From IMG/VR virus record IMGVR_UViG_3300044678_001935, positions 35,982-99,981 of that record: a stretch of 64,000 nucleotides of DNA; one strand, written 5' to 3'. Below are positions 1 to 64,000 of the stretch, piece after piece. Every line of letters starts with the position of its first letter. The stretch's first letter is position 1. The notes below the pieces were generated by a model. The model did no database searches. It worked only from the letters and a program-made list of their open reading frames with translations, and had not been told where the DNA came from. The stretch comes from a virus. Its lineage: Duplodnaviria; Heunggongvirae; Uroviricota; Caudoviricetes. The position numbers and the translations under genes were made by a program.

Positions 1-39
1 AAAAACAGAAAAAAACCACAGAAAATAACTCTGGAACAG

Positions 40-702
40 ATGGTTGAATTACAGCCATTAACCGAAAATCAAGAGAAATTTTTTGATCTTTACGACAGCG
101 GTAAGTGTATGGTTGCCTATGGTTATCAAGGCACTGGTAAGACGTTCTTAACACTCTATAAAGCTTTAGAGGAAGTTCTGGACCCTACAACCCCTTATGA
201 TAAAGTTTTGATTGTAAGATCTATGGTTCCAACTAGGGAGATTGGTTTTCTCCCCGGTTCTCTTGACGATAAGCAATCTGAGTACGAGCGTCCTTACAAG
301 TATATGATTAAAAAGCTCTTTGAGTTAAATACCGAAGAGGAATATGAACTACTTTACGGTGCCTTAAAAAATCAAAAATCGTTATACTTTCTTTCAACCA
401 GTTTTATTCGTGGTGAAACTTTTGACGATTGTATTATTATCGTAGATGAATTCCAAAATTTGTCATCGCATGAAAATTCTTCTATCATAACTCGTGTTGG
501 TGAAAATTCAAAGATTATGTTCTGTGGTGATGCAGCTCAGAGTGATTTAATTAAGCTGAGTGAAAAATCTGGAATTCTTGATTTTATTCGGATTCTAAAA
601 AGAATGAATTCCATCGATTTTGTTGAGTTCGGTATTGATGACATCGTAAGATCTTCATTGGTGAAAGAGTTTATTATTGCCAAAACTGAGTTGGGTCTAT
701 AA
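40..702 (+). CDS. phoH: PhoH-like ATPase
   Basis: Walker A GYQGTGKTF near the N-terminus and a DEFQN Walker B/DEAD-like box. Length and motif order fit the PhoH family, which is common in T4-like phages. Confidence 0.8.
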   Translation: MVELQPLTENQEKFFDLYDSGKCMVAYGYQGTGKTFLTLYKALEEVLDPTTPYDKVLIVRSMVPTREIGFLPGSLDDKQSEYERPYKYMIKKLFELNTEEEYELLYGALKNQKSLYFLSTSFIRGETFDDCIIIVDEFQNLSSHENSSIITRVGENSKIMFCGDAAQSDLIKLSEKSGILDFIRILKRMNSIDFVEFGIDDIVRSSLVKEFIIAKTELGL

Positions 703-745
703 TACCAACACACTTCCTAGCCATTCTTTAATCCATAAAACGCGC

Positions 746-774
746 TTGACAACTCAGGCGCTTTGTGGTATGAT
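746..774 (+). promoter_or_regulatory. sigma70-type early promoter, TTGACA-17 nt-TATGAT with TG extended -10
   Basis: Perfect -35 TTGACA at 746-751, a 17-nt spacer, and TGgTATGAT at 766-774. The alternative reading (this is the translation start context ACTCAGG...TGTGGTATG) is not excluded. Confidence 0.5.
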
Positions 775-796
775 GGGGCTTCAGTTGAAGAAGAAA

Positions 797-1360
797 ATGG
801 AAAACGAATTTAATGAATTAAAGATGGTATCAATGGATATCAAAGACACCGCTGGCTTTATTCAGAATGATCTGCGTAAATGTTTAGATGATGGAGTAAT
901 AACAAGATCAGAACTCTGGGATGACTATTACGAGTTCAAACAACGGATGTCTTATCATAAGATCCGACTTGAACAAATAGAGAAAAAAGTCCGTGAAGAG
1001 TTTTTAAAATTTTATGACGAATCCTCAACAGTAAGAGTAAAGGGCAAATGTTACGCACGTTTTACTGGAAAAAATGGTTATGACTTTGAAAATAAACAAG
1101 CCAACTCAATTCTAGAAAAAGGTGAAGTTTATACTGTCGTCGGTGGAAGAATGGGTGGGATGAAAACTCATATCGTTTTAGAAGGTTACGAGAACACTTC
1201 CTTCAATTCTGTTATGTTTGATATTGAAGGTGAACTTCCTTTTAAGTATGAGGATAGTTATGTTACCAGTGAACAATTAATGAAATGGGTAAAAGAATAT
1301 AAAGATAATAAAGACAATGAAGACATTCACACACAACCCAATAACGCTACCGAAGCTTAA
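797..1360 (+). CDS. hypothetical protein
   Basis: Same frame as track ORF 677..1360. The start was chosen downstream of the candidate promoter, preceded by GAAGAAG. Alternative starts are ATGATG at 770 and TTG at 677, the latter overlapping phoH. Confidence 0.4.
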   Translation: MENEFNELKMVSMDIKDTAGFIQNDLRKCLDDGVITRSELWDDYYEFKQRMSYHKIRLEQIEKKVREEFLKFYDESSTVRVKGKCYARFTGKNGYDFENKQANSILEKGEVYTVVGGRMGGMKTHIVLEGYENTSFNSVMFDIEGELPFKYEDSYVTSEQLMKWVKEYKDNKDNEDIHTQPNNATEA

Positions 1361-2312
1361 ACAAGTCAATCTACCAGGATTAAGATACTATACAAAAGAA
1401 GGAACCGAAACAAAATTCGTTTCAGTCACATCTGTTATTTCACATAACACCAAACACAAATTCACAGATTGGCGAAAGGAAGTAGGTGAAAAAGAGGCCA
1501 ATAGAGTTACGAACAGATCAACAACCAGAGGCACAAAAACTCACTCTCTCGTTGAATCTTATGTTGGTAATGAACCACTTCTTGAAGAAGTCTTTAAACC
1601 GGAAGAAGACAATAAGATCTCCAATTTACTCAATCCTTACGATACAATTCGGGCAAAAAAGAATTCCGTTACTATTGATGTTTACCGAGAATCGGAAGAT
1701 CCTCTTAAAGTAGTAATAAGCGCAGGCAATATCATAGGTGATATTCTCGGTAAGATTTTCAAAGAATTTGGTGAAATCGTTATTGATGAAAAGTCAACTC
1801 AATATAAAAAGACGATTTACGTTCAGGCTTCTTATTATAACTTCGTCAATTTTTGTCTAGAATTATTTGAGGATTCTAAGCTCTATAAAGATACAGTAGA
1901 ATCATACAAGAGACTCCCGTTTTTTCTGTTTGAGAATCTTAAACCGGAACTCAACAAAATTGATAACATTCTGGGTATTGAGATTCCTCTTCATAGTGAA
2001 TACTTCGGTCTTGCTGGCACTTCCGACTGTATTGCTAAGTACAATGGAATTCTGAGTATTATTGACTATAAGACCTCAGAATACATCAAAAAGAAAGAGT
2101 GGATTTTTGATTACTTTGTTCAGGCTGTTGCTTATCGTTATATGCTAAAAGAGCTAACCGGAATAGATGCTCCGCAACTTGTGATCTTTATGGCTGCGGA
2201 AAACGGAGAAATTAAAACATTTGTGGAGACTAACTTCACACCCTATGCACGAAAACTCGTAGAATATATCAGAAATTTTAAAAATGCCAAAAACCAAGAA
2301 ATTGCAGATTGA
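1317..2312 (+). CDS. hypothetical protein with a PD-(D/E)xK nuclease-like motif
   Basis: C-terminal GTSDCI...IIDYKTSE resembles a D...(D/E)xK core. Function is inferred, not established. Confidence 0.4.
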   Translation: MKTFTHNPITLPKLKQVNLPGLRYYTKEGTETKFVSVTSVISHNTKHKFTDWRKEVGEKEANRVTNRSTTRGTKTHSLVESYVGNEPLLEEVFKPEEDNKISNLLNPYDTIRAKKNSVTIDVYRESEDPLKVVISAGNIIGDILGKIFKEFGEIVIDEKSTQYKKTIYVQASYYNFVNFCLELFEDSKLYKDTVESYKRLPFFLFENLKPELNKIDNILGIEIPLHSEYFGLAGTSDCIAKYNGILSIIDYKTSEYIKKKEWIFDYFVQAVAYRYMLKELTGIDAPQLVIFMAAENGEIKTFVETNFTPYARKLVEYIRNFKNAKNQEIAD

Positions 2313-2565
2313 AGAAGAATTAGAAAAAGAGTTTAATAAGAAGTTCATATCACAAGAAAAGTTCGCCGAAGAGATTGAAACTTATTTTCAAGATAACGGC
2401 TACAGCAATTACTTTACCGCAATGGCTGATTATTGTGAAGAGAATAACATTGACATTGAATCAGTACCAAAACTAATCTCAAAACAATTCAAAAAGAAGA
2501 TTGAACATCAAGCATCAAAGTTGCATTTAGTGAAGTTCAAACCTCTACCAGAATTGCCATTTTGA
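2284..2565 (+). CDS. hypothetical protein
   Basis: 93-aa ORF tightly packed with its neighbours. No recognisable motif. Confidence 0.4.
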   Translation: MPKTKKLQIEEELEKEFNKKFISQEKFAEEIETYFQDNGYSNYFTAMADYCEENNIDIESVPKLISKQFKKKIEHQASKLHLVKFKPLPELPF

Positions 2566-3158
2566 AACAAACTCCTTATGAATGTTACACAATATATCTC
2601 GCATTAAAACAACATTTCTCTAATGAGAATTACGACTTTCTTCAATACAACGGAAAAGTCAGGACATCAATAAAAACCTACAACAAGAGAAACGATCGAT
2701 ATTTTTTTGAGAAGTTAAGTAGAAAATACGACCGACAAGAAATTATTGAATACTTTGTTGCCTCTTTTATTCACTCCGATAATCCATCTTCATTGTGGAT
2801 CGGAGATTTAAAAAGCACGGGAGACGAAATCTATACATCATGGAAAGCCAACATCCAGGCACTAACTTATCGGTTTACAGAAGATCTAAAGAAATTAACT
2901 GAATCACAACATTTATATGAGTGTATTCAGTCTAAAGAAACAAAACATCCTCCAATTATAAAAGCCTTTCTAAGAAACGACATTACTTTGGAAACTTTGT
3001 TTATTCTTGAGGATATTTTACATTTTATGAAAGAAAGTGATTATGATCCTATTCTAAAGACGATTAATTTCAAGATTAAAAAATATCGTCCGTTCTTTGA
3101 GTACAATAAAAGTTACTTTATAGAACAGATGAAAACAATATGCTATCAGAAAACTTAA
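2562..3158 (+). CDS. hypothetical protein
   Basis: 198-aa ORF whose start overlaps the upstream stop (ATGA-type coupling). Confidence 0.45.
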   Translation: MKQTPYECYTIYLALKQHFSNENYDFLQYNGKVRTSIKTYNKRNDRYFFEKLSRKYDRQEIIEYFVASFIHSDNPSSLWIGDLKSTGDEIYTSWKANIQALTYRFTEDLKKLTESQHLYECIQSKETKHPPIIKAFLRNDITLETLFILEDILHFMKESDYDPILKTINFKIKKYRPFFEYNKSYFIEQMKTICYQKT

Positions 3159-3724
3159 TAACAGAAATAAAACACAGAATACATGAGCATCATAATCTAT
3201 ACGACCTAAGTGTAAAAGGTGAATATTGGGAAGAAATATTAGCGAAATCAATATTAGCTATAGGTGGAACAACTGATTGGGAGGCGGAAAGAACTCATAC
3301 GATAGGAAAGGATCAGATTTGTAGTTGGGATAATTATCAAAACAAGAGAATCTCAAACAAAAGTGGAGTTTATACAATCTCATCAAACACACTAAAAATC
3401 AATGGTTCCCGTAGCACAACATATCAAACACTAGAAGAAAAGATAGATTACTTTGCTGATAAACAAGAAGATTATTATTTCTGTTTAGCCACATCAACTC
3501 TAAAGAAAGATATAAATTACTACTTGTTCTTTTTTGCGTCATCTTTATTAGATTATAAGAATGCAGAATGGAAAGAACAACACAACGAACAACAAAAGCT
3601 TATCGGGTGGAACTGTGATACTCCGATATACAAAGCCTGGATAAAACGAAATATGTCAGATCAATTATGGACGCACATCAAACTAACACCAGCGAATCTT
3701 ACACCGACAATTCTGGAACGATAA
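3140..3724 (+). CDS. hypothetical protein
   Basis: 194-aa ORF within the compact early-gene block. Confidence 0.45.
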   Translation: MLSENLITEIKHRIHEHHNLYDLSVKGEYWEEILAKSILAIGGTTDWEAERTHTIGKDQICSWDNYQNKRISNKSGVYTISSNTLKINGSRSTTYQTLEEKIDYFADKQEDYYFCLATSTLKKDINYYLFFFASSLLDYKNAEWKEQHNEQQKLIGWNCDTPIYKAWIKRNMSDQLWTHIKLTPANLTPTILER

Positions 3725-4467
3725 GACTCTATCGCGGTGATTGTTTAGATGTTCTTCCATCTATAGATGACAACTCGGTAGATATGGTTATGTGTGATCT
3801 ACCTTATATGAAAACAGCTTGTTCTTGGGACCACATTATTCCACCAGAAGAATTATGGAAACAATACAACCGAATCTGTAAAGAAAATGCTGCAATGGTC
3901 TTTACGGCAGTTCAACCTTTCACCACACTTCTTATCAGTTCCAATCTTAAGAACTTTCGTTATGAGTTAATCTGGGAGAAACCACAAGGAACCAATCCCT
4001 TAAACAAAGACTACATGCCTCTTAGGTCACATGAGAATATTTTAGTCTTTTATCGCAGACCACCTACCTACAATCCACAGATGGAAAAAGGTAGTCCCTA
4101 CAAGGGTTTTCAGTCACAAAAATCGCTTATTGGGGAAATATACGGTTCGGTCAAAAGTAAGCACCGAAACAATGTAGAAGGAACAAGATACCCTAAAACC
4201 GTTCTTAAGTTTCAACAAGAAAAAGGATTACATCCAACACAAAAGCCTGTTCCTCTTATGGAATATCTCATAAGAACTTACACGAACGAAGGTGATACTG
4301 TTCTAGATAATACTATGGGTAGCGGCACTACCGGAGTAGCCTGCATAAATTCCCAAAGAAATTTTATCGGAATGGAGAGCGAAGAAGCTATCTATAATAC
4401 AGCATTAAAGCGAATTAAAGAAGAACATCTTCGGTCTCGGATGAATATCATGGAATTATTGAGCTAA
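3667..4467 (+). CDS. DNA methyltransferase (beta-class N6-adenine/N4-cytosine family)
   Basis: Motif IV context RLYRGDCLDVLPSI..SVDMVMCDLPY (a DPPY-type box, here DLPY) comes first. The AdoMet motif VLDNTMGSGTTGVA follows, which is the beta-class permutation. Confidence 0.8.
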   Translation: MDAHQTNTSESYTDNSGTIRLYRGDCLDVLPSIDDNSVDMVMCDLPYMKTACSWDHIIPPEELWKQYNRICKENAAMVFTAVQPFTTLLISSNLKNFRYELIWEKPQGTNPLNKDYMPLRSHENILVFYRRPPTYNPQMEKGSPYKGFQSQKSLIGEIYGSVKSKHRNNVEGTRYPKTVLKFQQEKGLHPTQKPVPLMEYLIRTYTNEGDTVLDNTMGSGTTGVACINSQRNFIGMESEEAIYNTALKRIKEEHLRSRMNIMELLS

Positions 4468-4485
4468 TAACAACACAAGAAAATT

Positions 4486-5100
4486 ATGAAAGAATTTACA
4501 CCGAATCAGGCGATTGTTGATCCCGAAACACACGAAAAAGTAGTTAAACTACTTGATAGGATTAAAGATGAGGCAGAAAAATCCAAGTGGGTCTGGGAAG
4601 ATGTTCCACCAGAGGAAGACGATTATATTGAATCCTATAATATTAGTTTTGATTTTGACTTGTTAGAAATTTTAGAGAAAAGGATTCTCGATGATAAAAA
4701 TTCAACGCCATGGGAAACTGTTATAATAAAACGTGGGAATTGTGAGACTTCATACTATAGGCAATTTAAAACCGAGGAAAGTTATAAAAATTATCTAAGT
4801 GAGCATAAAAAATATACTAAAGAAATTGCGCCTTATATTTTTGGTTATTGTAAGACTGCGTGTGGAATCTATAAAAACAAGTCATTAGAATTTCAGGATC
4901 TCAAATTTAAATCCTTTGATAATCTGATTACACATCTTAAAAAATTAACTGAAGATAAAAATATTATTCTAGTACGCTTCGGATATGCACATTTTGAGTT
5001 TAAAACTATTCTTGACGATAAACTTGGATTTAAGGATACTATTGAATTAGAAGAGCCCGATTCTTACTTCTACATCAAATTCGCTCTTGTAGACAAGTAA
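4486..5100 (+). CDS. hypothetical protein
   Basis: 204-aa acidic ORF. Confidence 0.45.
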   Translation: MKEFTPNQAIVDPETHEKVVKLLDRIKDEAEKSKWVWEDVPPEEDDYIESYNISFDFDLLEILEKRILDDKNSTPWETVIIKRGNCETSYYRQFKTEESYKNYLSEHKKYTKEIAPYIFGYCKTACGIYKNKSLEFQDLKFKSFDNLITHLKKLTEDKNIILVRFGYAHFEFKTILDDKLGFKDTIELEEPDSYFYIKFALVDK

Positions 5101-5209
5101 AATTATGAGTATTATTTTTGCGTGATTAATGGGCGAATAAATAAATCTGGGTTGGTAAACCCCTAAAGCTTCCATTTTTAAACACAACCATTTTAACTAA
5201 TTTAACAAC

Positions 5210-6172
5210 ATGTTTTCTGACTTTAAACAACTTAAAAAATCATCTTCAATCGGCTCATTAACTCAAAAACTTATTGAGCATTCCGAGAAACTATCAAAGG
5301 CTTCATCTACAAAAGACGATAGAATTTTTAGCGTAGATCGTGACAAAAAAACCGGAACTGGCTTTGCTATTGTACGGTTTATGCCACCACCGCCTAATGA
5401 GCCTAGCTCATGTGTTAAAATCGTAAATCACAATTTTAAGTATAACGGCAAGTATTTAAACGAGAATTGCCCAAATCACACTCCCGGAATCACCAAGAGA
5501 GATTGTCCTATTTGTGATTCTAATCGTGAACTTTGGGCAACAGAAGTTGAAACCAATAAGCAAATCGCATCACTAAGAAAGCTGCGAACTTCTTATTATA
5601 CTAACGTCTATATTGTTAAGAACCCAGCAAATCCAGAATTGGAAGGTCGGGTTATGCTTTATCGCTTCGGTGTTAAACTTTTTGAAAAAATTGAAAACGC
5701 CCGCAAGGAAAAGTATGTTGGGGATACCAATGTAATTGAACCGTATGATCTTTTTGACAGCGGTGCTAATTTCCGAATTGTTGTAAAAACTCAGGTTGAT
5801 TCTAAGAACAACAAAGAATTTCCTGAATATTCGGAATCCGGCTTTGAATCAAAAGGTGCTCTCTTTTCTGATGACACAAGACTAGAAGCCGTCTGGCGCC
5901 AGTGTCATTCTCTCCAGGAACTTATTTCACCAGAGAAGTTCCGCTCTTATGAAGATATTGAAAAAAGTCTTCGTCGGGTTATGGGAGTTTCTGCTAATTC
6001 TGTTCAGGCGCAAGAGGCTGAACTGGAAGAAGTTGCACAGGCGGTTAATGACGACTCCATTATGAGTGAACTAGAGGCTCATTATAAGAGCAAAAACAAT
6101 CCGCTAGATGAGGAAAATTCCTCGCTAGAAGATGCTCTTAAGGCCTTTGAAGAACTAGAGATGGACGACTAA
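5210..6172 (+). CDS. 32: ssDNA-binding protein gp32
   Basis: Segments align with T4 gp32: FAIVRFMPPP, the Zn site CPNHTPGITKRDCPICD (His/Cys ligands) and LYRFGVKLFEKI. It also has the acidic C-terminal tail. Confidence 0.9.
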   Translation: MFSDFKQLKKSSSIGSLTQKLIEHSEKLSKASSTKDDRIFSVDRDKKTGTGFAIVRFMPPPPNEPSSCVKIVNHNFKYNGKYLNENCPNHTPGITKRDCPICDSNRELWATEVETNKQIASLRKLRTSYYTNVYIVKNPANPELEGRVMLYRFGVKLFEKIENARKEKYVGDTNVIEPYDLFDSGANFRIVVKTQVDSKNNKEFPEYSESGFESKGALFSDDTRLEAVWRQCHSLQELISPEKFRSYEDIEKSLRRVMGVSANSVQAQEAELEEVAQAVNDDSIMSELEAHYKSKNNPLDEENSSLEDALKAFEELEMDD

Positions 6173-7167
6173 TTAAACAGTCTAATATTATCACCCTTCT
6201 TAAGGGAACGGCTCTCATATTGAGAGCTTTTTTTATACCTCATAATATTCTCAATATCCTCAAATAAGATGCCAAGATAGGCTGGTTTAAGAATATAAAT
6301 TCCCCTCTTTTTCTCTTCTTTCTCTATTTCGTAATCGTAGTTTGTTATTGGCTCAACGAATGTAGATTTTGGCACATGCACAGTATATCCCAAACCCTCA
6401 TCAAAAAATTCATAATAATAAGAGTTAGCAGTAAAGCTACTATTTTCTGCTAAGGTAAAATGTACTTCTTCAACTCTTGGATTCGCAAGAATTGGATTTG
6501 GGTTTGCTGGAATTTCGTTTAGAGCGAATTCAAAGGATTCAACAGTTCCATTATCTTCTTGTAGAATATTACTTATAATAAACTGTCCGTTATATTCGCT
6601 TTCTGTTACGTTAATAATCGTTATTTGAGTTCCGACTTCTAGACCAACGATTCCGTCAACTAGAGAGACTGTTGCCTTTGTTCCATCACTTGTTAAGGTA
6701 TTAATCTTAGAGTTGATAACTTCTATAAAATTACCGTTGGTTTTCCAAGTAGGTGATACCCTGATATTCCCTGGAAGCATTTTAATTCCCAAAGAATTTA
6801 AAATTTCTCTTGTTTGATAATGATGAATACCTGAGTATAATTGATCATAAGACCCATACTTTTGTAGCATTATCTTATCAAAAACATAAGAAGGCAACGG
6901 CCACTCTTCTTGTGCATTGATAATATTATTAGAAAGAAAAACAACCCAATCTAATGTTGGATCATCATAAACTTTATTTGCTACTTGATCAGCTCTCTCA
7001 TCACCTTCAATTTGATAATCCTCAAAATAAGCCAGATTGGTGAAAATACTCGGAACTATCTGCCCTCTTCTAAAGAAGTTCTTTACAACAGTGTATTCAG
7101 AAATTTTAGAATCTGGTAAAAGACTTATGTAATTGAAGTCTGAAACGTAACTGAAGTAATGAGCCAT
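6169..7167 (-). CDS. baseplate/tail-tube associated protein (gp54- or gp48-like by size and position)
   Basis: Last gene of a four-gene minus-strand operon whose sizes (150, 186, 329, 332 aa) match T4 gp4, gp53, gp48 and gp54. No motif-level proof. Confidence 0.3.
   Translation of the reverse strand: MAHYFSYVSDFNYISLLPDSKISEYTVVKNFFRRGQIVPSIFTNLAYFEDYQIEGDERADQVANKVYDDPTLDWVVFLSNNIINAQEEWPLPSYVFDKIMLQKYGSYDQLYSGIHHYQTREILNSLGIKMLPGNIRVSPTWKTNGNFIEVINSKINTLTSDGTKATVSLVDGIVGLEVGTQITIINVTESEYNGQFIISNILQEDNGTVESFEFALNEIPANPNPILANPRVEEVHFTLAENSSFTANSYYYEFFDEGLGYTVHVPKSTFVEPITNYDYEIEKEEKKRGIYILKPAYLGILFEDIENIMRYKKSSQYESRSLKKGDNIRLFN
6211..6234 (+). terminator. intrinsic terminator hairpin GCTCTC-ATATT-GAGAGC followed by T7
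   Basis: Perfect 6-bp stem plus T-run just downstream of the gp32 stop. It lies inside the 3' end of the convergent minus-strand ORF. Confidence 0.45.
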
Positions 7168-8156
7168 TAGTAGCCTATTGAATGATTGATTGTTTCCGCT
7201 GTTTCATAATCAACATCGTAAATAGGAACAATTTCTTGGAAGGTCATGTTAATATTATAAGAAACCATCGTTCCTTCTTGATATGTCATGTAAGAATTAT
7301 TAGGTGTATAATCAACAGTGCAATTTTGCAATGCACAATGTTTGATTTTACCAATACCATCGTGTTCTTTTTTATTACCCATCATGTACTTAATATCAAA
7401 GACATAAGGAGCAGTAAGAAAAAGATTATTCGCTTGTACTCTAGGTGCCATTCCCTGTTTGAAGAATCTTATGATCTTCTTCACTTCACTTCCTTCAATT
7501 TCGTCTCTCGGTGATAACTTAAAATTGAATGTAAAAGGTCTTAGAGTTGGAGTGCTGAACAATAACTCCAAATTGGGATTTAAAACTTTACCTGTGGCTC
7601 TACTCAATAGACCTTGAACACCAATAATTTGCTCTACCAGATAAAGTCTCCCAAGATTTCCAACATTTCCATCACTCAATAGATTTTTCATTGCATCTAT
7701 TGATGAGTCAACCTGTGGATTATCATCAGACATCATATTATAAGACAAGTTGGCAACTCTTCTTTGTAGATCGTTCAGAGTGCCATCTGCCCAGGTAACA
7801 GCATTGGTGTCTTGGATTTTATCCTGAATCGGGAGAAACACCTCACCAACCTTGGAACCACCTATGTTGATAGATGTTGCTTCATATTGATCGGATTCTT
7901 TTATTCTGTCTTTTGTTGAAGGGAAAGGAGCCTCTGATGAACCGGGTACTGGGCCAACAGCAGCATCGTCTTTTTTCTTGGTGTATTGCTTTAACCTAAA
8001 GTGAATTCTATCTTGACCTTCAATTTCTCGGCCATTAACAGTCCTATCATTTTTCATATTAATAGGATACATCAAATAAGACCTCCCAGGATTAACGTCG
8101 GGTCTTACGATGTTTTTATTAACAGTCCTTAAATTTTCAGCCGAAATAATTGGCAT
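7167..8156 (-). CDS. baseplate tail-tube cap-like protein (gp48-like by size and synteny)
   Basis: 329 aa, start abutting the stop of the downstream gene; part of the structural operon. Assignment is by inference only. Confidence 0.3.
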   Translation of the reverse strand: MPIISAENLRTVNKNIVRPDVNPGRSYLMYPINMKNDRTVNGREIEGQDRIHFRLKQYTKKKDDAAVGPVPGSSEAPFPSTKDRIKESDQYEATSINIGGSKVGEVFLPIQDKIQDTNAVTWADGTLNDLQRRVANLSYNMMSDDNPQVDSSIDAMKNLLSDGNVGNLGRLYLVEQIIGVQGLLSRATGKVLNPNLELLFSTPTLRPFTFNFKLSPRDEIEGSEVKKIIRFFKQGMAPRVQANNLFLTAPYVFDIKYMMGNKKEHDGIGKIKHCALQNCTVDYTPNNSYMTYQEGTMVSYNINMTFQEIVPIYDVDYETAETINHSIGY

Positions 8157-8171
8157 TGTTTTTGTTATTAT

Positions 8172-8732
8172 TTATAGCTTAATTGGGTAGAATGTTTGTA
8201 TTCTCATAACATCTTCCAATTCCCACTCTTTTATTTCATAAAATCTTGACTGGAATCTACTATAATCATAATTACGGTACATACTCTCAATATATTGTGG
8301 AGCGTTCCTCCAGTGTAGGTTTACACCAAATACATGAAAGGATTCTTTATGGAGTATTATAGAAACGGGATAAAGATCAAAATACTTACCTTTTGTTTTT
8401 GCCCAATACTTAAAAGTGTAATATTTTCCTATCTCTAGAGATTCTTCCTGACGACCAAGATTCTGAAGAGTTTCTACCAATTTATCCCAATAAAAATCAG
8501 GTGACTTCCCTGGTGGTAGAGAATCAGCCAACTCTTTTATGCTGTATAACTGCTGCCTATCGCGGATTCTTCTTTCTTTTGTTACACTAGATTGAATATC
8601 AATCTTCGGCTTCTTTTCTTCCTTCTCTAACGCAAGTCTCTTTGCCCGACCAATAAGACTTCCGAATTGGATATTTGTGTTAATCCAACGAAGAACCCAT
8701 TGAGTAGATCTGGAGATTGCGTTTTTAAACAT
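8172..8732 (-). CDS. baseplate wedge-like protein (gp53-like by size and synteny)
   Basis: 186 aa, immediately downstream of the gp4-like gene with a 1-nt overlap. Confidence 0.3.
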   Translation of the reverse strand: MFKNAISRSTQWVLRWINTNIQFGSLIGRAKRLALEKEEKKPKIDIQSSVTKERRIRDRQQLYSIKELADSLPPGKSPDFYWDKLVETLQNLGRQEESLEIGKYYTFKYWAKTKGKYFDLYPVSIILHKESFHVFGVNLHWRNAPQYIESMYRNYDYSRFQSRFYEIKEWELEDVMRIQTFYPIKL

Positions 8733-9184
8733 CAGACTTTCTTAAGACCTAAGTTTTTTTCTGTAAGTATAATAAATTCCATTCCATTGTTACGACAAAA
8801 ATCCTCAGCAAATTTCCATTTAGATTGATTTTTTGCGTAGGTATTACACTCATTAATATAAGTTCTGGTTTTCTTTCTTCCTTCTTTGGGTGGTAGCGTT
8901 TGCTTATAGGGTTTTACTTCAACAAGATATTTCTTTGTTGTCCCATCTGGTTGTAAGACTTCCATGTAAGCATCTGGGAAATAACGACGAGTTTTCATTG
9001 TAGATTCATCCCAATACTTTATGGCGAATGGCTCACTTGACCACTTTAGTATATTGCTACTGGAATCACAAAATTGGAACAGATGTCTTTCCCAAGAAGA
9101 TCTATAAACAATCTCACTAAGATCTCCGATATACTTGTCTGGATTAACGGGGTGATAAAAATTCTGAACCCAATTATTGGACAC
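8732..9184 (-). CDS. head completion protein-like (gp4-like), PD-(D/E)xK-type motif
   Basis: 150 aa, exactly the T4 gp4 length. It carries FPDAYMEV...LVEVKPYK, a D..EVK nuclease-like core. Its position is divergent from gp32. Confidence 0.35.
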   Translation of the reverse strand: MSNNWVQNFYHPVNPDKYIGDLSEIVYRSSWERHLFQFCDSSSNILKWSSEPFAIKYWDESTMKTRRYFPDAYMEVLQPDGTTKKYLVEVKPYKQTLPPKEGRKKTRTYINECNTYAKNQSKWKFAEDFCRNNGMEFIILTEKNLGLKKV

Positions 9185-9220
9185 TAAATATAGTTTAGAC
9201 TCTTAATATTTAGAGATAAG

Positions 9221-9940
9221 TTGTATAAACCCAAACCACCAACTATATCACAATTAAAGGATAAGATTCTTCGCCCAGCGACGACATCTAATTATCAATG
9301 CTGGTTTCCACCGCCGCTTAGTATCAAACAATGGTTTGATGAAAAGAAACTTGCTGGTCTTGATATAAATTTTAATGATGATACTTTTGAGATGATAAGT
9401 CTTAATTGTATGGAGGCCAATTTACCAGGCTCTACTTTTTTGACCAATGAAATCACCGATGATTATACTGGTGTAACCGAGCGGCATGTTTATCGTAGAC
9501 AATATGATGACAGAGCGGATTTTACGTTTCAGGTTGATAATTCCGTAAACAATTCATCAATCAATTCTGCTAATTATAGAGTCTTATTGTTTTTTGAACT
9601 TTGGATGCAATATATTGTTGATGAGCAAGAAGTATTAGGAATGAGAGATCCTAATTATTTCTATAGGGTGAACTACCCCTATAAGTATCAGGCACCTTAT
9701 ATTATCATCAATAAGTTTGAGAAGGATTTTAGAGGTAACTACTTACAATATAAGTTTTTGCAAGCTTTTCCTATTGCAGTTAACAGTATTCCAGTATCAA
9801 ACGAATCTTCTCAGATTCTTAAATGTACTGTTTCTTTCGCATACACTCGTTATATTATTGATACATTCCCTTTATCTGGATTACCCAAACCAAATACTCC
9901 AGCTAGAACTCGTGATAACTTCCCTCCACCACCAATCTAA
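9221..9940 (+). CDS. hypothetical protein (first gene of the late structural block)
   Basis: 239-aa ORF starting the long + strand structural operon. Confidence 0.35.
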   Translation: MYKPKPPTISQLKDKILRPATTSNYQCWFPPPLSIKQWFDEKKLAGLDINFNDDTFEMISLNCMEANLPGSTFLTNEITDDYTGVTERHVYRRQYDDRADFTFQVDNSVNNSSINSANYRVLLFFELWMQYIVDEQEVLGMRDPNYFYRVNYPYKYQAPYIIINKFEKDFRGNYLQYKFLQAFPIAVNSIPVSNESSQILKCTVSFAYTRYIIDTFPLSGLPKPNTPARTRDNFPPPPI

Positions 9941-9959
9941 ATAAAACGTCATAATTTAG

Positions 9960-10757
9960 TTGTTGTTTATGTCGGTTATTCCCGCTCCAATTTATCCTAC
10001 TTATGAGATCGTAATTCCATCTCTAAAAAAGAAAGTAAAATATCGCCCCTATATTGCCAGAGAAGAAAAAGTTTTAACAATCGCATTAGAAAGTAAAGAT
10101 CCTGAGGAGATGATAAATGCGATTAAAATTATTATTAAAAATTGCATTCAAACAAAAGACATTGATGTTGATAAGCTTGCCGTTTTTGATATTGAATATC
10201 TCTTTTTAAACATCAGAGCAAAAGCCGCTGGTGAAGAAATTGATTTGCAGGTTTTATATCCAGACGGAGCCGAAGAAGGTGAGGACGACCTTTATATCCG
10301 TGTGAAGTTAAACGTATCAGATATAAAAGTAATAGAGACAAAAGGTCACACTAATATTGTTGATCTTGGTAATGATATGAAACTGTTTATGAAATATCCG
10401 TCTTTTGATTATTTCGTTAACGACCAGTTTATGTTAACCGACGTTGAAAAAATGTCACTTGATGAGAAATTTGATAAAGGTTATGAGGTTTTGGCTTCTT
10501 GTGTAGATAAGATTTGTTATGGTGAAGATGTTTGGTTATCCGATGATGTTGGTAGAGAAGAAGTCGTTGATTTTCTGTGGAAATTAACCTCCAAACAACT
10601 TGAAAAGTTACAGAATTTCTTAGATACTATGCCTCAGATGAAACATGAGATTAAACTAAAACACCCAACCCGAACCGTTATTGATGAGAAGACGGGTGAA
10701 GAAGTTCCAGAAGAAACTAAAATCACTCTAAACGGTATCATTGATTTTTTTATCTAG
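9960..10757 (+). CDS. hypothetical acidic protein (possibly virion assembly)
   Basis: 265-aa ORF with acidic stretches. No motif identified. Confidence 0.4.
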   Translation: MLFMSVIPAPIYPTYEIVIPSLKKKVKYRPYIAREEKVLTIALESKDPEEMINAIKIIIKNCIQTKDIDVDKLAVFDIEYLFLNIRAKAAGEEIDLQVLYPDGAEEGEDDLYIRVKLNVSDIKVIETKGHTNIVDLGNDMKLFMKYPSFDYFVNDQFMLTDVEKMSLDEKFDKGYEVLASCVDKICYGEDVWLSDDVGREEVVDFLWKLTSKQLEKLQNFLDTMPQMKHEIKLKHPTRTVIDEKTGEEVPEETKITLNGIIDFFI

Positions 10758-10943
10758 GGCTGTCTCATATCAATTTAGAGACTTATTATAGACGCACATT
10801 TGCATTAGTACAATATCATAAATGGGATCCTATTTGGATGGATGATCTGATACCTTGGGAATTGGACGCTTATGTTGAACAACTAAAACAACATCTAGAA
10901 GAAGAAAGAGCGAAAAAAGCCCAACAACAGCATCAAATGTCCT

Positions 10944-10951
10944 CATAAATA
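10944..10951 (+). promoter_or_regulatory. T4-type late promoter-like element CATAAATA
   Basis: 7/8 match to TATAAATA, about 24 nt upstream of the ATG at 10975. Confidence 0.3.
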
Positions 10952-10974
10952 TAAAATAATTACGTTATTTTTTA

Positions 10975-13677
10975 ATGCCCGCAGCCAGAGTAAGGCAACC
11001 AAAAATAGAGGATCTTAATCTATCCCCAGTTCAATTAGCAAAGGCCCAAGACTTTGTTGAAGAGCTAGGAATAGGTGCTAAAGATCCTCTTTATTATTAT
11101 GCCTTATTGTGGTGTAAAGATAACGAAAAATCTAATGGTGATTATCTAAGCAATTCCGAAAGAAAAAAGTTTGATTCGGAAATATTAAAGAAACGTAGAG
11201 GATCAATATCACTTAAGATTCTTGGTGATATCGCATTACTGGAAAGTGTAAAAAAAGAAACTAAGAATAGACAACAGCAGACTTCAACAGATACCGCACA
11301 GCAGATTAGATCTGCTAAAACTAAGGTATTAAAAAAGAAGGCCCCGGCCAAGATTATTCCTCCTAAACTCACACTTACCATTGATAAGACGGAAGTAGAG
11401 AAAGGTGAGTCTTATACTGTTAGCTGGAAAGCCGAAAATGCTATTACTGTTTCTAGATCAATCGGATTCTATCCCCGTATTCTAGATGTAGAATTAAGCG
11501 GGTCTAGGACTATTACTGCCGATAGAATTGGTAGTAAGACTTATGGTATTACTGTAAGAAGTTCTACAGGCAGAGGTGTATTTGCTACTGCTAAAATTCA
11601 GATTGTTGAAGTAAAAACAGTTGACGATCCAGTTCAGAAACCTCAACCAAAAACTCCTGGAGCACCAAGAGTTATATCAAGAACATTATCAAGAAGTGGT
11701 GGTCCTGAAGATAGTAGTAGAGTTCTTAACGACATTAATAAATCCTTAGACACCATTCTAAAGATTCTCCAAACTCAAAACATGCTTACGCAGAGTTTGG
11801 CTAAAATGCAACTCAAAGAAGCCGAAAACGAAAGACGTAGAAAAAAAGAATCTGTTTTAGAGTCTGTTAAAAATATAAGGCAAAAAGCGATGGAGAAAGC
11901 TTTTGCTCCTATTAAAAATATTTTTGAACAGATTTGGAAATTCATTTATTACACTCTTTTAGGAAGAGCTTTTACTGAGTTTATACGATGGGCTGGTGAC
12001 CCAAAGAATTCTGGTAAAATAAAATCAATATCTAGATTTCTTAAGGATTTCTGGTTTTATATTGGTGGCGCAGCAATGTTTTTCTTAACACCTCTTGGGT
12101 CTATGGTCAAGGGTGTTTATTCAACTATTAAATTCCTTAGTGGGTTGTTACTGAAAAGCCCGCTTTTACTTGGATCTTCGGCTGTTGCTGGAATTGCAGT
12201 TTTAATGAATGAAATAACAGGACAAAGAGCTGCCGCACCACTTCAAGCAGAAAGAGCTGCAAGAGTTCAATCAGGAAAAACTATTGATATTCCTGGTGTT
12301 GATGTTATGAATGAAAAATATAAGACTCCTGGAATCGCAGGTAGAACTGGATACGGTTTATTGGGTGGTCTTGCTTATGGTGGAATAGTAACACCAGGAA
12401 CAGGCATGACAGTAAAAGGTGCTGGTGTTGATACACAACTTGTTCCAATAAAAGACGGTGGTTCTGTAGTTTTACAAAAAGGTGAAACCGTTCTACAGAA
12501 AGGCGCTAGAGAAAGAATGATGAGTGCGACAGGAATTGACCCACTTCTCTTTAACATCGGACCTAATGCCAATAAGCCAAGAACGATTGGATCTAAACTC
12601 ACCGCCATGAGCACTGGTGGTATCGTTGGTGGTAAATCTCCAAGTTTGCTCAATTCACAAGCAAGACATATTTTAAACCGACTTATTAGAGGTGGTTTAA
12701 CACCAACAGCAGCGGCTGGAATTGTTTCTAATATTGGTGTAGAAAGCGCCTATACTTATGACCCAAATACACATCAAGGTGGTGGAGGTCCCGGCAGAGG
12801 ATTAGTACAATGGGAAAAAGGTGGAAGATTTGATACTGACAATATTAATCTACAATCCTTTGCTAAGAGTAGAGGGAAGTCGTGGAATGATATGGACACT
12901 CAGATTGATTTTATATTACACGAGCTTAATACTCATCCAGAGTATAAGGCTGTTAAAAATAAAATCAATAAGAGCAAGAGTATTTCCGATGCAACGGGTA
13001 TCTTTCTTAAGGAATATGAAAAAGCTGGAACACCACACATTGAAGATAGACTTAAAATTGGTTCTGAATTAGCAAAATCTGGATGGTTAAATCCACCAAA
13101 GAAAAAAGAATCAGTTAAATCCAAAAATTCTGGCTTTAATCCTCTCGCTTTGTTAGGTGGCTTCCCTAGGCCGGTTAGAGCTGAAGAAATGTCCAAACCG
13201 ACTCGGCCTAAGGTAACACCAAAACCACAACCGAAACCCAAGTCACAGCAGCGGGCCTGGTGGGATCCTAGAGGTTTTATGGGTCTCAAAAAGGGTGGAT
13301 TCGTCAGCGGATCACTTCCTGTCGTTGGTAGTGATCCTGAAGACAGACATATGGCATTATTGAAAGCGGGTGAATACATTGTGCCTAAATTAACAGTCCA
13401 AAAATTGGGTGTAAATTTCTTTGATAATATCGTTTCAAATACCGATCCAAATTCTAATGCTGCAAGAGTATCACCAATAAGTAGAGAATATGATATTCCA
13501 ATGCCAGTATCTTCGTCTGGTGCTGGCGGCGCATTTATAACACTGCCACCGATTATGAAGAGTGCGATGGCGGATTCAACAGAAACTTCAACAACAAGCG
13601 TTCCATCTTTTTCTGCTATTTCTCCAATGGGTAATGGTGTCAGAGGAATGTTAGCTGAAATTTATGGTATCGGTTGA
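10975..13677 (+). CDS. large virion-associated protein with a tail-lysozyme-like peptidoglycan hydrolase domain (tape-measure/ejection-protein-like)
   Basis: 900 aa. It has an Ig-like N-terminal region, hydrophobic helices (FWFYIGGAAMFFLTPLG..) and the motif NIGVESAYTYDPN..GRGLVQWEKGGRF, which resembles the phage tail lysozyme ES..NP..GxGLxQW signature. A PK-rich linker is also present. Confidence 0.5.
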   Translation: MPAARVRQPKIEDLNLSPVQLAKAQDFVEELGIGAKDPLYYYALLWCKDNEKSNGDYLSNSERKKFDSEILKKRRGSISLKILGDIALLESVKKETKNRQQQTSTDTAQQIRSAKTKVLKKKAPAKIIPPKLTLTIDKTEVEKGESYTVSWKAENAITVSRSIGFYPRILDVELSGSRTITADRIGSKTYGITVRSSTGRGVFATAKIQIVEVKTVDDPVQKPQPKTPGAPRVISRTLSRSGGPEDSSRVLNDINKSLDTILKILQTQNMLTQSLAKMQLKEAENERRRKKESVLESVKNIRQKAMEKAFAPIKNIFEQIWKFIYYTLLGRAFTEFIRWAGDPKNSGKIKSISRFLKDFWFYIGGAAMFFLTPLGSMVKGVYSTIKFLSGLLLKSPLLLGSSAVAGIAVLMNEITGQRAAAPLQAERAARVQSGKTIDIPGVDVMNEKYKTPGIAGRTGYGLLGGLAYGGIVTPGTGMTVKGAGVDTQLVPIKDGGSVVLQKGETVLQKGARERMMSATGIDPLLFNIGPNANKPRTIGSKLTAMSTGGIVGGKSPSLLNSQARHILNRLIRGGLTPTAAAGIVSNIGVESAYTYDPNTHQGGGGPGRGLVQWEKGGRFDTDNINLQSFAKSRGKSWNDMDTQIDFILHELNTHPEYKAVKNKINKSKSISDATGIFLKEYEKAGTPHIEDRLKIGSELAKSGWLNPPKKKESVKSKNSGFNPLALLGGFPRPVRAEEMSKPTRPKVTPKPQPKPKSQQRAWWDPRGFMGLKKGGFVSGSLPVVGSDPEDRHMALLKAGEYIVPKLTVQKLGVNFFDNIVSNTDPNSNAARVSPISREYDIPMPVSSSGAGGAFITLPPIMKSAMADSTETSTTSVPSFSAISPMGNGVRGMLAEIYGIG

Positions 13678-16406
13678 TGTCCAATACTCCGGCAAAAGTT
13701 CTTACAAAAAGAGCAACGGTATTAAAAATAAGAAACAAAGTCCTTGCTATTGAGAAAGTATTCAAAAATAGTCTTGCTTATCAAATCGTATCAAAACAGA
13801 AAGATCAAAAACAAAAAATAAAAATAAGGATTCTTAACGGAGAAGAAGAGAGAAGAAAGAAGAAGAAATCCAATCTAGAAAAAATAAGAAACAAACTATC
13901 CTTAAGAACTGGTGTCGGTGAAGGTGCTGCAAATTTTCTAACAAACACTCTTATGGGGTTTTTGTTTACTGCAATTGTTCCTGCATTACCTAAACTTTCT
14001 GGTATTATTAACGCATTAAAACCCGCTGCATGGTTTGTATCGGTATTAACAAATCTTTTTCTTAATACAATCGGTGGTTTTATTGATACAGGTTATAAGC
14101 TACACGACACAATAAAAGGAACATCGGAAAACATCAAAAAGATTCCGATTAAGAAAGAATTTGATGATTTTCAAACAACTTTATCTAAAAGCCTCGGATC
14201 TGTTGTTGACGTTGTTTATGGTATCACTGGCAGTAAACCACCAACTCAACAAGCAAAAGAACAAACTAAAAAACCAGTAAAAGGTGCTGCGGTTGGTGGT
14301 CCAATTGCTTATACTCCACCGTCACGAAAACTTAAGAAATCACAGGAACTCAACATACCCAGAAAGCAAACAATACCCGAAACCAAAATCGGTAAAGATG
14401 TTGGAGGTGAAGGCAAAGTTAGAGAATTTTATGGTAGTCCGAAAGTTGGATTCGGTGGTATTCTTGGAATCTTTAAACCAAAAAATGCACCCCTAACAAA
14501 AACACCTGTTGACAGTATTTCAAATATTTCAAAAACCTTAAGAAGAAGAAATCTTCTTTTTGGTGACATTTCTAGTATTGGTTCTGATATCGCATTAGGA
14601 CAAAAACCAAATAAGAATGTTTATAGGAATACTGCCAAAGACGTTATTGAGTTGGCCCAGATGATATCCGAGAAGCAACAAAATAGTGCTATAGCAATGG
14701 CTACTGGTGGATCTGTTCCTAGTAGATCCTTAACATTAGCTTCTCGTGGAAATGTTGTTGATGCTGTTGCTACTGTTATTCAAAAGTCTGTTGATGATCG
14801 GGTGAATCGGGCAATGGCGGATTTTAGGCGCCCTGTTGGTAAGGAGGAAATGTTAGAAGAAAATCAGAAACGAACAGGTGGTGGCAGTTATGAATCAGGA
14901 GGTAGTTCTGGCGTCGCTGGTGGAATTTATGGCGGGTATCAACCTCGTGGTGAGATGGAAAAGAAAATATATGATTATCTTACAAAAGAAAAGAAACTGA
15001 ATGATATTCAGGCTCTTGGATTAATGGCTAACATTGAAAGAGAAAGTAGTTTTCGTCCTGGTATTAAAGAGAAAGGTGGAACTGGGCATGGCTTATTTCA
15101 ATGGTCTCATGGAAGAATTGCGCCTTTTATTCGCGCAGTACCTGATTGGCAGACTAACTGGAAGGCTCAGATTGATTATGCTTTGAGTGAACCAAAAACA
15201 TTATCAGGAGTAAATCCCGGAGAATACGCTTCCAAAACTTTTGCGTCTGCTCAAGAAGCTGCTGATTGGTGGATGAAAAAATGGGAAAGACCGAGGGATA
15301 AAATCTCCGGATCAAGAAAACATTCTGATTATCTTAAAGGTGTTCCGAAAGGTCCTACTGGAAGTGCCATGTTTAGGGCACCAGAAAGTGTAAAAAATTC
15401 TGAGGTTGAGGCTAAATCAAAGGGGTTTAGGACAGGGCTTAAAACGGGACCAGCCGGAAGAATAGGTTCTGGTACGGAATATCACATTGATGCCAGATTT
15501 GTCACTGGATTAAAGTTGGACGACAAGATTAAAATGATAGATTCTATGGCATCTGCACATGCAGCCGAAGGATTTGTTATAGAGTTTTCGGGAAGAAATG
15601 TTTCTGGGATGAGATGGAATCCGAATGCCTCTCAAAGAGAAAAAGAATCACTTGCAAAAAAAGTTTTAGTCTCTCACTGGGCTGCTAGAGAAGGATATGA
15701 ACCATTTGATTATTTTATTGTTAAATCATCTGCGAAAAATAGATCTCATAAAAGTGCAGAAGGATCTAATGTTATGGCGCCAATAATTTCGGGTGGAACC
15801 TATGAATATCAAGAGCAACCGGGTGGTTATGGAAGATTTCTAATTTTGCGGGATAAAAATGGTAAAGTTTTAATGAAGATTGGACATGGTGATTTGGGTG
15901 TACCATCACCAAGAGAATTAGGGCGAAGGTTTAATATGGATGAACTAGAAGAAAAATCTAGTGGTTTGGCAATGAAGGAAGGTAAACAGGGAGTAATAAT
16001 TAATGGGAAATTTAAAGCCCGAAAATGGACAGATGAAGAGAATGAGAGATATAAACAAAATATTAAAAATCAGAATGTACAACAACAACAAAAAACTAAT
16101 GTAGATGACAAGAAAAAACAGAAAATAACACCAACTAATAAAAAAACCAAACCAGGACAAAACGAATCACAGCAACCAAACCTATTAGAACAAGTCCGAA
16201 GTAACATTAAAAAAATAACGGGATTCAAAAAAGGCGGATCTGTTGGTAACATTTCAAACTATGCTTCGTATGAGAATACTGGCGGTTCTGTTGTCATTGC
16301 AATACAACCAATGATAATTCAAAAAGAAACACTTGTGGATCATAAGATTCCAGTATCTTTTCCTGTGCCTTCTCGTGTAAATAATAATACAAACTATAGA
16401 GCATAA
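13674..16406 (+). CDS. large virion-associated protein, paralog of the upstream gene, with a tail-lysozyme-like domain
   Basis: 910 aa. The equivalent motif is NIERESSFRPG..GTGHGLFQWSHGR, with hydrophobic helices near the N-terminus and a lysine-rich low-complexity C-terminal region. Its start overlaps the upstream stop. Confidence 0.5.
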   Translation: MMSNTPAKVLTKRATVLKIRNKVLAIEKVFKNSLAYQIVSKQKDQKQKIKIRILNGEEERRKKKKSNLEKIRNKLSLRTGVGEGAANFLTNTLMGFLFTAIVPALPKLSGIINALKPAAWFVSVLTNLFLNTIGGFIDTGYKLHDTIKGTSENIKKIPIKKEFDDFQTTLSKSLGSVVDVVYGITGSKPPTQQAKEQTKKPVKGAAVGGPIAYTPPSRKLKKSQELNIPRKQTIPETKIGKDVGGEGKVREFYGSPKVGFGGILGIFKPKNAPLTKTPVDSISNISKTLRRRNLLFGDISSIGSDIALGQKPNKNVYRNTAKDVIELAQMISEKQQNSAIAMATGGSVPSRSLTLASRGNVVDAVATVIQKSVDDRVNRAMADFRRPVGKEEMLEENQKRTGGGSYESGGSSGVAGGIYGGYQPRGEMEKKIYDYLTKEKKLNDIQALGLMANIERESSFRPGIKEKGGTGHGLFQWSHGRIAPFIRAVPDWQTNWKAQIDYALSEPKTLSGVNPGEYASKTFASAQEAADWWMKKWERPRDKISGSRKHSDYLKGVPKGPTGSAMFRAPESVKNSEVEAKSKGFRTGLKTGPAGRIGSGTEYHIDARFVTGLKLDDKIKMIDSMASAHAAEGFVIEFSGRNVSGMRWNPNASQREKESLAKKVLVSHWAAREGYEPFDYFIVKSSAKNRSHKSAEGSNVMAPIISGGTYEYQEQPGGYGRFLILRDKNGKVLMKIGHGDLGVPSPRELGRRFNMDELEEKSSGLAMKEGKQGVIINGKFKARKWTDEENERYKQNIKNQNVQQQQKTNVDDKKKQKITPTNKKTKPGQNESQQPNLLEQVRSNIKKITGFKKGGSVGNISNYASYENTGGSVVIAIQPMIIQKETLVDHKIPVSFPVPSRVNNNTNYRA

Positions 16407-17737
16407 TGGCTTTAAATCTCAGTGCTGCCGCTGGCTCAGCCCAACTTAAACAGTTTATTCTAGTCTCTAACGAAGACAAGGATGTTGATATTACTGGTGG
16501 CTTTGTTGAGATGACATTTTACCATAGCTGTTTAGATTATAGTACAAGAGTTACAGCTATTATTGGTGATACAGGTTATAGAGAATCTGGCGCATCGGTT
16601 GGTATATTTGAGAGAGACGATTTAAATCTAACTGCTGGAGAAAAAGCGACAATTCTAGCTGTTGATGGTTATGGTAATAAGTTGTCATTTTTGGGTGATT
16701 ATCATCTAAGACTACAACAATTAAGAAATGTTGATGAGCATACAGGAAAAGCTATTTTCACTCTAGATTTTTATTCAAAGGAATCTATTGATAATGAATT
16801 GGTAGATTGTAGAGTCACAAAAAGATACAATGGAAGAATTTCAGATTCCATTGAAAGTATATTAACAGAAACGCTTAAAACCTCAAAGAAACTTTACATT
16901 GATGAGACGGTAAATAAGTTTAATTTCTTAGGTAATATTGAGAAGCCTTTTTATAAGATTCCCTGGCTAGCATCTAAATCTATTCCCAATGTTCCTGGGG
17001 CAGTGGGTAAATATGCTGGTTATTTCTTTTATGAGACCCCGGACGATGGATTAGGTAATGGTGGTTATCACTTCAAATCCATTGACAAATTTTTCACACA
17101 AACACCGAAGAAAAAGCTAATTTTCAATAACACTCCCTATCTACCTTTTGGTTATGATGAGAAGATTCTTACTTATTCAATCAACAATTCCGTTAATCTG
17201 GACAACACATTAAAAGTTGGATCACTAACAAAACCCATTATCAAAAGCTTTAATCCTTTCACCAAAGAATATAAAGAAGAAACATCCTTTAGTGATGTTG
17301 AAAGAATGGGTGATGAATATATGGGTGGAACAAGTCTTCCTTTTATCGCAAAGGATTTAGACTTATGGAACAAGTCAACAAAAATTTATACAAAATGGAA
17401 GCCTGTGGGAATTTTGCCGACTGGCTCTACATTAGAATCTCAGTTATCCGAAATAGAATCCGAAGATTGGGATATTGAAGCGATTGAACGGCAAGCAAGA
17501 TCTAGATACAATAACCTCTTCAACACCCGTCTAAATATTACCATTCCAGGTGACTTCTCAATTTATGCTGGTGATGTTCTTTCCTGTGATTTCCCTGAAT
17601 TATCAGGCAAAGCCGCGAAAATAGTCAGCAATAAAAAGAGTGGTAATTATCTGGTTATTGATGTAGCCCACAGAATAACAAAAAACAATTCTTTTACAAC
17701 AATCAATCTAGTTAGAGAATCTATTTACAAATCTTAA
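16406..17737 (+). CDS. baseplate hub-like protein (gp27-like by position)
   Basis: 443-aa ORF immediately upstream of the gp5-like gene; assigned by synteny only. Confidence 0.3.
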   Translation: MALNLSAAAGSAQLKQFILVSNEDKDVDITGGFVEMTFYHSCLDYSTRVTAIIGDTGYRESGASVGIFERDDLNLTAGEKATILAVDGYGNKLSFLGDYHLRLQQLRNVDEHTGKAIFTLDFYSKESIDNELVDCRVTKRYNGRISDSIESILTETLKTSKKLYIDETVNKFNFLGNIEKPFYKIPWLASKSIPNVPGAVGKYAGYFFYETPDDGLGNGGYHFKSIDKFFTQTPKKKLIFNNTPYLPFGYDEKILTYSINNSVNLDNTLKVGSLTKPIIKSFNPFTKEYKEETSFSDVERMGDEYMGGTSLPFIAKDLDLWNKSTKIYTKWKPVGILPTGSTLESQLSEIESEDWDIEAIERQARSRYNNLFNTRLNITIPGDFSIYAGDVLSCDFPELSGKAAKIVSNKKSGNYLVIDVAHRITKNNSFTTINLVRESIYKS

Positions 17738-17741
17738 TTCC

Positions 17742-17951
17742 ATGGAAAATATTACAAATCACATTGAAGCTGATAAAAAAGAACTGGATAATCCGGCTAT
17801 CAGTCCACAAAGAAGGCGCCATATTTCTCAAGAGCTAGAATCACTTGAGCTTTATAGAGAGAAACATCCCAATGACGATAAAGATCCTTCTCCATTGGAA
17901 CTCTTTTGTAGTGAAAATCCAGATGCCTTAGAATGCAGAATTTATGAATGA
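17742..17951 (+). CDS. small hypothetical protein
   Basis: 69-aa ORF overlapping the start of the gp5-like gene. Confidence 0.3.
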   Translation: MENITNHIEADKKELDNPAISPQRRRHISQELESLELYREKHPNDDKDPSPLELFCSENPDALECRIYE

Positions 17952-20118
17952 TGCCCCAGGTGTTAATTCTACTTATTGGTGGGTCGGTCAAGTTGTTGAT
18001 GAAAAGAACTGGCAAAAATCTACTGCCGGTAAAATTCATAAACCAACCGACACAAAGGGAGAAGTTTTCTCATATAAGGTCCGAATCGTAGGTAGACACA
18101 CCACAGAAACTCCTGATATTGATCTACCAACAGCTTCTGTTGCATTGCCTGTAACGGCTGGTGGTGGATTAGCTGGTTCTGTTCAAACACCGAATGTACG
18201 GCAAGGATCTTATGTTATCGGTTTTTATCGTGACGGTAAAGATGGTAACGAGCCTTTTATCGCTTTCGTTCTTCCGATAAATCCAAAGACTCCTTTATTT
18301 CCTGGTAATCCTCAAACTGGATTTACAGCAAGAAGTGGATTCAATGGTGAGAACGGACAAAAGACGGTTTCCACATCCAATATTAGTATAAACCAAAACG
18401 GCACTACTCCAACGGAAAGTGTTGATCCCCATGTTTATTCTGTCAATAAGCGAGACCAATATGTTGACGGAAAAAGATTCTTTTATCTCCCGAAAACAAA
18501 AGCATGTGAAGGGCCATCAGGACCATTAAAAGGAATTCAAAAGAATCTCGGAGACGCAATAGCAACACTTAATCTAATAAAATCTGGAGTGTTAGGATCA
18601 ACTTCTGATCTTCAAGGATTACTTGAAAATCAAATAAGTTCTTATCAAACCCAAATAACAGCATTAACAAAGACTCTTATTGATTCAATGAGAAGTTTTG
18701 TTCTTAATAAGATCAATAATGAGCTTAGTTCAAAATTAGAAAAGTTTGAACCACAACTAAGAATAAAATACAGTAAGGATTTTGAATCGGCAAATGACAT
18801 AGTTTTTTGCATCTTTCAAAAAATTCTTAATAAACTACCAAATCTTATCACATCACTATTCAATCAAATTATTGATAAGTATATTAGCGCCCCTTTATGT
18901 GCTGCGGAGAATTTTGTTGCTGGAATATTATCGGATGTCTTCGGTGATTTATCTGATGGTATAAATTCGGCTCTGGCTTTTTCTGGTATAGGAAATATTC
19001 AAAATCAATTACTTTCAGGACTAGATGTTTTTATTGGTGTTCTAGAATTTTTGACTTGTGAAGAAGATTTGAATTGTGAAATGCCAGACCAATGGAGCAT
19101 TTTTGGTGGAGCGAAAAGAATTTTAGGTGATGTAAATGCCAAGGTTAATAAGAAAATAGAATCTCTTATTGATGATCCAGAATCTTCCTCTTGTAATACG
19201 TCTCAACTTCCTTGTGGTCCACCGACAATAAATTTCATTAGCAATAGTGGAAGTGGTGCTGCTGGTAATCCTATTGTAAGCGCAGCCGGATCCTTGTTAG
19301 GAATAGATTTGATTTCTGGTGGTAGAAATTATAATAATCCCCCGACTATAGAAATAACCGATAATTGTGGCAATGGTGGCGGAGCCTCTGCCATGGCTAT
19401 CATGAAAAACGACAATAGTGGAACCATTGATAAGATTGTTATTATTGACGGTGGAAGTGGTTATCTCCAATATCCAAATGGAAGCACCGGCGCAAATGGA
19501 TTTACATTCTCAAATCCAGACGATACAATAATCTTTAATACCAATAGTGGCTATAACGTTTACTCCTGCAACACGACTGTTAATGTCAATAAGAATGATC
19601 TAATATATCTTAAAACCTTGGCCTTTGTGGATGTTTATAGACAAGATGGTGAGATCTTACAAGAATTAATCGGCCTTGGTCCAACTATTCCAATCACAAT
19701 AGAATATGACGGTACAATAACAACACCTCCATGTTCTGACACCATTCAAGATTTTAAAGGAGAATTTCCATCAACCGATAGTTCTTATCCTGTTGTTCTG
19801 ACAATTGATGATATTGCTCTTACTAATAGTGGTGCAAATTATAGTTCTGGTGATAAGATCATAATCTCCCCTTCAAATGGGGCAGAATTGAATGTTTATT
19901 TTGATAAAAATGGTGCGGTCAATAATGTGGTTGTTGTTAATGGTGGAATTGGCTTTACTGAGATTCCGACGATAACGATAGAGAGTAAAACCGGATTTAA
20001 TTCTGGCTTTATTCCCGTATTCAAGATTCTAAGAATTGGTGATCTTAAAGAAGACCAAGACAAGATTCCTCTGAATACACCGACCATAAATGTTATAGAT
20101 TGTGTGGGGGTCGTATAA
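17944..20118 (+). CDS. baseplate hub/central spike protein (gp5-like OB-fold N-terminal domain)
   Basis: N-terminus YWWVGQVVDE...KVRIVGRHT..DLPTASVALP..GSYVIGFYRDGKDGNEPFIAFVLP parallels the T4 gp5/Vgr OB domain (FVGVVED..LPWA..V.F.DGD..P). No lysozyme domain is seen inside it. Confidence 0.65.
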   Translation: MNDAPGVNSTYWWVGQVVDEKNWQKSTAGKIHKPTDTKGEVFSYKVRIVGRHTTETPDIDLPTASVALPVTAGGGLAGSVQTPNVRQGSYVIGFYRDGKDGNEPFIAFVLPINPKTPLFPGNPQTGFTARSGFNGENGQKTVSTSNISINQNGTTPTESVDPHVYSVNKRDQYVDGKRFFYLPKTKACEGPSGPLKGIQKNLGDAIATLNLIKSGVLGSTSDLQGLLENQISSYQTQITALTKTLIDSMRSFVLNKINNELSSKLEKFEPQLRIKYSKDFESANDIVFCIFQKILNKLPNLITSLFNQIIDKYISAPLCAAENFVAGILSDVFGDLSDGINSALAFSGIGNIQNQLLSGLDVFIGVLEFLTCEEDLNCEMPDQWSIFGGAKRILGDVNAKVNKKIESLIDDPESSSCNTSQLPCGPPTINFISNSGSGAAGNPIVSAAGSLLGIDLISGGRNYNNPPTIEITDNCGNGGGASAMAIMKNDNSGTIDKIVIIDGGSGYLQYPNGSTGANGFTFSNPDDTIIFNTNSGYNVYSCNTTVNVNKNDLIYLKTLAFVDVYRQDGEILQELIGLGPTIPITIEYDGTITTPPCSDTIQDFKGEFPSTDSSYPVVLTIDDIALTNSGANYSSGDKIIISPSNGAELNVYFDKNGAVNNVVVVNGGIGFTEIPTITIESKTGFNSGFIPVFKILRIGDLKEDQDKIPLNTPTINVIDCVGVV

Positions 20119-20121
20119 GTT

Positions 20122-20778
20122 ATGATAGACTTATCAAGACATAAAATTAACGAGACTGGAGCAAAAACTGATCCAGAGACGATTACTTATGGTAATAAGG
20201 ATGGTGCTATCCATTTTGGATATTTGTACTCGGCCAATTTGGATGCAACATCGGCTCAGGCAGTTGCCGGTGTTCATCTTCAGGGATTTCACTCACTCCA
20301 TTATATTAGTTTATTGAAAAACGGTCCTATGAAAGGATCAACAATTAATCGTTGTCCTGGCCCGTTTCAAATTGTTTGTGCGTCAGAGCACGCAGGAAAT
20401 ATTGGAGATACTAATGGAAATGGATTTTTTCTTTTTGCTGAAAACGGAGATGTTGTTATTCGGGCGCCAAACGGAAGAGTCAGAATCTCAGGATTAGACG
20501 TTGATATAAGAGCCGAAGGTTCTGATAATTCCAGAGGAAGCATAAATTTAGATTCAAACCAATCAATAAATCTAAAGACTGGTAGTTTTGATGTGAAGGC
20601 CACTCTCGGTGTTAAGATGTTTACACCCAAGAGCATAGATATTATTGCTAACACGACTCTTGGTTTGGTCAGCAATTTCGTCAACGGCCTAACAGCAGCT
20701 TCCAAGACAAGGCCCGCCAAAAATATTCCACCAGAAGCATCTACTGCTAAATTTATACGTTCGCAAAATTATAATTAA
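20122..20778 (+). CDS. hypothetical baseplate-associated protein
   Basis: 218-aa ORF directly after the spike gene. Confidence 0.35.
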   Translation: MIDLSRHKINETGAKTDPETITYGNKDGAIHFGYLYSANLDATSAQAVAGVHLQGFHSLHYISLLKNGPMKGSTINRCPGPFQIVCASEHAGNIGDTNGNGFFLFAENGDVVIRAPNGRVRISGLDVDIRAEGSDNSRGSINLDSNQSINLKTGSFDVKATLGVKMFTPKSIDIIANTTLGLVSNFVNGLTAASKTRPAKNIPPEASTAKFIRSQNYN

Positions 20779-20780
20779 TT

Positions 20781-21572
20781 ATGGCATTTTCACAAGATGA
20801 TGTTTACATCAGTCATCAACTTTCTATTGGTGAAGGTTTTCCCAAAAGAGTATTGAAGACCGGCGATGAAAAAGTTCGCGGATCTGCGGCGATTGAAGGT
20901 CCGGTTGTTATTGGTTCTTTAGACTCCTGGAATCAACAGACAGCAACGGTTATGATTGGTCCAGATGAGAATACTGATTCTGCAGGACCACAGTTGGATG
21001 ATGCTATTATTAGTTGTGGTAGTCACAATAATTCACCTTATTCTCTGCATGTAGTTGGTGACGGTAGAATTGATGATAATCTAGATGTAAAACGAGATGT
21101 AAATGCTGGTGGAATAGTAAGAGCAGGAAATAATATTGAATCTCAAGGTGATGTGACTGCATTATGTGGCGCCCATCGTTTATCACTGAAAAAGAATTTT
21201 GATATTCCTCACCCAACAAAACCTGGTTGGCGCCTAAGACATACGTGTACTGAGGCTCCTTATAATGATGTCTACATACGGGGAAGGCTCAAACATCAAA
21301 ACGAAATTATTCTCCCTGATTATTGGGAAGAGTTCGTAGATGTCAAATCCATAACAGTGAATGTAACACCCATCGGTGTATCACAGCATATTATGGTTTC
21401 AGGAATAACAAAGAAAAAAATTATTTTATCATCAAATTCCGTATTACCGATAGATTGTTTTTATCACGTATTTGCCACAAGAGCTGATGGTGATGTTCTT
21501 ATTCCAGAATATGAAGGAAACACACCAGACGATTATCCCGGAAACAATTCAGAATATCTTATTAACAAATAA
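20781..21572 (+). CDS. hypothetical structural protein
   Basis: 263-aa ORF in the structural operon. Confidence 0.35.
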   Translation: MAFSQDDVYISHQLSIGEGFPKRVLKTGDEKVRGSAAIEGPVVIGSLDSWNQQTATVMIGPDENTDSAGPQLDDAIISCGSHNNSPYSLHVVGDGRIDDNLDVKRDVNAGGIVRAGNNIESQGDVTALCGAHRLSLKKNFDIPHPTKPGWRLRHTCTEAPYNDVYIRGRLKHQNEIILPDYWEEFVDVKSITVNVTPIGVSQHIMVSGITKKKIILSSNSVLPIDCFYHVFATRADGDVLIPEYEGNTPDDYPGNNSEYLINK

Positions 21573-21573
21573 A

Positions 21574-21729
21574 ATGAAAGTAACCAGAGAAGTTAGCAAC
21601 GAACTTATTGAACTACAAGAGGATGTCGCATCTCAATTTTGTCAAGATAATTTTCCCATAAGTGGTGAACTTTATTGGACTCTCGTTGAATCTATTGCAA
21701 CCGCAAAACTGGCGGAAATTCAATCTTAA
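21574..21729 (+). CDS. small hypothetical protein
   Basis: In-frame ATG within track ORF 21472..21729, after the upstream stop; 51 aa. Confidence 0.25.
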   Translation: MKVTREVSNELIELQEDVASQFCQDNFPISGELYWTLVESIATAKLAEIQS

Positions 21730-21808
21730 CCAATTTACAAACTGGCATAGCCTAATCTCAAACCTTGGACGGATGTGGTATGATTGATTCATCTTCGCAC
21801 TTGAAGTC

Positions 21809-22006
21809 ATGAAAATTCAAAAGTCTACAATTCAATCAGCTTATCAACAATATCTTCAATCGGGAAATGACGATTGGTCTGCAAGAACATCAGTTATTGA
21901 ATCAATTATCAATATCGCTGATGTGGAAGACGAGAATTATGTTGAGCCACAAAGTCCAGAGTATTACTTCACAATCCAAACTATTTGGAATCTTTGTGAT
22001 TCATGA
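21809..22006 (+). CDS. small hypothetical protein
   Basis: 65-aa ORF preceded by the conserved AACTGGCA...TGTGGTATGAT module. Confidence 0.3.
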   Translation: MKIQKSTIQSAYQQYLQSGNDDWSARTSVIESIINIADVEDENYVEPQSPEYYFTIQTIWNLCDS

Positions 22007-22247
22007 GACCGGAAACCCGCAAAGCTATGGAAATGTTGTTTGCCGCTAAATGGAATCTTCCAAAGGCGGCAGAGTATTGTAATCTTACAAATAAAGAATG
22101 CAAAATCGTTTTTAGTGAATATTGTATGTTGAATCCACCTACATACCATGAAACTTAAAAAACCGCTTTTACGTTACCTTTTCTATCTGATAATTATAAG
22201 CTAATGACAAAGATTTTGCTAGATGTATTTCTTATTTTTGGTGTTGT

Positions 22248-22556
22248 TTGTTTTGCGTCACTTCTTCTAACTCTAAATTAATGTATAATCTATCTGTAGA
22301 TTATCATTGGTATCGGACTCCTGAAAACGACGTAGAAATTATAAAAGTCTTTAATATCAATAACATTACTTATTCCTTTGATTATATTCCTTCTTTAGAA
22401 TTAGATAATCCGTCTGTTGTTGAGATTGCTGAAAATAACCCGGTTCTAACAGCAGACGATCTTTTTAGAATGTCTTATTATCTTGTTGCCGAGATGGTTC
22501 ATCCTCTTCTTTTTGAATTAGAAGTTGATGATCCATCGCTTCTTCCCAAGGATTAG
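22248..22556 (+). CDS. hypothetical protein
   Basis: 102-aa ORF. Confidence 0.35.
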   Translation: MFCVTSSNSKLMYNLSVDYHWYRTPENDVEIIKVFNINNITYSFDYIPSLELDNPSVVEIAENNPVLTADDLFRMSYYLVAEMVHPLLFELEVDDPSLLPKD

Positions 22557-22595
22557 TGGGCGATAAATAATAACACAAGGAATGTTATAGAACCC

Positions 22596-25500
22596 ATGAG
22601 TCTGACTAGGCTGGAGAATTTTTTACGATCTGTTAAAGGGTCTACAATTTATGTAAACAGTGATAGCTTAGATTCCACTGATAGTATTGAAAATACCGGG
22701 TCTTCTCTTACAAGACCATTTAAAACAATTCAACGTGCTTTAATTGAGGCAGTTAGATACAGCTATAGAGCTGGTTTGGATAATGACCGATTTGGTAAAA
22801 CAACCATTATCGTCTATCCTGGAGAATATGATATTGACAATAGACCCGGTGTTCTTATTAAAGACGACGGGTCTTTGCTGTATAGAAATAGTCTTACCGC
22901 TTCTCTCCCCGAATGGAATCTTTCCAGCAATTTTGATATCTATAACCAGAATAACGAATTATACAAACTTAACTCTATTCATGGTGGAGTTTTTATTCCT
23001 CGTGGTGCTACTCTGTGGGCTTATGATCTAAGAAAAACTATTATACGACCACTTTACGTCCCTAGTCCAACGAACAATAGTATAGAAGAAAGTTCAGTAT
23101 TCCGACTAACTGGCGCATCTCTCCCAGAAAGATTCACTTTTCTTGATTCAAATCCAAATGGCTCCTGCTATAAGGATTATACGTCTAATAAATTCGCTCC
23201 TATTTTCTCCCACCATAAACTACACTGTTATCTCAATGCTGATGGTGTTAATGATGTAGTAGTTAATGATGATTTTCTCAACGTAACTACAACAAGAACT
23301 GATCTTGAAATGTATTATGAGAAAATCTCTCTTGTTTATGGTGAATCCTCTGGCAGAGAAATTCAAGACGTAATTTATTCACCTAATCTTTCTCTTGATC
23401 TAGAACCTATTATTGATGAGATTCGTATTGTAGGTTCAAAAGGAAAAGAAGTAGGAATCACAACAATTCGCTCTGGTGATGGTGTAACACCATCAACCAC
23501 AATAACAGTATTTGTCTCAGAAGAATTAACCGACGTTAGCGTAGACACTCCAATTCAAATTAGCGGTGTTGGACAAGCTGGCTATGATGGTCAATTTGTT
23601 GTTTATAATGTAATAAGCTCTTCTCAGTTAGAATATAAAACATCAATTGTTCCAACAGTTGCAAGTCCGTCTACTGTAGGATCAACTCTTAATATTGTTG
23701 TTGATAGTGTAACATCAGCTTCACCGTACATAAAAACCAATACACTAAGAAGTGTTTATGGTATGTGTGGTTATAAGGCTGATGGTAATGTTGTTTCGGG
23801 TTTTAAGAGTGCCGTAGTATCAGAATTTACCGGAATTAGCGTTCAGAAAGATGATAACGCTTTCGTAAAATATGATTCTGTTAGCGGAACTTATAGAGAT
23901 TCAACAACGGTTCCCAATCTACATAAGGATCCAAGAGCAAGATATAAACCAGAATACGAACACTATCACCTAAAGTTTATCAATAATGCTTTTGGTGAAG
24001 TTGTGTCCAGCTTTGCTATTGGTATGGCAAATCAGTATGTCGTAGAATCTGGCGGAGATATTACTATAACCGCATCCAAGTCTGATTTTGGTGCCAAAGC
24101 CTTGGTCTCTGATGGATTCAAAAAAGAGGCTTTTACTCAAGACGATCAAGGTTATTTTGTTGGGTTTGTTCCACCGAAAATCGTTGGTACCAATACATTC
24201 AATGTGGAATTTTATTCTGTTGATGTTGGCCTAACAACTTCCGTTGCCAATAACACCAGGCTTTATATCTCAGAAGCAAAGAATATTGATTCACCCCCAA
24301 TCCATCTTGTTGATGGTTACAGATTTGGTGCTAACAGTAATGAAATTCTAGGTGTTGAGCTGTCTAACGGAACCACTGTTGGAATTTATACAGCTAAAGT
24401 CTTACAGCCGAATAGTGCAACATCTTCTGAAAAGTCATATACTGTTGCAAGAATCAATAATAACACAGAAAACTCCATAACTAATAACACCTTTAACCTG
24501 AATTCACCCCATAACATTGTAACAGGTGAAAAGATTAGAGTTGTGTCTGAAAATGGTCATCTTCCTGATGGTTTAATTTCTCATAGAGTTGGTTATGCTA
24601 TCACTACGGGTTTACCTGCAACAAGAATTAAAATTGCGGAAACCTTCAATAATGCACTGTCTAATAATGCGATAACTATAAATCGTAAAGGTGGAAATCT
24701 TAGTATTGTTAGTAAAGTATCCGATAAACTACCAGGAGAAGCCGGGCATCCTATTCAATGGGATTCAACCAATAATAATTGGTATGTGAATGTTGATTCC
24801 ACGAATTCTGTGTATTCTCAATTGAATACTTTAGGAGTCTCTGTTTTAGGATCTTCTACTCCAAGATCTTTTATTTCAAGAACAACAGATTCTCGTTCAG
24901 ATGAAGATAAGATTTTTAAAATTCAATATGTTATTCCATCAAACACTAATGTTTCAGGTAGACCACCGCTGGAATCCTATGTGATTCAGGAGTCTAATGA
25001 TGTTCTTTTAGATTCAACCGAAATTGTTAAATATTTCTCTGATTCTGTTTCAACTCTTAATAATGTATCAGAACTGAGGAATTATCATTACATTTCTAAT
25101 GTAACTTGGGATTCTGGTTTTGCTACCGTCTGGACTGAAACTCCACACAATCTTTCTATTGGAACAAAAATTGAAAGTATTAATGTTATTGAAGGTGAAT
25201 ACCTTGTAAGTGGCATTGTTGATGATAAAAAATTCACTGTTCCTCTTTCTACCAATCCCGGAACATTTAATGTAGATACAACACAAAGAAATCAAAATCT
25301 TCCATACTTTAAAAAGCTGGAGACTGCAAATACATATCAAATTTATAAAGTAAACGAAGTTCAAGAGTATATCTATAATAAGCAAGACGGTGTTTATGAG
25401 TTTATTGTTGTAAATACCTCTAATTCTCCGACTGTTTCTCCATTCCAAGGTCTTAAATTCTCTCAACCAATAGAGAACCTATATCCGCAATTAGATAGAG

Positions 25501-27263
25501 ATAATGTAGAATCTGATCCAGATTCAGCACTATGTTTTGCTCTTCCAGATAAGATCGGTGAAGTTGTTATCAATAAAGAACAGAACTCCTTAACAAAGGA
25601 AACCAAGTATAAAATAGATAAAGACTTTAATCATGGTTATGAGGTTGTAAATATCATTTCAAATTCTTCTGGTATTGCTCATACTTTTACTACCGGAACA
25701 ACCCACAACCTCAGAGGTATAACAAATCTATCACTTCTTACCGCTGGTAGTAATTATATTCCAGGGACTTATTATGCTGCTAATGTGTTAGCCCAAGAGG
25801 GAACCGGAAGAAATGCTAATGCGAGAATTACTGTAAATGGTAGTGGCTTTGTTAGTGGACTCCAAATTATGGATGGTGGTGCGGCCTATTGTGTTGGTGA
25901 TGTTGCTAATCTAGTTCCTGTTGCGGGAATTGGAACAACAACCGGCTTTGTTCCTGCTACTATTATTGTAACAAGTGTAAATGATAATCTGAATGATACT
26001 TTCTATTTTAATAATAGCACCACACCATTTAGAATCACTGCCGTTGAGGATCATAATAAAATTCAGGTTTCGTCTGCTACAACCGCAGTAGGATTGGATA
26101 ATGGTGATATTACACCCTCAGGTAAGGCTATTTCAATAACAACCTTTAGTTATTCTCCAACCACTGGTATAGCAACGGCAATTTGCTCTGGTTCACATGG
26201 ATTCCAGGTTAATGAAACCACAATTTTAGGTGGATTTGATTCTGAATTTTATAACAAACAAGTTCTAATTAAACAAGTTCCTGATATCACGTCTATTATT
26301 GTGGATCTAGGTAAAAATACAACTTCTCCGGTAACTACTGGAACTCCGTTTGTCTATCCGACATTGACGGCAAATCACGGAAAAGTCTTGTATCCTTATG
26401 GTGGTATAAGTGCAACACTAGCGTCACAATTAACTTCAGAGTCTACTTCTGATGTATTAACAATTGCCAACGCTGTGAGTCTCGGTCTTATTATTGGGGA
26501 TTTTGTTAAAGTTGACGATGAGGTATTCAGAATTAAATCCGATATCACATCTAATAATATTTCTGTCTTCCGCGCCCAACTGGGTACTAAGAAACAAACT
26601 CACCCAATTAATTCGGTTGTCAGAAAAATCAAAGTTACTCCCGTTGAATTAAGAAAGAGTTCTAGCATTAGGGCTTCTGCTCATACTTTTGAATCAGTTG
26701 GTTTTGGTCCTGGTAACTATTCAACGGCTCTCCCAGAGAGACAGACTATAACGATAACAACAAAAGAAAAAAATCTGGCACATAGCTTTAAGACAAATTC
26801 TGGAGTTATTAATTATAGTGCTAATGATGAAAATGGTGATCTTTACACAACCAATAAGAAAACTTATGCTCATACCGGAGTTGAAGAAGTTTATGAATCT
26901 CCAATTTCTAATATTCTAGGTGATCCGAAAACAAATGATCTCCTCACCAGTAGTAATGTTATTGTAAATAATACCATTAAGATTTCTGGTGGATCTGAAG
27001 GCGATTTATTATCTGAGATTTATGGCCCTCTTGTTTTGAATAATAAGCTAACTTCTTATTCAGATAAGGGTATTGAGGCTCCTTGTTTTCTCATTCAAGG
27101 TCAAGAGTCAACATCCAGAAAAATTGGTGTTGGTTCAACTACTCCGACTTCTGGTGGTTATGGAGATATTATCTTCAACAGTAAGCCAAAAAATGGTGGA
27201 TATATTGGTTGGTCTTATACCGTTGACAATAGATGGATTGGTTTTGGTAAAATCGGTTCTTAA
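22596..27263 (+). CDS. very large structural protein (1555 aa; baseplate wedge or fibre component)
   Basis: Long uninterrupted ORF rich in Thr/Ser/Asn/Val, typical of beta-rich virion proteins. A GATAAATA late-promoter-like element lies at 22562-22569 upstream. Confidence 0.5.
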   Translation: MSLTRLENFLRSVKGSTIYVNSDSLDSTDSIENTGSSLTRPFKTIQRALIEAVRYSYRAGLDNDRFGKTTIIVYPGEYDIDNRPGVLIKDDGSLLYRNSLTASLPEWNLSSNFDIYNQNNELYKLNSIHGGVFIPRGATLWAYDLRKTIIRPLYVPSPTNNSIEESSVFRLTGASLPERFTFLDSNPNGSCYKDYTSNKFAPIFSHHKLHCYLNADGVNDVVVNDDFLNVTTTRTDLEMYYEKISLVYGESSGREIQDVIYSPNLSLDLEPIIDEIRIVGSKGKEVGITTIRSGDGVTPSTTITVFVSEELTDVSVDTPIQISGVGQAGYDGQFVVYNVISSSQLEYKTSIVPTVASPSTVGSTLNIVVDSVTSASPYIKTNTLRSVYGMCGYKADGNVVSGFKSAVVSEFTGISVQKDDNAFVKYDSVSGTYRDSTTVPNLHKDPRARYKPEYEHYHLKFINNAFGEVVSSFAIGMANQYVVESGGDITITASKSDFGAKALVSDGFKKEAFTQDDQGYFVGFVPPKIVGTNTFNVEFYSVDVGLTTSVANNTRLYISEAKNIDSPPIHLVDGYRFGANSNEILGVELSNGTTVGIYTAKVLQPNSATSSEKSYTVARINNNTENSITNNTFNLNSPHNIVTGEKIRVVSENGHLPDGLISHRVGYAITTGLPATRIKIAETFNNALSNNAITINRKGGNLSIVSKVSDKLPGEAGHPIQWDSTNNNWYVNVDSTNSVYSQLNTLGVSVLGSSTPRSFISRTTDSRSDEDKIFKIQYVIPSNTNVSGRPPLESYVIQESNDVLLDSTEIVKYFSDSVSTLNNVSELRNYHYISNVTWDSGFATVWTETPHNLSIGTKIESINVIEGEYLVSGIVDDKKFTVPLSTNPGTFNVDTTQRNQNLPYFKKLETANTYQIYKVNEVQEYIYNKQDGVYEFIVVNTSNSPTVSPFQGLKFSQPIENLYPQLDRDNVESDPDSALCFALPDKIGEVVINKEQNSLTKETKYKIDKDFNHGYEVVNIISNSSGIAHTFTTGTTHNLRGITNLSLLTAGSNYIPGTYYAANVLAQEGTGRNANARITVNGSGFVSGLQIMDGGAAYCVGDVANLVPVAGIGTTTGFVPATIIVTSVNDNLNDTFYFNNSTTPFRITAVEDHNKIQVSSATTAVGLDNGDITPSGKAISITTFSYSPTTGIATAICSGSHGFQVNETTILGGFDSEFYNKQVLIKQVPDITSIIVDLGKNTTSPVTTGTPFVYPTLTANHGKVLYPYGGISATLASQLTSESTSDVLTIANAVSLGLIIGDFVKVDDEVFRIKSDITSNNISVFRAQLGTKKQTHPINSVVRKIKVTPVELRKSSSIRASAHTFESVGFGPGNYSTALPERQTITITTKEKNLAHSFKTNSGVINYSANDENGDLYTTNKKTYAHTGVEEVYESPISNILGDPKTNDLLTSSNVIVNNTIKISGGSEGDLLSEIYGPLVLNNKLTSYSDKGIEAPCFLIQGQESTSRKIGVGSTTPTSGGYGDIIFNSKPKNGGYIGWSYTVDNRWIGFGKIGS

Positions 27264-27264
27264 T

Positions 27265-27272
27265 TATAAATA
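27265..27272 (+). promoter_or_regulatory. T4-type late promoter TATAAATA
   Basis: Exact TATAAATA about 30 nt upstream of the ATG at 27302. Confidence 0.4.
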
Positions 27273-27301
27273 ATAAAAAGAGTGGATAGGGAAACTCTAT
27301 T

Positions 27302-29467
27302 ATGGCAAATAATAATTTTGTTGTAAAGAACGGAATTGAAGTAGCAAATAAGTTACTTTATGCTGATTCTATTACCAATAGAGTTGGTATTGGAACTTCA
27401 ACTCCGACTGTGGAATTGGATGTTGCTGGTGATGTTAGACTAGACAATCTAACTATTTCTGAGATTTTATCGTTATATGGTAATGTCCGGCTTAATGGTC
27501 AACTAGGTTCGGAAGGGGATATTTTATCCGTAACTGGTACTGGTGTTACCTGGCGCCCAGCACCAGGATTGAGAAGTCTTGCTAGTTTTAATGCAACTCA
27601 AGATCAGTTTATTTTTAACGTTCTTTATACACCAGCCAATGGTGTTGATGTTTTCTTAAACGGTGCTAGATTATCAGCTAGTGATTATGTTGCAAGTAAC
27701 GGAACAACTGTAGAATTAATTGTTCCTTGTTATGCCGGGGATAAGGTAGACATTGTTTCCTACTCAGTTTTCGGTGAATCAAATCCTGGTATAACGATTA
27801 AAGAAAATTCGGTCGCTGTTGGTTCTAATAATGCTATCAACGAAATCAACTTTGTTGGCTTCACAAGTGTATCTTTAAGCAGTAGTGGTCTGGGTATTAG
27901 TGTATTCAGTAATTTTTATGAATTTGATAATATAGATCTGACTGGTAAGCTAGCTTTCTATGAAGATACTCCTAACTGCCCAAATTATATCGGGTTTCAG
28001 GCTCCTTCAGCATTTACTACATCAACCACATATACTCTTCCAACAGCCTATCCACCTGATCCTGGAATGGTATTATCGTCAAATACCGTTGGTATTCTGA
28101 CTTGGGTTACTGGCGTTGGTGGCAGCAGTGGTGGTGCATTTAGTTACATTAACGTTGATAATATTACGTCAACAAATTTAACATCCCACCCCAGTTTAAC
28201 TTCAGCTAATCACAACTTTTTTGTTGGCAGCAATAGCGGCACATCTATTACTTCTGGTGATGATAATACTTTTATTGGTCGGGATTCAGGAAGAACTAAT
28301 ACAATTGGTGCCCAAAACGTTTTTATTGGTTATGAAGCGGGAAGATCTAACATTGATGGGGGATCTAACGTTTTTATTGGTCGCGGGGCGGGTTATTCTA
28401 ACAATTACGCATATTCCAATGTTTTTATTGGTGATCAAGCAGGAAGAAGTAATACAGTTGGAAACAATAACGTATTTCTAGGTTTTTATGCTGGTAATGG
28501 TAATGTGGGAGGTGAACATAATGTTTTTACCGGAACCTACGCAGGCACGAGTGTTGCTAGTGGTTCATATAATATTATGTCTGGATATCTAGCTGGAAGA
28601 GAGTCTACTGGTTCTAATAACATTTTTCTTGGAGCTTCTGCTGGTTCCAATCATATATCTGGGGATTATAATATAGCTATTGGCCCTGCTGCCGGAGGAA
28701 AGGGTGGATCATTCAATATTGCTATGGGGTCGGATGCTGGGCAGAATAATATAGGAACTCGGAATATCTTCATAGGTGAAGACTCTGGTTTGCGGAATAC
28801 AACGGGTAATTATAATAGTTTTTATGGTAGAAACTCTGGCAGTGAAAATAAGACTGGTTCTAGTAACATTTGTATTGGTGATTTTTCTGGTTGGAATAAT
28901 ATTAGTGGTAATCAGAATCTTTATCTTGGTGCTTCTTCGGGTGTTTCCACTAACGCTTCGTATAAAGTAATCATAGGTAATGGTAGATATCTAGACCAAG
29001 CGAATCCTTTTGATTCCCCAAGTACAACCAAAGATTTACAATTAGCCATCGGTATGAGAACCGATACTAATGCCAGTAAGTATTGGATAGTTGGTGATGA
29101 GAATTTCAACATTGGTATCGGAACAACTGCCCCAACTTCTAAATTAGATGTTATTGGAATCACAAGACTTCAAGATAATGTTACAATTGGTTCTGGTTCT
29201 ACAATGTTAGGATCCAGACTAACTGTTAATGGAAATTCTAATTTTCTTGGTATAGCAACTATTGGTATTGGATCTACTGTTGGTGCGCCAACATTAGATG
29301 TTCGTGGTAATGCTAGTATTAGTGGTATTGTTACTGTTGGATTGGGAACTACTTCTAGCCCGTCTAATTCTTCTATGAGTTTTGAGCTTACAACAAATAC
29401 ATCTTTGATTATAAAAGTCAGAGGAACTGATGGTGTTCTTAGAAGTACAACTCTCACATTAGCATAA
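27302..29467 (+). CDS. fibre protein with glycine-rich beta-helix-like repeats
   Basis: N-terminal and C-terminal IGIGTTxPTxKLDVxG segments. The central region has tandem roughly 19-20-aa repeats NxFIGxxAGRSNT..N (NVFIGYEAGRSN, NVFIGDQAGRSN, NIFLGASAGSN and so on). Confidence 0.5.
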   Translation: MANNNFVVKNGIEVANKLLYADSITNRVGIGTSTPTVELDVAGDVRLDNLTISEILSLYGNVRLNGQLGSEGDILSVTGTGVTWRPAPGLRSLASFNATQDQFIFNVLYTPANGVDVFLNGARLSASDYVASNGTTVELIVPCYAGDKVDIVSYSVFGESNPGITIKENSVAVGSNNAINEINFVGFTSVSLSSSGLGISVFSNFYEFDNIDLTGKLAFYEDTPNCPNYIGFQAPSAFTTSTTYTLPTAYPPDPGMVLSSNTVGILTWVTGVGGSSGGAFSYINVDNITSTNLTSHPSLTSANHNFFVGSNSGTSITSGDDNTFIGRDSGRTNTIGAQNVFIGYEAGRSNIDGGSNVFIGRGAGYSNNYAYSNVFIGDQAGRSNTVGNNNVFLGFYAGNGNVGGEHNVFTGTYAGTSVASGSYNIMSGYLAGRESTGSNNIFLGASAGSNHISGDYNIAIGPAAGGKGGSFNIAMGSDAGQNNIGTRNIFIGEDSGLRNTTGNYNSFYGRNSGSENKTGSSNICIGDFSGWNNISGNQNLYLGASSGVSTNASYKVIIGNGRYLDQANPFDSPSTTKDLQLAIGMRTDTNASKYWIVGDENFNIGIGTTAPTSKLDVIGITRLQDNVTIGSGSTMLGSRLTVNGNSNFLGIATIGIGSTVGAPTLDVRGNASISGIVTVGLGTTSSPSNSSMSFELTTNTSLIIKVRGTDGVLRSTTLTLA

Positions 29468-29475
29468 AATAACCA

Positions 29476-30870
29476 ATGACCTATCCTAACAGAGAACTAT
29501 CACAGTTTGCATCATTTTTAAAAGTTAATGATGTAAATCAAAAAATAGCAATAACAACCTCAGCAACCCCTTATATTGGTATTGGTTTAACTAATCCTTC
29601 TGAAAAGTTAGAAGTATTGGGTAACATAAAAGCCAGTGGTGTTGTGAGCGCAACTCAATATTTTGGTGATGGAAGTTCTTTGAGCAATGTAACTGCTATT
29701 GTGAATGGATATTTTGTTAATACTGTATCTGGTATTTGGACTGGATCCAGTGTCGGAATTGGAACTACACTTTTTCCTAATAAGTTAAATGTTAATGGAA
29801 ATGTTGGTGGATTTATTTTTTACTCTAATGCGCCGATTGGAACTGCACCTCTTAATGTTCAATCAACAACGAGAGTTAATAATCTCAATGTTCAATTTTT
29901 AGATGGTCTATCCGCACCTTCTAGTAATATTGTCGGTGAGTCTGATGTTCAAACTCTGGAGAATAAGACTCTTGTTCAGCCTGATATATCCATAATTAAA
30001 AATGGTTCGGCTAGTTTAACGGTGCCATCCACATCTGGCACTTTAATTAGTTCTGGATCTAGTGGTATTATTACCAGTGGAATGTATGCAAGTGGAAGTA
30101 TAAACGATTCTGTTATTTCTGTTGGCGCTGGAATTTCTTATGCTAAATTAAATCTAGGTAGTGCTATTAAGTCTTCTGATATTGATCCGAATAACAGAAT
30201 TCAAAATAATAAGTTAGTAAATAGTACGATCTCTGGAGTTTCTCTTGGTAGTAATTTATTAAATTTAGTTGCTGGTAGTTATATTGACGGTGGTTCTTAT
30301 AATGGCTCAGGTATTGTTACTTTTTCCATTCGGGCTAGTGTTGATAATGTTGCGAATACTCTTGTTGCTAGAGATGCAAATGGTAATGTAAATATTCAGG
30401 GTGCTAATTTTAACGGATCTATTCCTATTGGTGGAATTATTATGTGGAGTGGTGCGACTGTTCCTTCTAGTTGGGCATTATGTAATGGTGCTACTGTTAA
30501 TGGTGTTGCGACTCCAGATTTAAGAGATCGTTTTATTGTTGGTTCAGGTTCTGCTTATAACATTGGTAACACTGGTGGTGCGAATGCCGTTACTTTGAGT
30601 ATAGCTCAGATGCCGGCACACGCTCATGGCGGAGTGACTAACACCGATTTTCCAGATCACACACATAACGTTTCATTCCAAACAGAAAATGTGCCGAAGA
30701 ACCCAGGCCAAACATCGGTTATAACACCTAAACCTAATCTCAATTTCACTGTCGGGAGCAGCGGAGCCACATCTAGACACCAACACTCAATTAGCGCCGA
30801 GGGTGGTTCCAGCGCACATGAAAACCGTCCACCATATTATGCTTTGGCTTTTATTATGCGAGTTCAATAA
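29476..30870 (+). CDS. tail fibre protein with a C-terminal phage tail-collar domain
   Basis: C-terminus GGIIMWSGATVPSSWALCNGATVNG..PDLRDRFIVGSG...LSIAQMPAHAH matches the tail-collar (Collar) domain signature W..C.G..LPDLRGRF...LP.H.H. The N-terminus has fibre-type IGIG..KLEVLG motifs. Confidence 0.6.
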   Translation: MTYPNRELSQFASFLKVNDVNQKIAITTSATPYIGIGLTNPSEKLEVLGNIKASGVVSATQYFGDGSSLSNVTAIVNGYFVNTVSGIWTGSSVGIGTTLFPNKLNVNGNVGGFIFYSNAPIGTAPLNVQSTTRVNNLNVQFLDGLSAPSSNIVGESDVQTLENKTLVQPDISIIKNGSASLTVPSTSGTLISSGSSGIITSGMYASGSINDSVISVGAGISYAKLNLGSAIKSSDIDPNNRIQNNKLVNSTISGVSLGSNLLNLVAGSYIDGGSYNGSGIVTFSIRASVDNVANTLVARDANGNVNIQGANFNGSIPIGGIIMWSGATVPSSWALCNGATVNGVATPDLRDRFIVGSGSAYNIGNTGGANAVTLSIAQMPAHAHGGVTNTDFPDHTHNVSFQTENVPKNPGQTSVITPKPNLNFTVGSSGATSRHQHSISAEGGSSAHENRPPYYALAFIMRVQ

Positions 30871-31023
30871 CGAAGATAAGAATCTTACCACAGAAACTCA
30901 AGACTGTCAATCCTCCGTGTGTCAATTCCAGAATCGGCATAGTGAAGGTTGACAGTTTCCCGTTTAGGGTGTAGGATCAGCCTTGTCAGCGTTGATGAAC
31001 ATTTACTATCTAATTAACTACTT

Positions 31024-31224
31024 ATGAATAAAACACTAAAGATTACTAATGGTATTGAATCATTTGATATTGAATGTACAAATAAGATTCATACTAGAGT
31101 CAGCGAAGAATGCCTACTTCAGATGACTTATAAGAACAAAATTATTCCAGAACAGGTAGTTCTACAAGTTCTGTTAGAAGAATTAAAAATTGCAAACAAA
31201 GAAGATTGGTCACTATGTATCTAA
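31024..31224 (+). CDS. small hypothetical protein
   Basis: 66-aa ORF after a promoter-like TTGACA-17-TAGGAT at about 30947-30975. Confidence 0.3.
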   Translation: MNKTLKITNGIESFDIECTNKIHTRVSEECLLQMTYKNKIIPEQVVLQVLLEELKIANKEDWSLCI

Positions 31225-31442
31225 TTTCAATCTGGTTTAATGTTCTAAATGGAACCTCATCCAATCATGAATTTTTTCATTTGATTAATTCTGGTTGGTT
31301 AGAGATGAAATTTATAGAAAAGTATGGAGATAATCCATCAGAAGAAGTTTACTGGGAATGGATGTATGAACATGCTGAAACAATTTATATTTCACAACAA
31401 GACTACGATTACCTAACTCGTGATGATGTTTTAAGTGAATAA
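31206..31442 (+). CDS. small hypothetical protein
   Basis: 78-aa ORF. Confidence 0.3.
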   Translation: MVTMYLISIWFNVLNGTSSNHEFFHLINSGWLEMKFIEKYGDNPSEEVYWEWMYEHAETIYISQQDYDYLTRDDVLSE

Positions 31443-31779
31443 TTATTTTGTTCGTCGTCGGGTCGCATTGAATCCTAAAACATTACCAGAAATCTTAGAA
31501 GGTCTGGCTAATGATAAGGATTGGAGTGTTCGTATTGAGGTTGCAGAAAATTCCAACACACCACCAGAAACCTTAGAACGGCTGGCTGATGATGAGAGTT
31601 CTTTTGTTCGTAGCTGTGCTGTACGAAATCCCAACACACCACCAGAAACCTTAGCTCGTCTGGCTAATGATGAGGATTGGTATGTTCGTCTTGGGGTTGT
31701 AATTAATCCCAACACACCACAATACATTAGAACTTATCTTAAAATTAAAAAGCTTCTGAATTATTATGAGCAATTATGA
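31435..31779 (+). CDS. LRV/HEAT-like repeat protein (26-aa repeats NPNTPPETLERLANDxDxxVRxxVA)
   Basis: GTG start within GTGAATAATTATTTTG. It has three 78-nt repeats and the conserved C-terminal tail NPNTPQYIRTYLKIKKLLNYYEQL. Confidence 0.55.
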   Translation: MNNYFVRRRVALNPKTLPEILEGLANDKDWSVRIEVAENSNTPPETLERLADDESSFVRSCAVRNPNTPPETLARLANDEDWYVRLGVVINPNTPQYIRTYLKIKKLLNYYEQL

Positions 31780-32053
31780 GCTAGCGAGGAGTCGCAACAC
31801 CACACCAGAAACATTAGAACGTCTGGCTAATGATGTGAATGCCACTGTTCGTTGTGAGGTTGCAGAAAATATCAACACACCACAAGAAAGTTTAAAAAAT
31901 CTGGCAAATGATAATAATCGGACTGTTGCGTATTATGCTAGAAATAATAAAAATTATAATAATCCAATGAAACTAGAGACCTTTGAGTTTTTTGAATGGG
32001 TGGAAAATGCAAGCATAGAAGATCTAGAGAACTTTGCAAATAAAGAATTGTGA
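31766..32053 (+). CDS. LRV/HEAT-like repeat protein
   Basis: Starts MSNYELA inside the conserved junction TTATTATGAGCAATTATGA. Repeats ETLERLANDVNATVRCEVAENINTP. Confidence 0.55.
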   Translation: MSNYELARSRNTTPETLERLANDVNATVRCEVAENINTPQESLKNLANDNNRTVAYYARNNKNYNNPMKLETFEFFEWVENASIEDLENFANKEL

Positions 32054-32403
32054 AAACTATTATTGCCGGATCAAGAAATTGTAATAACATAAAAGAATTA
32101 ATAAAAGCTATTGAAGATTGTAATTGGGTAATAACAACAGTAATAAGTGGAAAAGCTAAGGGTGCTGATACATTAGGTGAATTGTGGGCCAAATATATGA
32201 AGGTTCCTATTATTGAATTTCCAGCCGATTGGAAAACTTATGGTAGATCCGCCGGCCCCCGTAGAAATATTCAAATGGCAGATAATGCAGAAGCTCTTAT
32301 TGCATTATGGGATGGTGAGAGTCGTGGAACAAAACACATGATAAGTGTAGCCGAAGAAAAACAACTATTGGTACACGTCCATAAATTCTGTTGTGACGGT
32401 TGA
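32050..32403 (+). CDS. SLOG/DUF2493 (YspA-like) domain protein
   Basis: IIAGSRNC...ISGKAKGADTLGELWA..VPIIEFPADWKTYGRSAGPRRNIQMAD..ALIALWDGESRGTKHMI matches the DUF2493 consensus GsR..GGA.GaD..A..WA...PAdW..G..AGp.RN..M. GTG start overlapping the upstream TGA. Confidence 0.6.
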   Translation: MKTIIAGSRNCNNIKELIKAIEDCNWVITTVISGKAKGADTLGELWAKYMKVPIIEFPADWKTYGRSAGPRRNIQMADNAEALIALWDGESRGTKHMISVAEEKQLLVHVHKFCCDG

Positions 32404-32424
32404 AAAACTGTCACTTCTTTTCGT

Positions 32425-32895
32425 TTGTGGGTGGTAATCGCTGTTATTCTATTCGGAGAGTTCACGAGAAGAATGTTTTCTGAAGAAGATACTGCGCGAT
32501 GTTGGGATGCACAAAATCCTAAAACCACACCAGAAACCTTAGATCGTCTGGCTAACGATAAGAGTAATCTGGTTCGTCGTAGGGTTGCAGAAAATCCCAA
32601 TACACAATCAGAAACATTAGAACGTCTAGCTGATGACGACGATTATTGGGTTCGTTTTCGGGTTGCAATTAATCCCAACGCACCACCAGAAGCCTTAGAA
32701 CGGCTGGCGAATGATAAGGATTCTTCTGTTCGTTGGTATATTGCAAGAAATCCTATCACACCACCAGAAGTTTTAGAACTTATGGCTAATGATAGGGATT
32801 GGGATGTTCGTTGGCAGGTTGCAAGAAATCCTAACACACCGCAATACATTATAACGTATCTTAAAATCAAGGAGTTTCTGAATTATTATGAGTAA
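32425..32895 (+). CDS. LRV/HEAT-like repeat protein
   Basis: Four 26-aa repeats and the C-terminal NPNTPQYIITYLKIKEFLNYYE. The true start may be the internal ATG at 32473 (MFSEEDTARC). Confidence 0.5.
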   Translation: MWVVIAVILFGEFTRRMFSEEDTARCWDAQNPKTTPETLDRLANDKSNLVRRRVAENPNTQSETLERLADDDDYWVRFRVAINPNAPPEALERLANDKDSSVRWYIARNPITPPEVLELMANDRDWDVRWQVARNPNTPQYIITYLKIKEFLNYYE

Positions 32896-33205
32896 TTATG
32901 ATCTAGCAAGAAATTCCAACACATTACCAGAAGCTTTAGATCGTCTGGCTAATGATAACGATTATTGGGTTCGTCAATATGTTGCATATAATCCATCCAC
33001 GCCACCAGAAGCTTTAGAACGTCTGGCTAATGATAAGTATCCATGTATTCGTTGTGGGGTTGCATGGAATCCCAACACACTACCAGAAATATTAGTTAAT
33101 ATGTCTAATGATAAGTATATTTATATTCGTAGCTGTGTTGCAAATAATCCCAGCACACCACAATACATTAGAACATATCTTAAACTCAACCAAAACAATT
33201 TTTGA
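32888..33205 (+). CDS. LRV/HEAT-like repeat protein
   Basis: Starts MSNYDLA at the junction TTATTATGAGTAATTATGA, overlapping the upstream stop by 8 nt. Confidence 0.55.
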   Translation: MSNYDLARNSNTLPEALDRLANDNDYWVRQYVAYNPSTPPEALERLANDKYPCIRCGVAWNPNTLPEILVNMSNDKYIYIRSCVANNPSTPQYIRTYLKLNQNNF

Positions 33206-33206
33206 C

Positions 33207-34460
33207 ATGTCTTTGAGCGCCATTAAACTCCGCCCACAACAGACCGAAGCTCTTGGTATTATGGAAGAGCATAATAAAGTTCGGGTTATTGCTGCAACAT
33301 CAGCGGGTAAGAGTTACATCATCTTCTTTGATATTCATAAGAAAGCGAAGAATAAAGAGAACTCTTTGTTTGTTATCGTAAGCTCTCGTATTCTACTCCT
33401 TCAACAACTAGAGAAAGAATATTCTAAACTATTTGATAATACTCATATCGTTCATATGCACTCTGGAGAAGCCAAAAGCCGTAAGATTACAGATTATCTT
33501 GAGTTCAGTTATTGGGCAGAAGTCACCGAAGGACCTAAGATTGTTTTTGTAACTTATCATTCTCTTAAGAAGATCGTTAAGAGTGAGATGAATATTGATG
33601 CTCTATATTTGGACGAATGCCACAATGGAGCTAAGAGTCACTTCTTTGAGTATATTAAAGGAGTTGAACCTTATTGTAATAATCTTTACAGTTTCACCGC
33701 TGCTCCTCGTTATCATCCAGATCCTACAAAAAACGGTAACAACAACTCAGAAGTTTTTGGTAGTCAAGTTTATAATGTTAATACTCTTGATTTGATCAAG
33801 AATGGTTCTATTCTTCCACCAAAATCCCAAACCATGAGAATTCCTTCCGTGCGGGATAAGAAGCAGAACCCTCATGAGAGTGATTATTATACTCTTATGG
33901 ACTATCTTTATAATAACGATAATACCGAGAGAGTTCTTATTACTTGCCCCTCTTCAAGATCACTTATGGATTTGATTTGTCTTACTGATTTTTTGAAAGA
34001 TTTGAATGATAGTGGTTATGATGTATTTCATATCACATCAAAATATGGTGCCTTCCATAATAAGACAAAGATTAAACGGTCAGAATTCTTGAATCGGATG
34101 GAAGAGTATGGGGAGCAAAATAAAAAATTTGTCGTTCTCCATTATAGTATCTTGACCGAAGGTTGGAGTAATAATTCCATTCAGGCATCTATTCTCATGC
34201 GACAACAACAATTGGGTGCTACAATTCAAAATATTGGTAGGACACTACGGATTGGCCATTCAGATATTGATCGTATTCAAAAAGGGGAGTTGACTGCTGG
34301 TGATTATGATAATTATGAAAAGCCCTGTGGTAACATAATCATTCCAGTATATGAGAACGTGGGTTCTAACATTGAAGAACAGGTAGATTTTGTTATTGAC
34401 GAGGTTTTTACCAAAGGTAATTATGTTCACGATCTTATTAATGAGAAAAAGAAGTCATGA
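33207..34460 (+). CDS. superfamily 2 DEAD/DEAH-type helicase
   Basis: Motif I AATSAGKS, motif II LDECH, and a C-terminal helicase domain with QN.GRTLR. The in-frame ATG at 33207 is preferred over the track start at 33108, which overlaps the upstream gene. Confidence 0.65.
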   Translation: MSLSAIKLRPQQTEALGIMEEHNKVRVIAATSAGKSYIIFFDIHKKAKNKENSLFVIVSSRILLLQQLEKEYSKLFDNTHIVHMHSGEAKSRKITDYLEFSYWAEVTEGPKIVFVTYHSLKKIVKSEMNIDALYLDECHNGAKSHFFEYIKGVEPYCNNLYSFTAAPRYHPDPTKNGNNNSEVFGSQVYNVNTLDLIKNGSILPPKSQTMRIPSVRDKKQNPHESDYYTLMDYLYNNDNTERVLITCPSSRSLMDLICLTDFLKDLNDSGYDVFHITSKYGAFHNKTKIKRSEFLNRMEEYGEQNKKFVVLHYSILTEGWSNNSIQASILMRQQQLGATIQNIGRTLRIGHSDIDRIQKGELTAGDYDNYEKPCGNIIIPVYENVGSNIEEQVDFVIDEVFTKGNYVHDLINEKKKS

Positions 34461-34801
34461 ATAATGAAGGATTGAAAATATTACAGGCGTCTAATACCAA
34501 CACACCAACAGAAATCTTAGAACGTCTGGCTAATGATGGGGATTATTATGTTCGTTCTCGGGTTGCATCTAATCACAACACATCACCAGAAACCTTAGAA
34601 CGTCTGGCTAATGATGATTTTGTGGATGTTCTTTATTGGGTTGCAGAAAATCCCAACACTCCGTCAGAAATCTTAGAACGTTTGGCTAATGATGGTTCTT
34701 GGTTTGTTCGTTGTGGGGTTGCAAATAATCCCAATACACCTCAATACATTATAACATATCTTAAAATCAAGAAGTTTCTGAATTATTATGAGCAATTATA
34801 A
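34457..34801 (+). CDS. LRV/HEAT-like repeat protein
   Basis: ATGA overlap with the helicase stop. Repeats TEILERLANDGDYYVRSRVASNHNT.., C-terminus NPNTPQYIITYLKIKKFLNYYEQL. Confidence 0.55.
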   Translation: MNNEGLKILQASNTNTPTEILERLANDGDYYVRSRVASNHNTSPETLERLANDDFVDVLYWVAENPNTPSEILERLANDGSWFVRCGVANNPNTPQYIITYLKIKKFLNYYEQL

Positions 34802-35336
34802 TCCCAACATATCACCAGAAACATTAGCTAGTCTGGCTAATAATGATTATGGGGTTGTTCGTTTTGGGGTTGCAACAAATCCTAACACACCACCAGAAGC
34901 ATTAGAACTTCTGGCGAATGATGATCATATTGATGTTCGTCGTGGGGTTGCAGTGAATCCCAACACACCACCAGAAACATTAGAACTTCTGGCTAATGAT
35001 GAGAATGTTGGTGTTCGTGTGAGGGTTGCAGGAAATCTCAACACACTACCAGAAGCATTAGAACGTCTTGCTAATGATGGCGATTATTATGTTCGTTATT
35101 GGGTTGCATCAATTACCAACACACCACCAAAAATATTAGTTATTATGGCTAACGATAAGCATTCTCATGTTCGTAGCTGTGTTGCATCTAATACCAATAC
35201 ACCACCAGAAGCCTTAGAACGTCTGGCTAATGATAATAATTGGCTTGTTCGTTGGCAGGTTGCATATAATCCCAACACTCCCCAATACATTCTAACTTAT
35301 CTTAAAATCAAGGAGTTTCTGAATTATTATGAGTAA
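34788..35336 (+). CDS. LRV/HEAT-like repeat protein
   Basis: 182 aa with six repeats, starting MSNYNPN at the conserved junction. Confidence 0.55.
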   Translation: MSNYNPNISPETLASLANNDYGVVRFGVATNPNTPPEALELLANDDHIDVRRGVAVNPNTPPETLELLANDENVGVRVRVAGNLNTLPEALERLANDGDYYVRYWVASITNTPPKILVIMANDKHSHVRSCVASNTNTPPEALERLANDNNWLVRWQVAYNPNTPQYILTYLKIKEFLNYYE

Positions 35337-35338
35337 TT

Positions 35339-35581
35339 ATGAGTAATTATGATCCCCACACATCAACAGAAACATTAGATCGTCTGGCTAATGATGAAGA
35401 TTTGGAAGTTCGTTGTCAGGTTGCACAAAATCCCAATACACCACCAGAAGCATTATCACGTCTGGCTGATGATAAGAGTTATTATGTTCGTTCTGGGGTT
35501 ACATTTAATCCCAACACACCTCAATACATTCTAACTTATCTTAAAATCAAGAAGTTTCTGAATTATTATAAATTATTATGA
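35339..35581 (+). CDS. LRV/HEAT-like repeat protein
   Basis: Preceded by a duplicated junction ATGAGTAATT x2 (35329-35348) that creates a 5-codon mini-ORF MSNYE. Confidence 0.5.
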   Translation: MSNYDPHTSTETLDRLANDEDLEVRCQVAQNPNTPPEALSRLADDKSYYVRSGVTFNPNTPQYILTYLKIKKFLNYYKLL

Positions 35582-35910
35582 CTAATTACGATATAGCAAA
35601 AAATCTCAATACATCAATAGAAACCTTAGAACGTCTGGCTAATGATGACGATTGTTGTGTTCGTTGTGGGGTTGCAGAAAATCCCAACACACCACCAGAA
35701 GCATTAGCACGTCTGGCGAATGATAATAGTTATTATGTTCGTGGCTGGGTTGCAAGAAATCCCAATACACCACCAGAAGCCTTAGAACGTCTGGCTAATG
35801 ATAATAATTGGCTTGTTCGTTGGCAGGTTGCATTTAATCCCAACACCCCCCAATACATTCTAACTTATCTCAAAGTTAGACAGTTTCTGAGGTGTCACAC
35901 TAGAACCTAA
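35578..35910 (+). CDS. LRV/HEAT-like repeat protein
   Basis: Starts MTNYDIAKN and carries four repeats. Confidence 0.55.
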   Translation: MTNYDIAKNLNTSIETLERLANDDDCCVRCGVAENPNTPPEALARLANDNSYYVRGWVARNPNTPPEALERLANDNNWLVRWQVAFNPNTPQYILTYLKVRQFLRCHTRT

Positions 35911-35956
35911 AAACTCACAGGGGGTGCTATTATGGATTCATAATTCAGCTCAAACC

Positions 35957-36700
35957 ATGACCAATTACGTTTTTATCGGAGACGTTCACTCTCAATTCTC
36001 CAAATTTTCCGCAGCGGTGGATTGGATTCAAAATAATGTGAAAGATTATCACATTATTCAAGGTGGTGATCTCTTTGATTCTAGGTCAGAGGAATCTAAT
36101 TCTATGTTAGTTTATAATCTTGTTAAACTATTGGAGGATCGTATTACGGTTCTACATTCAAATCATCATATTAAACTCTATAAGATTCTAACACAAGAAA
36201 ATAATAACATGCAAAATCTGGAGAGTCTTCATAGGACTGTTATAGATTTTGATTTTGATAATAACAAAAGTCTGAAAGACGAGATCGTGAATTGGTTAGA
36301 AACCCTTCCTTACGGCGTCTCTTTTAAAGATCAGACGGGATTGGAATATAGGGCCTGCCATGCTTATTGGTTCAAAAAGCTTTATGTGCCGAATGAGTAT
36401 GAAGGACTTTATCCCATTCATGAAGTTTCAGCAAAAGCCAAGGGGCAGATGTTGTATGGAATTAGCCGAAAAGGAGAAGACGGTGGAAATGAAAGGATTT
36501 TGTGGTGGAGTAATATCAATAATTCTTATTGTGGAGAGAAAGAAGAATTTGTAAGAGTTTCTTTTCATTATCATACAGTATCTTTGGATATTGAAGGAAC
36601 TTCGGGACGAAAGCATCTGATTTTGGATGGATCTTGTGGTGACAAAGGTGGAGAATTGGTTGTCTATGATGTAAGCAATCATAGATGTGTCAGATTTTAA
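35957..36700 (+). CDS. calcineurin-like metallophosphoesterase
   Basis: Motifs FIGDVHSQ (GDxHG), GGDLFDSR (GDxxDRG) and LHSNHH (GNHE-like). The in-frame ATG at 35957 is preferred over the track start at 35924. Confidence 0.65.
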   Translation: MTNYVFIGDVHSQFSKFSAAVDWIQNNVKDYHIIQGGDLFDSRSEESNSMLVYNLVKLLEDRITVLHSNHHIKLYKILTQENNNMQNLESLHRTVIDFDFDNNKSLKDEIVNWLETLPYGVSFKDQTGLEYRACHAYWFKKLYVPNEYEGLYPIHEVSAKAKGQMLYGISRKGEDGGNERILWWSNINNSYCGEKEEFVRVSFHYHTVSLDIEGTSGRKHLILDGSCGDKGGELVVYDVSNHRCVRF

Positions 36701-37522
36701 AGTGGCACACCAGCAACACAAACTCTTCACTCATCGTGTTATTCTTATTGAAACTTTGGAGGACCAATGGAACTGAATGCTTTTCTGAATCAATTGATTA
36801 TTGATCTTGAAGATGTCTGTGATGACATTGAATTTGACTTCGGCAATAATACTGTCCCGGAAGAAAAAGTTCGCCAGATCAAAAAGGCCGTTGAGGATTT
36901 TCATAATGAAATTTAAAGTTGCTTATCAACGACCCAAAAAGAAAAAGGGTTTCTATGTCAAAGAAGAAGTTGTTTTTTATGACATTGAATCTGCTGTCTT
37001 CTATGAGTCGGAGATGACCAAACGAGGATCCAAGAACTTTAAAATTACCCCAATTTAGGAGAATCTCATGACTGCTTTGGTTGAAACACTGTTACCTAGG
37101 ATCACCAGCATTGAAGCATTTTTTTCTGATGGTGAATGGTGGGCTAGCATTCGCTATAGTGATGGAGGTGAAGATGAGTTTGGACCTTTTGACACTAAAG
37201 AGAAAGCTGAAGGAGTTATCTTTTGATGATTTTGAATCCGCTCTTTATGTTTTTTCTGACGAATTCGGGTTTTTATCTTCCGATCAGATGTTGATCTTGG
37301 ATGTTGTATGCCTTAGTCCTCTACACGTAGAGGATTTTCTAGATATTTTTCTTTATACGAGGATATTAAATTCATGACTAAAATAACTACAGAACAAAAA
37401 CAACAGAAGACCGAAGTAAATGAACTATCGGAAAAATTTCTAGAGTATATGGAGGATGTCATTCGTGATGACGAGGAATACGAATATCCTGAATACGATG
37501 ATGCACCCTCATCTTTTTAATC

Positions 37523-37795
37523 ATGAACAGTATTGATAAAATTGTTTCTGTTGAAACAGAATATCGTCCAGGAGAAATTCCAACTCTTCGGGTTAATGTA
37601 ACTGCTATTGTTGAAGATTTTGTTGTTGTCCATCAACAAACGCTAAACGATCCAGAGGAGTTAGGTCCTGCTGAATGTTTTATGGAATTTACTGTTGATG
37701 ATTATGAAGAAGATCTCGTTATGAATGAGCCAAATATTCTTGAGCTTATTGATCATTTTGGAACCGAATGGAAGCTAACCTCTTATGACGATTGA
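37523..37795 (+). CDS. small acidic hypothetical protein
   Basis: 90-aa ORF with ATGA-type coupling to an upstream 48-codon ORF. Confidence 0.35.
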   Translation: MNSIDKIVSVETEYRPGEIPTLRVNVTAIVEDFVVVHQQTLNDPEELGPAECFMEFTVDDYEEDLVMNEPNILELIDHFGTEWKLTSYDD

Positions 37796-37837
37796 ACAAC
37801 TGGCACAATACCCTTTGCAAACTCAGGAGAATGTGGT

Positions 37838-38281
37838 ATGGTAAGAAAGTCAAGTCGTAGGAGGTCTACCGATATAACATCCCTTGCTGACTCTCTCATT
37901 GATACCGAAGTTTTTTCTTGTTACAATGAGGAACTTGATTTAGAAACACTTAAACTTTTGGAGATTTACGAAATGCAATCTACTATGAATTCTGTTGATA
38001 CTATGCCGGCCATGGGGCAACTTGATGTCGGCCCGAATAATACCTTTAGTGCTACCTTTACCGAAGAAGGAAGTAGTGCTATTCAATCTGTTTCCTATAT
38101 GGGCGAAATGCTGGATGTTATCTATCGCAGCAATCCTTCCGTGATTTATCAATACACTGCAACCGAAGATACTCTTTCTGCTATTATGAAAGAAGTTCAG
38201 GCTACTCTTGTTGATGGTGAAGGATCTGTCGGCTCTATCATCTCTCGTCTAAAAAATTCCAACGCTATCCAACTTGTTTGA
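37838..38281 (+). CDS. hypothetical protein
   Basis: 147-aa ORF preceded by AACTGGCACA..CAGGAGAATGTGGTATG (a strong SD AGGAG 8 nt upstream). Confidence 0.4.
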   Translation: MVRKSSRRRSTDITSLADSLIDTEVFSCYNEELDLETLKLLEIYEMQSTMNSVDTMPAMGQLDVGPNNTFSATFTEEGSSAIQSVSYMGEMLDVIYRSNPSVIYQYTATEDTLSAIMKEVQATLVDGEGSVGSIISRLKNSNAIQLV

Positions 38282-38425
38282 TATGTACCATAAGAAAATT
38301 GAAACACAAAAAGACGCCATTGAATATCTACAAAAAGGTAAGGTGTCTAAAATTCTAGAACGACTTGACAATCTACCTCTTATGATTGAAACTCCCGAAC
38401 AAGAGGAACGAAATCCTGTTGAGGT

Positions 38426-38989
38426 TTGATTATGTCTCAACCAAGTTTTAAGGTTGGTGATATTGTTGTTTCTAAGAAAGGAACCCGCCCAGGAAAAATA
38501 ATTGAAACTGATGCCTACAACTATAGCACCGACAGCTATGGATATGTAAAAGTTCAATATCTTCACAATAAAAGAACCCAACTCTTAGCAAAAGAAAACC
38601 TTGTACTTTATAATGATTCAAAAACAATGACACCAGAACAAAACACCCTTTATCAATTTAAACCTTCCGACTCTTCGGAATCCCTTTATGGGCATCACAT
38701 TGGCACTAATCAACAAAGTCAATGGGTAATGGAAGAAAAAGGTACTGGGAAAATTCACGTTATTCCAAAAGAAGCTGCTGAAGAAGTTCTTCCTTTCACC
38801 TTCAGCGTAAAAATGGGGGGCACACGTCATTTTATCGCTGATCCTGACACGGTTCAAAAAGATGATATTCTTCTTTACACTGGAGGAGAATACCCAGAAC
38901 TGGCTGTAGTGATTGCGACCAACACAAAAAACAAATCCGCTCAGAGTAAATTCATCGGTGTAAAATTAGTAACTACGGAAAAATTATGA
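38426..38989 (+). CDS. hypothetical protein
   Basis: 187-aa ORF. Confidence 0.45.
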   Translation: MIMSQPSFKVGDIVVSKKGTRPGKIIETDAYNYSTDSYGYVKVQYLHNKRTQLLAKENLVLYNDSKTMTPEQNTLYQFKPSDSSESLYGHHIGTNQQSQWVMEEKGTGKIHVIPKEAAEEVLPFTFSVKMGGTRHFIADPDTVQKDDILLYTGGEYPELAVVIATNTKNKSAQSKFIGVKLVTTEKL

Positions 38990-39222
38990 TTGATTTAGAA
39001 TCTGCCGATGAGGCATTCAAACTAACAGACGAGCAACTAACAGCTCTTATTATTGAGGATGTATTCCAAGGTGATAATACAGCTAAAGAAAGTTGTCTAA
39101 AAGAACTAGCTGAGTTGAGAGGTTTAGATTACTCAAATCTAACACCCGAAGAACAGCAAAATCTTATTATTGATAACGAAGACGATCTCTATTCCCTATC
39201 GGATCAATACAACGCTGCTTGA
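38986..39222 (+). CDS. small acidic hypothetical protein
   Basis: 78-aa ORF with ATGA overlap to the upstream gene. Confidence 0.4.
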   Translation: MIDLESADEAFKLTDEQLTALIIEDVFQGDNTAKESCLKELAELRGLDYSNLTPEEQQNLIIDNEDDLYSLSDQYNAA

Positions 39223-39279
39223 ACATTAATCCACGGGCGTCTTTATGGCGCCCATTTTTAGCAATTTTGGGGTACACTC

Positions 39280-39468
39280 ATGAAAACAATTTATTCACAT
39301 CAAAAATGGGTTCTTTTTACACCCAGAAAAGCTACAGAGATCTCTAACCATTTGAATGAAATTCGTGAAAATGGATTGATGTACGCTCCAAATAAAATAG
39401 GTAAAAACAAGTATGCCACGGTTGAAGTCTTTGACGAGGATGGGTATTCTTTGGGATTCTTAAATTAA
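39280..39468 (+). CDS. small hypothetical protein
   Basis: 62-aa ORF. Confidence 0.35.
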   Translation: MKTIYSHQKWVLFTPRKATEISNHLNEIRENGLMYAPNKIGKNKYATVEVFDEDGYSLGFLN

Positions 39469-39470
39469 GT

Positions 39471-40007
39471 TTGGCTATGTATGAAGATTATTCTAAAAAA
39501 CAATTAGCTCTTCTGGCTAATGATAAACATTATTATGTTCGTTGTGGTGTTGCAAATAATCCCAACACACAACCAGAAACATTAGATCGTTTAGCGAACG
39601 ATGAGCATCTGCATGTTCGTAGATATGTTGCACGAAATCCAAACACACCACCAGAAGCCTTAGATCGTCTGGCTAATGATGAGGATTCTTGGGTTCGTCT
39701 TGGGGTTGCAAGACATCCCAACACACCACCAGAAGTTTTAGAATGTTTGGCTAATGATAAGGATTATTCTGTTCGTTGTTGGGTTGCGAGAAATCCCAAC
39801 ACAACACCAGAAACCTTAGATCGTCTGGCTAATGATGAGCATTATTATGTTCGTACGCCGGTTGCATTTAATCCCAACACACCACCAAAAAGCTTAGAAC
39901 GTCTGGCTAATGATGAGGATTGGTATGTTCGTTTTGGAGTTACAATAAATCCCAGCACACCTCAATACATTAAAACCTATCTTAAAATTTTAAAATTATT
40001 CAAATGA
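39471..40007 (+). CDS. LRV/HEAT-like repeat protein
   Basis: 178 aa with six 26-aa repeats. C-terminus NPSTPQYIKTYLKILKLFK. Confidence 0.55.
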   Translation: MAMYEDYSKKQLALLANDKHYYVRCGVANNPNTQPETLDRLANDEHLHVRRYVARNPNTPPEALDRLANDEDSWVRLGVARHPNTPPEVLECLANDKDYSVRCWVARNPNTTPETLDRLANDEHYYVRTPVAFNPNTPPKSLERLANDEDWYVRFGVTINPSTPQYIKTYLKILKLFK

Positions 40008-40211
40008 AACATTATAGCGTAGTTAGTGGGCCGGACTCTTTTGATACCGATTCCGTTGAAGAAGCCATTTCCGTTATGCAATCTATGGCAGAACATTTTG
40101 GTGGTGCTAAAGTTGTTGATAACACAACCAAAGAAATTATCTACGAAATCTAATAGACACATCCCGAACTGTCCATTCAGACTCGTAGAGCCATTGGCTA
40201 GAGGATAAAAT

Positions 40212-40580
40212 ATGAGGAGTAAGGGTAACCCCATGAAAACTCTCAATGAAAAAGAACAAAAAGTTTTGCTTTTGGCTCTTAATCACCATCAAAAATACCA
40301 TAATGACATTATCTCTCAATATTTTTTTGAGGATGATAAAAACTCGGTTGTATCGGAATCTTTTGAAAGTCTTGGGACAATTAACGATTTACACAATACT
40401 TTTTCGGGTGATTCAAATCTTCATCTTTTGAGATCAGGAGATTTAGAAAACATTGAAGCCGCTTTTACTCGTTCTGACGAGATTTATAATAATGGTGATA
40501 ATGTAATCATGAAGGCCAGTCTTTATTTGGCTCTTATTGATACTATTAAGGCAATTCTGAGAAAAGATGATTGTACTTGA
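40212..40580 (+). CDS. hypothetical protein
   Basis: 122-aa ORF. Confidence 0.35.
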   Translation: MRSKGNPMKTLNEKEQKVLLLALNHHQKYHNDIISQYFFEDDKNSVVSESFESLGTINDLHNTFSGDSNLHLLRSGDLENIEAAFTRSDEIYNNGDNVIMKASLYLALIDTIKAILRKDDCT

Positions 40581-41010
40581 ATCTTATTTGAAACCTCGCA
40601 TTTTGGACCAAGCAATCGCTGTGGCTATGGTAAGTAACGGATCTAAAAGAATTGGTGCGATTCTTCTTAAAAAGAATAAGATTGTCGCGGCAGCCTGTAA
40701 CAATTACGACAAATCAGATGCGTTTCAATTTAGGGCTTCCCAAAGAGCCTCTATCATATACAATAAACCAGAATATTCAAAACGTGTTTACGGGCACGCT
40801 GAAACCCTGGCTCTTAAAAAAATTAACGATGGTGACGCTGATACGATTGTAGTTTGCAGACTTTCTGGTAAACACAATTCTAAAAAACTGAGATTGGCTA
40901 GACCATGTAGAATTTGTTCTCATCTTATTCAAAATTTCTACCCCTCAATTCGGTATATCCATTATTCCACCGAAAGAGGATTTTTCTACGAGACTTGGGG
41001 TCTTATCTAA
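40567..41010 (+). CDS. zinc-dependent cytidine/deoxycytidylate (CDA-fold, TadA-like) deaminase
   Basis: HAETLAL (HAE zinc/catalytic motif) and PCRICSHLI (PCxxC zinc ligands) at the spacing typical of the CMP/dCMP deaminase fold. Confidence 0.55.
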   Translation: MIVLESYLKPRILDQAIAVAMVSNGSKRIGAILLKKNKIVAAACNNYDKSDAFQFRASQRASIIYNKPEYSKRVYGHAETLALKKINDGDADTIVVCRLSGKHNSKKLRLARPCRICSHLIQNFYPSIRYIHYSTERGFFYETWGLI

Positions 41011-41276
41011 TGAAAAAACTTTCTCTTAAAGAAACTCACACTCTTTTGAAGAAATACAATCATGTTATTTTTGACGAAGAAACCTCTGGGTTAAATTCAA
41101 AACTTAATGACGATGGGTTAATTATTACGTTAAAAAGTGGTAACAATAAGAGTGTTATGTTGTTTCCCCATGAAAAAAATGAGTCTGTTGAGATCACTAA
41201 AACCACAGTAACTCTTTATGATAGTATGGGTTGGGTTCATAATTTCATCCCCCTTATGAATGCCGACTTGATTTGA
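41010..41276 (+). CDS. small hypothetical protein
   Basis: In-frame ATG of track ORF 40914..41276, overlapping the deaminase stop by 1 nt (TAATG). Confidence 0.35.
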   Translation: MKKLSLKETHTLLKKYNHVIFDEETSGLNSKLNDDGLIITLKSGNNKSVMLFPHEKNESVEITKTTVTLYDSMGWVHNFIPLMNADLI

Positions 41277-41282
41277 ATTATT

Positions 41283-41609
41283 ATGAGTAATTATGAGCTA
41301 GCGAGGAGACGTAACACTCCACCAGAAGCATTATCACGTCTGGCTAATGATAAGGATTCTTATGTTCGTCGTGGGGTTGCATGGAATCCCAAGACCCCTC
41401 TAGAAACCTTAGATCGTCTGGCTAATGATAAGGATTCTTGGGTTCGTGGTGAGGTTGCATTTAATCCCAACACACCACCAGAAGTTTTAGAACGTCTGGC
41501 TAATGACGAGTATCGGTATGTTCGTCGTTTGGTTGCCAAAAATCCCAACACGCCACAATACATTAGAACATATCTTAAAATTACCGAGGTTTTGAATTAT
41601 TATGAGTAA
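41283..41609 (+). CDS. LRV/HEAT-like repeat protein
   Basis: MSNYELARRRNTPPEALSRLANDKDSYVRRGVA.. with C-terminal NPNTPQYIRTYLKITEVLNYYE. Confidence 0.55.
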   Translation: MSNYELARRRNTPPEALSRLANDKDSYVRRGVAWNPKTPLETLDRLANDKDSWVRGEVAFNPNTPPEVLERLANDEYRYVRRLVAKNPNTPQYIRTYLKITEVLNYYE

Positions 41610-41928
41610 TTATGAGCTAGCAGATAATCCCAACACCCCACCAGAAACATTAGAAAGTCTAGCGAATGACGATAATTGGTATGTTCGTAGCTGTGTGGCA
41701 TTTAATCCCAACACACCACCAGAAGCTTTAGAACGTCTGGCTGATGATGAGGATTTAAATGTTCGTTATTATGTTGCAAGAAATCCCAACACATTACCAG
41801 AAACCTTAGCTCGTCTGGCTAAGGATGAGGATTGTCGTGTTCGTCGTTGGGTTGCAAGAAATCCTAACACACCACAATACATCAAAGATTATCTTAAAAT
41901 CAAGGGGTTTTTGGGTTGTTATGAGTAA
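41602..41928 (+). CDS. LRV/HEAT-like repeat protein
   Basis: Starts at the conserved 8-nt overlap junction; four repeats. Confidence 0.55.
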   Translation: MSNYELADNPNTPPETLESLANDDNWYVRSCVAFNPNTPPEALERLADDEDLNVRYYVARNPNTLPETLARLAKDEDCRVRRWVARNPNTPQYIKDYLKIKGFLGCYE

Positions 41929-42100
41929 TATTGAACTAGCAGGAAATCCCAACACACCACCAGAAACCTTAGATCTTCTGGCTAATGATAATATTTGGAA
42001 TGTTCGTTATTTGGTTGCAAAAAATCCCAACACTCCACAATACATTAGAACATACCTTAAACTTCAAAGGACGATTGGTGGACTGTCCACAAGAAGTTGA
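41921..42100 (+). CDS. short LRV/HEAT-like repeat protein
   Basis: MSNIELAGNPNTPPETLDLLANDNIWNVRYLVAKNPNTPQYIRTYLK. The in-frame ATG sits at the junction TTATGAGTAATATTGA; the track ORF starts upstream at 41825. Confidence 0.4.
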   Translation: MSNIELAGNPNTPPETLDLLANDNIWNVRYLVAKNPNTPQYIRTYLKLQRTIGGLSTRS

Positions 42101-42435
42101 CAAACCAGGGATCTTGTGGTACTATTATTGAGTAGTGGGGAGTTACTCTTTTTATGATAACTTGAGATTTATGTTATGGGCTCTGCCCCGGCAGTGGCCT
42201 TCTAAGCCATTCCATTAAACGCCGGAAGGACGGTACGATGTTCGATTCATCCAGAGCCTGCTAAATGAAATAACTTATAGTTATTTACTAATCACACCTC
42301 ATTGGAGATATGATGCTCGGTTATTTAAAAAATGAGTTGAAGGCCAATCCTTAAACTGTCACACTAGACTTTGTTACAGCTAGACTTCGTGTTATGCTTT
42401 ACTTGCGAAACAATTCAACCCACCATTAATAAAAA

Positions 42436-42597
42436 ATGATTGTTCGTTTTCTTGGAATTACAGTTGGTATTTCTATCATTCTGTTTATTCTTTTTCTGAG
42501 AGGACTTCCGGTTCTTATTCTGTTGAAAGCAGTTCCTCTCATTGTCCTACTCCTGATTGGAGCTGCTTTCATCTATGCCGGAGTTACCTCCGATTAA
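42436..42597 (+). CDS. small integral membrane protein (NfeD-like partner candidate)
   Basis: 53 aa, almost entirely hydrophobic (two predicted TM helices), immediately upstream of the SPFH gene. It is below the 60-aa track threshold. Confidence 0.35.
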   Translation: MIVRFLGITVGISIILFILFLRGLPVLILLKAVPLIVLLLIGAAFIYAGVTSD

Positions 42598-42627
42598 TCC
42601 TGTTCTTTATTCTTTTTTAAAAACATT

Positions 42628-43437
42628 ATGTCTCTCGTAAAAGTTGGTATTGGTGCTGGAGCACTTCTTGGAGTTATTCTGCTTACTGCTGGACAATTCA
42701 CAACTATTAACACTGGTGAAAATGGATTATACATCGGATTTGATGGCCAGGTAAAAAATGAGATCCTTACTCCTGGTATCAAATATGATGGTCTAGGATC
42801 TATTAAAGTCTTCAACACCCGTAAGATTACTGTTACAGCAAATGATCTTCGTCCTAAAACAAAGGACAATACGATTATGAAGGAGATGGATGTGACTGTA
42901 ACTTACAGTATCAATCCTACTTCTCTGTATGAGTTCTATACGAATTATGATCTTACTAATCACGCAATTGGTGATGGTGGACAAGTTCAATTGATGTCTA
43001 GTTATATCTCTCGTCTGATTACATCCTCTGTTAATCAGTCGGTTGACGAGTTTCCTGCTCTTGCAGTAAATTCAAACTTGGAACAAATCCAAGACACTAT
43101 TAAGAATAATCTTTCAGGTGCACTCAAGAAGAACGGTCTGGAAGGTAAGATTACTATTGATTCAATTATCGTAGGTAAAGCCGACCTTCCCGATGACCTT
43201 GTTGCTTCTGTGAATCGTGTGGTTGCCGCCCAGTCTGCTAACAAAGAGCAACAAGTAAGGACTGAAACTGCTCAGTTGAAAGCGGAGGAAAACAAAGCTC
43301 TAGCATCTACAGTATCGTCACAATCACTTGAGTACCAAAGGAACGAAATTCTTCGTGCCGCGATGGAGAACGGAAGCATCCAGAAAATGCTTATTGTGAA
43401 TGGTACGCCTCTTCAGTTCTTCCCAACTGACAAATAA
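42628..43437 (+). CDS. SPFH/band-7 (stomatin/prohibitin-like) domain protein
   Basis: N-terminal TM helix followed by ..TINTGENGLYIGFDGQVKNEILTPGIKYDG..KITVTANDLRPKTKDNTIMKEMDVTVTYSINP, the SPFH pattern (..TKDN..v.vd..v.y.I.dp). Confidence 0.55.
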   Translation: MSLVKVGIGAGALLGVILLTAGQFTTINTGENGLYIGFDGQVKNEILTPGIKYDGLGSIKVFNTRKITVTANDLRPKTKDNTIMKEMDVTVTYSINPTSLYEFYTNYDLTNHAIGDGGQVQLMSSYISRLITSSVNQSVDEFPALAVNSNLEQIQDTIKNNLSGALKKNGLEGKITIDSIIVGKADLPDDLVASVNRVVAAQSANKEQQVRTETAQLKAEENKALASTVSSQSLEYQRNEILRAAMENGSIQKMLIVNGTPLQFFPTDK

Positions 43438-43508
43438 AAACTGATTGGTGATGATGGTTAAAATAATACTAACCATCATCACCCTTACGTTTCATAATTA
43501 TTTTTATA

Positions 43509-43895
43509 ATGAACTTCTTCAATAAAAACAAAAATAAAGATAAAGACACAACTCCAGAATGGGTCAAAGGTGTATGCGTGTTTCTTGAAATTCAAGAAAT
43601 CCCCGAGTGTAAAGATTGGGGTGTCGTTAATTCCTGTATTCTAATGGTAATTATGTCAGAATTTCCCGGACAATACATTGAAGATCATTGGGTTAATTTA
43701 AGAAATGGGAGTTCTTTATTAACCACAAGGTCATTTTTAGCTAGAGTCTTTATGACTGTTGCTACGAAAAAGTACAAAAAAGAATCATCTATTGAAAATA
43801 ATCTTTTCAATGTTGGGTTAGAATATAGCCGACTCCGGGATAACTTCAGAAACAAATTCTACGAGGCAGTAAACTATGGAAACACACGAGATTGA
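43509..43895 (+). CDS. hypothetical protein
   Basis: 128-aa ORF. Confidence 0.35.
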   Translation: MNFFNKNKNKDKDTTPEWVKGVCVFLEIQEIPECKDWGVVNSCILMVIMSEFPGQYIEDHWVNLRNGSSLLTTRSFLARVFMTVATKKYKKESSIENNLFNVGLEYSRLRDNFRNKFYEAVNYGNTRD

Positions 43896-44295
43896 AAATA
43901 AATTTTGGGACCTTGAATCTAATCTAAATGAGATTGAATCCAATTATTTGGATCTTGAAGAGCAGTTAGCACATTTTGTTACAGATTCGCTTCTACTTAT
44001 TGAAAACTTAGATCTTGAATCTTTGGCAATACCAATATTCGCTCAGAGTCTTATTATTCGTAATTACCGAGATTACAAATATCAAGATTTATTAAAAAAA
44101 TTACTGGTATCTAAAAATTTCACACCAGGCCTAATATACCGCACAAGAGAAATTTTTACAGAAAAAGAGTTTGAACCTTTTTTACAATACTTACTACAAA
44201 ATCCAAATTTAGACCAGTATGCAAGAGAATACTACACCAACCTAAAAAAATCTTATGACCGAAGACTTACTAGGGAACAAACTAAAAAAGCTTGA
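43876..44295 (+). CDS. hypothetical protein
   Basis: 139-aa ORF. Confidence 0.35.
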   Translation: METHEIENKFWDLESNLNEIESNYLDLEEQLAHFVTDSLLLIENLDLESLAIPIFAQSLIIRNYRDYKYQDLLKKLLVSKNFTPGLIYRTREIFTEKEFEPFLQYLLQNPNLDQYAREYYTNLKKSYDRRLTREQTKKA

Positions 44296-45025
44296 GCAAC
44301 TGGAGGCTGGGCGTTATGCCGATCCTTTTCTTCCACTCATGGCCAGAATTGATGGTAAGTGCTTCAGTAATTTCACTAGAAGTCTAAAACGTCCTTATGA
44401 CGAGAGATTTATTCGGCTTATGATAGCAACGACAAAATATCTTGTTGAAGAAAGTGAGGCTATTTTAGGTTATTGCCAATCTGATGAAATTACTCTTTAT
44501 TGGTACTTAGATAAAGAAAACTTTTCCAATAGAGAATTCTGGTTTCGTGGTAAGTTTCAGAAATTAACTTCTGTCTTAGCCTCAACTGCTAGCTCTTATT
44601 TTTGTGGTAATCTCGCACATTATTTACCAGAAAAGACTGGTAACTATCCAACCTTTGATACAAGAGTTTGGAGTGTTCCCGATTTGGAATGCGTTTATGA
44701 GAATTTTCTATGGCGGTTTAAGGATGCGAGAAAAAATTCTGTATCCATGTATGCAAGACATTTCTTTTCACCAAACCAGCTTTTTAAAAAGTCCTGTGAA
44801 GAAATGAAAGAAATGTTAGCGGTTATTCGTAGGCCGTGGGAAGAATTACCTAAATTCTTTACCGATGGGACGTATATTAAAAGACAAAAATTCTTATTGT
44901 CTCCTTATGATCCTAGATGGAATGACGTTCCCTCTCAATACCGGCCAACAAAACCTGTTGAGCGTACATTGGTTTCCGTTTGGGAACCAGAGACAACGGT
45001 ATCACTTGATTGGTTCACTTATTAA
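44255..45025 (+). CDS. Thg1-like protein (tRNA-His guanylyltransferase family 3'-5' nucleotidyltransferase)
   Basis: MARIDGKCFSNF..KRPYDERFIRLM aligns with the Thg1 region VRLDGRNFHRF..KPNDSRALQLM. GYCQSDEITLYW aligns with AYGQSDEYSFVF, SVLASTASSYF with HVASQFASSY, and the C-terminal FDTRVWSVPD...ENFLWRFKDARKNSVSMYARHFF with FDGRVVVYPS..LSWRQADCHINNLYNTVFW. Confidence 0.75.
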   Translation: MTEDLLGNKLKKLEQLEAGRYADPFLPLMARIDGKCFSNFTRSLKRPYDERFIRLMIATTKYLVEESEAILGYCQSDEITLYWYLDKENFSNREFWFRGKFQKLTSVLASTASSYFCGNLAHYLPEKTGNYPTFDTRVWSVPDLECVYENFLWRFKDARKNSVSMYARHFFSPNQLFKKSCEEMKEMLAVIRRPWEELPKFFTDGTYIKRQKFLLSPYDPRWNDVPSQYRPTKPVERTLVSVWEPETTVSLDWFTY

Positions 45026-45074
45026 ACTGGCACATCAGAAACCCGCTGACGCCTCTTGTGGTCTACAATAATCT
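45024..45074 (+). repeat. 51-bp direct repeat copy A (AAACTGGCACATCAGAAACCCGCTGACGCCTCTTGTGGTCTACAATAATCT)
   Basis: Copy B at 45357-45407 is identical except for one T/C difference. Each copy precedes a small ORF. Confidence 0.7.
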
Positions 45075-45096
45075 CACATTCAAAAAGGAAAAATTG

Positions 45097-45345
45097 ATGG
45101 CCAGTGTTGATGCAAAAGATTTGATGAATACACTCAGTAATATCTGGGTTGTAGAGTTCCGTGAGAGTGAGCTTGGTTGGGGTAGTCATACTTGGACTTT
45201 AATGTTTGACAATTATACAGAAGCTTCAAATGTAGTAAAAAACACTAACAAGGAAAATATTTCTAACACAGCCCCTGATTATTATATTCAGGCAAACCAA
45301 CCAAAATTGTTTGCAGATTATTATAAATTCAAACTGAGTTGCTAA
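45097..45345 (+). CDS. small hypothetical protein
   Basis: In-frame ATG downstream of repeat copy A with AAAAAGGAAAAA upstream. The track ORF starts at 45010 inside the repeat. Confidence 0.35.
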   Translation: MASVDAKDLMNTLSNIWVVEFRESELGWGSHTWTLMFDNYTEASNVVKNTNKENISNTAPDYYIQANQPKLFADYYKFKLSC

Positions 45346-45356
45346 GACCAATTCTT

Positions 45357-45407
45357 AAACTGGCACACCAGAAACCCGCTGACGCCTCTTGTGGTCTACA
45401 ATAATCT
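45357..45407 (+). repeat. 51-bp direct repeat copy B
   Basis: See copy A. It is followed by an ATG at 45427. Confidence 0.7.
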
Positions 45408-45426
45408 TACACAAACAGTCAACACC

Positions 45427-45609
45427 ATGCACACCATAGAACTTTTTACTTTTAAAGACGCTATACATCTTTTTAACATAGAAATGCAGATTGTTCCCAT
45501 TGCTGGAGATTATATTAAGTATAATTACATCTTATACAAAGTTATTGAAAGAGGTTTTGAAGTTTTTCCGGCTACAACTATTCGTCTTTACGTAGAAGAA
45601 ACCAAATGA
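45427..45609 (+). CDS. small hypothetical protein
   Basis: In-frame ATG within track ORF 45391..45609, downstream of repeat copy B. Confidence 0.3.
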   Translation: MHTIELFTFKDAIHLFNIEMQIVPIAGDYIKYNYILYKVIERGFEVFPATTIRLYVEETK

Positions 45610-46223
45610 ATTACACCGAAGAACAAGTTAAAGAAATCGTCAGAAATGTCATTTCTGAGATGCAATCTGTAAATGTTAAGGATCTTACACTTTACCAAAA
45701 AAGGGGTGTTGCAAGAAATCCCAATACAGCACCAGAAGTCTTAGACCGTCTGGCTAATGATAAGGATTCTTATGTTCGTTGGCAGGTTGCAGAAAATCCC
45801 AACACACCACCAGAGACCTTAGAACGTCTGGCTAATGATGACGATTATTGTGTTCGTTGGAGTGTTGCATTTAATCCCAACACACCACCAGAAACATTAG
45901 CTCGTCTAGCTAATGATGTGGATTATTGTGTTCGTACGCCGGTTGCATTTAATCCCAACACACCACCAGAAGTTTTAGAACGTCTGGCTAATGATAACGA
46001 TTCTGTGGTTCGTTATTATGTTGCAAGAAATCCCAACACATTAACAGAAACTTTAGAACGTTTGGCTAATGATAAGAGTTCTTCTGTTCGTGAATGTGTT
46101 GTACAAAATCCTAACTACAAACGGAAATCCAACAATAAGATCACTATTGAGCTTACAGAAGAACAGTTGTCTCAATTACGAAAATGTGCAGACATGTTCT
46201 CTGGTCTTTTAGGATCTGTATAA
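45606..46223 (+). CDS. LRV/HEAT-like repeat protein
   Basis: 205 aa with six 26-aa repeats, a unique N-terminal 30 aa and a unique C-terminal 35 aa (no NYYE tail). Confidence 0.55.
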   Translation: MNYTEEQVKEIVRNVISEMQSVNVKDLTLYQKRGVARNPNTAPEVLDRLANDKDSYVRWQVAENPNTPPETLERLANDDDYCVRWSVAFNPNTPPETLARLANDVDYCVRTPVAFNPNTPPEVLERLANDNDSVVRYYVARNPNTLTETLERLANDKSSSVRECVVQNPNYKRKSNNKITIELTEEQLSQLRKCADMFSGLLGSV

Positions 46224-46250
46224 CCTTACTACCATCGTATAAAAATTATT

Positions 46251-46505
46251 ATGGAAAAACTAAAATTCGTTGAAACCATTCTTGATCGGCTACAAGAATA
46301 TTCTATATCTCATCCACAACATGATACAGATGATGTGCTTAGCAAAGCACGAAAAGAACTTGAAAAACTTAATAAAAATTATGTTTTGATTGAAAACACT
46401 GAACATATTAAACTTTTGGACAATCAACGCACTCTTTATGCTCTTCATCGTGGTGGTGTTGATAATTGGGAATGGTATGACGAGTCTTTGAGCAGTTTGG
46501 ACTGA
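46251..46505 (+). CDS. hypothetical protein
   Basis: 84-aa ORF. Confidence 0.35.
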   Translation: MEKLKFVETILDRLQEYSISHPQHDTDDVLSKARKELEKLNKNYVLIENTEHIKLLDNQRTLYALHRGGVDNWEWYDESLSSLD

Positions 46506-46676
46506 CACTTTCAGAACCGTCCACAACCGCTTGACAATCCAGCCAATCCATGGTAGATTGAACAAGTTCAAAGATGAGGCAGCAATTCCTTTCTTCTGCA
46601 AATAGAAACAAAACTCATCTTGTATTAAGTTGATTCCGCATCAACAACAGCAAAAACATCAACTTGGAGATTAATT

Positions 46677-48140
46677 ATGACTTTTATGCAAGCTCTTTCT
46701 TCTGAAATGAACGTAACCACCACCGCTAATGGTGCCAAGGCTTACGAATCAACCGAAAATGAATGTCTTGATCTTTTCGGTTCAATTGGTGCCTGTCGCA
46801 ATAATATGTCTTTGGCTGAACGGTTGTTCTTTAATGCTTATAACCAACACCCAGAAACTGCCGCTAGAATTCTCTTCTACTCCCGCGATATTCGTGGAGC
46901 TAGTCAAGGTGAGCGAGCCGTATTTCGGGCTCTTATGCCGAAGTTCGCACAAAAGAATCCGACTGTTGCAAAAAAACTTGTTTCTTTGATTCCTTATTAT
47001 GGCCGATGGGATGATCTTCTATGTCTAGAAGGAACTCCTGTTTGGACAGAGGCTCTAGAAACTATTAAAGTTCAACTTAATGCAGATCTTAATAACAATA
47101 AGGTTTCTCTGGCAGCAAAATGGATGCCTAGTATCAATGCTTCAAGCAAAGAAAGCAAGCGTCTTGGTCGGATGATTGCGAATCATATGGGTTGGTCTGA
47201 ACGACAGTATCGTAAGAATCTTTCTACTCTTCGGGCGAAAATTAACATTGTTGAAACTCCGATGTGTGCCAAAGAGTGGGGACTTATCAATTATGAGAAT
47301 CTTCCTTCTCGTGCGGCGATGATGTACCGCAAAGCCTTTAAAAAGCACGATGAGACCCGATATAATAACTATCTCTCTAGTGTAGAGAAAGGTGAAGCGA
47401 AGATCAATGCTGGGACTCTGTTTCCTTATGATATTGTGAGCAAGTACCTCTACAAAGGTGCTCATAATGATAAAACTCTTGAGCTTCAATGGGATGCTCT
47501 TCCTAATTATATGGAAGGACTAGAGTTTAATGGTCTTGTTGTTGCAGACGTTTCAGGATCAATGACTTGCGCTGCTGGTATGCCATTGGCCGTTTCTATC
47601 TCACTTGCGATGTATATTGCCGAAAGAAATCCTTCAAGCGTTTGGAAAAATAAGTTCATCACTTTTTCTCAAAATCCAAAACTTCAATCTATTCTTGGTA
47701 ATAATATTGAAGAGAAAATTAGGTATCTCCAACGTGCTGAATGGGGAGTTAATACTGATCTAATGGCAGTATTCCGTACTGTTCTTGATGCTGCAACCAA
47801 TAATAATGTTGCACAATCAGATATGCCCCAGAAGCTAATTATCGTTTCCGATATGCAATTTGATAAGGCTTGTGCCTCAAATAAGCGAACTAATTTTGAG
47901 CAGATTCAGAAACTTTATCGTAAGGCTGGTTATGAAATGCCAGAACTCGTATTCTGGAATGTAAATGCTGGTGCAAATGTTCCAATTCAGGCCGATGATA
48001 ATGGAACCTGTCTTGTTTCGGGATGTAGTCCTGCTATTCTAAAGAGTGTTCTTAGTGGTAAAATCGTTTCTCCTATTGATGTTATGATGGAAAGTCTTTA
48101 TGTGGAACGATACGCTCCTATTGGTGAAGCGTTTGCATAA
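46677..48140 (+). CDS. von Willebrand factor A (vWA) domain protein (DUF2828-like architecture)
   Basis: MIDAS-type motif VVADVSGSM at the start of a C-terminal alpha/beta domain, after a long helical N-terminal region. Confidence 0.5.
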   Translation: MTFMQALSSEMNVTTTANGAKAYESTENECLDLFGSIGACRNNMSLAERLFFNAYNQHPETAARILFYSRDIRGASQGERAVFRALMPKFAQKNPTVAKKLVSLIPYYGRWDDLLCLEGTPVWTEALETIKVQLNADLNNNKVSLAAKWMPSINASSKESKRLGRMIANHMGWSERQYRKNLSTLRAKINIVETPMCAKEWGLINYENLPSRAAMMYRKAFKKHDETRYNNYLSSVEKGEAKINAGTLFPYDIVSKYLYKGAHNDKTLELQWDALPNYMEGLEFNGLVVADVSGSMTCAAGMPLAVSISLAMYIAERNPSSVWKNKFITFSQNPKLQSILGNNIEEKIRYLQRAEWGVNTDLMAVFRTVLDAATNNNVAQSDMPQKLIIVSDMQFDKACASNKRTNFEQIQKLYRKAGYEMPELVFWNVNAGANVPIQADDNGTCLVSGCSPAILKSVLSGKIVSPIDVMMESLYVERYAPIGEAFA

Positions 48141-48207
48141 TTAAATTTCTTAAGATGGTTCAGCAATTCTCATATGTTTTGGGTACATAAAAGACCATCT
48201 TGTTTAA

Positions 48208-48322
48208 AGAGCGAGTAGCTCAGGGGTAGAGCAACGTAATAACAAATCTCGTTTGAGATTTTAACAGCAATCAAAACCGCATGTTAAGCCGTAGGCCCCA
48301 GGTTCAAATCCTGGCTCGCTCA
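48208..48322 (+). tRNA. tRNA-like gene with a roughly 42-nt insertion between the D and T arms (isotype unresolved)
   Basis: Perfect 7-bp acceptor GAGCGAG/CTCGCTC, D arm GCTC-AGGGGTA-GAGC and T arm CCAGG-TTCAAAT-CCTGG. The central region is 65 nt instead of about 23 and contains the hairpin AAATCTC-GTTT-GAGATTT (48243-48260). Confidence 0.4.
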
Positions 48323-48433
48323 TCAGATGATTCAGCAATTATCTCTTCGCTAGGAAAACAAAATCATCTAGTTAAACAATTTTATCAATTCTCAAAAAAT
48401 GTTCAATTTCGTTATTAATACTAAATAACCAAC

Positions 48434-48507
48434 AGCGGGCGAGTGTAACGGTAGTCACGTCGGGCTCATAACCCGGAGGAATATGGGTTCAATTCCCAGG
48501 TCCGCCA
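48434..48507 (+). tRNA. tRNA-Met (CAT), initiator-like
   Basis: Anticodon arm TCGGG-CTCATAA-CCCGG is the same as E. coli tRNA-fMet through its three G-C pairs. There is an A1·C72 mismatch at the acceptor end, T loop TTCAATT and acceptor 3' GTCCGCC. Confidence 0.55.
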
Positions 48508-48572
48508 TCAGATGATTCAGCAATTTCAAAACTTCTTATTGGTTAGAAAAACAAAAATCATCTAGTCTTATT

Positions 48573-48693
48573 ACGAGAGTAGCCCAATTGGTTGAGGTGA
48601 GCGTAAGAAACAAAAATGATCTAGACAGATCATTCAGCAATAATACACTTTCTAAGGAACGCTTTGATGTCAGTTCAAATCTGACCTCTCGTA
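48573..48693 (+). tRNA. tRNA-like gene with a roughly 49-nt insertion in the anticodon-loop region (isotype unresolved)
   Basis: Perfect acceptor ACGAGAG/CTCTCGT and T arm GTCAG-TTCAAAT-CTGAC. A candidate anticodon stem GAGCG/CGCTT encloses 56 nt that include the hairpin AATGATCT-AGAC-AGATCATT (48614-48633). Confidence 0.35.
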
Positions 48694-48809
48694 TTTGGTA
48701 GTCGCTAGACACATAGCCTAGAAAGACGCCATATTTTCATTATAAATACAACCAACAGACTTTAACACTACAAAACGATCACTTAGTCTGTGTGATCTGA
48801 AAGAAACAA

Positions 48810-49514
48810 ATGATGTACTCAAACAACTTTGCTGCGGCAATTAAGGTAAACGGTAAAATTCTCCGTGAGTTCGGTGATACTGTTTATCTTCCATTCGGCT
48901 CTGAATATGAAATCAGACTGAAGAACTTACATTCTCAAAGAGCCAAAGTCAATATTGATATTGACGGTTCTACTGTTACAGGGAATGGTCTTATTATCCG
49001 ACCCCAACAGACTGTAGATCTAGAAAGATTCATTCGTGATAATCTAAACGAAGGTAATAAATTCAAGTTTATTGAGCGAACAGATAAGATTGAAAATCAT
49101 CGCGGAATTAAACTTGAAGATGGATTGATTACGATTCGTTTTGAGTTTGAAATTACTCTTAATAATTTTGCTATTTCAACTCCATTAACTTATAGATCTT
49201 ATGGTGGAGGTCTTTATAACTCTTCTAATGTGGTTTCTAATAATATTGTAAGCGTTCCCGTAAATGATACAGGAATCACTGTAGAAGGATCCAAAAGCGA
49301 TCAATCGTTTGGTGCGACAAGTTGGTTTGGATCTATTGGTGGGACTCATGTTTTGAACATTAAACTTTTAGGTGAAACTGAAGACAATAAAAAAATTAGA
49401 GAACCAGTTACAGTTAAAACTAAATTAGAATGTAAAACTTGTGGTACTATTAACAGTGTAACATCCAAGTTCTGTTCTGAATGTGGAACATCTTTACACA
49501 TCGTAGCCGCCTGA
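48810..49514 (+). CDS. hypothetical protein with a C-terminal zinc ribbon
   Basis: C-terminus CKTCGTINSVTSKFCSECGT (a CxxC-x9-CxxC motif). Confidence 0.45.
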   Translation: MMYSNNFAAAIKVNGKILREFGDTVYLPFGSEYEIRLKNLHSQRAKVNIDIDGSTVTGNGLIIRPQQTVDLERFIRDNLNEGNKFKFIERTDKIENHRGIKLEDGLITIRFEFEITLNNFAISTPLTYRSYGGGLYNSSNVVSNNIVSVPVNDTGITVEGSKSDQSFGATSWFGSIGGTHVLNIKLLGETEDNKKIREPVTVKTKLECKTCGTINSVTSKFCSECGTSLHIVAA

Positions 49515-49588
49515 TAAACTGGCACAATGGGTACTCAGATTCTCTCTGGGTGCCCTATACTGTATAAGTCCTTAAAAGAATTTTAATT

Positions 49589-49780
49589 ATGTACGAAAAT
49601 AATCAGCCATTGGTTATTGCTGTTATTGTATTGTCTTGTTTTTCTTTTATGCTTGGTGCGATCATCGGAATTGGCACCAGCGAAAGCTATAACAGAGAAA
49701 AAACTGTTATTGATTGTATTACACGACCCAAAGAATGTAAAAGTGAATATGATTATTATCAATTAAAAAATAAAGAATAG
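49589..49780 (+). CDS. small membrane protein
   Basis: 63 aa with one hydrophobic helix PLVIAVIVLSCFSFMLGAIIGIG. Confidence 0.3.
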   Translation: MYENNQPLVIAVIVLSCFSFMLGAIIGIGTSESYNREKTVIDCITRPKECKSEYDYYQLKNKE

Positions 49781-49962
49781 TATTAAATGAAACATTGTTC
49801 AGGTTATGACGCACAACAACTTCTTGATGTGACAATGAATTGTTCGCTAAGACCAAAGCGAAACGATAGAATTGAGCTAATTGTAACTGTGTTAAGATGG
49901 TTAAACTCTAATGACTTTGATGATCTTATTCAAAACCTTGAAAACCTTAAGACTTAATTATT

Positions 49963-50298
49963 ATGGACCAACAAATTAAAAAACAATGGGTTGAGGCACT
50001 TCGCTCTGGTAAGTATAAACAAGGAACTGGACATCTTCGTACTGGGGATAATTACTGTTGTTTGGGTGTCTTGTGTGATTTGAACGAGTACACCAATTGG
50101 ACTCCAGTTTGTGAAATGGCTGATGAGATAGTTTATGAACTCCAACCAGATAAAAATGAACTTACTTACTGGCCATCAGGATATATCCGCGATTGGGCTG
50201 GTATATCTAAAGACAATGAAGACCATTTGATTCATCTTAATGATACCTTAGAGTGTAACTTTAATCAAATTGCCGACTACATTGAGAATAATCTTTAA
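49963..50298 (+). CDS. hypothetical protein
   Basis: 111-aa ORF. Confidence 0.4.
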   Translation: MDQQIKKQWVEALRSGKYKQGTGHLRTGDNYCCLGVLCDLNEYTNWTPVCEMADEIVYELQPDKNELTYWPSGYIRDWAGISKDNEDHLIHLNDTLECNFNQIADYIENNL

Positions 50299-50300
50299 TC

Positions 50301-50519
50301 ATGTCAAGTAAAAAACATCAAACGATTCTCAAGAAAGAGTATCAAAAAGAACATTTCTTTCAAGAAGAATATGAAGTTCATTTTACTACCGGAAAAGTTA
50401 TCTATGTTGATGTTGATGTTGAACATGGAGTGAATGAGAAAAACAATCATCAAAAAGCTGGTTTAATTGCGGCTTCACTTCATCCCGATCTTAAAATTCT
50501 TAAAATTTATTATTGTTAA
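50301..50519 (+). CDS. small hypothetical protein
   Basis: 72-aa ORF. Confidence 0.3.
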   Translation: MSSKKHQTILKKEYQKEHFFQEEYEVHFTTGKVIYVDVDVEHGVNEKNNHQKAGLIAASLHPDLKILKIYYC

Positions 50520-50794
50520 TTATGGACCTCAATAATTTTGATTATTTCCGAGCCGGTAAATATCCAGGATGTATGGATATTAAAAAAATCGGGTATCATT
50601 CATCAGTTGGTGTTATGGCGGTGGTATCATCACTACCACCTGAGATAAATGCCCCAGATATTGAGAAAAATTTCGTTCAATTTCGTAAGCATAAAAATAC
50701 TCCGAAAGTTGCTCTTTTCTCATTTAATTATGAAGTAGAACTGGATGAATACTGGCAAGATTCTGATATTATTTGGGATAGTCGCAACTCATGA
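50513..50794 (+). CDS. hypothetical protein
   Basis: 93-aa ORF. Confidence 0.35.
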   Translation: MLIMDLNNFDYFRAGKYPGCMDIKKIGYHSSVGVMAVVSSLPPEINAPDIEKNFVQFRKHKNTPKVALFSFNYEVELDEYWQDSDIIWDSRNS

Positions 50795-51312
50795 CTGAAC
50801 AAGAGCAAAAACTATTAAACAAGTTTCTTTCCTCTATTGAAGAAGACGAAAAGTTCTTCAAAGAGATTATGAACCGAACAGATGAAGACGCAAGACTTCT
50901 TCAATGGATTGTCAATAATAATATCAATCCTTACGGTGTTTTTCCTTATTATATTGCTGGCAGTCTTTCCGAATTACAATCCTTTGTTGCCATCTACATT
51001 AAGATGACGTATCAAAGAAAGCACTGTGAAATTAATTACGTCAACGTTGAAAGAACAAGTAGCTCACATGATCATGTTGATAACCTAGGACCGAGAGTAG
51101 TTTTTGTTGGTAAATGGGAAGATGATTTTCATGCGCTAGTTAAAAAAGAATTAAATCTACCCGACGATGAGCTACCATGGGAATCATACACTTATGACTT
51201 TGACATCTTAGAAAACGTAGACGCCTTTATTGAAACATACAATAGGGTTGAAGATTATCACAAGAATCGTTATGAAGAAAACAGTAAGCTTGCGGATAGG
51301 TGGTTATCATGA
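50791..51312 (+). CDS. hypothetical protein
   Basis: 173-aa ORF whose stop TGA overlaps the lysS ATG (ATGA). Confidence 0.4.
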
Positions 51313-52787
51313 ATGAAGAAACATCACAATTTTTATCAGCCAGGTTGGATAAGATTTCAGAACTACAGAAAATAGGGCAAGTTGCATATGCTAATTCTTT
51401 TCACCCTACAATTAAAGCATTAGAATTACATAAGAATTATTTTAATCTGGAAAATGGTTCTGAATGTGATGATAATGTTGTTATAGCTGGTCGTATTATC
51501 GCAAGAAGAGTATTCGGTAAGTTGTCATTTTTTACTCTTTCCGATGACAGTGGAACAATTCAGCTTTATATTGAGAACGCCATCGTTGGTTCCGATATTG
51601 TTTCCTTAACCGATGTCGGCGACTGGATCGGCGCCACCGGCACCCTGCGGCGCACCGACCGGGGCGAGCTTTCGGTCAAGGTGCGCGACTGGACGATGCT
51701 CAGCAAGTCGCTTCAGCCCCTGCCCGACAAGTGGCATGGCCTGGCGGACGTGGAGAAGCGCTACCGGCAGCGCTATCTCGATCTGATCGTCTCCCCCCAC
51801 ACCCGCGAAACTTTCCGGCGACGTGCCATTTTGATTAGAACTATTCGCAATTGGCTTGACTCGCGGGAATTTTTGGAGATTGAAACTCCTATTCTACAAA
51901 CCGAAGTTGGCGGAGCCGAGGCCAAACCTTTCTCAACATATCATAACACTCTAGATCTATCATTAACTCTAAGAATTGCGACCGAGTTGCACCTTAAGAG
52001 GATGATTGTTGGTGGTTTTGAAAGAGTTTATGAGTTGGGTCGTATATTTCGTAATGAAGGTCTAAGCACCCGCCATAATCCAGAGTTTACAACCGTTGAG
52101 ATTTATCAGGCATATGCAGATTATAATGATATGATGATTTTAACAGAAAATCTCATATCTACTTGCGCAGAGACAGTTTGTGGTTCTACTGTAATAGTTT
52201 ATCAAGATGAAAAAATTGATCTAACTCCTCCTTGGAATAAATGTACAATGCACGAATTGGTTTTTGAGCATACTGGTCTTGATTTTCATCAATTTTCGTC
52301 AAGAACCGATGCCGCTAATGCTATGGAAACTATTGGATTGGTTGTTCCTGATAGTGCCGATTCCGTTGGTCGGTTATTAAACGAAGCCTTTGAACAAAGA
52401 GTTGAAAAACAGCTCATTCAACCGACTTTTGTTTTAGATTATCCTGTTGAAATTTCTCCACTGGCCCGTTCTCATAGAGAAAAACCGGAATTGGTTGAAA
52501 GATTTGAATTATTCATCTTTGGTCGTGAAATTGCCAATGCCTTTAGCGAACTCACCGATCCTTTAGAACAGAGAAAAAGATTAGAAGAACAACAAACCCG
52601 CCGCAATAATGGCGATCAAGAGGCTCACACTATTGATGAAGACTTTTTAAACGCACTTGAAATTGGAATGCCGCCAACCGGAGGACTAGGTATTGGTATA
52701 GACAGATTGACAATGTTACTTACGGATAGTCCGTCTATTCGTGATGTTATCGCTTTTCCTTTAATGCGCCCAGAGGACAAAACATGA
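51309..52787 (+). CDS. lysS: lysyl-tRNA synthetase (class II)
   Basis: N-terminal OB anticodon-binding region ([23 protein letters not shown]), motif 2 [23 protein letters not shown] and motif 3 [18 protein letters not shown] at 51309; the track lists a GTG at 51300. Confidence 0.85.
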
Positions 52788-53017
52788 ATGAAGAAACACT
52801 AACAATTGAAAATTTTATTCGTCTTCTCAAATCTCACATAAAAACCAATCACTATAAGTACAGCGATTCTTTTGAAACAGTAGTCAAAGATCTTATTGAA
52901 CAAATTTCAGATACAGCAGAAGAAAAAGGTTATCGTAATGGTTATTCTGCTGGTTATGATGCCGGACAATACGATAAAAAGCAAGAACTTATTGAAAATC
53001 TGAGGACTATGTTATGA
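52784..53017 (+). CDS. small hypothetical protein
   Basis: 77-aa ORF with ATGA overlap to lysS. Confidence 0.3.
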
Positions 53018-53185
53018 AAACAAAAATACTCATTGGATTTACAGTAGGGCTTATTCTTAGTTTTATTGGTATATTTACATCAGACTTAATGTGCATGTGG
53101 ATTGGTGGTTTGTTTGTTGGTGGGAATATTTCAATTCTTAGTTTAGTAAAATGCCAAAAAATTATTATGAAAGAGGAGAACTGTA

Positions 53186-53428
53186 ATGAGTAAACTTACA
53201 ATTAATGAAGAAGAATTCTTTGATAAAGAAGGAGCACTTAAAACAGTAGTTGAATATCTTCAAAAAATGTTAAACGAAGGTTGGAAAGATGTTGTTTGTG
53301 AGGGGACGCTTTACCGATCTAGGGAAGAAAACGATGATGAATACGCAGATCGTCTTGCTATAGAAGCACGAGAAAAAGAACGGCGCCGCAAACAGTACGA
53401 AAAACTAAGAAAAGAATTTGAGGAATGA
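53186..53428 (+). CDS. small hypothetical protein
   Basis: 80-aa ORF with AGGAG upstream. Confidence 0.35.
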   Translation: MSKLTINEEEFFDKEGALKTVVEYLQKMLNEGWKDVVCEGTLYRSREENDDEYADRLAIEAREKERRRKQYEKLRKEFEE

Positions 53429-53655
53429 TTATGAGAGCAACAGTTTATAAGGCAGTCTTGTGTATTGTTGATCATGAAGATATGCCAGAAGAATCCGTTA
53501 TTCATCTTTTAGAAAATGTTCGTTATCTTTATCCGAACATTATTAGTCTAGAATCACGAGAGATTGAAGAGTGGAATGATGAACATCCATTAAACAAAAA
53601 AGACACACATACTCAAGAATTTGGAAGATTATTCAATGGCATTCATTCAAAATAA
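53425..53655 (+). CDS. small hypothetical protein
   Basis: 76-aa ORF. Confidence 0.3.
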   Translation: MIMRATVYKAVLCIVDHEDMPEESVIHLLENVRYLYPNIISLESREIEEWNDEHPLNKKDTHTQEFGRLFNGIHSK

Positions 53656-54091
53656 AAACATTCTAACGCTTCATGATAACGAAATCTTCGTCTTTGGAAG
53701 CAACCGCGCTGGCATTCATGGAGCAGGAGCCGCTCTGCACGCCGCAAGATACTTTAAGGCTGTCCACGGGGTCGGTGAGGGCCTTACAGGGTTCTCCTAC
53801 GCACTACCAACAAAGCGAGCCAACTTTACCATCTGCTCTCTGGATGAGATTTCTTGGTCATTAAAATGTTTAAAAGAGTGTGCTAAAGAAAATCATATGT
53901 TCACTTTCTTCTTAACGAGAATCGGGCAGGGTTATGCAGGAATTCCAGAGAAAGATATTAAGAATCTGGTTATAAAAACCGATTTGCCTGATAATGTTCT
54001 TCCTTGGTGGATATGGGAGAATGCTTTTGGAACTTTCACAAAGGAAAATATTAACGTAAATTTGGATATTTTGGGTGTGACAGTTGATTAA
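53621..54091 (+). CDS. hypothetical protein, tentatively macro-domain-like (ADP-ribose binding)
   Basis: FVFGSNRAGIHGAGAALHAARY resembles the macro signature NAAN..LGGGGVDGAIHRAAG. It contains a GC-rich island at 53690-53840. The assignment is tentative. Confidence 0.3.
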   Translation: MEDYSMAFIQNKNILTLHDNEIFVFGSNRAGIHGAGAALHAARYFKAVHGVGEGLTGFSYALPTKRANFTICSLDEISWSLKCLKECAKENHMFTFFLTRIGQGYAGIPEKDIKNLVIKTDLPDNVLPWWIWENAFGTFTKENINVNLDILGVTVD

Positions 54092-54156
54092 GTGGCTACC
54101 ACGAACTTCAATGATTCTGTTTTGTGCTATGATTTTCTGGTAACTTAAGAGGTTTT

Positions 54157-54381
54157 ATGTGCCCTATGGATGAACTTGATCTGTATTTTGAACAAATTTG
54201 GGAGAAGCACAAGCCTTCAAAAAAACTTCCTGTAGAGTTTGAGAAAAATCTTAAACAGTCTTTTATGTCTGCTGCTCGTGAAGTGTGGAAAAAAAGCCTA
54301 GAACATGATAGAGAACGAATGATTCAGGAATTTCCTGATTTCGTCAAAGAACGATATTTTCATACAGGCCCAGTTGCATAA
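54157..54381 (+). CDS. small hypothetical protein
   Basis: 74-aa ORF. Confidence 0.3.
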   Translation: MCPMDELDLYFEQIWEKHKPSKKLPVEFEKNLKQSFMSAAREVWKKSLEHDRERMIQEFPDFVKERYFHTGPVA

Positions 54382-54842
54382 TAAAAACAAATTATTACGA
54401 TAACATTCTTCTAAATTTATGAACTTTGATTTTTTAGAACGACAACCAAAAATTATTCAAGAGTTTTTATTATTTTTTGTTGAAATTTATTTTGGATTTA
54501 CCATAAAATGTAATATGGCATTTTTCTTATGGCGCTATATTATGACTCATGATATTGATGTATTAAAAAAACATGTTTTGGATTAACTACATTTAATGAC
54601 TTTTATGCTACACTTAATGGAGGATGGAGAGGCGCCAAATAAAAAAGTGTAAAATCTGTAAACAAACTAGGACAACCTCTTGTTACGCCAGGTGTTTGAA
54701 TTCCCGGAACAAACATTAATACAAAAGATTTTGTTTATACCTAATCAACTTGGTGTTGTGCCAATTGGAAACGTGTCCACTAATCCATCTTATATCCAGT
54801 AAATCTGCTACTATACAAGGAGTTAAAACAAATGGGTGAACT

Positions 54843-55010
54843 ATGAAACGTTTATTATCTTTTCTCTGGTCTGGCTGTTGGCATGAATGGGTAGATGAAA
54901 AACGGGAAGCTGTTACTTTTGTGAGTGATTATTCGCCGGATGTTTCTGGTTATAGAGTATTTCAGAAGTGCAAAAAATGTGGTGATACGCGGGTCAAAAG
55001 GCTTATGTAA
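54843..55010 (+). CDS. small Cys/His-containing protein (not in the ORF track; 55 aa)
   Basis: ATG preceded by AGGAG. Encodes ..SGCWHEW..CKKCGD.., a possible zinc-binding motif. Confidence 0.3.
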   Translation: MKRLLSFLWSGCWHEWVDEKREAVTFVSDYSPDVSGYRVFQKCKKCGDTRVKRLM

Positions 55011-55033
55011 GTTATCGCTAAATAACAATTCAC

Positions 55034-55105
55034 CTGGAAATAAGTCAGTGGTAGACGGTCTAGTTTGGGGCTAGAAAGACGTTGGTTCGAGTCCAACTTT
55101 TCAGA
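55034..55105 (+). tRNA. tRNA-Pro (TGG)
   Basis: Acceptor CTGGAAA/TTTTCAG, D arm AGTC-AGTGGTA-GACG, anticodon arm TCTAG-TTTGGGG-CTAGA (U33, anticodon TGG, G37) and T arm GTTGG-TTCGAGT-CCAAC. Confidence 0.55.
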
Positions 55106-55175
55106 TTTGGGATAATCCCCAAAACAAATTGGAGATAGACTCCGATTTTTAAACTATTCTAAGGAGCTTAGAACA

Positions 55176-56234
55176 ATGAAAAAATACGATGCGGTGGTTT
55201 TCATCGGCAGGTTTCAACCTTTCCATAACGCTCATTTTGATATTATCAAAAAAGCTTATGAGCTAACTGATTATGTAATTCTTATCGCGGGTTCTCAGTA
55301 TCAACCACCTAGCTATAAGAATCCATTTCAGGCTTTAACTTTTGACGGTTATTTTGATTCAATTGGAAAAACCATTGATAATTATCTTAGAGTTAACTTT
55401 GAGGATTATTATGACGAAGACCGTAACTATGAGTTCTCGTTTTGTTTTCAACGAGATATTTACGGTGATAATCTCTGGTGCAAAAGTGTACAGGAAAAAG
55501 TATCAGAATTATTCTTAGGTCAAGAAGCTGAAATAGCCATTATTGGTTGTAATAAGGATGAAAGTTCTTATTACTTAAATATGTTCCCTCAGTGGGATCT
55601 TATTGAGGTTCCTCTGGATCAAAACCTTAGTGCTACACAGATCAGAGAACTTTATTTCGTTGAAGAACCAAATATGAGTTTTCTTCAAGGTGTTGTATCG
55701 TCTGAGGTTTTTAATTATCTTGACGAACACAAAAATACCGAATGGCACAATAATATCGTAAACGAACGAAATTTTATTGAAAAATACAAAGCCCAATATG
55801 CTTCTTTCCCATATCCACCAACATTCGTTACTGTAGATTCTGTAGTATTTCAATCCGGTCATGTTCTCGTTGTTCGGAGAAATGCTTATCCTGGTAAAGG
55901 TCTTATTGCTCTTCCTGGTGGATTCTTAGACGCTAATAGTGATGCCTCTTTGGAAGATGCTATGATTAGAGAACTGAGAGAGGAAACAGGGCTTAAAGTG
56001 CCAACTCCGGTTCTCAAGGGATCTATTAAAGATGTTAAAGTTTTTGATTCTCTTTATAGAAGCTCTCGTGGACGGACTATTACTCATGCTCATAACATTG
56101 TATTGTCTGATGGAGAACTACCTAGAGTCAAAGGTGATTCTGATGCTGATAAGGCTTTCTGGTTACCATTCAGCCAACTTAAATCAGAGCAATTTTTTGA
56201 AGACCATTATCAAATTATCAATTATTTTCTATGA
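55176..56234 (+). CDS. natV: bifunctional NMN adenylyltransferase / Nudix hydrolase (NadM-Nudix, NatV-like)
   Basis: N-terminal GRFQPFHNAH (the H/TxGH nucleotidyltransferase motif) and a C-terminal Nudix box GGFLDANSDASLEDAMIRELREETGL. Confidence 0.8.
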   Translation: MKKYDAVVFIGRFQPFHNAHFDIIKKAYELTDYVILIAGSQYQPPSYKNPFQALTFDGYFDSIGKTIDNYLRVNFEDYYDEDRNYEFSFCFQRDIYGDNLWCKSVQEKVSELFLGQEAEIAIIGCNKDESSYYLNMFPQWDLIEVPLDQNLSATQIRELYFVEEPNMSFLQGVVSSEVFNYLDEHKNTEWHNNIVNERNFIEKYKAQYASFPYPPTFVTVDSVVFQSGHVLVVRRNAYPGKGLIALPGGFLDANSDASLEDAMIRELREETGLKVPTPVLKGSIKDVKVFDSLYRSSRGRTITHAHNIVLSDGELPRVKGDSDADKAFWLPFSQLKSEQFFEDHYQIINYFL

Positions 56235-56431
56235 TTATGAATCAAGTGCAACTGAGTAAAATGTCAAGAGAAGAAAAACTTAAGGCATTGGCTTTAATTG
56301 ATAAAAACATTGAGACAACAAAACTTAAATTAAGCCAATTACATCATGAAGCCTATAAGTTGCAATATGAATTAGGTTATTACGCTAAAAAAGAAATCCT
56401 TTATGGAATTAAATATGATGTTCAAAATTAA
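56231..56431 (+). CDS. small hypothetical protein
   Basis: 66-aa ORF with ATGA overlap to natV. Confidence 0.3.
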   Translation: MIMNQVQLSKMSREEKLKALALIDKNIETTKLKLSQLHHEAYKLQYELGYYAKKEILYGIKYDVQN

Positions 56432-56951
56432 TAAAAATCGAAACTTCCTAGAAGACTATAAGAAATATTATTTCTTTTATGATACTCCATTGTCAAATTG
56501 GGCAGGTTATTCTTTTGTTGATACAACAACTGGAGTTTCTTACAATTGCTCAGAACAGTTTATGATGCACAAGAAGGCCCTACTTTTTTCTGATTATAAT
56601 ACTGCCGGCAAGATCATGAATAAAGAATACCCAGGAGATCAAAAAGCCTTGGGTAGAATGGTGGCAGGCTTTGATGTTAGCATTTGGAATGAATATGCAA
56701 GAGATCTTGTGTATGAAGGATGTTATTATAAGTTTACCCAAAATAAGGAAGCTTATGAATATCTTATGGGGACAGAAGGTTATCTTCTAGTAGAGGCATC
56801 ACCAACAGATACTATTTGGGGTATTGGACTTGGAGGTTATGATGCAGATAATCAAGATCCTAAAAATTGGAGAGGAACTAACTGGTTGGGTGAAGTTCTT
56901 ACACAACTACGAGAAGATTTGAAAGATAACCCAGAGTTAGTTTTATTCTAG
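56403..56951 (+). CDS. NADAR (DUF1768, YbiA-like) domain protein
   Basis: ..NCSEQFMMHKKALLF..KALGRMV..WNEYARDLVYEGCYYKFTQNKEAYEYLMGTEGYLLVEASPTDTIWGIGLGG matches the NADAR pattern (EH....K......LGR...W......M......KF.QN..L...LL.T...L.E.SP.D..WG.G). Confidence 0.65.
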   Translation: MELNMMFKINKNRNFLEDYKKYYFFYDTPLSNWAGYSFVDTTTGVSYNCSEQFMMHKKALLFSDYNTAGKIMNKEYPGDQKALGRMVAGFDVSIWNEYARDLVYEGCYYKFTQNKEAYEYLMGTEGYLLVEASPTDTIWGIGLGGYDADNQDPKNWRGTNWLGEVLTQLREDLKDNPELVLF

Positions 56952-57027
56952 TCAGATGTAAAGACTTTAAAACATAATTCAACGATAGACGTTGAATTTT
57001 ATCCACTATCATTTTAAGGAGTTTAAA

Positions 57028-59343
57028 ATGGACAACATTATTCTTTCTGCTGATTCTTACAAATACTCTCAGTTCAATCAATATCCTCCACAAACAGAGG
57101 GTGTTTATTCTTACATTGAGAGTCGCGGTGGTGGAGAAGAAGTTCTCTTTATGGGTCTTCAGATCTATCTTAAGGAATATCTATCTCGTCCCATTCGCAT
57201 GGAAGATATTGACGAAGCAGAGGAACTTATTCTCGCTCACGGAGAACCTTTTTATCGTGGCGGGTGGGAATACATCGTTAAGAAGCATGGTGGTTATCTA
57301 CCCGTAAGAGTAAAAGCCGTTCCAGAAGGAATGGTGATTCCAACGAAAAATGTTTTGGTTACGATTGAGAATACAGATCCAAACTGCTATTGGCTGACAA
57401 GTTTTCTAGAGACAAGTCTTCTTCGGCATGTTTGGTTTCCAACAACGGTTGCGACGAATTCTTATAACATCAAGAAGCTTATTTTGAGTTACTTGATTCG
57501 TAATGGAGATCCCAATACGATTGATTATAAGCTACATGACTTTGCATTTCGAGGTGTGTCTTCTTCTGAATCTGCCGGAATCGGTGGTATTGCACACCTT
57601 GTTAATTTCAAGGGAACTGATACAGTTGCCGCTCTTCGTTATGGTAGAAAATATTATAACGAAAAAATGGCAGGCTACTCGGTCCCAGCTTCAGAACATG
57701 GTGGAATCACGAGTTGGGGTAAAGAAAACGAAGTAGCGGCATATAGAAATATGCTTAATCATTATGCTAAGCCTGGTGCTATCGTCGCTTGTGTAAGTGA
57801 CAGTTATGACATTTATAACGCTTGCGATAAGCTCTGGGGTGAGGAGTTAAAGGATGAAGTTATTGCTTCTGGTGCTACTCTGACGGTCAGGCCGGATTGT
57901 TATGATGATCAAACTAAGATTTTAACTCCTAGTGGGTGGAAATTATTTTGTGAATTATCGGAAAACGATCTGGTTGCCCAGGTTAATCCCGATAAAACTT
58001 ATGAATTTGTCAAACCTCTTGAAATTATTAATGAATATTATGAAGGAGAAATGTATCAAATTCGGGATTTTCACGGAAAAATTGATCTCTTAGTCACTCC
58101 TAATCATAGATTAGTGGTTGTAGATAGAGCTGGTGAACTTATAGTAAAAGAAGCCAAAGATTATAACCCAAAAAATTTGAATTACCGAAAACTTCGTTCG
58201 GCTAAGGCCAAAACTTTTGGGAAAAATTTAACCTGGCACGAAAGACTATTAATCGCATTACAGGCTGATGGTACTATTAGAAAAACGACCTCCAATAAGA
58301 CGAGTATTGAATTCAATTTTCAAAAAGAGCGAAAGCATAATAGATTATTAAATATTCTTAATAATTTAAATTATGAGTATAGTGTCTTTTATAGTGAGTC
58401 TAGGGAGGGCCAATCAATTATAACCGTGTCAATACCATTGGGTGAAATTGTTTCTAAAACATTTGATTGGGTTGATATTTCAAACTTGGATAGTCAATGG
58501 TGTGAGCAATTTATAGATGAATTAAAACATTGGGATTCTTCTATTAGAAATAGTGGAAGATTTAAATATGATACTACAGTTAAATTTAACATAGACGTAG
58601 TAGAATATATTGCCATTTCTTCAGGGAAAGGGATTTTAATTTCCGTCGCCGAAGATAATAGACAATCTTATTATTCTGATGTTTATACTGCACATATATT
58701 GGATAATCCTTATTCTGGTGGTCAGACCATAACCAAAACAAAAGTTAATTATAAAGGAAGTGTACATTGTGTTAAAGTTCCGAGTGGTATGGTTTTAGTT
58801 AAAAGACACCGGGGAGTTTCTGTTTCTGGAAATTCTGGAGAACCTGTAGAAGTGAATCTTAAGTGTGCTCAAATTCTTGAAAGTCATTATGGATCTACCG
58901 TAAACTCTAAAGGATTTAAGGTACTCAATAACGTCAAGCTCATTCAGGGTGATGGTGTTAATTATGAAACTGTAGATCGGGTTCTTCATGTACTTGAATC
59001 TAACGGATATAGTAGTGATAACATTGGTTTCGGAATGGGTGGCGCCCTGCTCCAGGCTGTTACTCGTGATGATTACAAATTTGCCATGAAGTGTAGTGCG
59101 GTTAATGTGGCTGGAAATTGGAGGGATGTTTACAAGGATCCTATTACAGATCCAGGTAAAACATCTAAGAAAGGTCGTCTGAATCTGATTCATACCGATA
59201 ATGGTTACGAAACGGTTCCTGAACGCCCATGGAATAAAGATGTTCTTGAGGTTGTTTATGAGAATGGAGAACTTCTAAAGGATTATACTTTGGAAGAAAT
59301 CCGAGTGAACGCAAATCGGTGTATTCATAATTACTTCGCATAA
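57028..59343 (+). CDS. nadV: nicotinamide phosphoribosyltransferase NadV, interrupted by an intein
   Basis: N-terminus MDNIILSADSYKYSQFNQYPP is NAMPT-like and has a TAAGGAG RBS. The extein aligns with NAMPT on both sides of a 312-aa insertion between RPD and SGEP (human RPDSGNP), and NSKGFKVL..LIQGDGV matches NSKGYKLL..VIQGDGV. Confidence 0.8.
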   Translation: MDNIILSADSYKYSQFNQYPPQTEGVYSYIESRGGGEEVLFMGLQIYLKEYLSRPIRMEDIDEAEELILAHGEPFYRGGWEYIVKKHGGYLPVRVKAVPEGMVIPTKNVLVTIENTDPNCYWLTSFLETSLLRHVWFPTTVATNSYNIKKLILSYLIRNGDPNTIDYKLHDFAFRGVSSSESAGIGGIAHLVNFKGTDTVAALRYGRKYYNEKMAGYSVPASEHGGITSWGKENEVAAYRNMLNHYAKPGAIVACVSDSYDIYNACDKLWGEELKDEVIASGATLTVRPDCYDDQTKILTPSGWKLFCELSENDLVAQVNPDKTYEFVKPLEIINEYYEGEMYQIRDFHGKIDLLVTPNHRLVVVDRAGELIVKEAKDYNPKNLNYRKLRSAKAKTFGKNLTWHERLLIALQADGTIRKTTSNKTSIEFNFQKERKHNRLLNILNNLNYEYSVFYSESREGQSIITVSIPLGEIVSKTFDWVDISNLDSQWCEQFIDELKHWDSSIRNSGRFKYDTTVKFNIDVVEYIAISSGKGILISVAEDNRQSYYSDVYTAHILDNPYSGGQTITKTKVNYKGSVHCVKVPSGMVLVKRHRGVSVSGNSGEPVEVNLKCAQILESHYGSTVNSKGFKVLNNVKLIQGDGVNYETVDRVLHVLESNGYSSDNIGFGMGGALLQAVTRDDYKFAMKCSAVNVAGNWRDVYKDPITDPGKTSKKGRLNLIHTDNGYETVPERPWNKDVLEVVYENGELLKDYTLEEIRVNANRCIHNYFA
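57898..58833 (+). mobile_element. intein (312 aa) with a LAGLIDADG-like motif, in-frame within nadV
   Basis: Begins with Cys (CYDDQTKILTPSGW) and has block B LVTPNHRL. The LAGLIDADG-like motif is LLIALQADGTIRK. It ends ..VSVSGN followed by an extein Ser, and it sits in the conserved PRPP-binding RPDSG site. Confidence 0.65.
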
Positions 59344-59348
59344 GGAGT

Positions 59349-59379
59349 GTGCCAGCCTAAAAACTGGCACTTTCTTTTT
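59349..59379 (+). terminator. rho-independent terminator GTGCCAG-CCTAAAAA-CTGGCAC followed by TTTCTTTTT
   Basis: Perfect 7-bp stem, 8-nt loop and a T-rich tail immediately after the nadV stop. Confidence 0.6.
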
Positions 59380-59428
59380 ACGGTCGTCACATAAGGCATC
59401 TATAGTTGTTTGGTCAGACTCTCTTTTT

Positions 59429-59905
59429 ATGAAACGTCCTCAGGTAAAAACCTCTACGTTTAAGGAAATTCGTCCAATCACAAAATTGGATGATATTCCA
59501 CGTATAAAGCAATTTAATTTTTTTCATAAAAAAGGAGTAAAATGTGTTAAATGTGGTTGTGAGGGAAAGTTTATTGTTAAAGATAACCTTAATAGACGCA
59601 AAATTTGTACAGAAAATTACATTAGTTTGAGTAGGGATCATATTATTCCAATCTCTAAAGGTGGGTCCAACGTAATAAAAAATATGCAGACGATGTGTGA
59701 ATATTGTAATGGTTTAAAGGGTACCATGAATAATGAGATTTTTATGTCTATACCAAATTTCTTTTTAGACGATGCTTTTAAATGTGACCGGAGCAAAAGT
59801 TTTAAAGTGTTTATTCTTCTATTAAGAGTTATGGCAAAATTTTATAGGACTAAAACCAGGATTTACTCAAGAATGAAAAATCTGCACTCACAAACTCTAA
59901 CCTAA
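59429..59905 (+). CDS. HNH endonuclease (free-standing)
   Basis: CVKCGCEG..C..RDHIIPISKGGSNVIKNMQTMCEYCNGLKG carries the HNH core with its flanking Cys pairs. Confidence 0.7.
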   Translation: MKRPQVKTSTFKEIRPITKLDDIPRIKQFNFFHKKGVKCVKCGCEGKFIVKDNLNRRKICTENYISLSRDHIIPISKGGSNVIKNMQTMCEYCNGLKGTMNNEIFMSIPNFFLDDAFKCDRSKSFKVFILLLRVMAKFYRTKTRIYSRMKNLHSQTLT

Positions 59906-59926
59906 AAGTAACAATTCTTAACCGTT

Positions 59927-60205
59927 ATGATCAAACTGAATGAAATCACCGTCAAGGTTACGTTTAACATTAACAAATATATTGATTATTGTTGGGACCA
60001 AAGAATCATACCATCGCAAGATAATTATAGAGAGTGGGTTATTCAGCAAATGTCTGATTGTAGTGAAGACGAACTCAAAGTTACCTACTCTAAAAAGCAG
60101 CAAATCTTTAATAACAATAAGGTGGAATTTGTTTGTTTGAATGACAAATTGGCTAAAAGGCTAAAGCGGGGCCACCAATTATTCAAGAAAAAAATGGAAA
60201 GATAA
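59927..60205 (+). CDS. hypothetical protein
   Basis: 92-aa ORF. Confidence 0.35.
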   Translation: MIKLNEITVKVTFNINKYIDYCWDQRIIPSQDNYREWVIQQMSDCSEDELKVTYSKKQQIFNNNKVEFVCLNDKLAKRLKRGHQLFKKKMER

Positions 60206-60360
60206 AACTCTATGGTGAATTTTTTGAGCCTATACTTAATTCCACTGACACACAAATAGGAGTGGTTGTTCAGAATAAAAAAAGCGAATCCTTGAGGCAT
60301 CATTGGGATTTAGATAAAATCTTTATTCTAAAAAGTTCTATTAAACCCTGAGCCATAACT

Positions 60361-61710
60361 ATGTCATTGTTTCTAACAGATACTCTAACAAAAGAAAAAA
60401 GGGAATTCGTTCCACTAGAAAATAACACTGTCAACATATACTCCTGTGGTGTGACCGTTTATGATCTAACACACTTTGGTCATGCTCGCAGTTTTATAGT
60501 TTGGGATGTTCTTCGTAGACACCTAAAATGGCTTGGATATGCTGTTAAATTTGTTCAGAACTATACCGATATTGATGATAAAATTATTGCAAAAGCCAAT
60601 GAACAGAATCAAACAATCAAAGAAATAACAGAAAAGTACATTAACGAGTATGAGAAAGATATGACCTTTCTTAATGTTATGTTGCCGGATAAGATGCCTA
60701 GAGCCACAGATCATTTATCCGAAATTCGCAGTATGATTAAAACTCTAGAATCTAAAGGTGCTGCATATACTTTAGATGGTAGTGTTTATTTTTCTGTTAA
60801 TACTCATGAGAATTATGGTAGATTATCTGGAAGAATTTTAGACAATCAAAAAGATAACTCAGGTGAATTTCTTAAAAAGAATTCTTTTGATTTCGCATTA
60901 TGGAAAGCTTCTAAACCAGGTGAACCGAGTTATTCTTCTTATTGGGGAAATGGTAGACCGGGATGGCATATAGAATGTTCGGCGATGATCTGGAAGGAAT
61001 TTGGAAAGACTATTGATATCCATCTTGGGGGTTCTGATCTGATTTTTCCACATCATGAGAATGAAATAGCCCAAACTGAAGTTGCAACAGAAAATCAATT
61101 ATCTCGTTGGTGGTTACATTCTGGAATGGTAATGGTTGATGGTAAAAAAATGAGCAAGTCTCTAGGAAACTTTACAACCATTCGGTCCTTACAAGAATCA
61201 GGATTTAGTCCAATGGCCATAAGGCTTTTCGTATTACAGGGGCATTATCGCAAACCTCTTGATTTTACGGAAAATGCTTTAAAAATGGCAACGAATTCCT
61301 GGAATAAATTAAATGAAGTTTTGTTGTTAAAATCTTCAAAAGAAACTACCGAAATTGATTTTGATGATAAGCTAAGATCTTATCACAATAATTTTATAGA
61401 TGCTCTTAACGACGATCTCAATACTTCTCTTGCAATCTCAGTTCTTTTTGTTTTGGTTAAAGAAATAAGAGTGAATAACTCAGACTCTTATATTTTACTT
61501 TTGTGCGAATTATCAGCAATTCTTGGTCTTTTTGGAGAGCAAAAGTCCAATATAAGCGAATCAGAAATTTTAGAACAAATTGAATTAAGAAATTCAGCAA
61601 GAAAAGAAAAGAATTTTACTCTTGCGGATGAGATCAGAGAAAAATTATTAACTTCTGGTGTTAAACTTGAAGATACAAAAGACGGAACTAGTTTTAATTT
61701 TATTGTGTGA
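60361..61710 (+). CDS. cysS: cysteinyl-tRNA synthetase (class I)
   Basis: HIGH-type motif THFGHARS, zinc ligands CGVTVYD and WHIECSAM, the KMSKS motif GKKMSKSLGNF, and overall collinearity with bacterial CysRS (NYTDIDDKII, PRATDHL, FPHHENEIAQ). Confidence 0.85.
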   Translation: MSLFLTDTLTKEKREFVPLENNTVNIYSCGVTVYDLTHFGHARSFIVWDVLRRHLKWLGYAVKFVQNYTDIDDKIIAKANEQNQTIKEITEKYINEYEKDMTFLNVMLPDKMPRATDHLSEIRSMIKTLESKGAAYTLDGSVYFSVNTHENYGRLSGRILDNQKDNSGEFLKKNSFDFALWKASKPGEPSYSSYWGNGRPGWHIECSAMIWKEFGKTIDIHLGGSDLIFPHHENEIAQTEVATENQLSRWWLHSGMVMVDGKKMSKSLGNFTTIRSLQESGFSPMAIRLFVLQGHYRKPLDFTENALKMATNSWNKLNEVLLLKSSKETTEIDFDDKLRSYHNNFIDALNDDLNTSLAISVLFVLVKEIRVNNSDSYILLLCELSAILGLFGEQKSNISESEILEQIELRNSARKEKNFTLADEIREKLLTSGVKLEDTKDGTSFNFIV

Positions 61711-61785
61711 CAATAATCAAACTGGCACACAAAACATCTAAAGGCTTCTGAATTGTGTTAAGATTGAAACTTAAAGGAAAGAATT

Positions 61786-62661
61786 ATGATCATTAAAGCA
61801 CCACTTCTCGCAGGAAACTTTGACCCAGCAAAGGCAAGATACCCTTATATTGCCACACAAAAGATTGATGGAATTCGTTTCCTAATGGTTTCCGGTGTAG
61901 CTGTATCTCGCACATTCAAACCAATTCGTAATAAACACATTCAATCTCTTTTGTCTCAATACTTACCAGACGGTATTGACGGTGAATTAACTTCTGGTAA
62001 TAATTTTCAAGACTCTACGTCTGCTATTATGAGAATTGAAGGAGAGCCTGAATTTAAGGTTTGGGTCTTTGATTATGTTAATCCGAAGTCTCCTGATATT
62101 CTGCCATATTATTTGAGAATGCTACAACTTGGAGATATTAATATTTCTCAAGAACTTAATTATGAAAAATTGTTAGGTACTAATATTAAAACCGAAGACG
62201 ATCTTGTTGCTATTGATAAGATTTATCTTGAATCTGGATATGAAGGCACAATGCTTCGTGATCCAAATGGTACTTATAAATTTGGAAGATCTACCGTAAA
62301 CGAAAACATTCTTCTTAAGGTAAAACACTTTATTGATGACGAAGGATTACTTGTTAATGTTCATGAGAAAATGAGCAATCAGAACGAATTAGGTGTTGAT
62401 GAACTCGGACACGCTAAAAGATCTTCTGCTCTAGATGGAATGGTTCCAATGGACACTGCTGGTAGCTTGGTTGTCAATGGATCTTATGGTGAAGTTAAAA
62501 TTGGTAGTGGTTTAGATGATAAATTGAGAGAATATATCTGGGCCAATAAAGAAAAACTGATTGGTAAGACCTACGTGAAATATAAGTTCTTTCCTCATGG
62601 TGTTAAGAATCTTCCGCGCCATCCAGTTTTCATTGGATTTCGTGACCCTGATGATATGTGA
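61786..62661 (+). CDS. ATP-dependent DNA ligase (minimal T7/Chlorella-virus type)
   Basis: Motif I KIDGIR, motif III IDGEL, motif IV YEGTMLRDPNGTYKFGRS and motif V ILLKVKHF in the canonical order. Confidence 0.75.
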   Translation: MIIKAPLLAGNFDPAKARYPYIATQKIDGIRFLMVSGVAVSRTFKPIRNKHIQSLLSQYLPDGIDGELTSGNNFQDSTSAIMRIEGEPEFKVWVFDYVNPKSPDILPYYLRMLQLGDINISQELNYEKLLGTNIKTEDDLVAIDKIYLESGYEGTMLRDPNGTYKFGRSTVNENILLKVKHFIDDEGLLVNVHEKMSNQNELGVDELGHAKRSSALDGMVPMDTAGSLVVNGSYGEVKIGSGLDDKLREYIWANKEKLIGKTYVKYKFFPHGVKNLPRHPVFIGFRDPDDM

Positions 62662-62738
62662 CAATAATCAAACTGTCCTACCTGATCCCAAAAGACATTT
62701 TCAACCCACTACACTGTTAAAAACAAAGGAGATTTACT

Positions 62739-63155
62739 ATGCTTATTGATGATTCGTTTATTTACATTCTTAAAAGCGATGCGAGGAAAATAGTCGCTCA
62801 AATTATTACAGTTCCTGAAGTTTTAGCTCGTTTAGCTAAGGATAATAATTCTAATGTTCGTTGTCATGTTGCATGGAATCGCAACACACCACCAGAAGCA
62901 TTAGAACGTCTGGTTAATGATGATGATGATTGGGTTCGTTATTATGTTGCACAAAATCCCAACACATCAACAGAAACCTTAGAACGTTTGGCTAATGATA
63001 GGAGTTCTTCTGTTCGTGCGAATGCTACATGTAATCCCAATTATAAAAAACCTAACACCATTCATTTCACAAATGAGCAAATGGTAGCACTAAAATCTTT
63101 GATTGAAAGTGCTAGTAACCCACATCTTCAGGAATTTCTTAAAAATGCTGATTGA
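62739..63155 (+). CDS. LRV/HEAT-like repeat protein
   Basis: 138 aa. Repeats PEVLARLAKDNNSNVRCHVAWNRNTPPEALERLVNDDDDWVRYYVAQNPNT. Unique C-terminus. Confidence 0.5.
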   Translation: MLIDDSFIYILKSDARKIVAQIITVPEVLARLAKDNNSNVRCHVAWNRNTPPEALERLVNDDDDWVRYYVAQNPNTSTETLERLANDRSSSVRANATCNPNYKKPNTIHFTNEQMVALKSLIESASNPHLQEFLKNAD

Positions 63156-63589
63156 CCTTTCAGATGGAATTTTTAACCATAGATATGTATCGTTATGAGG
63201 TTGCAAATAATCCAAACACATCACCAGAAACTTTAGAACGTCTTGCTAATGATAAAGATTGGCGTGTTCGTTATTATGTTGCAAGAAATCCCAACACACC
63301 ACCAGAAACCTTAAAGTGTCTGGCTAATGATGTGTATTCTGATATACGTTGTGGGGTTGCACTGAATCCCAATACACCAACAGAAACAGTAGATCGTCTG
63401 GCTAATGATGAGTATCTGCATGTTCGTAGATATGTTGCACAAAATCCCAACACACCACCAGAAGCTTTAGATCGTCTGGCTAATGATGTGGATTGGGGGG
63501 TTCGTGGATGGGTTGCAAATAATCCTAACACACCACAATACATTAGAACCTATCTTAAACTCAAGGAGTTTCTGAATTATTATGAGTAA
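63152..63589 (+). CDS. LRV/HEAT-like repeat protein
   Basis: 145 aa with five repeats. C-terminus NPNTPQYIRTYLKLKEFLNYYE. The true start is uncertain (several in-frame Met). Confidence 0.5.
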   Translation: MTFQMEFLTIDMYRYEVANNPNTSPETLERLANDKDWRVRYYVARNPNTPPETLKCLANDVYSDIRCGVALNPNTPTETVDRLANDEYLHVRRYVAQNPNTPPEALDRLANDVDWGVRGWVANNPNTPQYIRTYLKLKEFLNYYE

Positions 63590-63842
63590 TTATGATCTTG
63601 ATCTAGATCTTGCATGGAATCCCAACACACCCCCAGAAACATTGGATCTTCTGGCTAATGATGTGGATTGGATTGTTCGTTGGTATGTTGCAGAAAATCC
63701 CAACACACAATCAGAAACCTTAGAACGTCTGGCTAATGATAGCGATTATTGTGTTCGTTGGTGTGTTGCAACAAATCCCAACACACCACAATATATTCTA
63801 ACATATCTTAAAATCAAAAAGTTTTTGAATTGTTATGAGTAA
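63582..63842 (+). CDS. LRV/HEAT-like repeat protein
   Basis: MSNYDLDLDLAWNPNTPPETLDLLANDVDWIVRWYVAENPNT.. at the conserved junction. Confidence 0.55.
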   Translation: MSNYDLDLDLAWNPNTPPETLDLLANDVDWIVRWYVAENPNTQSETLERLANDSDYCVRWCVATNPNTPQYILTYLKIKKFLNCYE

Positions 63843-64000
63843 TTTTGATCTTGCAAAAAATCCCAACACACCACCAGAAGTCTTAGACCGTCTGGCTGAT
63901 GATGAGGATTTAAATTTTCGTTATTATGTTGCATGGAATTCCAACACGAAAACAGAAACCTTAGAACGTTTGGCTAATGATGGGGATACTAAGGTTCGTG
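63839..64000 (+). CDS. LRV/HEAT-like repeat protein (3' truncated by the window end)
   Basis: MSNFDLAKNPNTPPEVLDRLADDEDLNFRYYVAWNSNTKTETLERLANDGD.. continues beyond position 64000. Confidence 0.45.

Follow-up and report, generated by a model that had tools for sequence, protein, structure and literature searches.

Patchy %G+C within the cyanophage genes psbA and psbD was described by Zeidner et al. 2005 as an exchange of segments between phage and host (as relayed in PMC1484495). Sullivan et al. 2006 extended this work on intragenic phage–host recombination in both genes, with confirmation from cultured pairs (PMC1484495). A mosaic of this kind in an aminoacyl-tRNA synthetase (aaRS) gene of a phage was not found reported in the literature searched. 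aaRS genes as such occur in jumbo or huge phages and in giant viruses. In bacteria, the penicillin-binding protein genes of Streptococcus and Neisseria are mosaics, created by short-tract homologous recombination between diverged alleles. The promotion of homeologous exchange by phage recombinases is the subject of PMC2327257.

The locus analysed here is the lysS gene of an uncultivated phage, which contains a short, GC-rich and host-like island in an otherwise AT-rich coding sequence. Repeated gene conversion from host to phage within lysS is very probably the origin of this mosaic. The window, i.e. the complete 64,000-nt stretch of DNA that was analysed, encodes a baseplate hub, wedge, tube cap, tail lysozymes and a 1,555-aa tail fibre. 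Its replication and DNA genes comprise SSB, helicase, exonuclease, DNA methyltransferase and ATP-dependent ligase. The window also contains CysRS, a Thg1-like gene, an NAD-salvage module (NAMPT), tRNA-Met, tRNA-Pro and many small ORFs without matches. The exact LysRS protein is found in public metagenome assemblies, and near-identical variants are located on contigs of 217 and 244 kb. The carrier is an uncultivated, AT-rich, tailed jumbo phage, and a location of lysS in a bacterial chromosome is rejected on account of the tail, baseplate and replication genes in the window and of the related 217–244 kb contigs. A megablast search of GenBank phages with 7 kb around lysS gave no match, distant blastn gave only weak matches to unrelated lysS-like fragments, and a scan of IMG/VR viral contigs with the LysRS protein found nothing. 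No recombinase was identified within the 64-kb window beyond the exonuclease and SSB. The nearest cellular relatives of CysRS are picocyanobacteria (51–53% aa). The phage itself presumably infects freshwater picocyanobacteria, a pairing drawn between donor MAGs and phage contigs that come from different datasets.

The features of the gene are as follows.

51309..52787, plus strand: lysS, encoding a 492-aa phage-borne class II lysine-tRNA ligase (from the ORF list, gene call at ATG)
51594..51608, plus strand: 5' boundary of the island, five divergent codons beside a variable indel loop (from the codon alignment)
51609..51827, plus strand: the whole GC-rich, putatively host-derived island, aa 101–173 (from L010/L009 identity and max-chi2)
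51606..51800, minus strand: spurious antisense ORF (64 codons) that results from the G/C-ending sense codons

The stop codon of the upstream gene overlaps the start of lysS (ATGA), and the gene call at this ATG corresponds to positions 10001–11479 of contig L001. The reading frame is continuous through the island, and the product is a full-length LysRS in which an OB-fold (PF01336, aa 57–131) is followed by an uninterrupted tRNA-synt_2 domain (PF00152, aa 148–486). LysRS scores 638.9 bits against TIGR00499 lysS_bact (cut-off 427.6) and 688.7 bits against NF001756 (cut-off 468). It aligns end-to-end with the Geobacillus LysRS 3A74 (E = 6e-161), and the FRNEG and GLGIGIDRL motifs are conserved. 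By these matches, the lysS product is predicted to be a bona fide bacterial-type class II LysRS (LysS; TIGR00499 / PRK00484). Its nearest cellular relatives belong to Synechococcus, Cyanobium and Vulcanococcus (68–72% aa). By a rough estimate, lysine makes up 6.9% of the residues in the long ORFs of the window versus 1.6% in ORFs from GC-rich host loci; the resulting ratio of about four, equally rough, is the largest among ten residues checked. Lysine-rich phage proteins in a GC-rich host offer a plausible reason for the phage to bring its own LysRS, which could relieve a charging bottleneck for AT-rich, lysine-rich messages in a 70%-GC host.

Positions 51608–51830 (223 nt) have a GC content of 66.4%, compared with a window mean of 36.3%. 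The preliminary description had placed a GC-rich island in the AT-rich lysS at exactly these positions, and sequence comparison confirms its borders within a few bases (5' border at 51609, 3' border at 51811–51827). In 100-nt windows, GC has a standard deviation of 5.5% and a maximum of 72%, located inside the island; four regions in the 64 kb reach at least 55%, and the lysS island is the only one above 62%. GC3 is approximately 0.93 across about 65 island codons versus approximately 0.25 in the rest of the gene, and in 15-codon windows it amounts to 0.80–1.00 from about 51600 to 51765 and to 0.0–0.5 in the remaining lysS. At codon positions 1 and 2, GC rises only modestly within the island, and the signal thus resides at synonymous sites. 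In a GC3 scan of all ORFs, lysS reaches the maximum (0.96 over 25 codons); the next maxima, 0.72–0.76, are those of ORFs that are off-frame or antisense, the remaining real genes stay at or below 0.64, and CysRS reaches 0.52. The sliding-window GC and codon-usage profiles make the island the GC maximum of the window, with a GC3 peak that is unique to lysS. The G/C-ending codons and the preserved frame, both pointed out earlier, are borne out by these GC3 values and by the intact ORF 51309–52787.

The same GC3 scan of all ORFs revealed no host-like patch in other genes of the window; CysRS, which also has picocyanobacterial ancestry, is uniform. A GC bump at 53672–53857 was considered as a sister patch and rejected, because it is driven mainly by Gly and Ala codons (positions 1 and 2), with a GC3 of only 0.4–0.75. 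In the protein, the lysS island takes in the last strands of the OB-fold, runs through the inter-domain linker and extends ~25 residues into the catalytic domain. On its 5' side lies a variable loop, in which hosts and the L003/L008 lineage have about 10 or more extra codons, while its 3' edge passes into a diverged stretch. As homology ends at 51594–51608, conversion tracts would stop there. The island is an in-register orthologous replacement without any change in length, and an insertion, an intein or a mobile element is therefore rejected.

Loci encoding the island peptide were collected from one-genome-per-species and metagenome collections. Of these 160 loci, 159 are cellular lysS genes, and the exception, L089, is a phage allele. 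Over 219 nt, the island DNA shares 97.3% identity with lysS from the freshwater Synechococcaceae MAG CE-Jul18-108 (L010) and 95.4% with that of a second such MAG, Loclat_bin-12067 (L009); the median over hosts is 84%. Between 51609 and 51815, 204 of the 207 bases are those of L010 (98.6%) and 200 are those of L009. A max-chi2 scan against L010 delimits the segment 51609–51815, outside of which identity is 57.5% (chi2 = 127.5); 200 codon-wise permutations gave a value of 28.0 at most. Identity along the gene changes in a step, with 97–100% in the island (third positions 0.9–1.0) and 40–70% outside (third positions 0.05–0.4). Third-position identity to L009 is 0.913 in the island versus 0.25 in both flanks, and synonymous sites outside the island are essentially randomised relative to the donor lysS. 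At the protein level, identity to picocyanobacterial LysRS reaches up to 97% for the island peptide (aa 100–174), compared with ~45% in the N-terminal and ~75% in the C-terminal part. The phage lysS is chimeric, and the donor lineage of its island is Synechococcaceae. A whole-gene blast of the L003 and L008 alleles gave low-GC Prochlorococcus as best matches, reflecting compositional similarity only, and was replaced by island-only comparisons. The proposal of a recombinational patch or gene conversion from a high-GC homologue, which would render lysS chimeric, is supported by the 204/207 identity in the segment versus 57.5% outside and by the chi2 of 127.5. Searching with the island alone finds the high-GC donor in the Synechococcaceae lysS L010, and the island is orthologous lysS coding sequence rather than a cloning vector or host contaminant.

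Only two differences to L010 are present in 51609–51811, at 51616 (Val in the phage, Ala in the host) and at 51713 (synonymous); a third, at 51812, is added when the comparison extends to 51815. All three are changes from G or C in the host to T in the phage and would look like the first steps of amelioration in an AT-rich genome. Position 51616 is T in all phage alleles examined (among them the window, L171, L005, L173 and L169) other than L089 and the divergent L003, and C in hosts. This T is a phage-specific substitution inside the patch. The donor contigs are uniformly ~70% GC, and host lysS genes have a GC3 of 0.64–1.0 throughout, with no break at the island. A patch with host composition, together with a host gene and flanks that are uniformly GC-rich, points to transfer from host to phage, a direction suggested by composition rather than by a phylogenetic test. 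Among 76 high-GC host lysS genes, none showed a convincing AT-rich patch.

The comparison of phage lysS covered eleven alleles or copies, taken from JGI, ENA and Logan assemblies. All eleven have the island at the same alignment columns, in different mosaics, and three segments can be distinguished.

51609..51758, plus strand: segment A, apparently the older of two fresh layers, common to the window, L171/L172, L089, L005–L007 and L173/L174
51759..51811, plus strand: segment B, apparently the newest layer, private to this genotype (window = L001 = L002)
51812..51827, plus strand: segment C, the 3' edge, with consecutive Arg CGN codons that differ among phage alleles

The numbers of differences to L010 in each segment are:

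Segment A (150 nt): window 2, L171 4, L089 1, L005 5, L173 3, L169 25, L003 34, L008 31
Segment B (53 nt): window 0, L171 13, L089 11, L005 12, L173 12, L169 14, L003 13, L008 13
Segment C (16 nt): window 4, L171 2, L089 2, L005 0, L173 1, L169 2, L003 6, L008 6

In the flanks, each phage allele differs from L010 at 39–52% of sites. Outside the island, the closest relative of the window, L171/L172, differs from it at 6 sites in 1,260 nt. Over the whole gene, the window and L171 differ at 24 sites, 13 of which fall in 51761–51800 (binomial P = 8e-15), and the window has the host base at all 13 of these clustered sites. The host-type allele of segment B reads CGCTACCGGCAGCGCTATCTC... versus CGTTATCGTCAACGATACCTT... 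in the phage-type allele. The A/T-ending form of segment B is common to all other 492-aa alleles, including the most divergent one, L169, and among seven sampled 492-aa variants the host-type His in SPHTRE occurs in the window's protein only. This distribution indicates that the state of the window is derived, and segment B is most probably a very recent patch private to this genotype. In segment C, L005 equals the host, and the window has partly diverged.

Five close alleles have a host-like segment A; its divergence is far greater in L169 and in L003/L008, a lineage of 76% identity. There, the island has 54–61% GC and is ~80% identical to the best hosts, compared with ~60% in the flanks. The distribution of host-like sequence among the phage alleles is nested. 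Its simplest reading would be at least three layers at the same site, namely an old and eroded island, segment A, acquired before the close relatives diverged, and segment B, private to the window genotype. The old layer in L003, L008 and L169 could instead consist of patches from unsampled donors. Segment B alters a single amino acid, and segment A two or three. So few changes suggest that the patches are nearly neutral for the protein and speak against strong adaptive replacement.

Phage and host are found together in lake metagenomes, and the island hardly differs from the host gene, so that host reads might have been mis-joined to a phage contig across a conserved stretch of lysS. Such an assembly chimera is highly improbable. 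The window is 100% identical to L001 and L002, which are contigs from two different samples, over 21,479 and 11,232 nt, and distinct mosaics of the island are present in at least eight additional assemblies (JGI, ENA and Logan), which were made with different assemblers. The island also contains phage-specific substitutions such as the T at 51616. Exact phage–host matches outside the island do not exceed 17 nt, so the borders offer no shared k-mers for a mis-join, and both junctions are in register and in frame. Misassembly, against which the preliminary description had cautioned, is thus contradicted by the agreement between assemblies from independent samples. A single capture of the whole gene, after which the rest drifted AT-rich while one segment was held by nucleotide-level selection (RNA structure, an internal signal or an overlapping gene), would account for an island that has the same position in all phage lineages and encodes a well-conserved part of the protein. 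This scenario is nevertheless very unlikely, and the nested allele pattern argues strongly against it. The synonymous sites of the island are 91–100% identical to one extant host lineage, although hosts differ from each other by 5–10% there, and phages that are 99.5% identical elsewhere differ at 13 clustered sites, at each of which the window equals the host. Equally conserved lysS blocks elsewhere in the gene have a GC3 of 0.2–0.3. A structured RNA or regulatory element in the coding sequence is rejected, because the island folds no better than dinucleotide shuffles (z = +0.82; 156 of 200 shuffles at least as stable) and Rfam gave no match to it at E <= 1. An overlapping antisense gene is rejected as well, because the ORF 51606–51800 is not conserved in related alleles. 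Its frame is interrupted by stop codons in L089, L005, L003 and L008 and open in high-GC hosts, as composition predicts, and its earlier classification as spurious is upheld by the stops in these four alleles.

Gene conversion by another route has also to be considered. The patch may have arrived via another phage, through co-infection and phage–phage recombination, with the host as the ultimate source only. In psbA and psbD, recombination was reported to be most common among the cyanophages themselves (PMC1484495), and the reshuffled mosaics of segments B and C look like exchange within a phage pool. A phage intermediary is still unlikely: host-identical segment B is present in no sampled phage allele except the window genotype, its 0 differences to L010 in 53 nt would make the intermediate extremely recent, and the scan of the viral collection yielded no further phage lysS. 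Exchanges of psbA have been inferred in both directions (PMC1484495), and the segment might by analogy be of phage origin and have been donated to the Synechococcaceae lysS. The probability of this reverse transfer is close to nil, since the composition of the segment is host-like (68–70% GC, GC3 >0.9) and not phage-like (36%), the host gene and the DNA around it are GC-rich throughout and show no break at the island, and no convincing AT-rich patch was seen in the 76 high-GC host genes.

Under the preferred reading of repeated conversion from host to phage, the AT-rich jumbo phage would carry an old, diverged and compositionally ameliorated copy of a host lysS. During infection of a cell of the donor lineage, short-tract homologous recombination (gene conversion) between this copy and the chromosomal lysS of the host would replace ~200 bp in register by host DNA, leaving an in-frame chimeric gene and an intact LysRS. 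The exchange would have been repeated at one site, giving rise to an ancient, now eroded patch, then to the patch at 51609–51758 and finally to that at 51759–51811. Its position is probably set by homology, as a conserved block between the variable 5' indel loop and the diverged 3' stretch. Among hosts, the 3' half of the island belongs to the best conserved parts of lysS (0.86–0.90 nt identity). Protein conservation is insufficient as the sole explanation of the position, however, because the block 51939–52090 is as conserved as the island and yet unpatched. An exact-match scan of each phage allele against 86 high-GC hosts places the longest exact phage–host runs of every allele in the island; even the eroded alleles have runs of 23–29 nt there, compared with at most 17 nt elsewhere. 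L171, which serves as a proxy for the recipient of the newest event, has exact runs of 74 and 41 nt that adjoin segment B on its left. The first patch may have become the only part of lysS with perfect matches of at least 20 nt, so that later exchanges would be channelled there and the site would act as a self-reinforcing hotspot. This argument is post hoc, and homology alone does not appear to explain why this particular block was hit.

The overwritten module corresponds to the end of the anticodon-binding OB-fold and the inter-domain hinge, and its replacement may not be a neutral by-product of homology. A rather unlikely possibility is that the overwriting is a selected re-synchronisation of the phage LysRS with its current host, and that the phage also acts as a shuttle of lysS segments between picocyanobacterial lineages. 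If so, the phage might gain an enzyme that is compatible with host tRNA-Lys or that fits host LysRS subunits in mixed dimers.

It is difficult to account for ~200 nt of 98.6% identity to a Synechococcaceae lysS without assuming that phage and host DNA shared a cell. This stretch provides a link, independent of cultivation, between an uncultivated freshwater jumbo phage and a host lineage, and the Synechococcaceae donor lineage is likely the host of this phage. The phage–host exchange of segments that is known from photosynthesis genes would act also, and repeatedly, on a core translation gene. Alleles at fresh, intermediate and eroded stages could calibrate the rates of natural amelioration and conversion. 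Patches of this kind can also mislead phylogenies of viral aaRSs, host-prediction tools, read mapping and binning, and island reads will map to phage and host alike.

Among aaRS-bearing jumbo phages, the phage of the window is typical in its cell-acquired translation genes (here LysRS, CysRS, tRNAs and the Thg1-like gene); what sets it apart is the ongoing exchange with the host orthologue and not the presence of the gene. Like the mosaic penicillin-binding protein genes, lysS contains a short, diverged block in frame, with abrupt steps in identity and composition and a preserved reading frame. In contrast to them, the partners are a virus and its host instead of two bacteria, and there is no evidence of a selected phenotype, because the patch changes only 1–3 amino acids. 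The closest parallel is provided by psbA and psbD, in which a host-derived gene of a low-GC cyanophage likewise contains host-like, high-GC internal patches that statistical tests assign to exchange of segments between phage and host, within what is, in a broad sense, the same picocyanobacterial host group. The lysS gene matches these cases in being carried by a phage genome and having a cellular orthologue, in its patchy %G+C at synonymous sites, and in its supported breakpoints and donor. It differs from them in encoding a translation enzyme (LysRS) instead of a photosystem protein and in residing in a freshwater, uncultivated jumbo phage. It also shows a sharp step in identity (98.6% versus 57.5%), an identified donor lineage and nested, repeated events at one site. 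The lysS patch is the outcome of the same kind of process as the phage–host gene conversion in psbA and psbD, and it represents a very clean and, for specialists, useful example rather than a surprise.

The phage-borne lysyl-tRNA synthetase gene lysS (51309-52787, + strand), which carries the GC-rich, host-derived island (51609-51827), starts within an ATGA that overlaps the stop codon of the ORF upstream.
50791-51312: ORF upstream of lysS, 173 aa, function unknown
This 173-aa ORF, lysS and the 77-aa ORF downstream of the pair keep their synteny in all related phage contigs.

The phage also encodes a second aminoacyl-tRNA synthetase, CysRS, which serves as an internal control for the host-type patch in lysS.
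60361-61710: CysRS gene, phage-encoded
The closest cellular relatives of this CysRS are picocyanobacterial, with 51-53% amino acid identity. Its GC content at third codon positions (GC3) is uniform, with a mean of 0.24 and a maximum of 0.52, and the gene is therefore without a patch.

A second GC bump (53672-53857, GC 0.53-0.62) is located in an ORF downstream of lysS.
53621-54091: ORF annotated as phrog_2072, unknown function
GC3 reaches just 0.4-0.75 in this bump, and most of the excess GC sits at the first and second codon positions of a motif rich in Gly and Ala (FGSNRAGIHGAGAALHAA...); the bump was therefore rejected as a sharp host-type patch, although it could still be an old, eroded one. 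Two mild bumps (GC 0.54-0.55) are present at 13156-13324 and 30749-30848, within tail lysozyme and tail-fibre genes.

Among the host lysS genes of four loci (L009, a freshwater Synechococcaceae MAG, and L011, L012 and L091), third codon positions agree more often within the island segment than in its flanks; for L009 versus L011, third-position identity is 0.83 in the segment, and 0.66 and 0.72 in the flanks. Similar host-host values are found in another conserved lysS block. The raised identity may come from exchange between hosts, or from biased codon use where the sequence is conserved. Four further contigs (L016, L024, L031 and L051) contain a high-GC lysS of the picocyanobacterial type, and their public records are labelled Sulfopaludibacter, Bradyrhizobium ivorense, Microcystis elabens and Sphingobacterium thalpophilum; mislabelling or contamination of the MAG or assembly records is the probable cause.

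Several 400-750-nt stretches of the window match each other, and also segments of the related phage contigs L005 and L006, at 74-82% identity in BLAST.
About 31460-35890, 39512-39976, 41274-42054, 45707-46119, 63186-63999: mutually matching stretches (BLAST)
The related loci show faint LRV/HEAT-like Pfam matches. The stretches appear to be scattered small ORFs that belong to one paralogous family.

BLAST coordinates and gene tables further show that about 5.3 kb (54084-59344) are missing from the 97%-identical phages L005, L006 and L007; according to their gene tables, an HNH endonuclease gene comes immediately at the site of the missing block.
55034-55105: tRNA-Pro, inside the block
55176-56234: NUDIX/nucleotidyltransferase gene, inside the block
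56992-59343: NADAR and NAMPT, inside the block
The block looks like a presence/absence NAD-salvage cassette beside the HNH gene.

Follow-up and report, generated by a model that had tools for sequence, protein, structure and literature searches.

A GC-rich island in a cyanophage macrodomain gene, consistent with an old gene-conversion tract

Main

A macrodomain gene of an uncultured freshwater cyanomyovirus (53636..54091, plus strand, 151 aa; A1S_2505 family, TARG1/DarG-like) holds a GC-rich island (53687..53839, plus strand, codons 18–68, with boundaries good to approximately ±10 nt), which we regard, at slightly better than even chances, as a conversion tract of some age, derived from a GC-richer homologue by ordinary recombination and partly decayed since. 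All positions refer to the window, that is, the whole 64,000-nt stretch of viral DNA that was analysed. The anomaly of the island lies at synonymous sites, is specific to one clade of related genes and is not an artefact, and the same type of event is present, with a known donor, in the lysS gene of the same genome.

The window belongs to a freshwater cyanomyovirus that infects a picocyanobacterium of the Cyanobium type, with roughly 70% GC. The structural genes are of the myovirus type, and among cultured phages Synechococcus phages B3 and B23 (MN695334/5) are the nearest, with a tail protein that is 53.6% identical. These are 244-kb freshwater myoviruses with 34.8% GC that infect the Synechococcus-Cyanobium complex (PMC7171214). 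The present phage is like them in being a large AT-rich freshwater myovirus of picocyanobacteria, but they are distant, with no DNA match in the region and no macrodomain homologue of theirs among the cultured-phage matches. As a side observation, ORF 45606–46223 of the window encodes tandem '...NPNTPPETLERLAND...VR..VA.' units that resemble LRV repeat families, which are also faintly matched by genes elsewhere in related contigs.

Results

A preliminary description of the window, made from the letters alone, had pointed to a second GC-rich segment inside a macro-like ORF, and recalculation confirms it. The quoted sequence is in place, and the island has a GC content of 56% (0.562) compared with 36% (0.363) for the 64-kb window. 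Composition is far from uniform across the gene: 100-nt windows over 53650–53849 have a GC of 0.48, 0.61 and 0.53, against 0.30–0.38 in the flanks. In a GC scan of the whole window, the island peaks at 0.62 (position 53703, z 4.65), which is the second strongest peak in 64 kb, and the sole stronger one is the lysS island (51546–51878; 0.72, z 6.5). A small GC peak at 48421–48532 is explained by a tRNA-Met(CAT) gene (48434–48507); a tRNA-Pro(TGG) gene is found at 55034–55105. The translated ORF, read at 53636–54091, contains ...FVFGSNRAGIHGAGAALHAARYF..., and the island encodes the first beta-strand, the Gly-rich ADP-ribose loop (HGAGAA), helix 1 and the Lys60 strand (YALPTK), which make up the N-terminal half of the protein. 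It spans the conserved core (FVFGSN...HGAGAA...YALPTK), just as had been proposed.

The GC content of a coding segment depends on the encoded residues as well as on codon choice, and every codon of 53687–53839 was redrawn from the phage's own codon usage in 20,000 simulations. The expected GC is 0.448 ± 0.021, none of the simulations is as high as the observed 0.562 (z 5.35), and GC3 is 0.549 where 0.244 ± 0.059 is expected (z 5.16), a value that likewise none of the simulations attains. Approximately half of the GC excess is hence due to the Gly/Ala/Arg content and half to synonymous codon choice. The parts of the gene that flank the island have a normal composition (z 0.9 and 0.0), and GC3 in the remainder of the gene is 0.33–0.35 against an expected 0.29–0.30, a difference that is not significant.

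A scan for GC3 excess in 83 ORFs (16,180 windows of 40 codons) ranks lysS first (z 9.8) and the island second (z 4.99), with the next real gene at approximately 3.9. The high z-score of a minus-strand ORF (46290–46601) was dismissed as a wrong-strand artefact; the ORF is spurious and lies opposite a more plausible one on the plus strand. With the overdispersion of the GC3 z-scores (sd 1.27) taken into account, the island has a corrected significance of only approximately 0.02 across the window, and the case for it therefore leans on comparative evidence too. In host-over-phage codon log-likelihood ratio (LLR) the island scores -0.26 bits per codon, compared with a phage-gene mean of -1.65 ± 0.40, which places its codon usage between those of phage and host. 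A segment at 47304–47456, inside a DUF2828/DUF7788 gene (46677–48140), scores -0.15 bits per codon with a GC3 excess of z 3.2 and may be another old patch. Given that this segment is equally intermediate, the anomaly of the island is moderate and not unique.

These numbers bear on the simplest alternative, namely that a Gly/Ala/Arg-rich motif accounts for the GC content and that the synonymous excess is the tail of a distribution. The amino-acid-expected GC already exceeds that of the window (0.448 vs 0.363), a corrected p of approximately 0.02 over roughly 400 independent windows is not extreme, and the segment at 47304–47456 reaches a comparable codon score. Even so, we regard composition plus chance as improbable, given the outcome of the simulations, an excess that recurs in every clade member despite 22–64% synonymous turnover, and a contrast between core and rest of gene that is matched by only two of 229 other family genes.

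The lysS gene (class II lysyl-tRNA synthetase; 51309..52787, plus strand; NCBIfam PRK00484, E 4e-207) provides a positive control. Its best homologues in a full-length protein search are from Synechococcus/Cyanobium (70–72%), a phage LysRS (P0207) is 76% identical to it, and GC3 outside the tract is 0.21–0.28, as expected for phage; lysS is a host-derived auxiliary gene with a backbone that is now at the AT-rich codon usage of the phage. Within it lies a tract (51609..51817, plus strand) that is identical at 206 of 209 nt (98.6%) to the chromosomal lysS on a Cyanobium-like contig of 70.5% GC (L177), with perfect runs at 51617–51712 (96 nt) and 51714–51811 (98 nt). Codon by codon, identity is 97–100% from approximately 51609 to 51790, third positions included, whereas the flanks are 55–65% identical and only 15–35% at third positions. 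GC3 in the tract is up to 0.95, and the codon LLR favours host over phage by +1.66 bits per codon. The LysRS protein cluster of L177 includes an NCBI entry named 'MAG: Cyanobium sp.', and a protein search with the lysS island alone returned fragments only. An identity of 98.6% in the tract against approximately 60% in the flanks shows that host-to-phage patch conversion operates in the genome of the window, and the tract is a very recent host-to-phage gene conversion. The lysS island that had been likened in context to the macrodomain one is thus real, a 209-nt patch from a 70.5%-GC Cyanobium-like source, and it sits in the most conserved stretch of LysRS, 2 kb upstream of the macrodomain island.

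Two further observations concern the synthetase genes. LysRS variants P0482–P0487 are 95–99% identical to the window LysRS and differ from it near both tract ends, where the window and the host have GATG...SPHT and the other phage variants GASG and/or SPNT, which suggests that near-identical phages may carry conversion tracts of differing extent. Another synthetase gene of the window, cysS (class I Cys-tRNA synthetase; 60361–61710, Pfam E 5e-122), has AT-rich phage codons throughout and no GC patch.

Contigs from 11 samples, produced by three pipelines (Logan, ENA/SPAdes and JGI), carry close homologues of the macrodomain protein (72–96% amino-acid identity), and all of these have the GC3-rich patch in frame, with a patch GC3 of 0.45–0.59 on backgrounds of 29–36% GC (L001–L010 and L179). 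A chimeric assembly that joined a GC-rich fragment into a phage gene is a natural concern where the window and all of its relatives are metagenome assemblies, but it is effectively refuted. Ordinary divergence separates the islands of the 11 samples, and the flanks are too dissimilar to any GC-rich homologue to bridge a de Bruijn graph. Furthermore, an independent contig of 94.9 kb (L179) matches the window at every one of the 5,479 nt compared, lysS tract included, and shows the same values for the island in its macrodomain gene. The assembly artefact that the preliminary description had allowed for is therefore not what lies behind the island.

The protein sequence does not dictate the synonymous excess of the island. 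Four more distant genes (L011–L014), 62% identical and with the C-terminal backbone LTRIGQGYAG...PWW in common, encode the same motif (FVFGSN.AGIHGAGAA...GEGL.G..YALPTK) with a GC3 of 0.20–0.25, so the island GC3 is not forced by the amino acids. Across 229 other distinct family genes, GC3 of the core minus that of the remaining gene has a mean of -0.003 (sd 0.086), compared with +0.21 for the window gene and +0.14 to +0.28 for its clade, and two of the 229 are as high. There is hence no general tendency towards GC-rich codons in the core, and the island is a feature of this lineage. The macrodomain core is 70–80% identical throughout the family, and its GC3 follows the GC content of the surrounding genome (r 0.84 over the listed genome, viral and metagenome loci). 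With C3 of 0.28–0.40 and G3 of 0.14–0.19, the islands of the clade are like the cores of family members from genomes of approximately 42–50% GC.

Synonymous divergence within the clade is similar inside and outside the island (e.g. 0.31 vs 0.30, and 0.64 vs 0.51 to the L008 subclade), and a reduced synonymous rate in the island, as from constraint or a recent sweep, was looked for in the clade and not seen. This indicates that the patch has been inherited with the gene, is older than the diversification of the clade and is under no extra constraint at the nucleotide level. The sequence comparisons thus point to an old, clade-wide feature that extends down to 72% amino-acid identity and not to a recent event. 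Polarised substitutions in the island comprise 13 from G or C to A or T (S>W) and 10 in the reverse direction (W>S), so that no clear GC-to-AT decay is seen in what is a weak and noisy test. Between the window and L008 subclades, the positions of G/C third bases are essentially uncorrelated at synonymous sites that are near saturation (0.64 differ), which is compatible with a single old event, with two separate events or with a maintained bias.

A maintained local codon bias would keep GC3 near 0.5, either through selection for C-ending, host-adapted codons that serve translational accuracy of the catalytic core in a host of about 70% GC, or through GC-biased gene conversion as co-infecting relatives recombine repeatedly at the conserved stretch, and we consider it unlikely, though the most serious of the competing explanations. 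Several features fit it: GC3 stays at 0.45–0.59 in both subclades despite the near-saturated, uncorrelated third positions, an S>W excess is not evident, and the island coincides with the most conserved and catalytically important residues. The excess is also chiefly in C3 (0.43 vs 0.16 expected), with little in G3 (0.12 vs 0.09 expected); however, family members have more C3 than G3 in the macrodomain core whatever the GC level of their genomes, so the C bias favours neither import nor maintenance. Such a bias is, on the other hand, absent from the 229 other family genes, and L011–L014 encode the same residues at an AT-rich GC3. Normal phage codon usage is also found in LysRS motifs 2 and 3, in CysRS and in the NADAR catalytic motifs, and the Gly and Ala codons of the island are mixed (GGA, GCT and GCA are common) and not the host-optimal GGC/GCC.

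The synonymous data also speak to two alternatives that we rate lower still. If the whole gene had come from a GC-rich source and the conserved core had merely lagged in amelioration, the slight, non-significant elevation of GC3 in the rest of the gene would find a place, but the gene backbone is closest (58–62%) to AT-rich relatives that have AT-rich cores. Furthermore, synonymous sites decay independently of protein conservation and have diverged equally inside and outside the island, so that lagging amelioration should give no GC3 contrast, and this makes it very improbable.

It is less likely again that the coding sequence of the island harbours a further function, be it as a structured RNA, as a protein-binding site or as an overlapping gene in the form of the +1-frame ORF (53673–53864). 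The 63-codon +1 ORF does span exactly the island; it is rejected as a gene because it has a stop in the L008 subclade and non-conservative changes, and it is open only through the GC richness of the island. As for RNA, the predicted fold is no more stable than that of shuffled sequences (z +0.84), the covariation term is only -0.58 kcal/mol, compensatory changes occur in 3 of 35 predicted pairs, and Rfam has no match in the island. Synonymous rates are not lowered, and the island has no repeats.

Searches for a donor covered nucleotide and protein collections. An exact 23-mer of the island has no match in viral contigs, and a degenerate DNA pattern for GIHGAGAALHAA has no match. Scans of genome, viral and metagenome contigs with the island peptide gave at least 240 loci; among the matches listed there is no donor, and none from outside the clade is more than 67% identical at the nucleotide level. 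An island-only HMMER search of 1.84 billion protein representatives found nothing outside the clade that is closer than approximately 76–80% over the island. The protein most similar over the island (P0019) was rejected as donor, since its gene has 42% GC and is only 61% identical at the nucleotide level. In cultured phages the region has no DNA match, and the macrodomain protein matches, none of which is from a cyanophage, are mainly to N4-like and other phages of Pseudomonas, roseobacters and Rhodobacter. No relative of the window lysS or macrodomain gene was found in IMG/VR.

Some distant family members are slightly closer to the window over the island (79–80% over 43–46 residues) than are the backbone relatives (67–76%), in a core that is short and near-uniformly conserved; over the rest of the gene the same members are approximately 30% identical, compared with 56–62% for the backbone relatives. 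In so conserved a core, this is at most a hint of phylogenetic incongruence between the island and the gene backbone.

The macro-like label that had been given to the ORF is confirmed by profile and structure comparisons. The protein matches NCBIfam NF049995 (A1S_2505 family phage non-structural protein, N-terminal domain) over residues 17–122, scoring 105.4 bits where the cut-off is 45 (E 1.8e-30), and also PHROG 2072, whereas Pfam, its Macro family included, gives no match at E <= 0.01. An AlphaFold2 model built from 51 homologues has a pLDDT of 90.3, Foldseek ranks TARG1 as its top match, and structure comparison shows a three-layer alpha/beta/alpha fold with a mixed central sheet. A profile of the 51 homologues finds OARD1 (TARG1) among PDB sequences (E 0.0055), and hhalign pairs the family with TARG1 over 88 columns (probability 89%, E 2.2e-6), using a TARG1 sequence of which the C-terminal half agrees with the PDB profile alignment.

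At the residue level, the HGAGAA loop pairs with MGAGIA of TARG1, and Lys60 of YALPTK, which is invariant in the 51 homologues, pairs with the catalytic Lys84 (YLITK84). The acidic partner is missing, given that Asp125 of TARG1 (in the G-x-G-L-D loop) pairs with Ala101, which is invariant in the family (G-x-G-[LY]-A-G). By these alignments and the model, the gene product is a TARG1/DarG-like macrodomain that has the lysine but not the aspartate. It is like DarG (the DarTG2 antitoxin) and TARG1/OARD1 in the loop and the lysine; however, it is only 14–19% identical to them, has Ala101 in place of Asp125 and is without the DarT-binding C-terminal domain of DarG. GenBank names for the family vary ('ADP-ribosyltransferase', 'N4 gp14-like') and are unverified.

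Discussion

Under the old-conversion reading, approximately 150 nt from a homologous macrodomain gene would have replaced the AT-rich version of the phage in the ancestor of the clade. The donor genome would have been GC-richer, at least about 45–50% GC, and may have been that of the host, of a prophage or of a co-infecting phage. Gene conversion by ordinary homology-guided recombination would have made the exchange and would have nucleated where the gene is most conserved, given that only there would diverged homologues keep enough nucleotide identity. Vertical inheritance would have followed, with a partial drift back towards phage codon usage. We infer a shared mode of origin for the macrodomain patch and the lysS tract, and the GC level of the donor is likewise an estimate of this kind.

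The closest precedent is found in the photosynthesis genes of cyanophages, for which the patchy %G+C of psbA and psbD has been ascribed to recombination within these genes, between host and phage as well as between phages (Zeidner et al. 2005; Sullivan et al. 2006, PMC1484495). The setting is alike, with an AT-rich cyanomyovirus, a GC-rich picocyanobacterial host and intragenic GC-rich segments that are clearest at third positions, and the lysS tract is a textbook case of the same phenomenon with the donor identified. The genes differ, in that psbA and psbD are photosynthesis genes, whereas here an aminoacyl-tRNA synthetase and a macrodomain without a known host copy are involved. The macrodomain patch further departs from the psbA/psbD cases in being old and clade-wide, with only an intermediate composition and no known partner sequence. 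Of the hallmarks of psbA-type patches, a synonymous composition that departs from both flanks and genome is seen in the macrodomain island, and a partner that is far closer to the patch than to the flanks is seen in the lysS tract and not in the island.

The earlier proposal of repeated patch-wise acquisition from a high-GC source accordingly holds for lysS, with its 98.6% donor, and is only plausible for the macrodomain island, for which there is no donor among the matches and the codons are intermediate. The suggestion that a specific recombination mechanism may be involved finds no support. No direct or inverted repeats or shared junction motifs flank the macrodomain and lysS islands or are common to both, and the macrodomain island has no RNA structure or Rfam family and no mobile-element gene. 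Relative to homologues, the island replacement is in frame and length-neutral. Ordinary homology-guided recombination in the most conserved stretch, as in psbA/psbD, is sufficient.

A more dynamic history, to which we give a low probability, somewhat below that of a maintained bias, is that the island is a persistently renewed exchange site and no decaying relic. The N-terminal half, with the ADP-ribose loop and the catalytic-Lys strand, would have been swapped repeatedly with co-infecting phages or host-borne homologues, with independent imports in the window and L008 subclades. If true, a GC3 near 0.5 would persist despite saturated synonymous turnover, and the substrate-binding half of a counter-defence enzyme would be shuffled as a module, with GC-biased conversion or an arms race against ADP-ribosylating defences as the driving force.

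Events of this kind are already known in cyanophages; the genes involved are new, and the lysS tract is an unusually clean, donor-identified example. Short-tract host-phage and phage-phage conversion in cyanophages hence extends beyond photosynthesis genes, to a translation gene and probably a counter-defence gene. Such patches can mislead single-gene phylogenies and host predictions that are based on auxiliary genes of this type. Recent patches such as that in lysS, in turn, are direct evidence, at the nucleotide level, that ties an uncultured phage to a host genus, here Cyanobium-type picocyanobacteria. The macrodomain island adds little that is new on mechanism.

The island-bearing gene is of interest for its neighbourhood as well. 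Just downstream lie an NMNAT-Nudix gene (55176–56234), a NADAR gene (56403–56951) and an NAMPT gene (56992–59343), and this cluster is conserved downstream of the macrodomain gene in three relatives (L003, L008 and L009). NAMPT and NMNAT make up the phage NAD+ reconstitution pathway NARP2 (bioRxiv 10.1101/2024.02.11.579819), and phage NADARs (AdfN) act as orphan antitoxins against DarT ADP-ribosylation (PMC11825919). The same role is described for DarG-like phage proteins (PMC11481870, PMC13309987). The cluster suggests a counter-defence island, in which NARP2-like NAD+ salvage is combined with two genes of the ADP-ribose-eraser type. Like the phage orphan antitoxin-like erasers, the macrodomain gene is stand-alone, phage-borne and close to NADAR and NAD+ salvage genes. 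Given the predicted fold, the retained catalytic lysine, this neighbourhood and the literature on NARP2, NADAR and DarG-like proteins, its product is probably an ADP-ribose-removing counter-defence enzyme, a candidate eraser of the marks set by DarT-type and other ADP-ribosylating defences.

Within the cluster, the NAMPT gene carries a 312-aa in-frame insertion (57898–58833) with intein-like junctions, in that its first residue is Cys, its last is Asn and a Ser follows. The L003 orthologue (4521–5900) is without the insertion and is 94% identical elsewhere, and a free-standing HNH endonuclease gene (59429–59905) comes after the NAMPT gene in the window.
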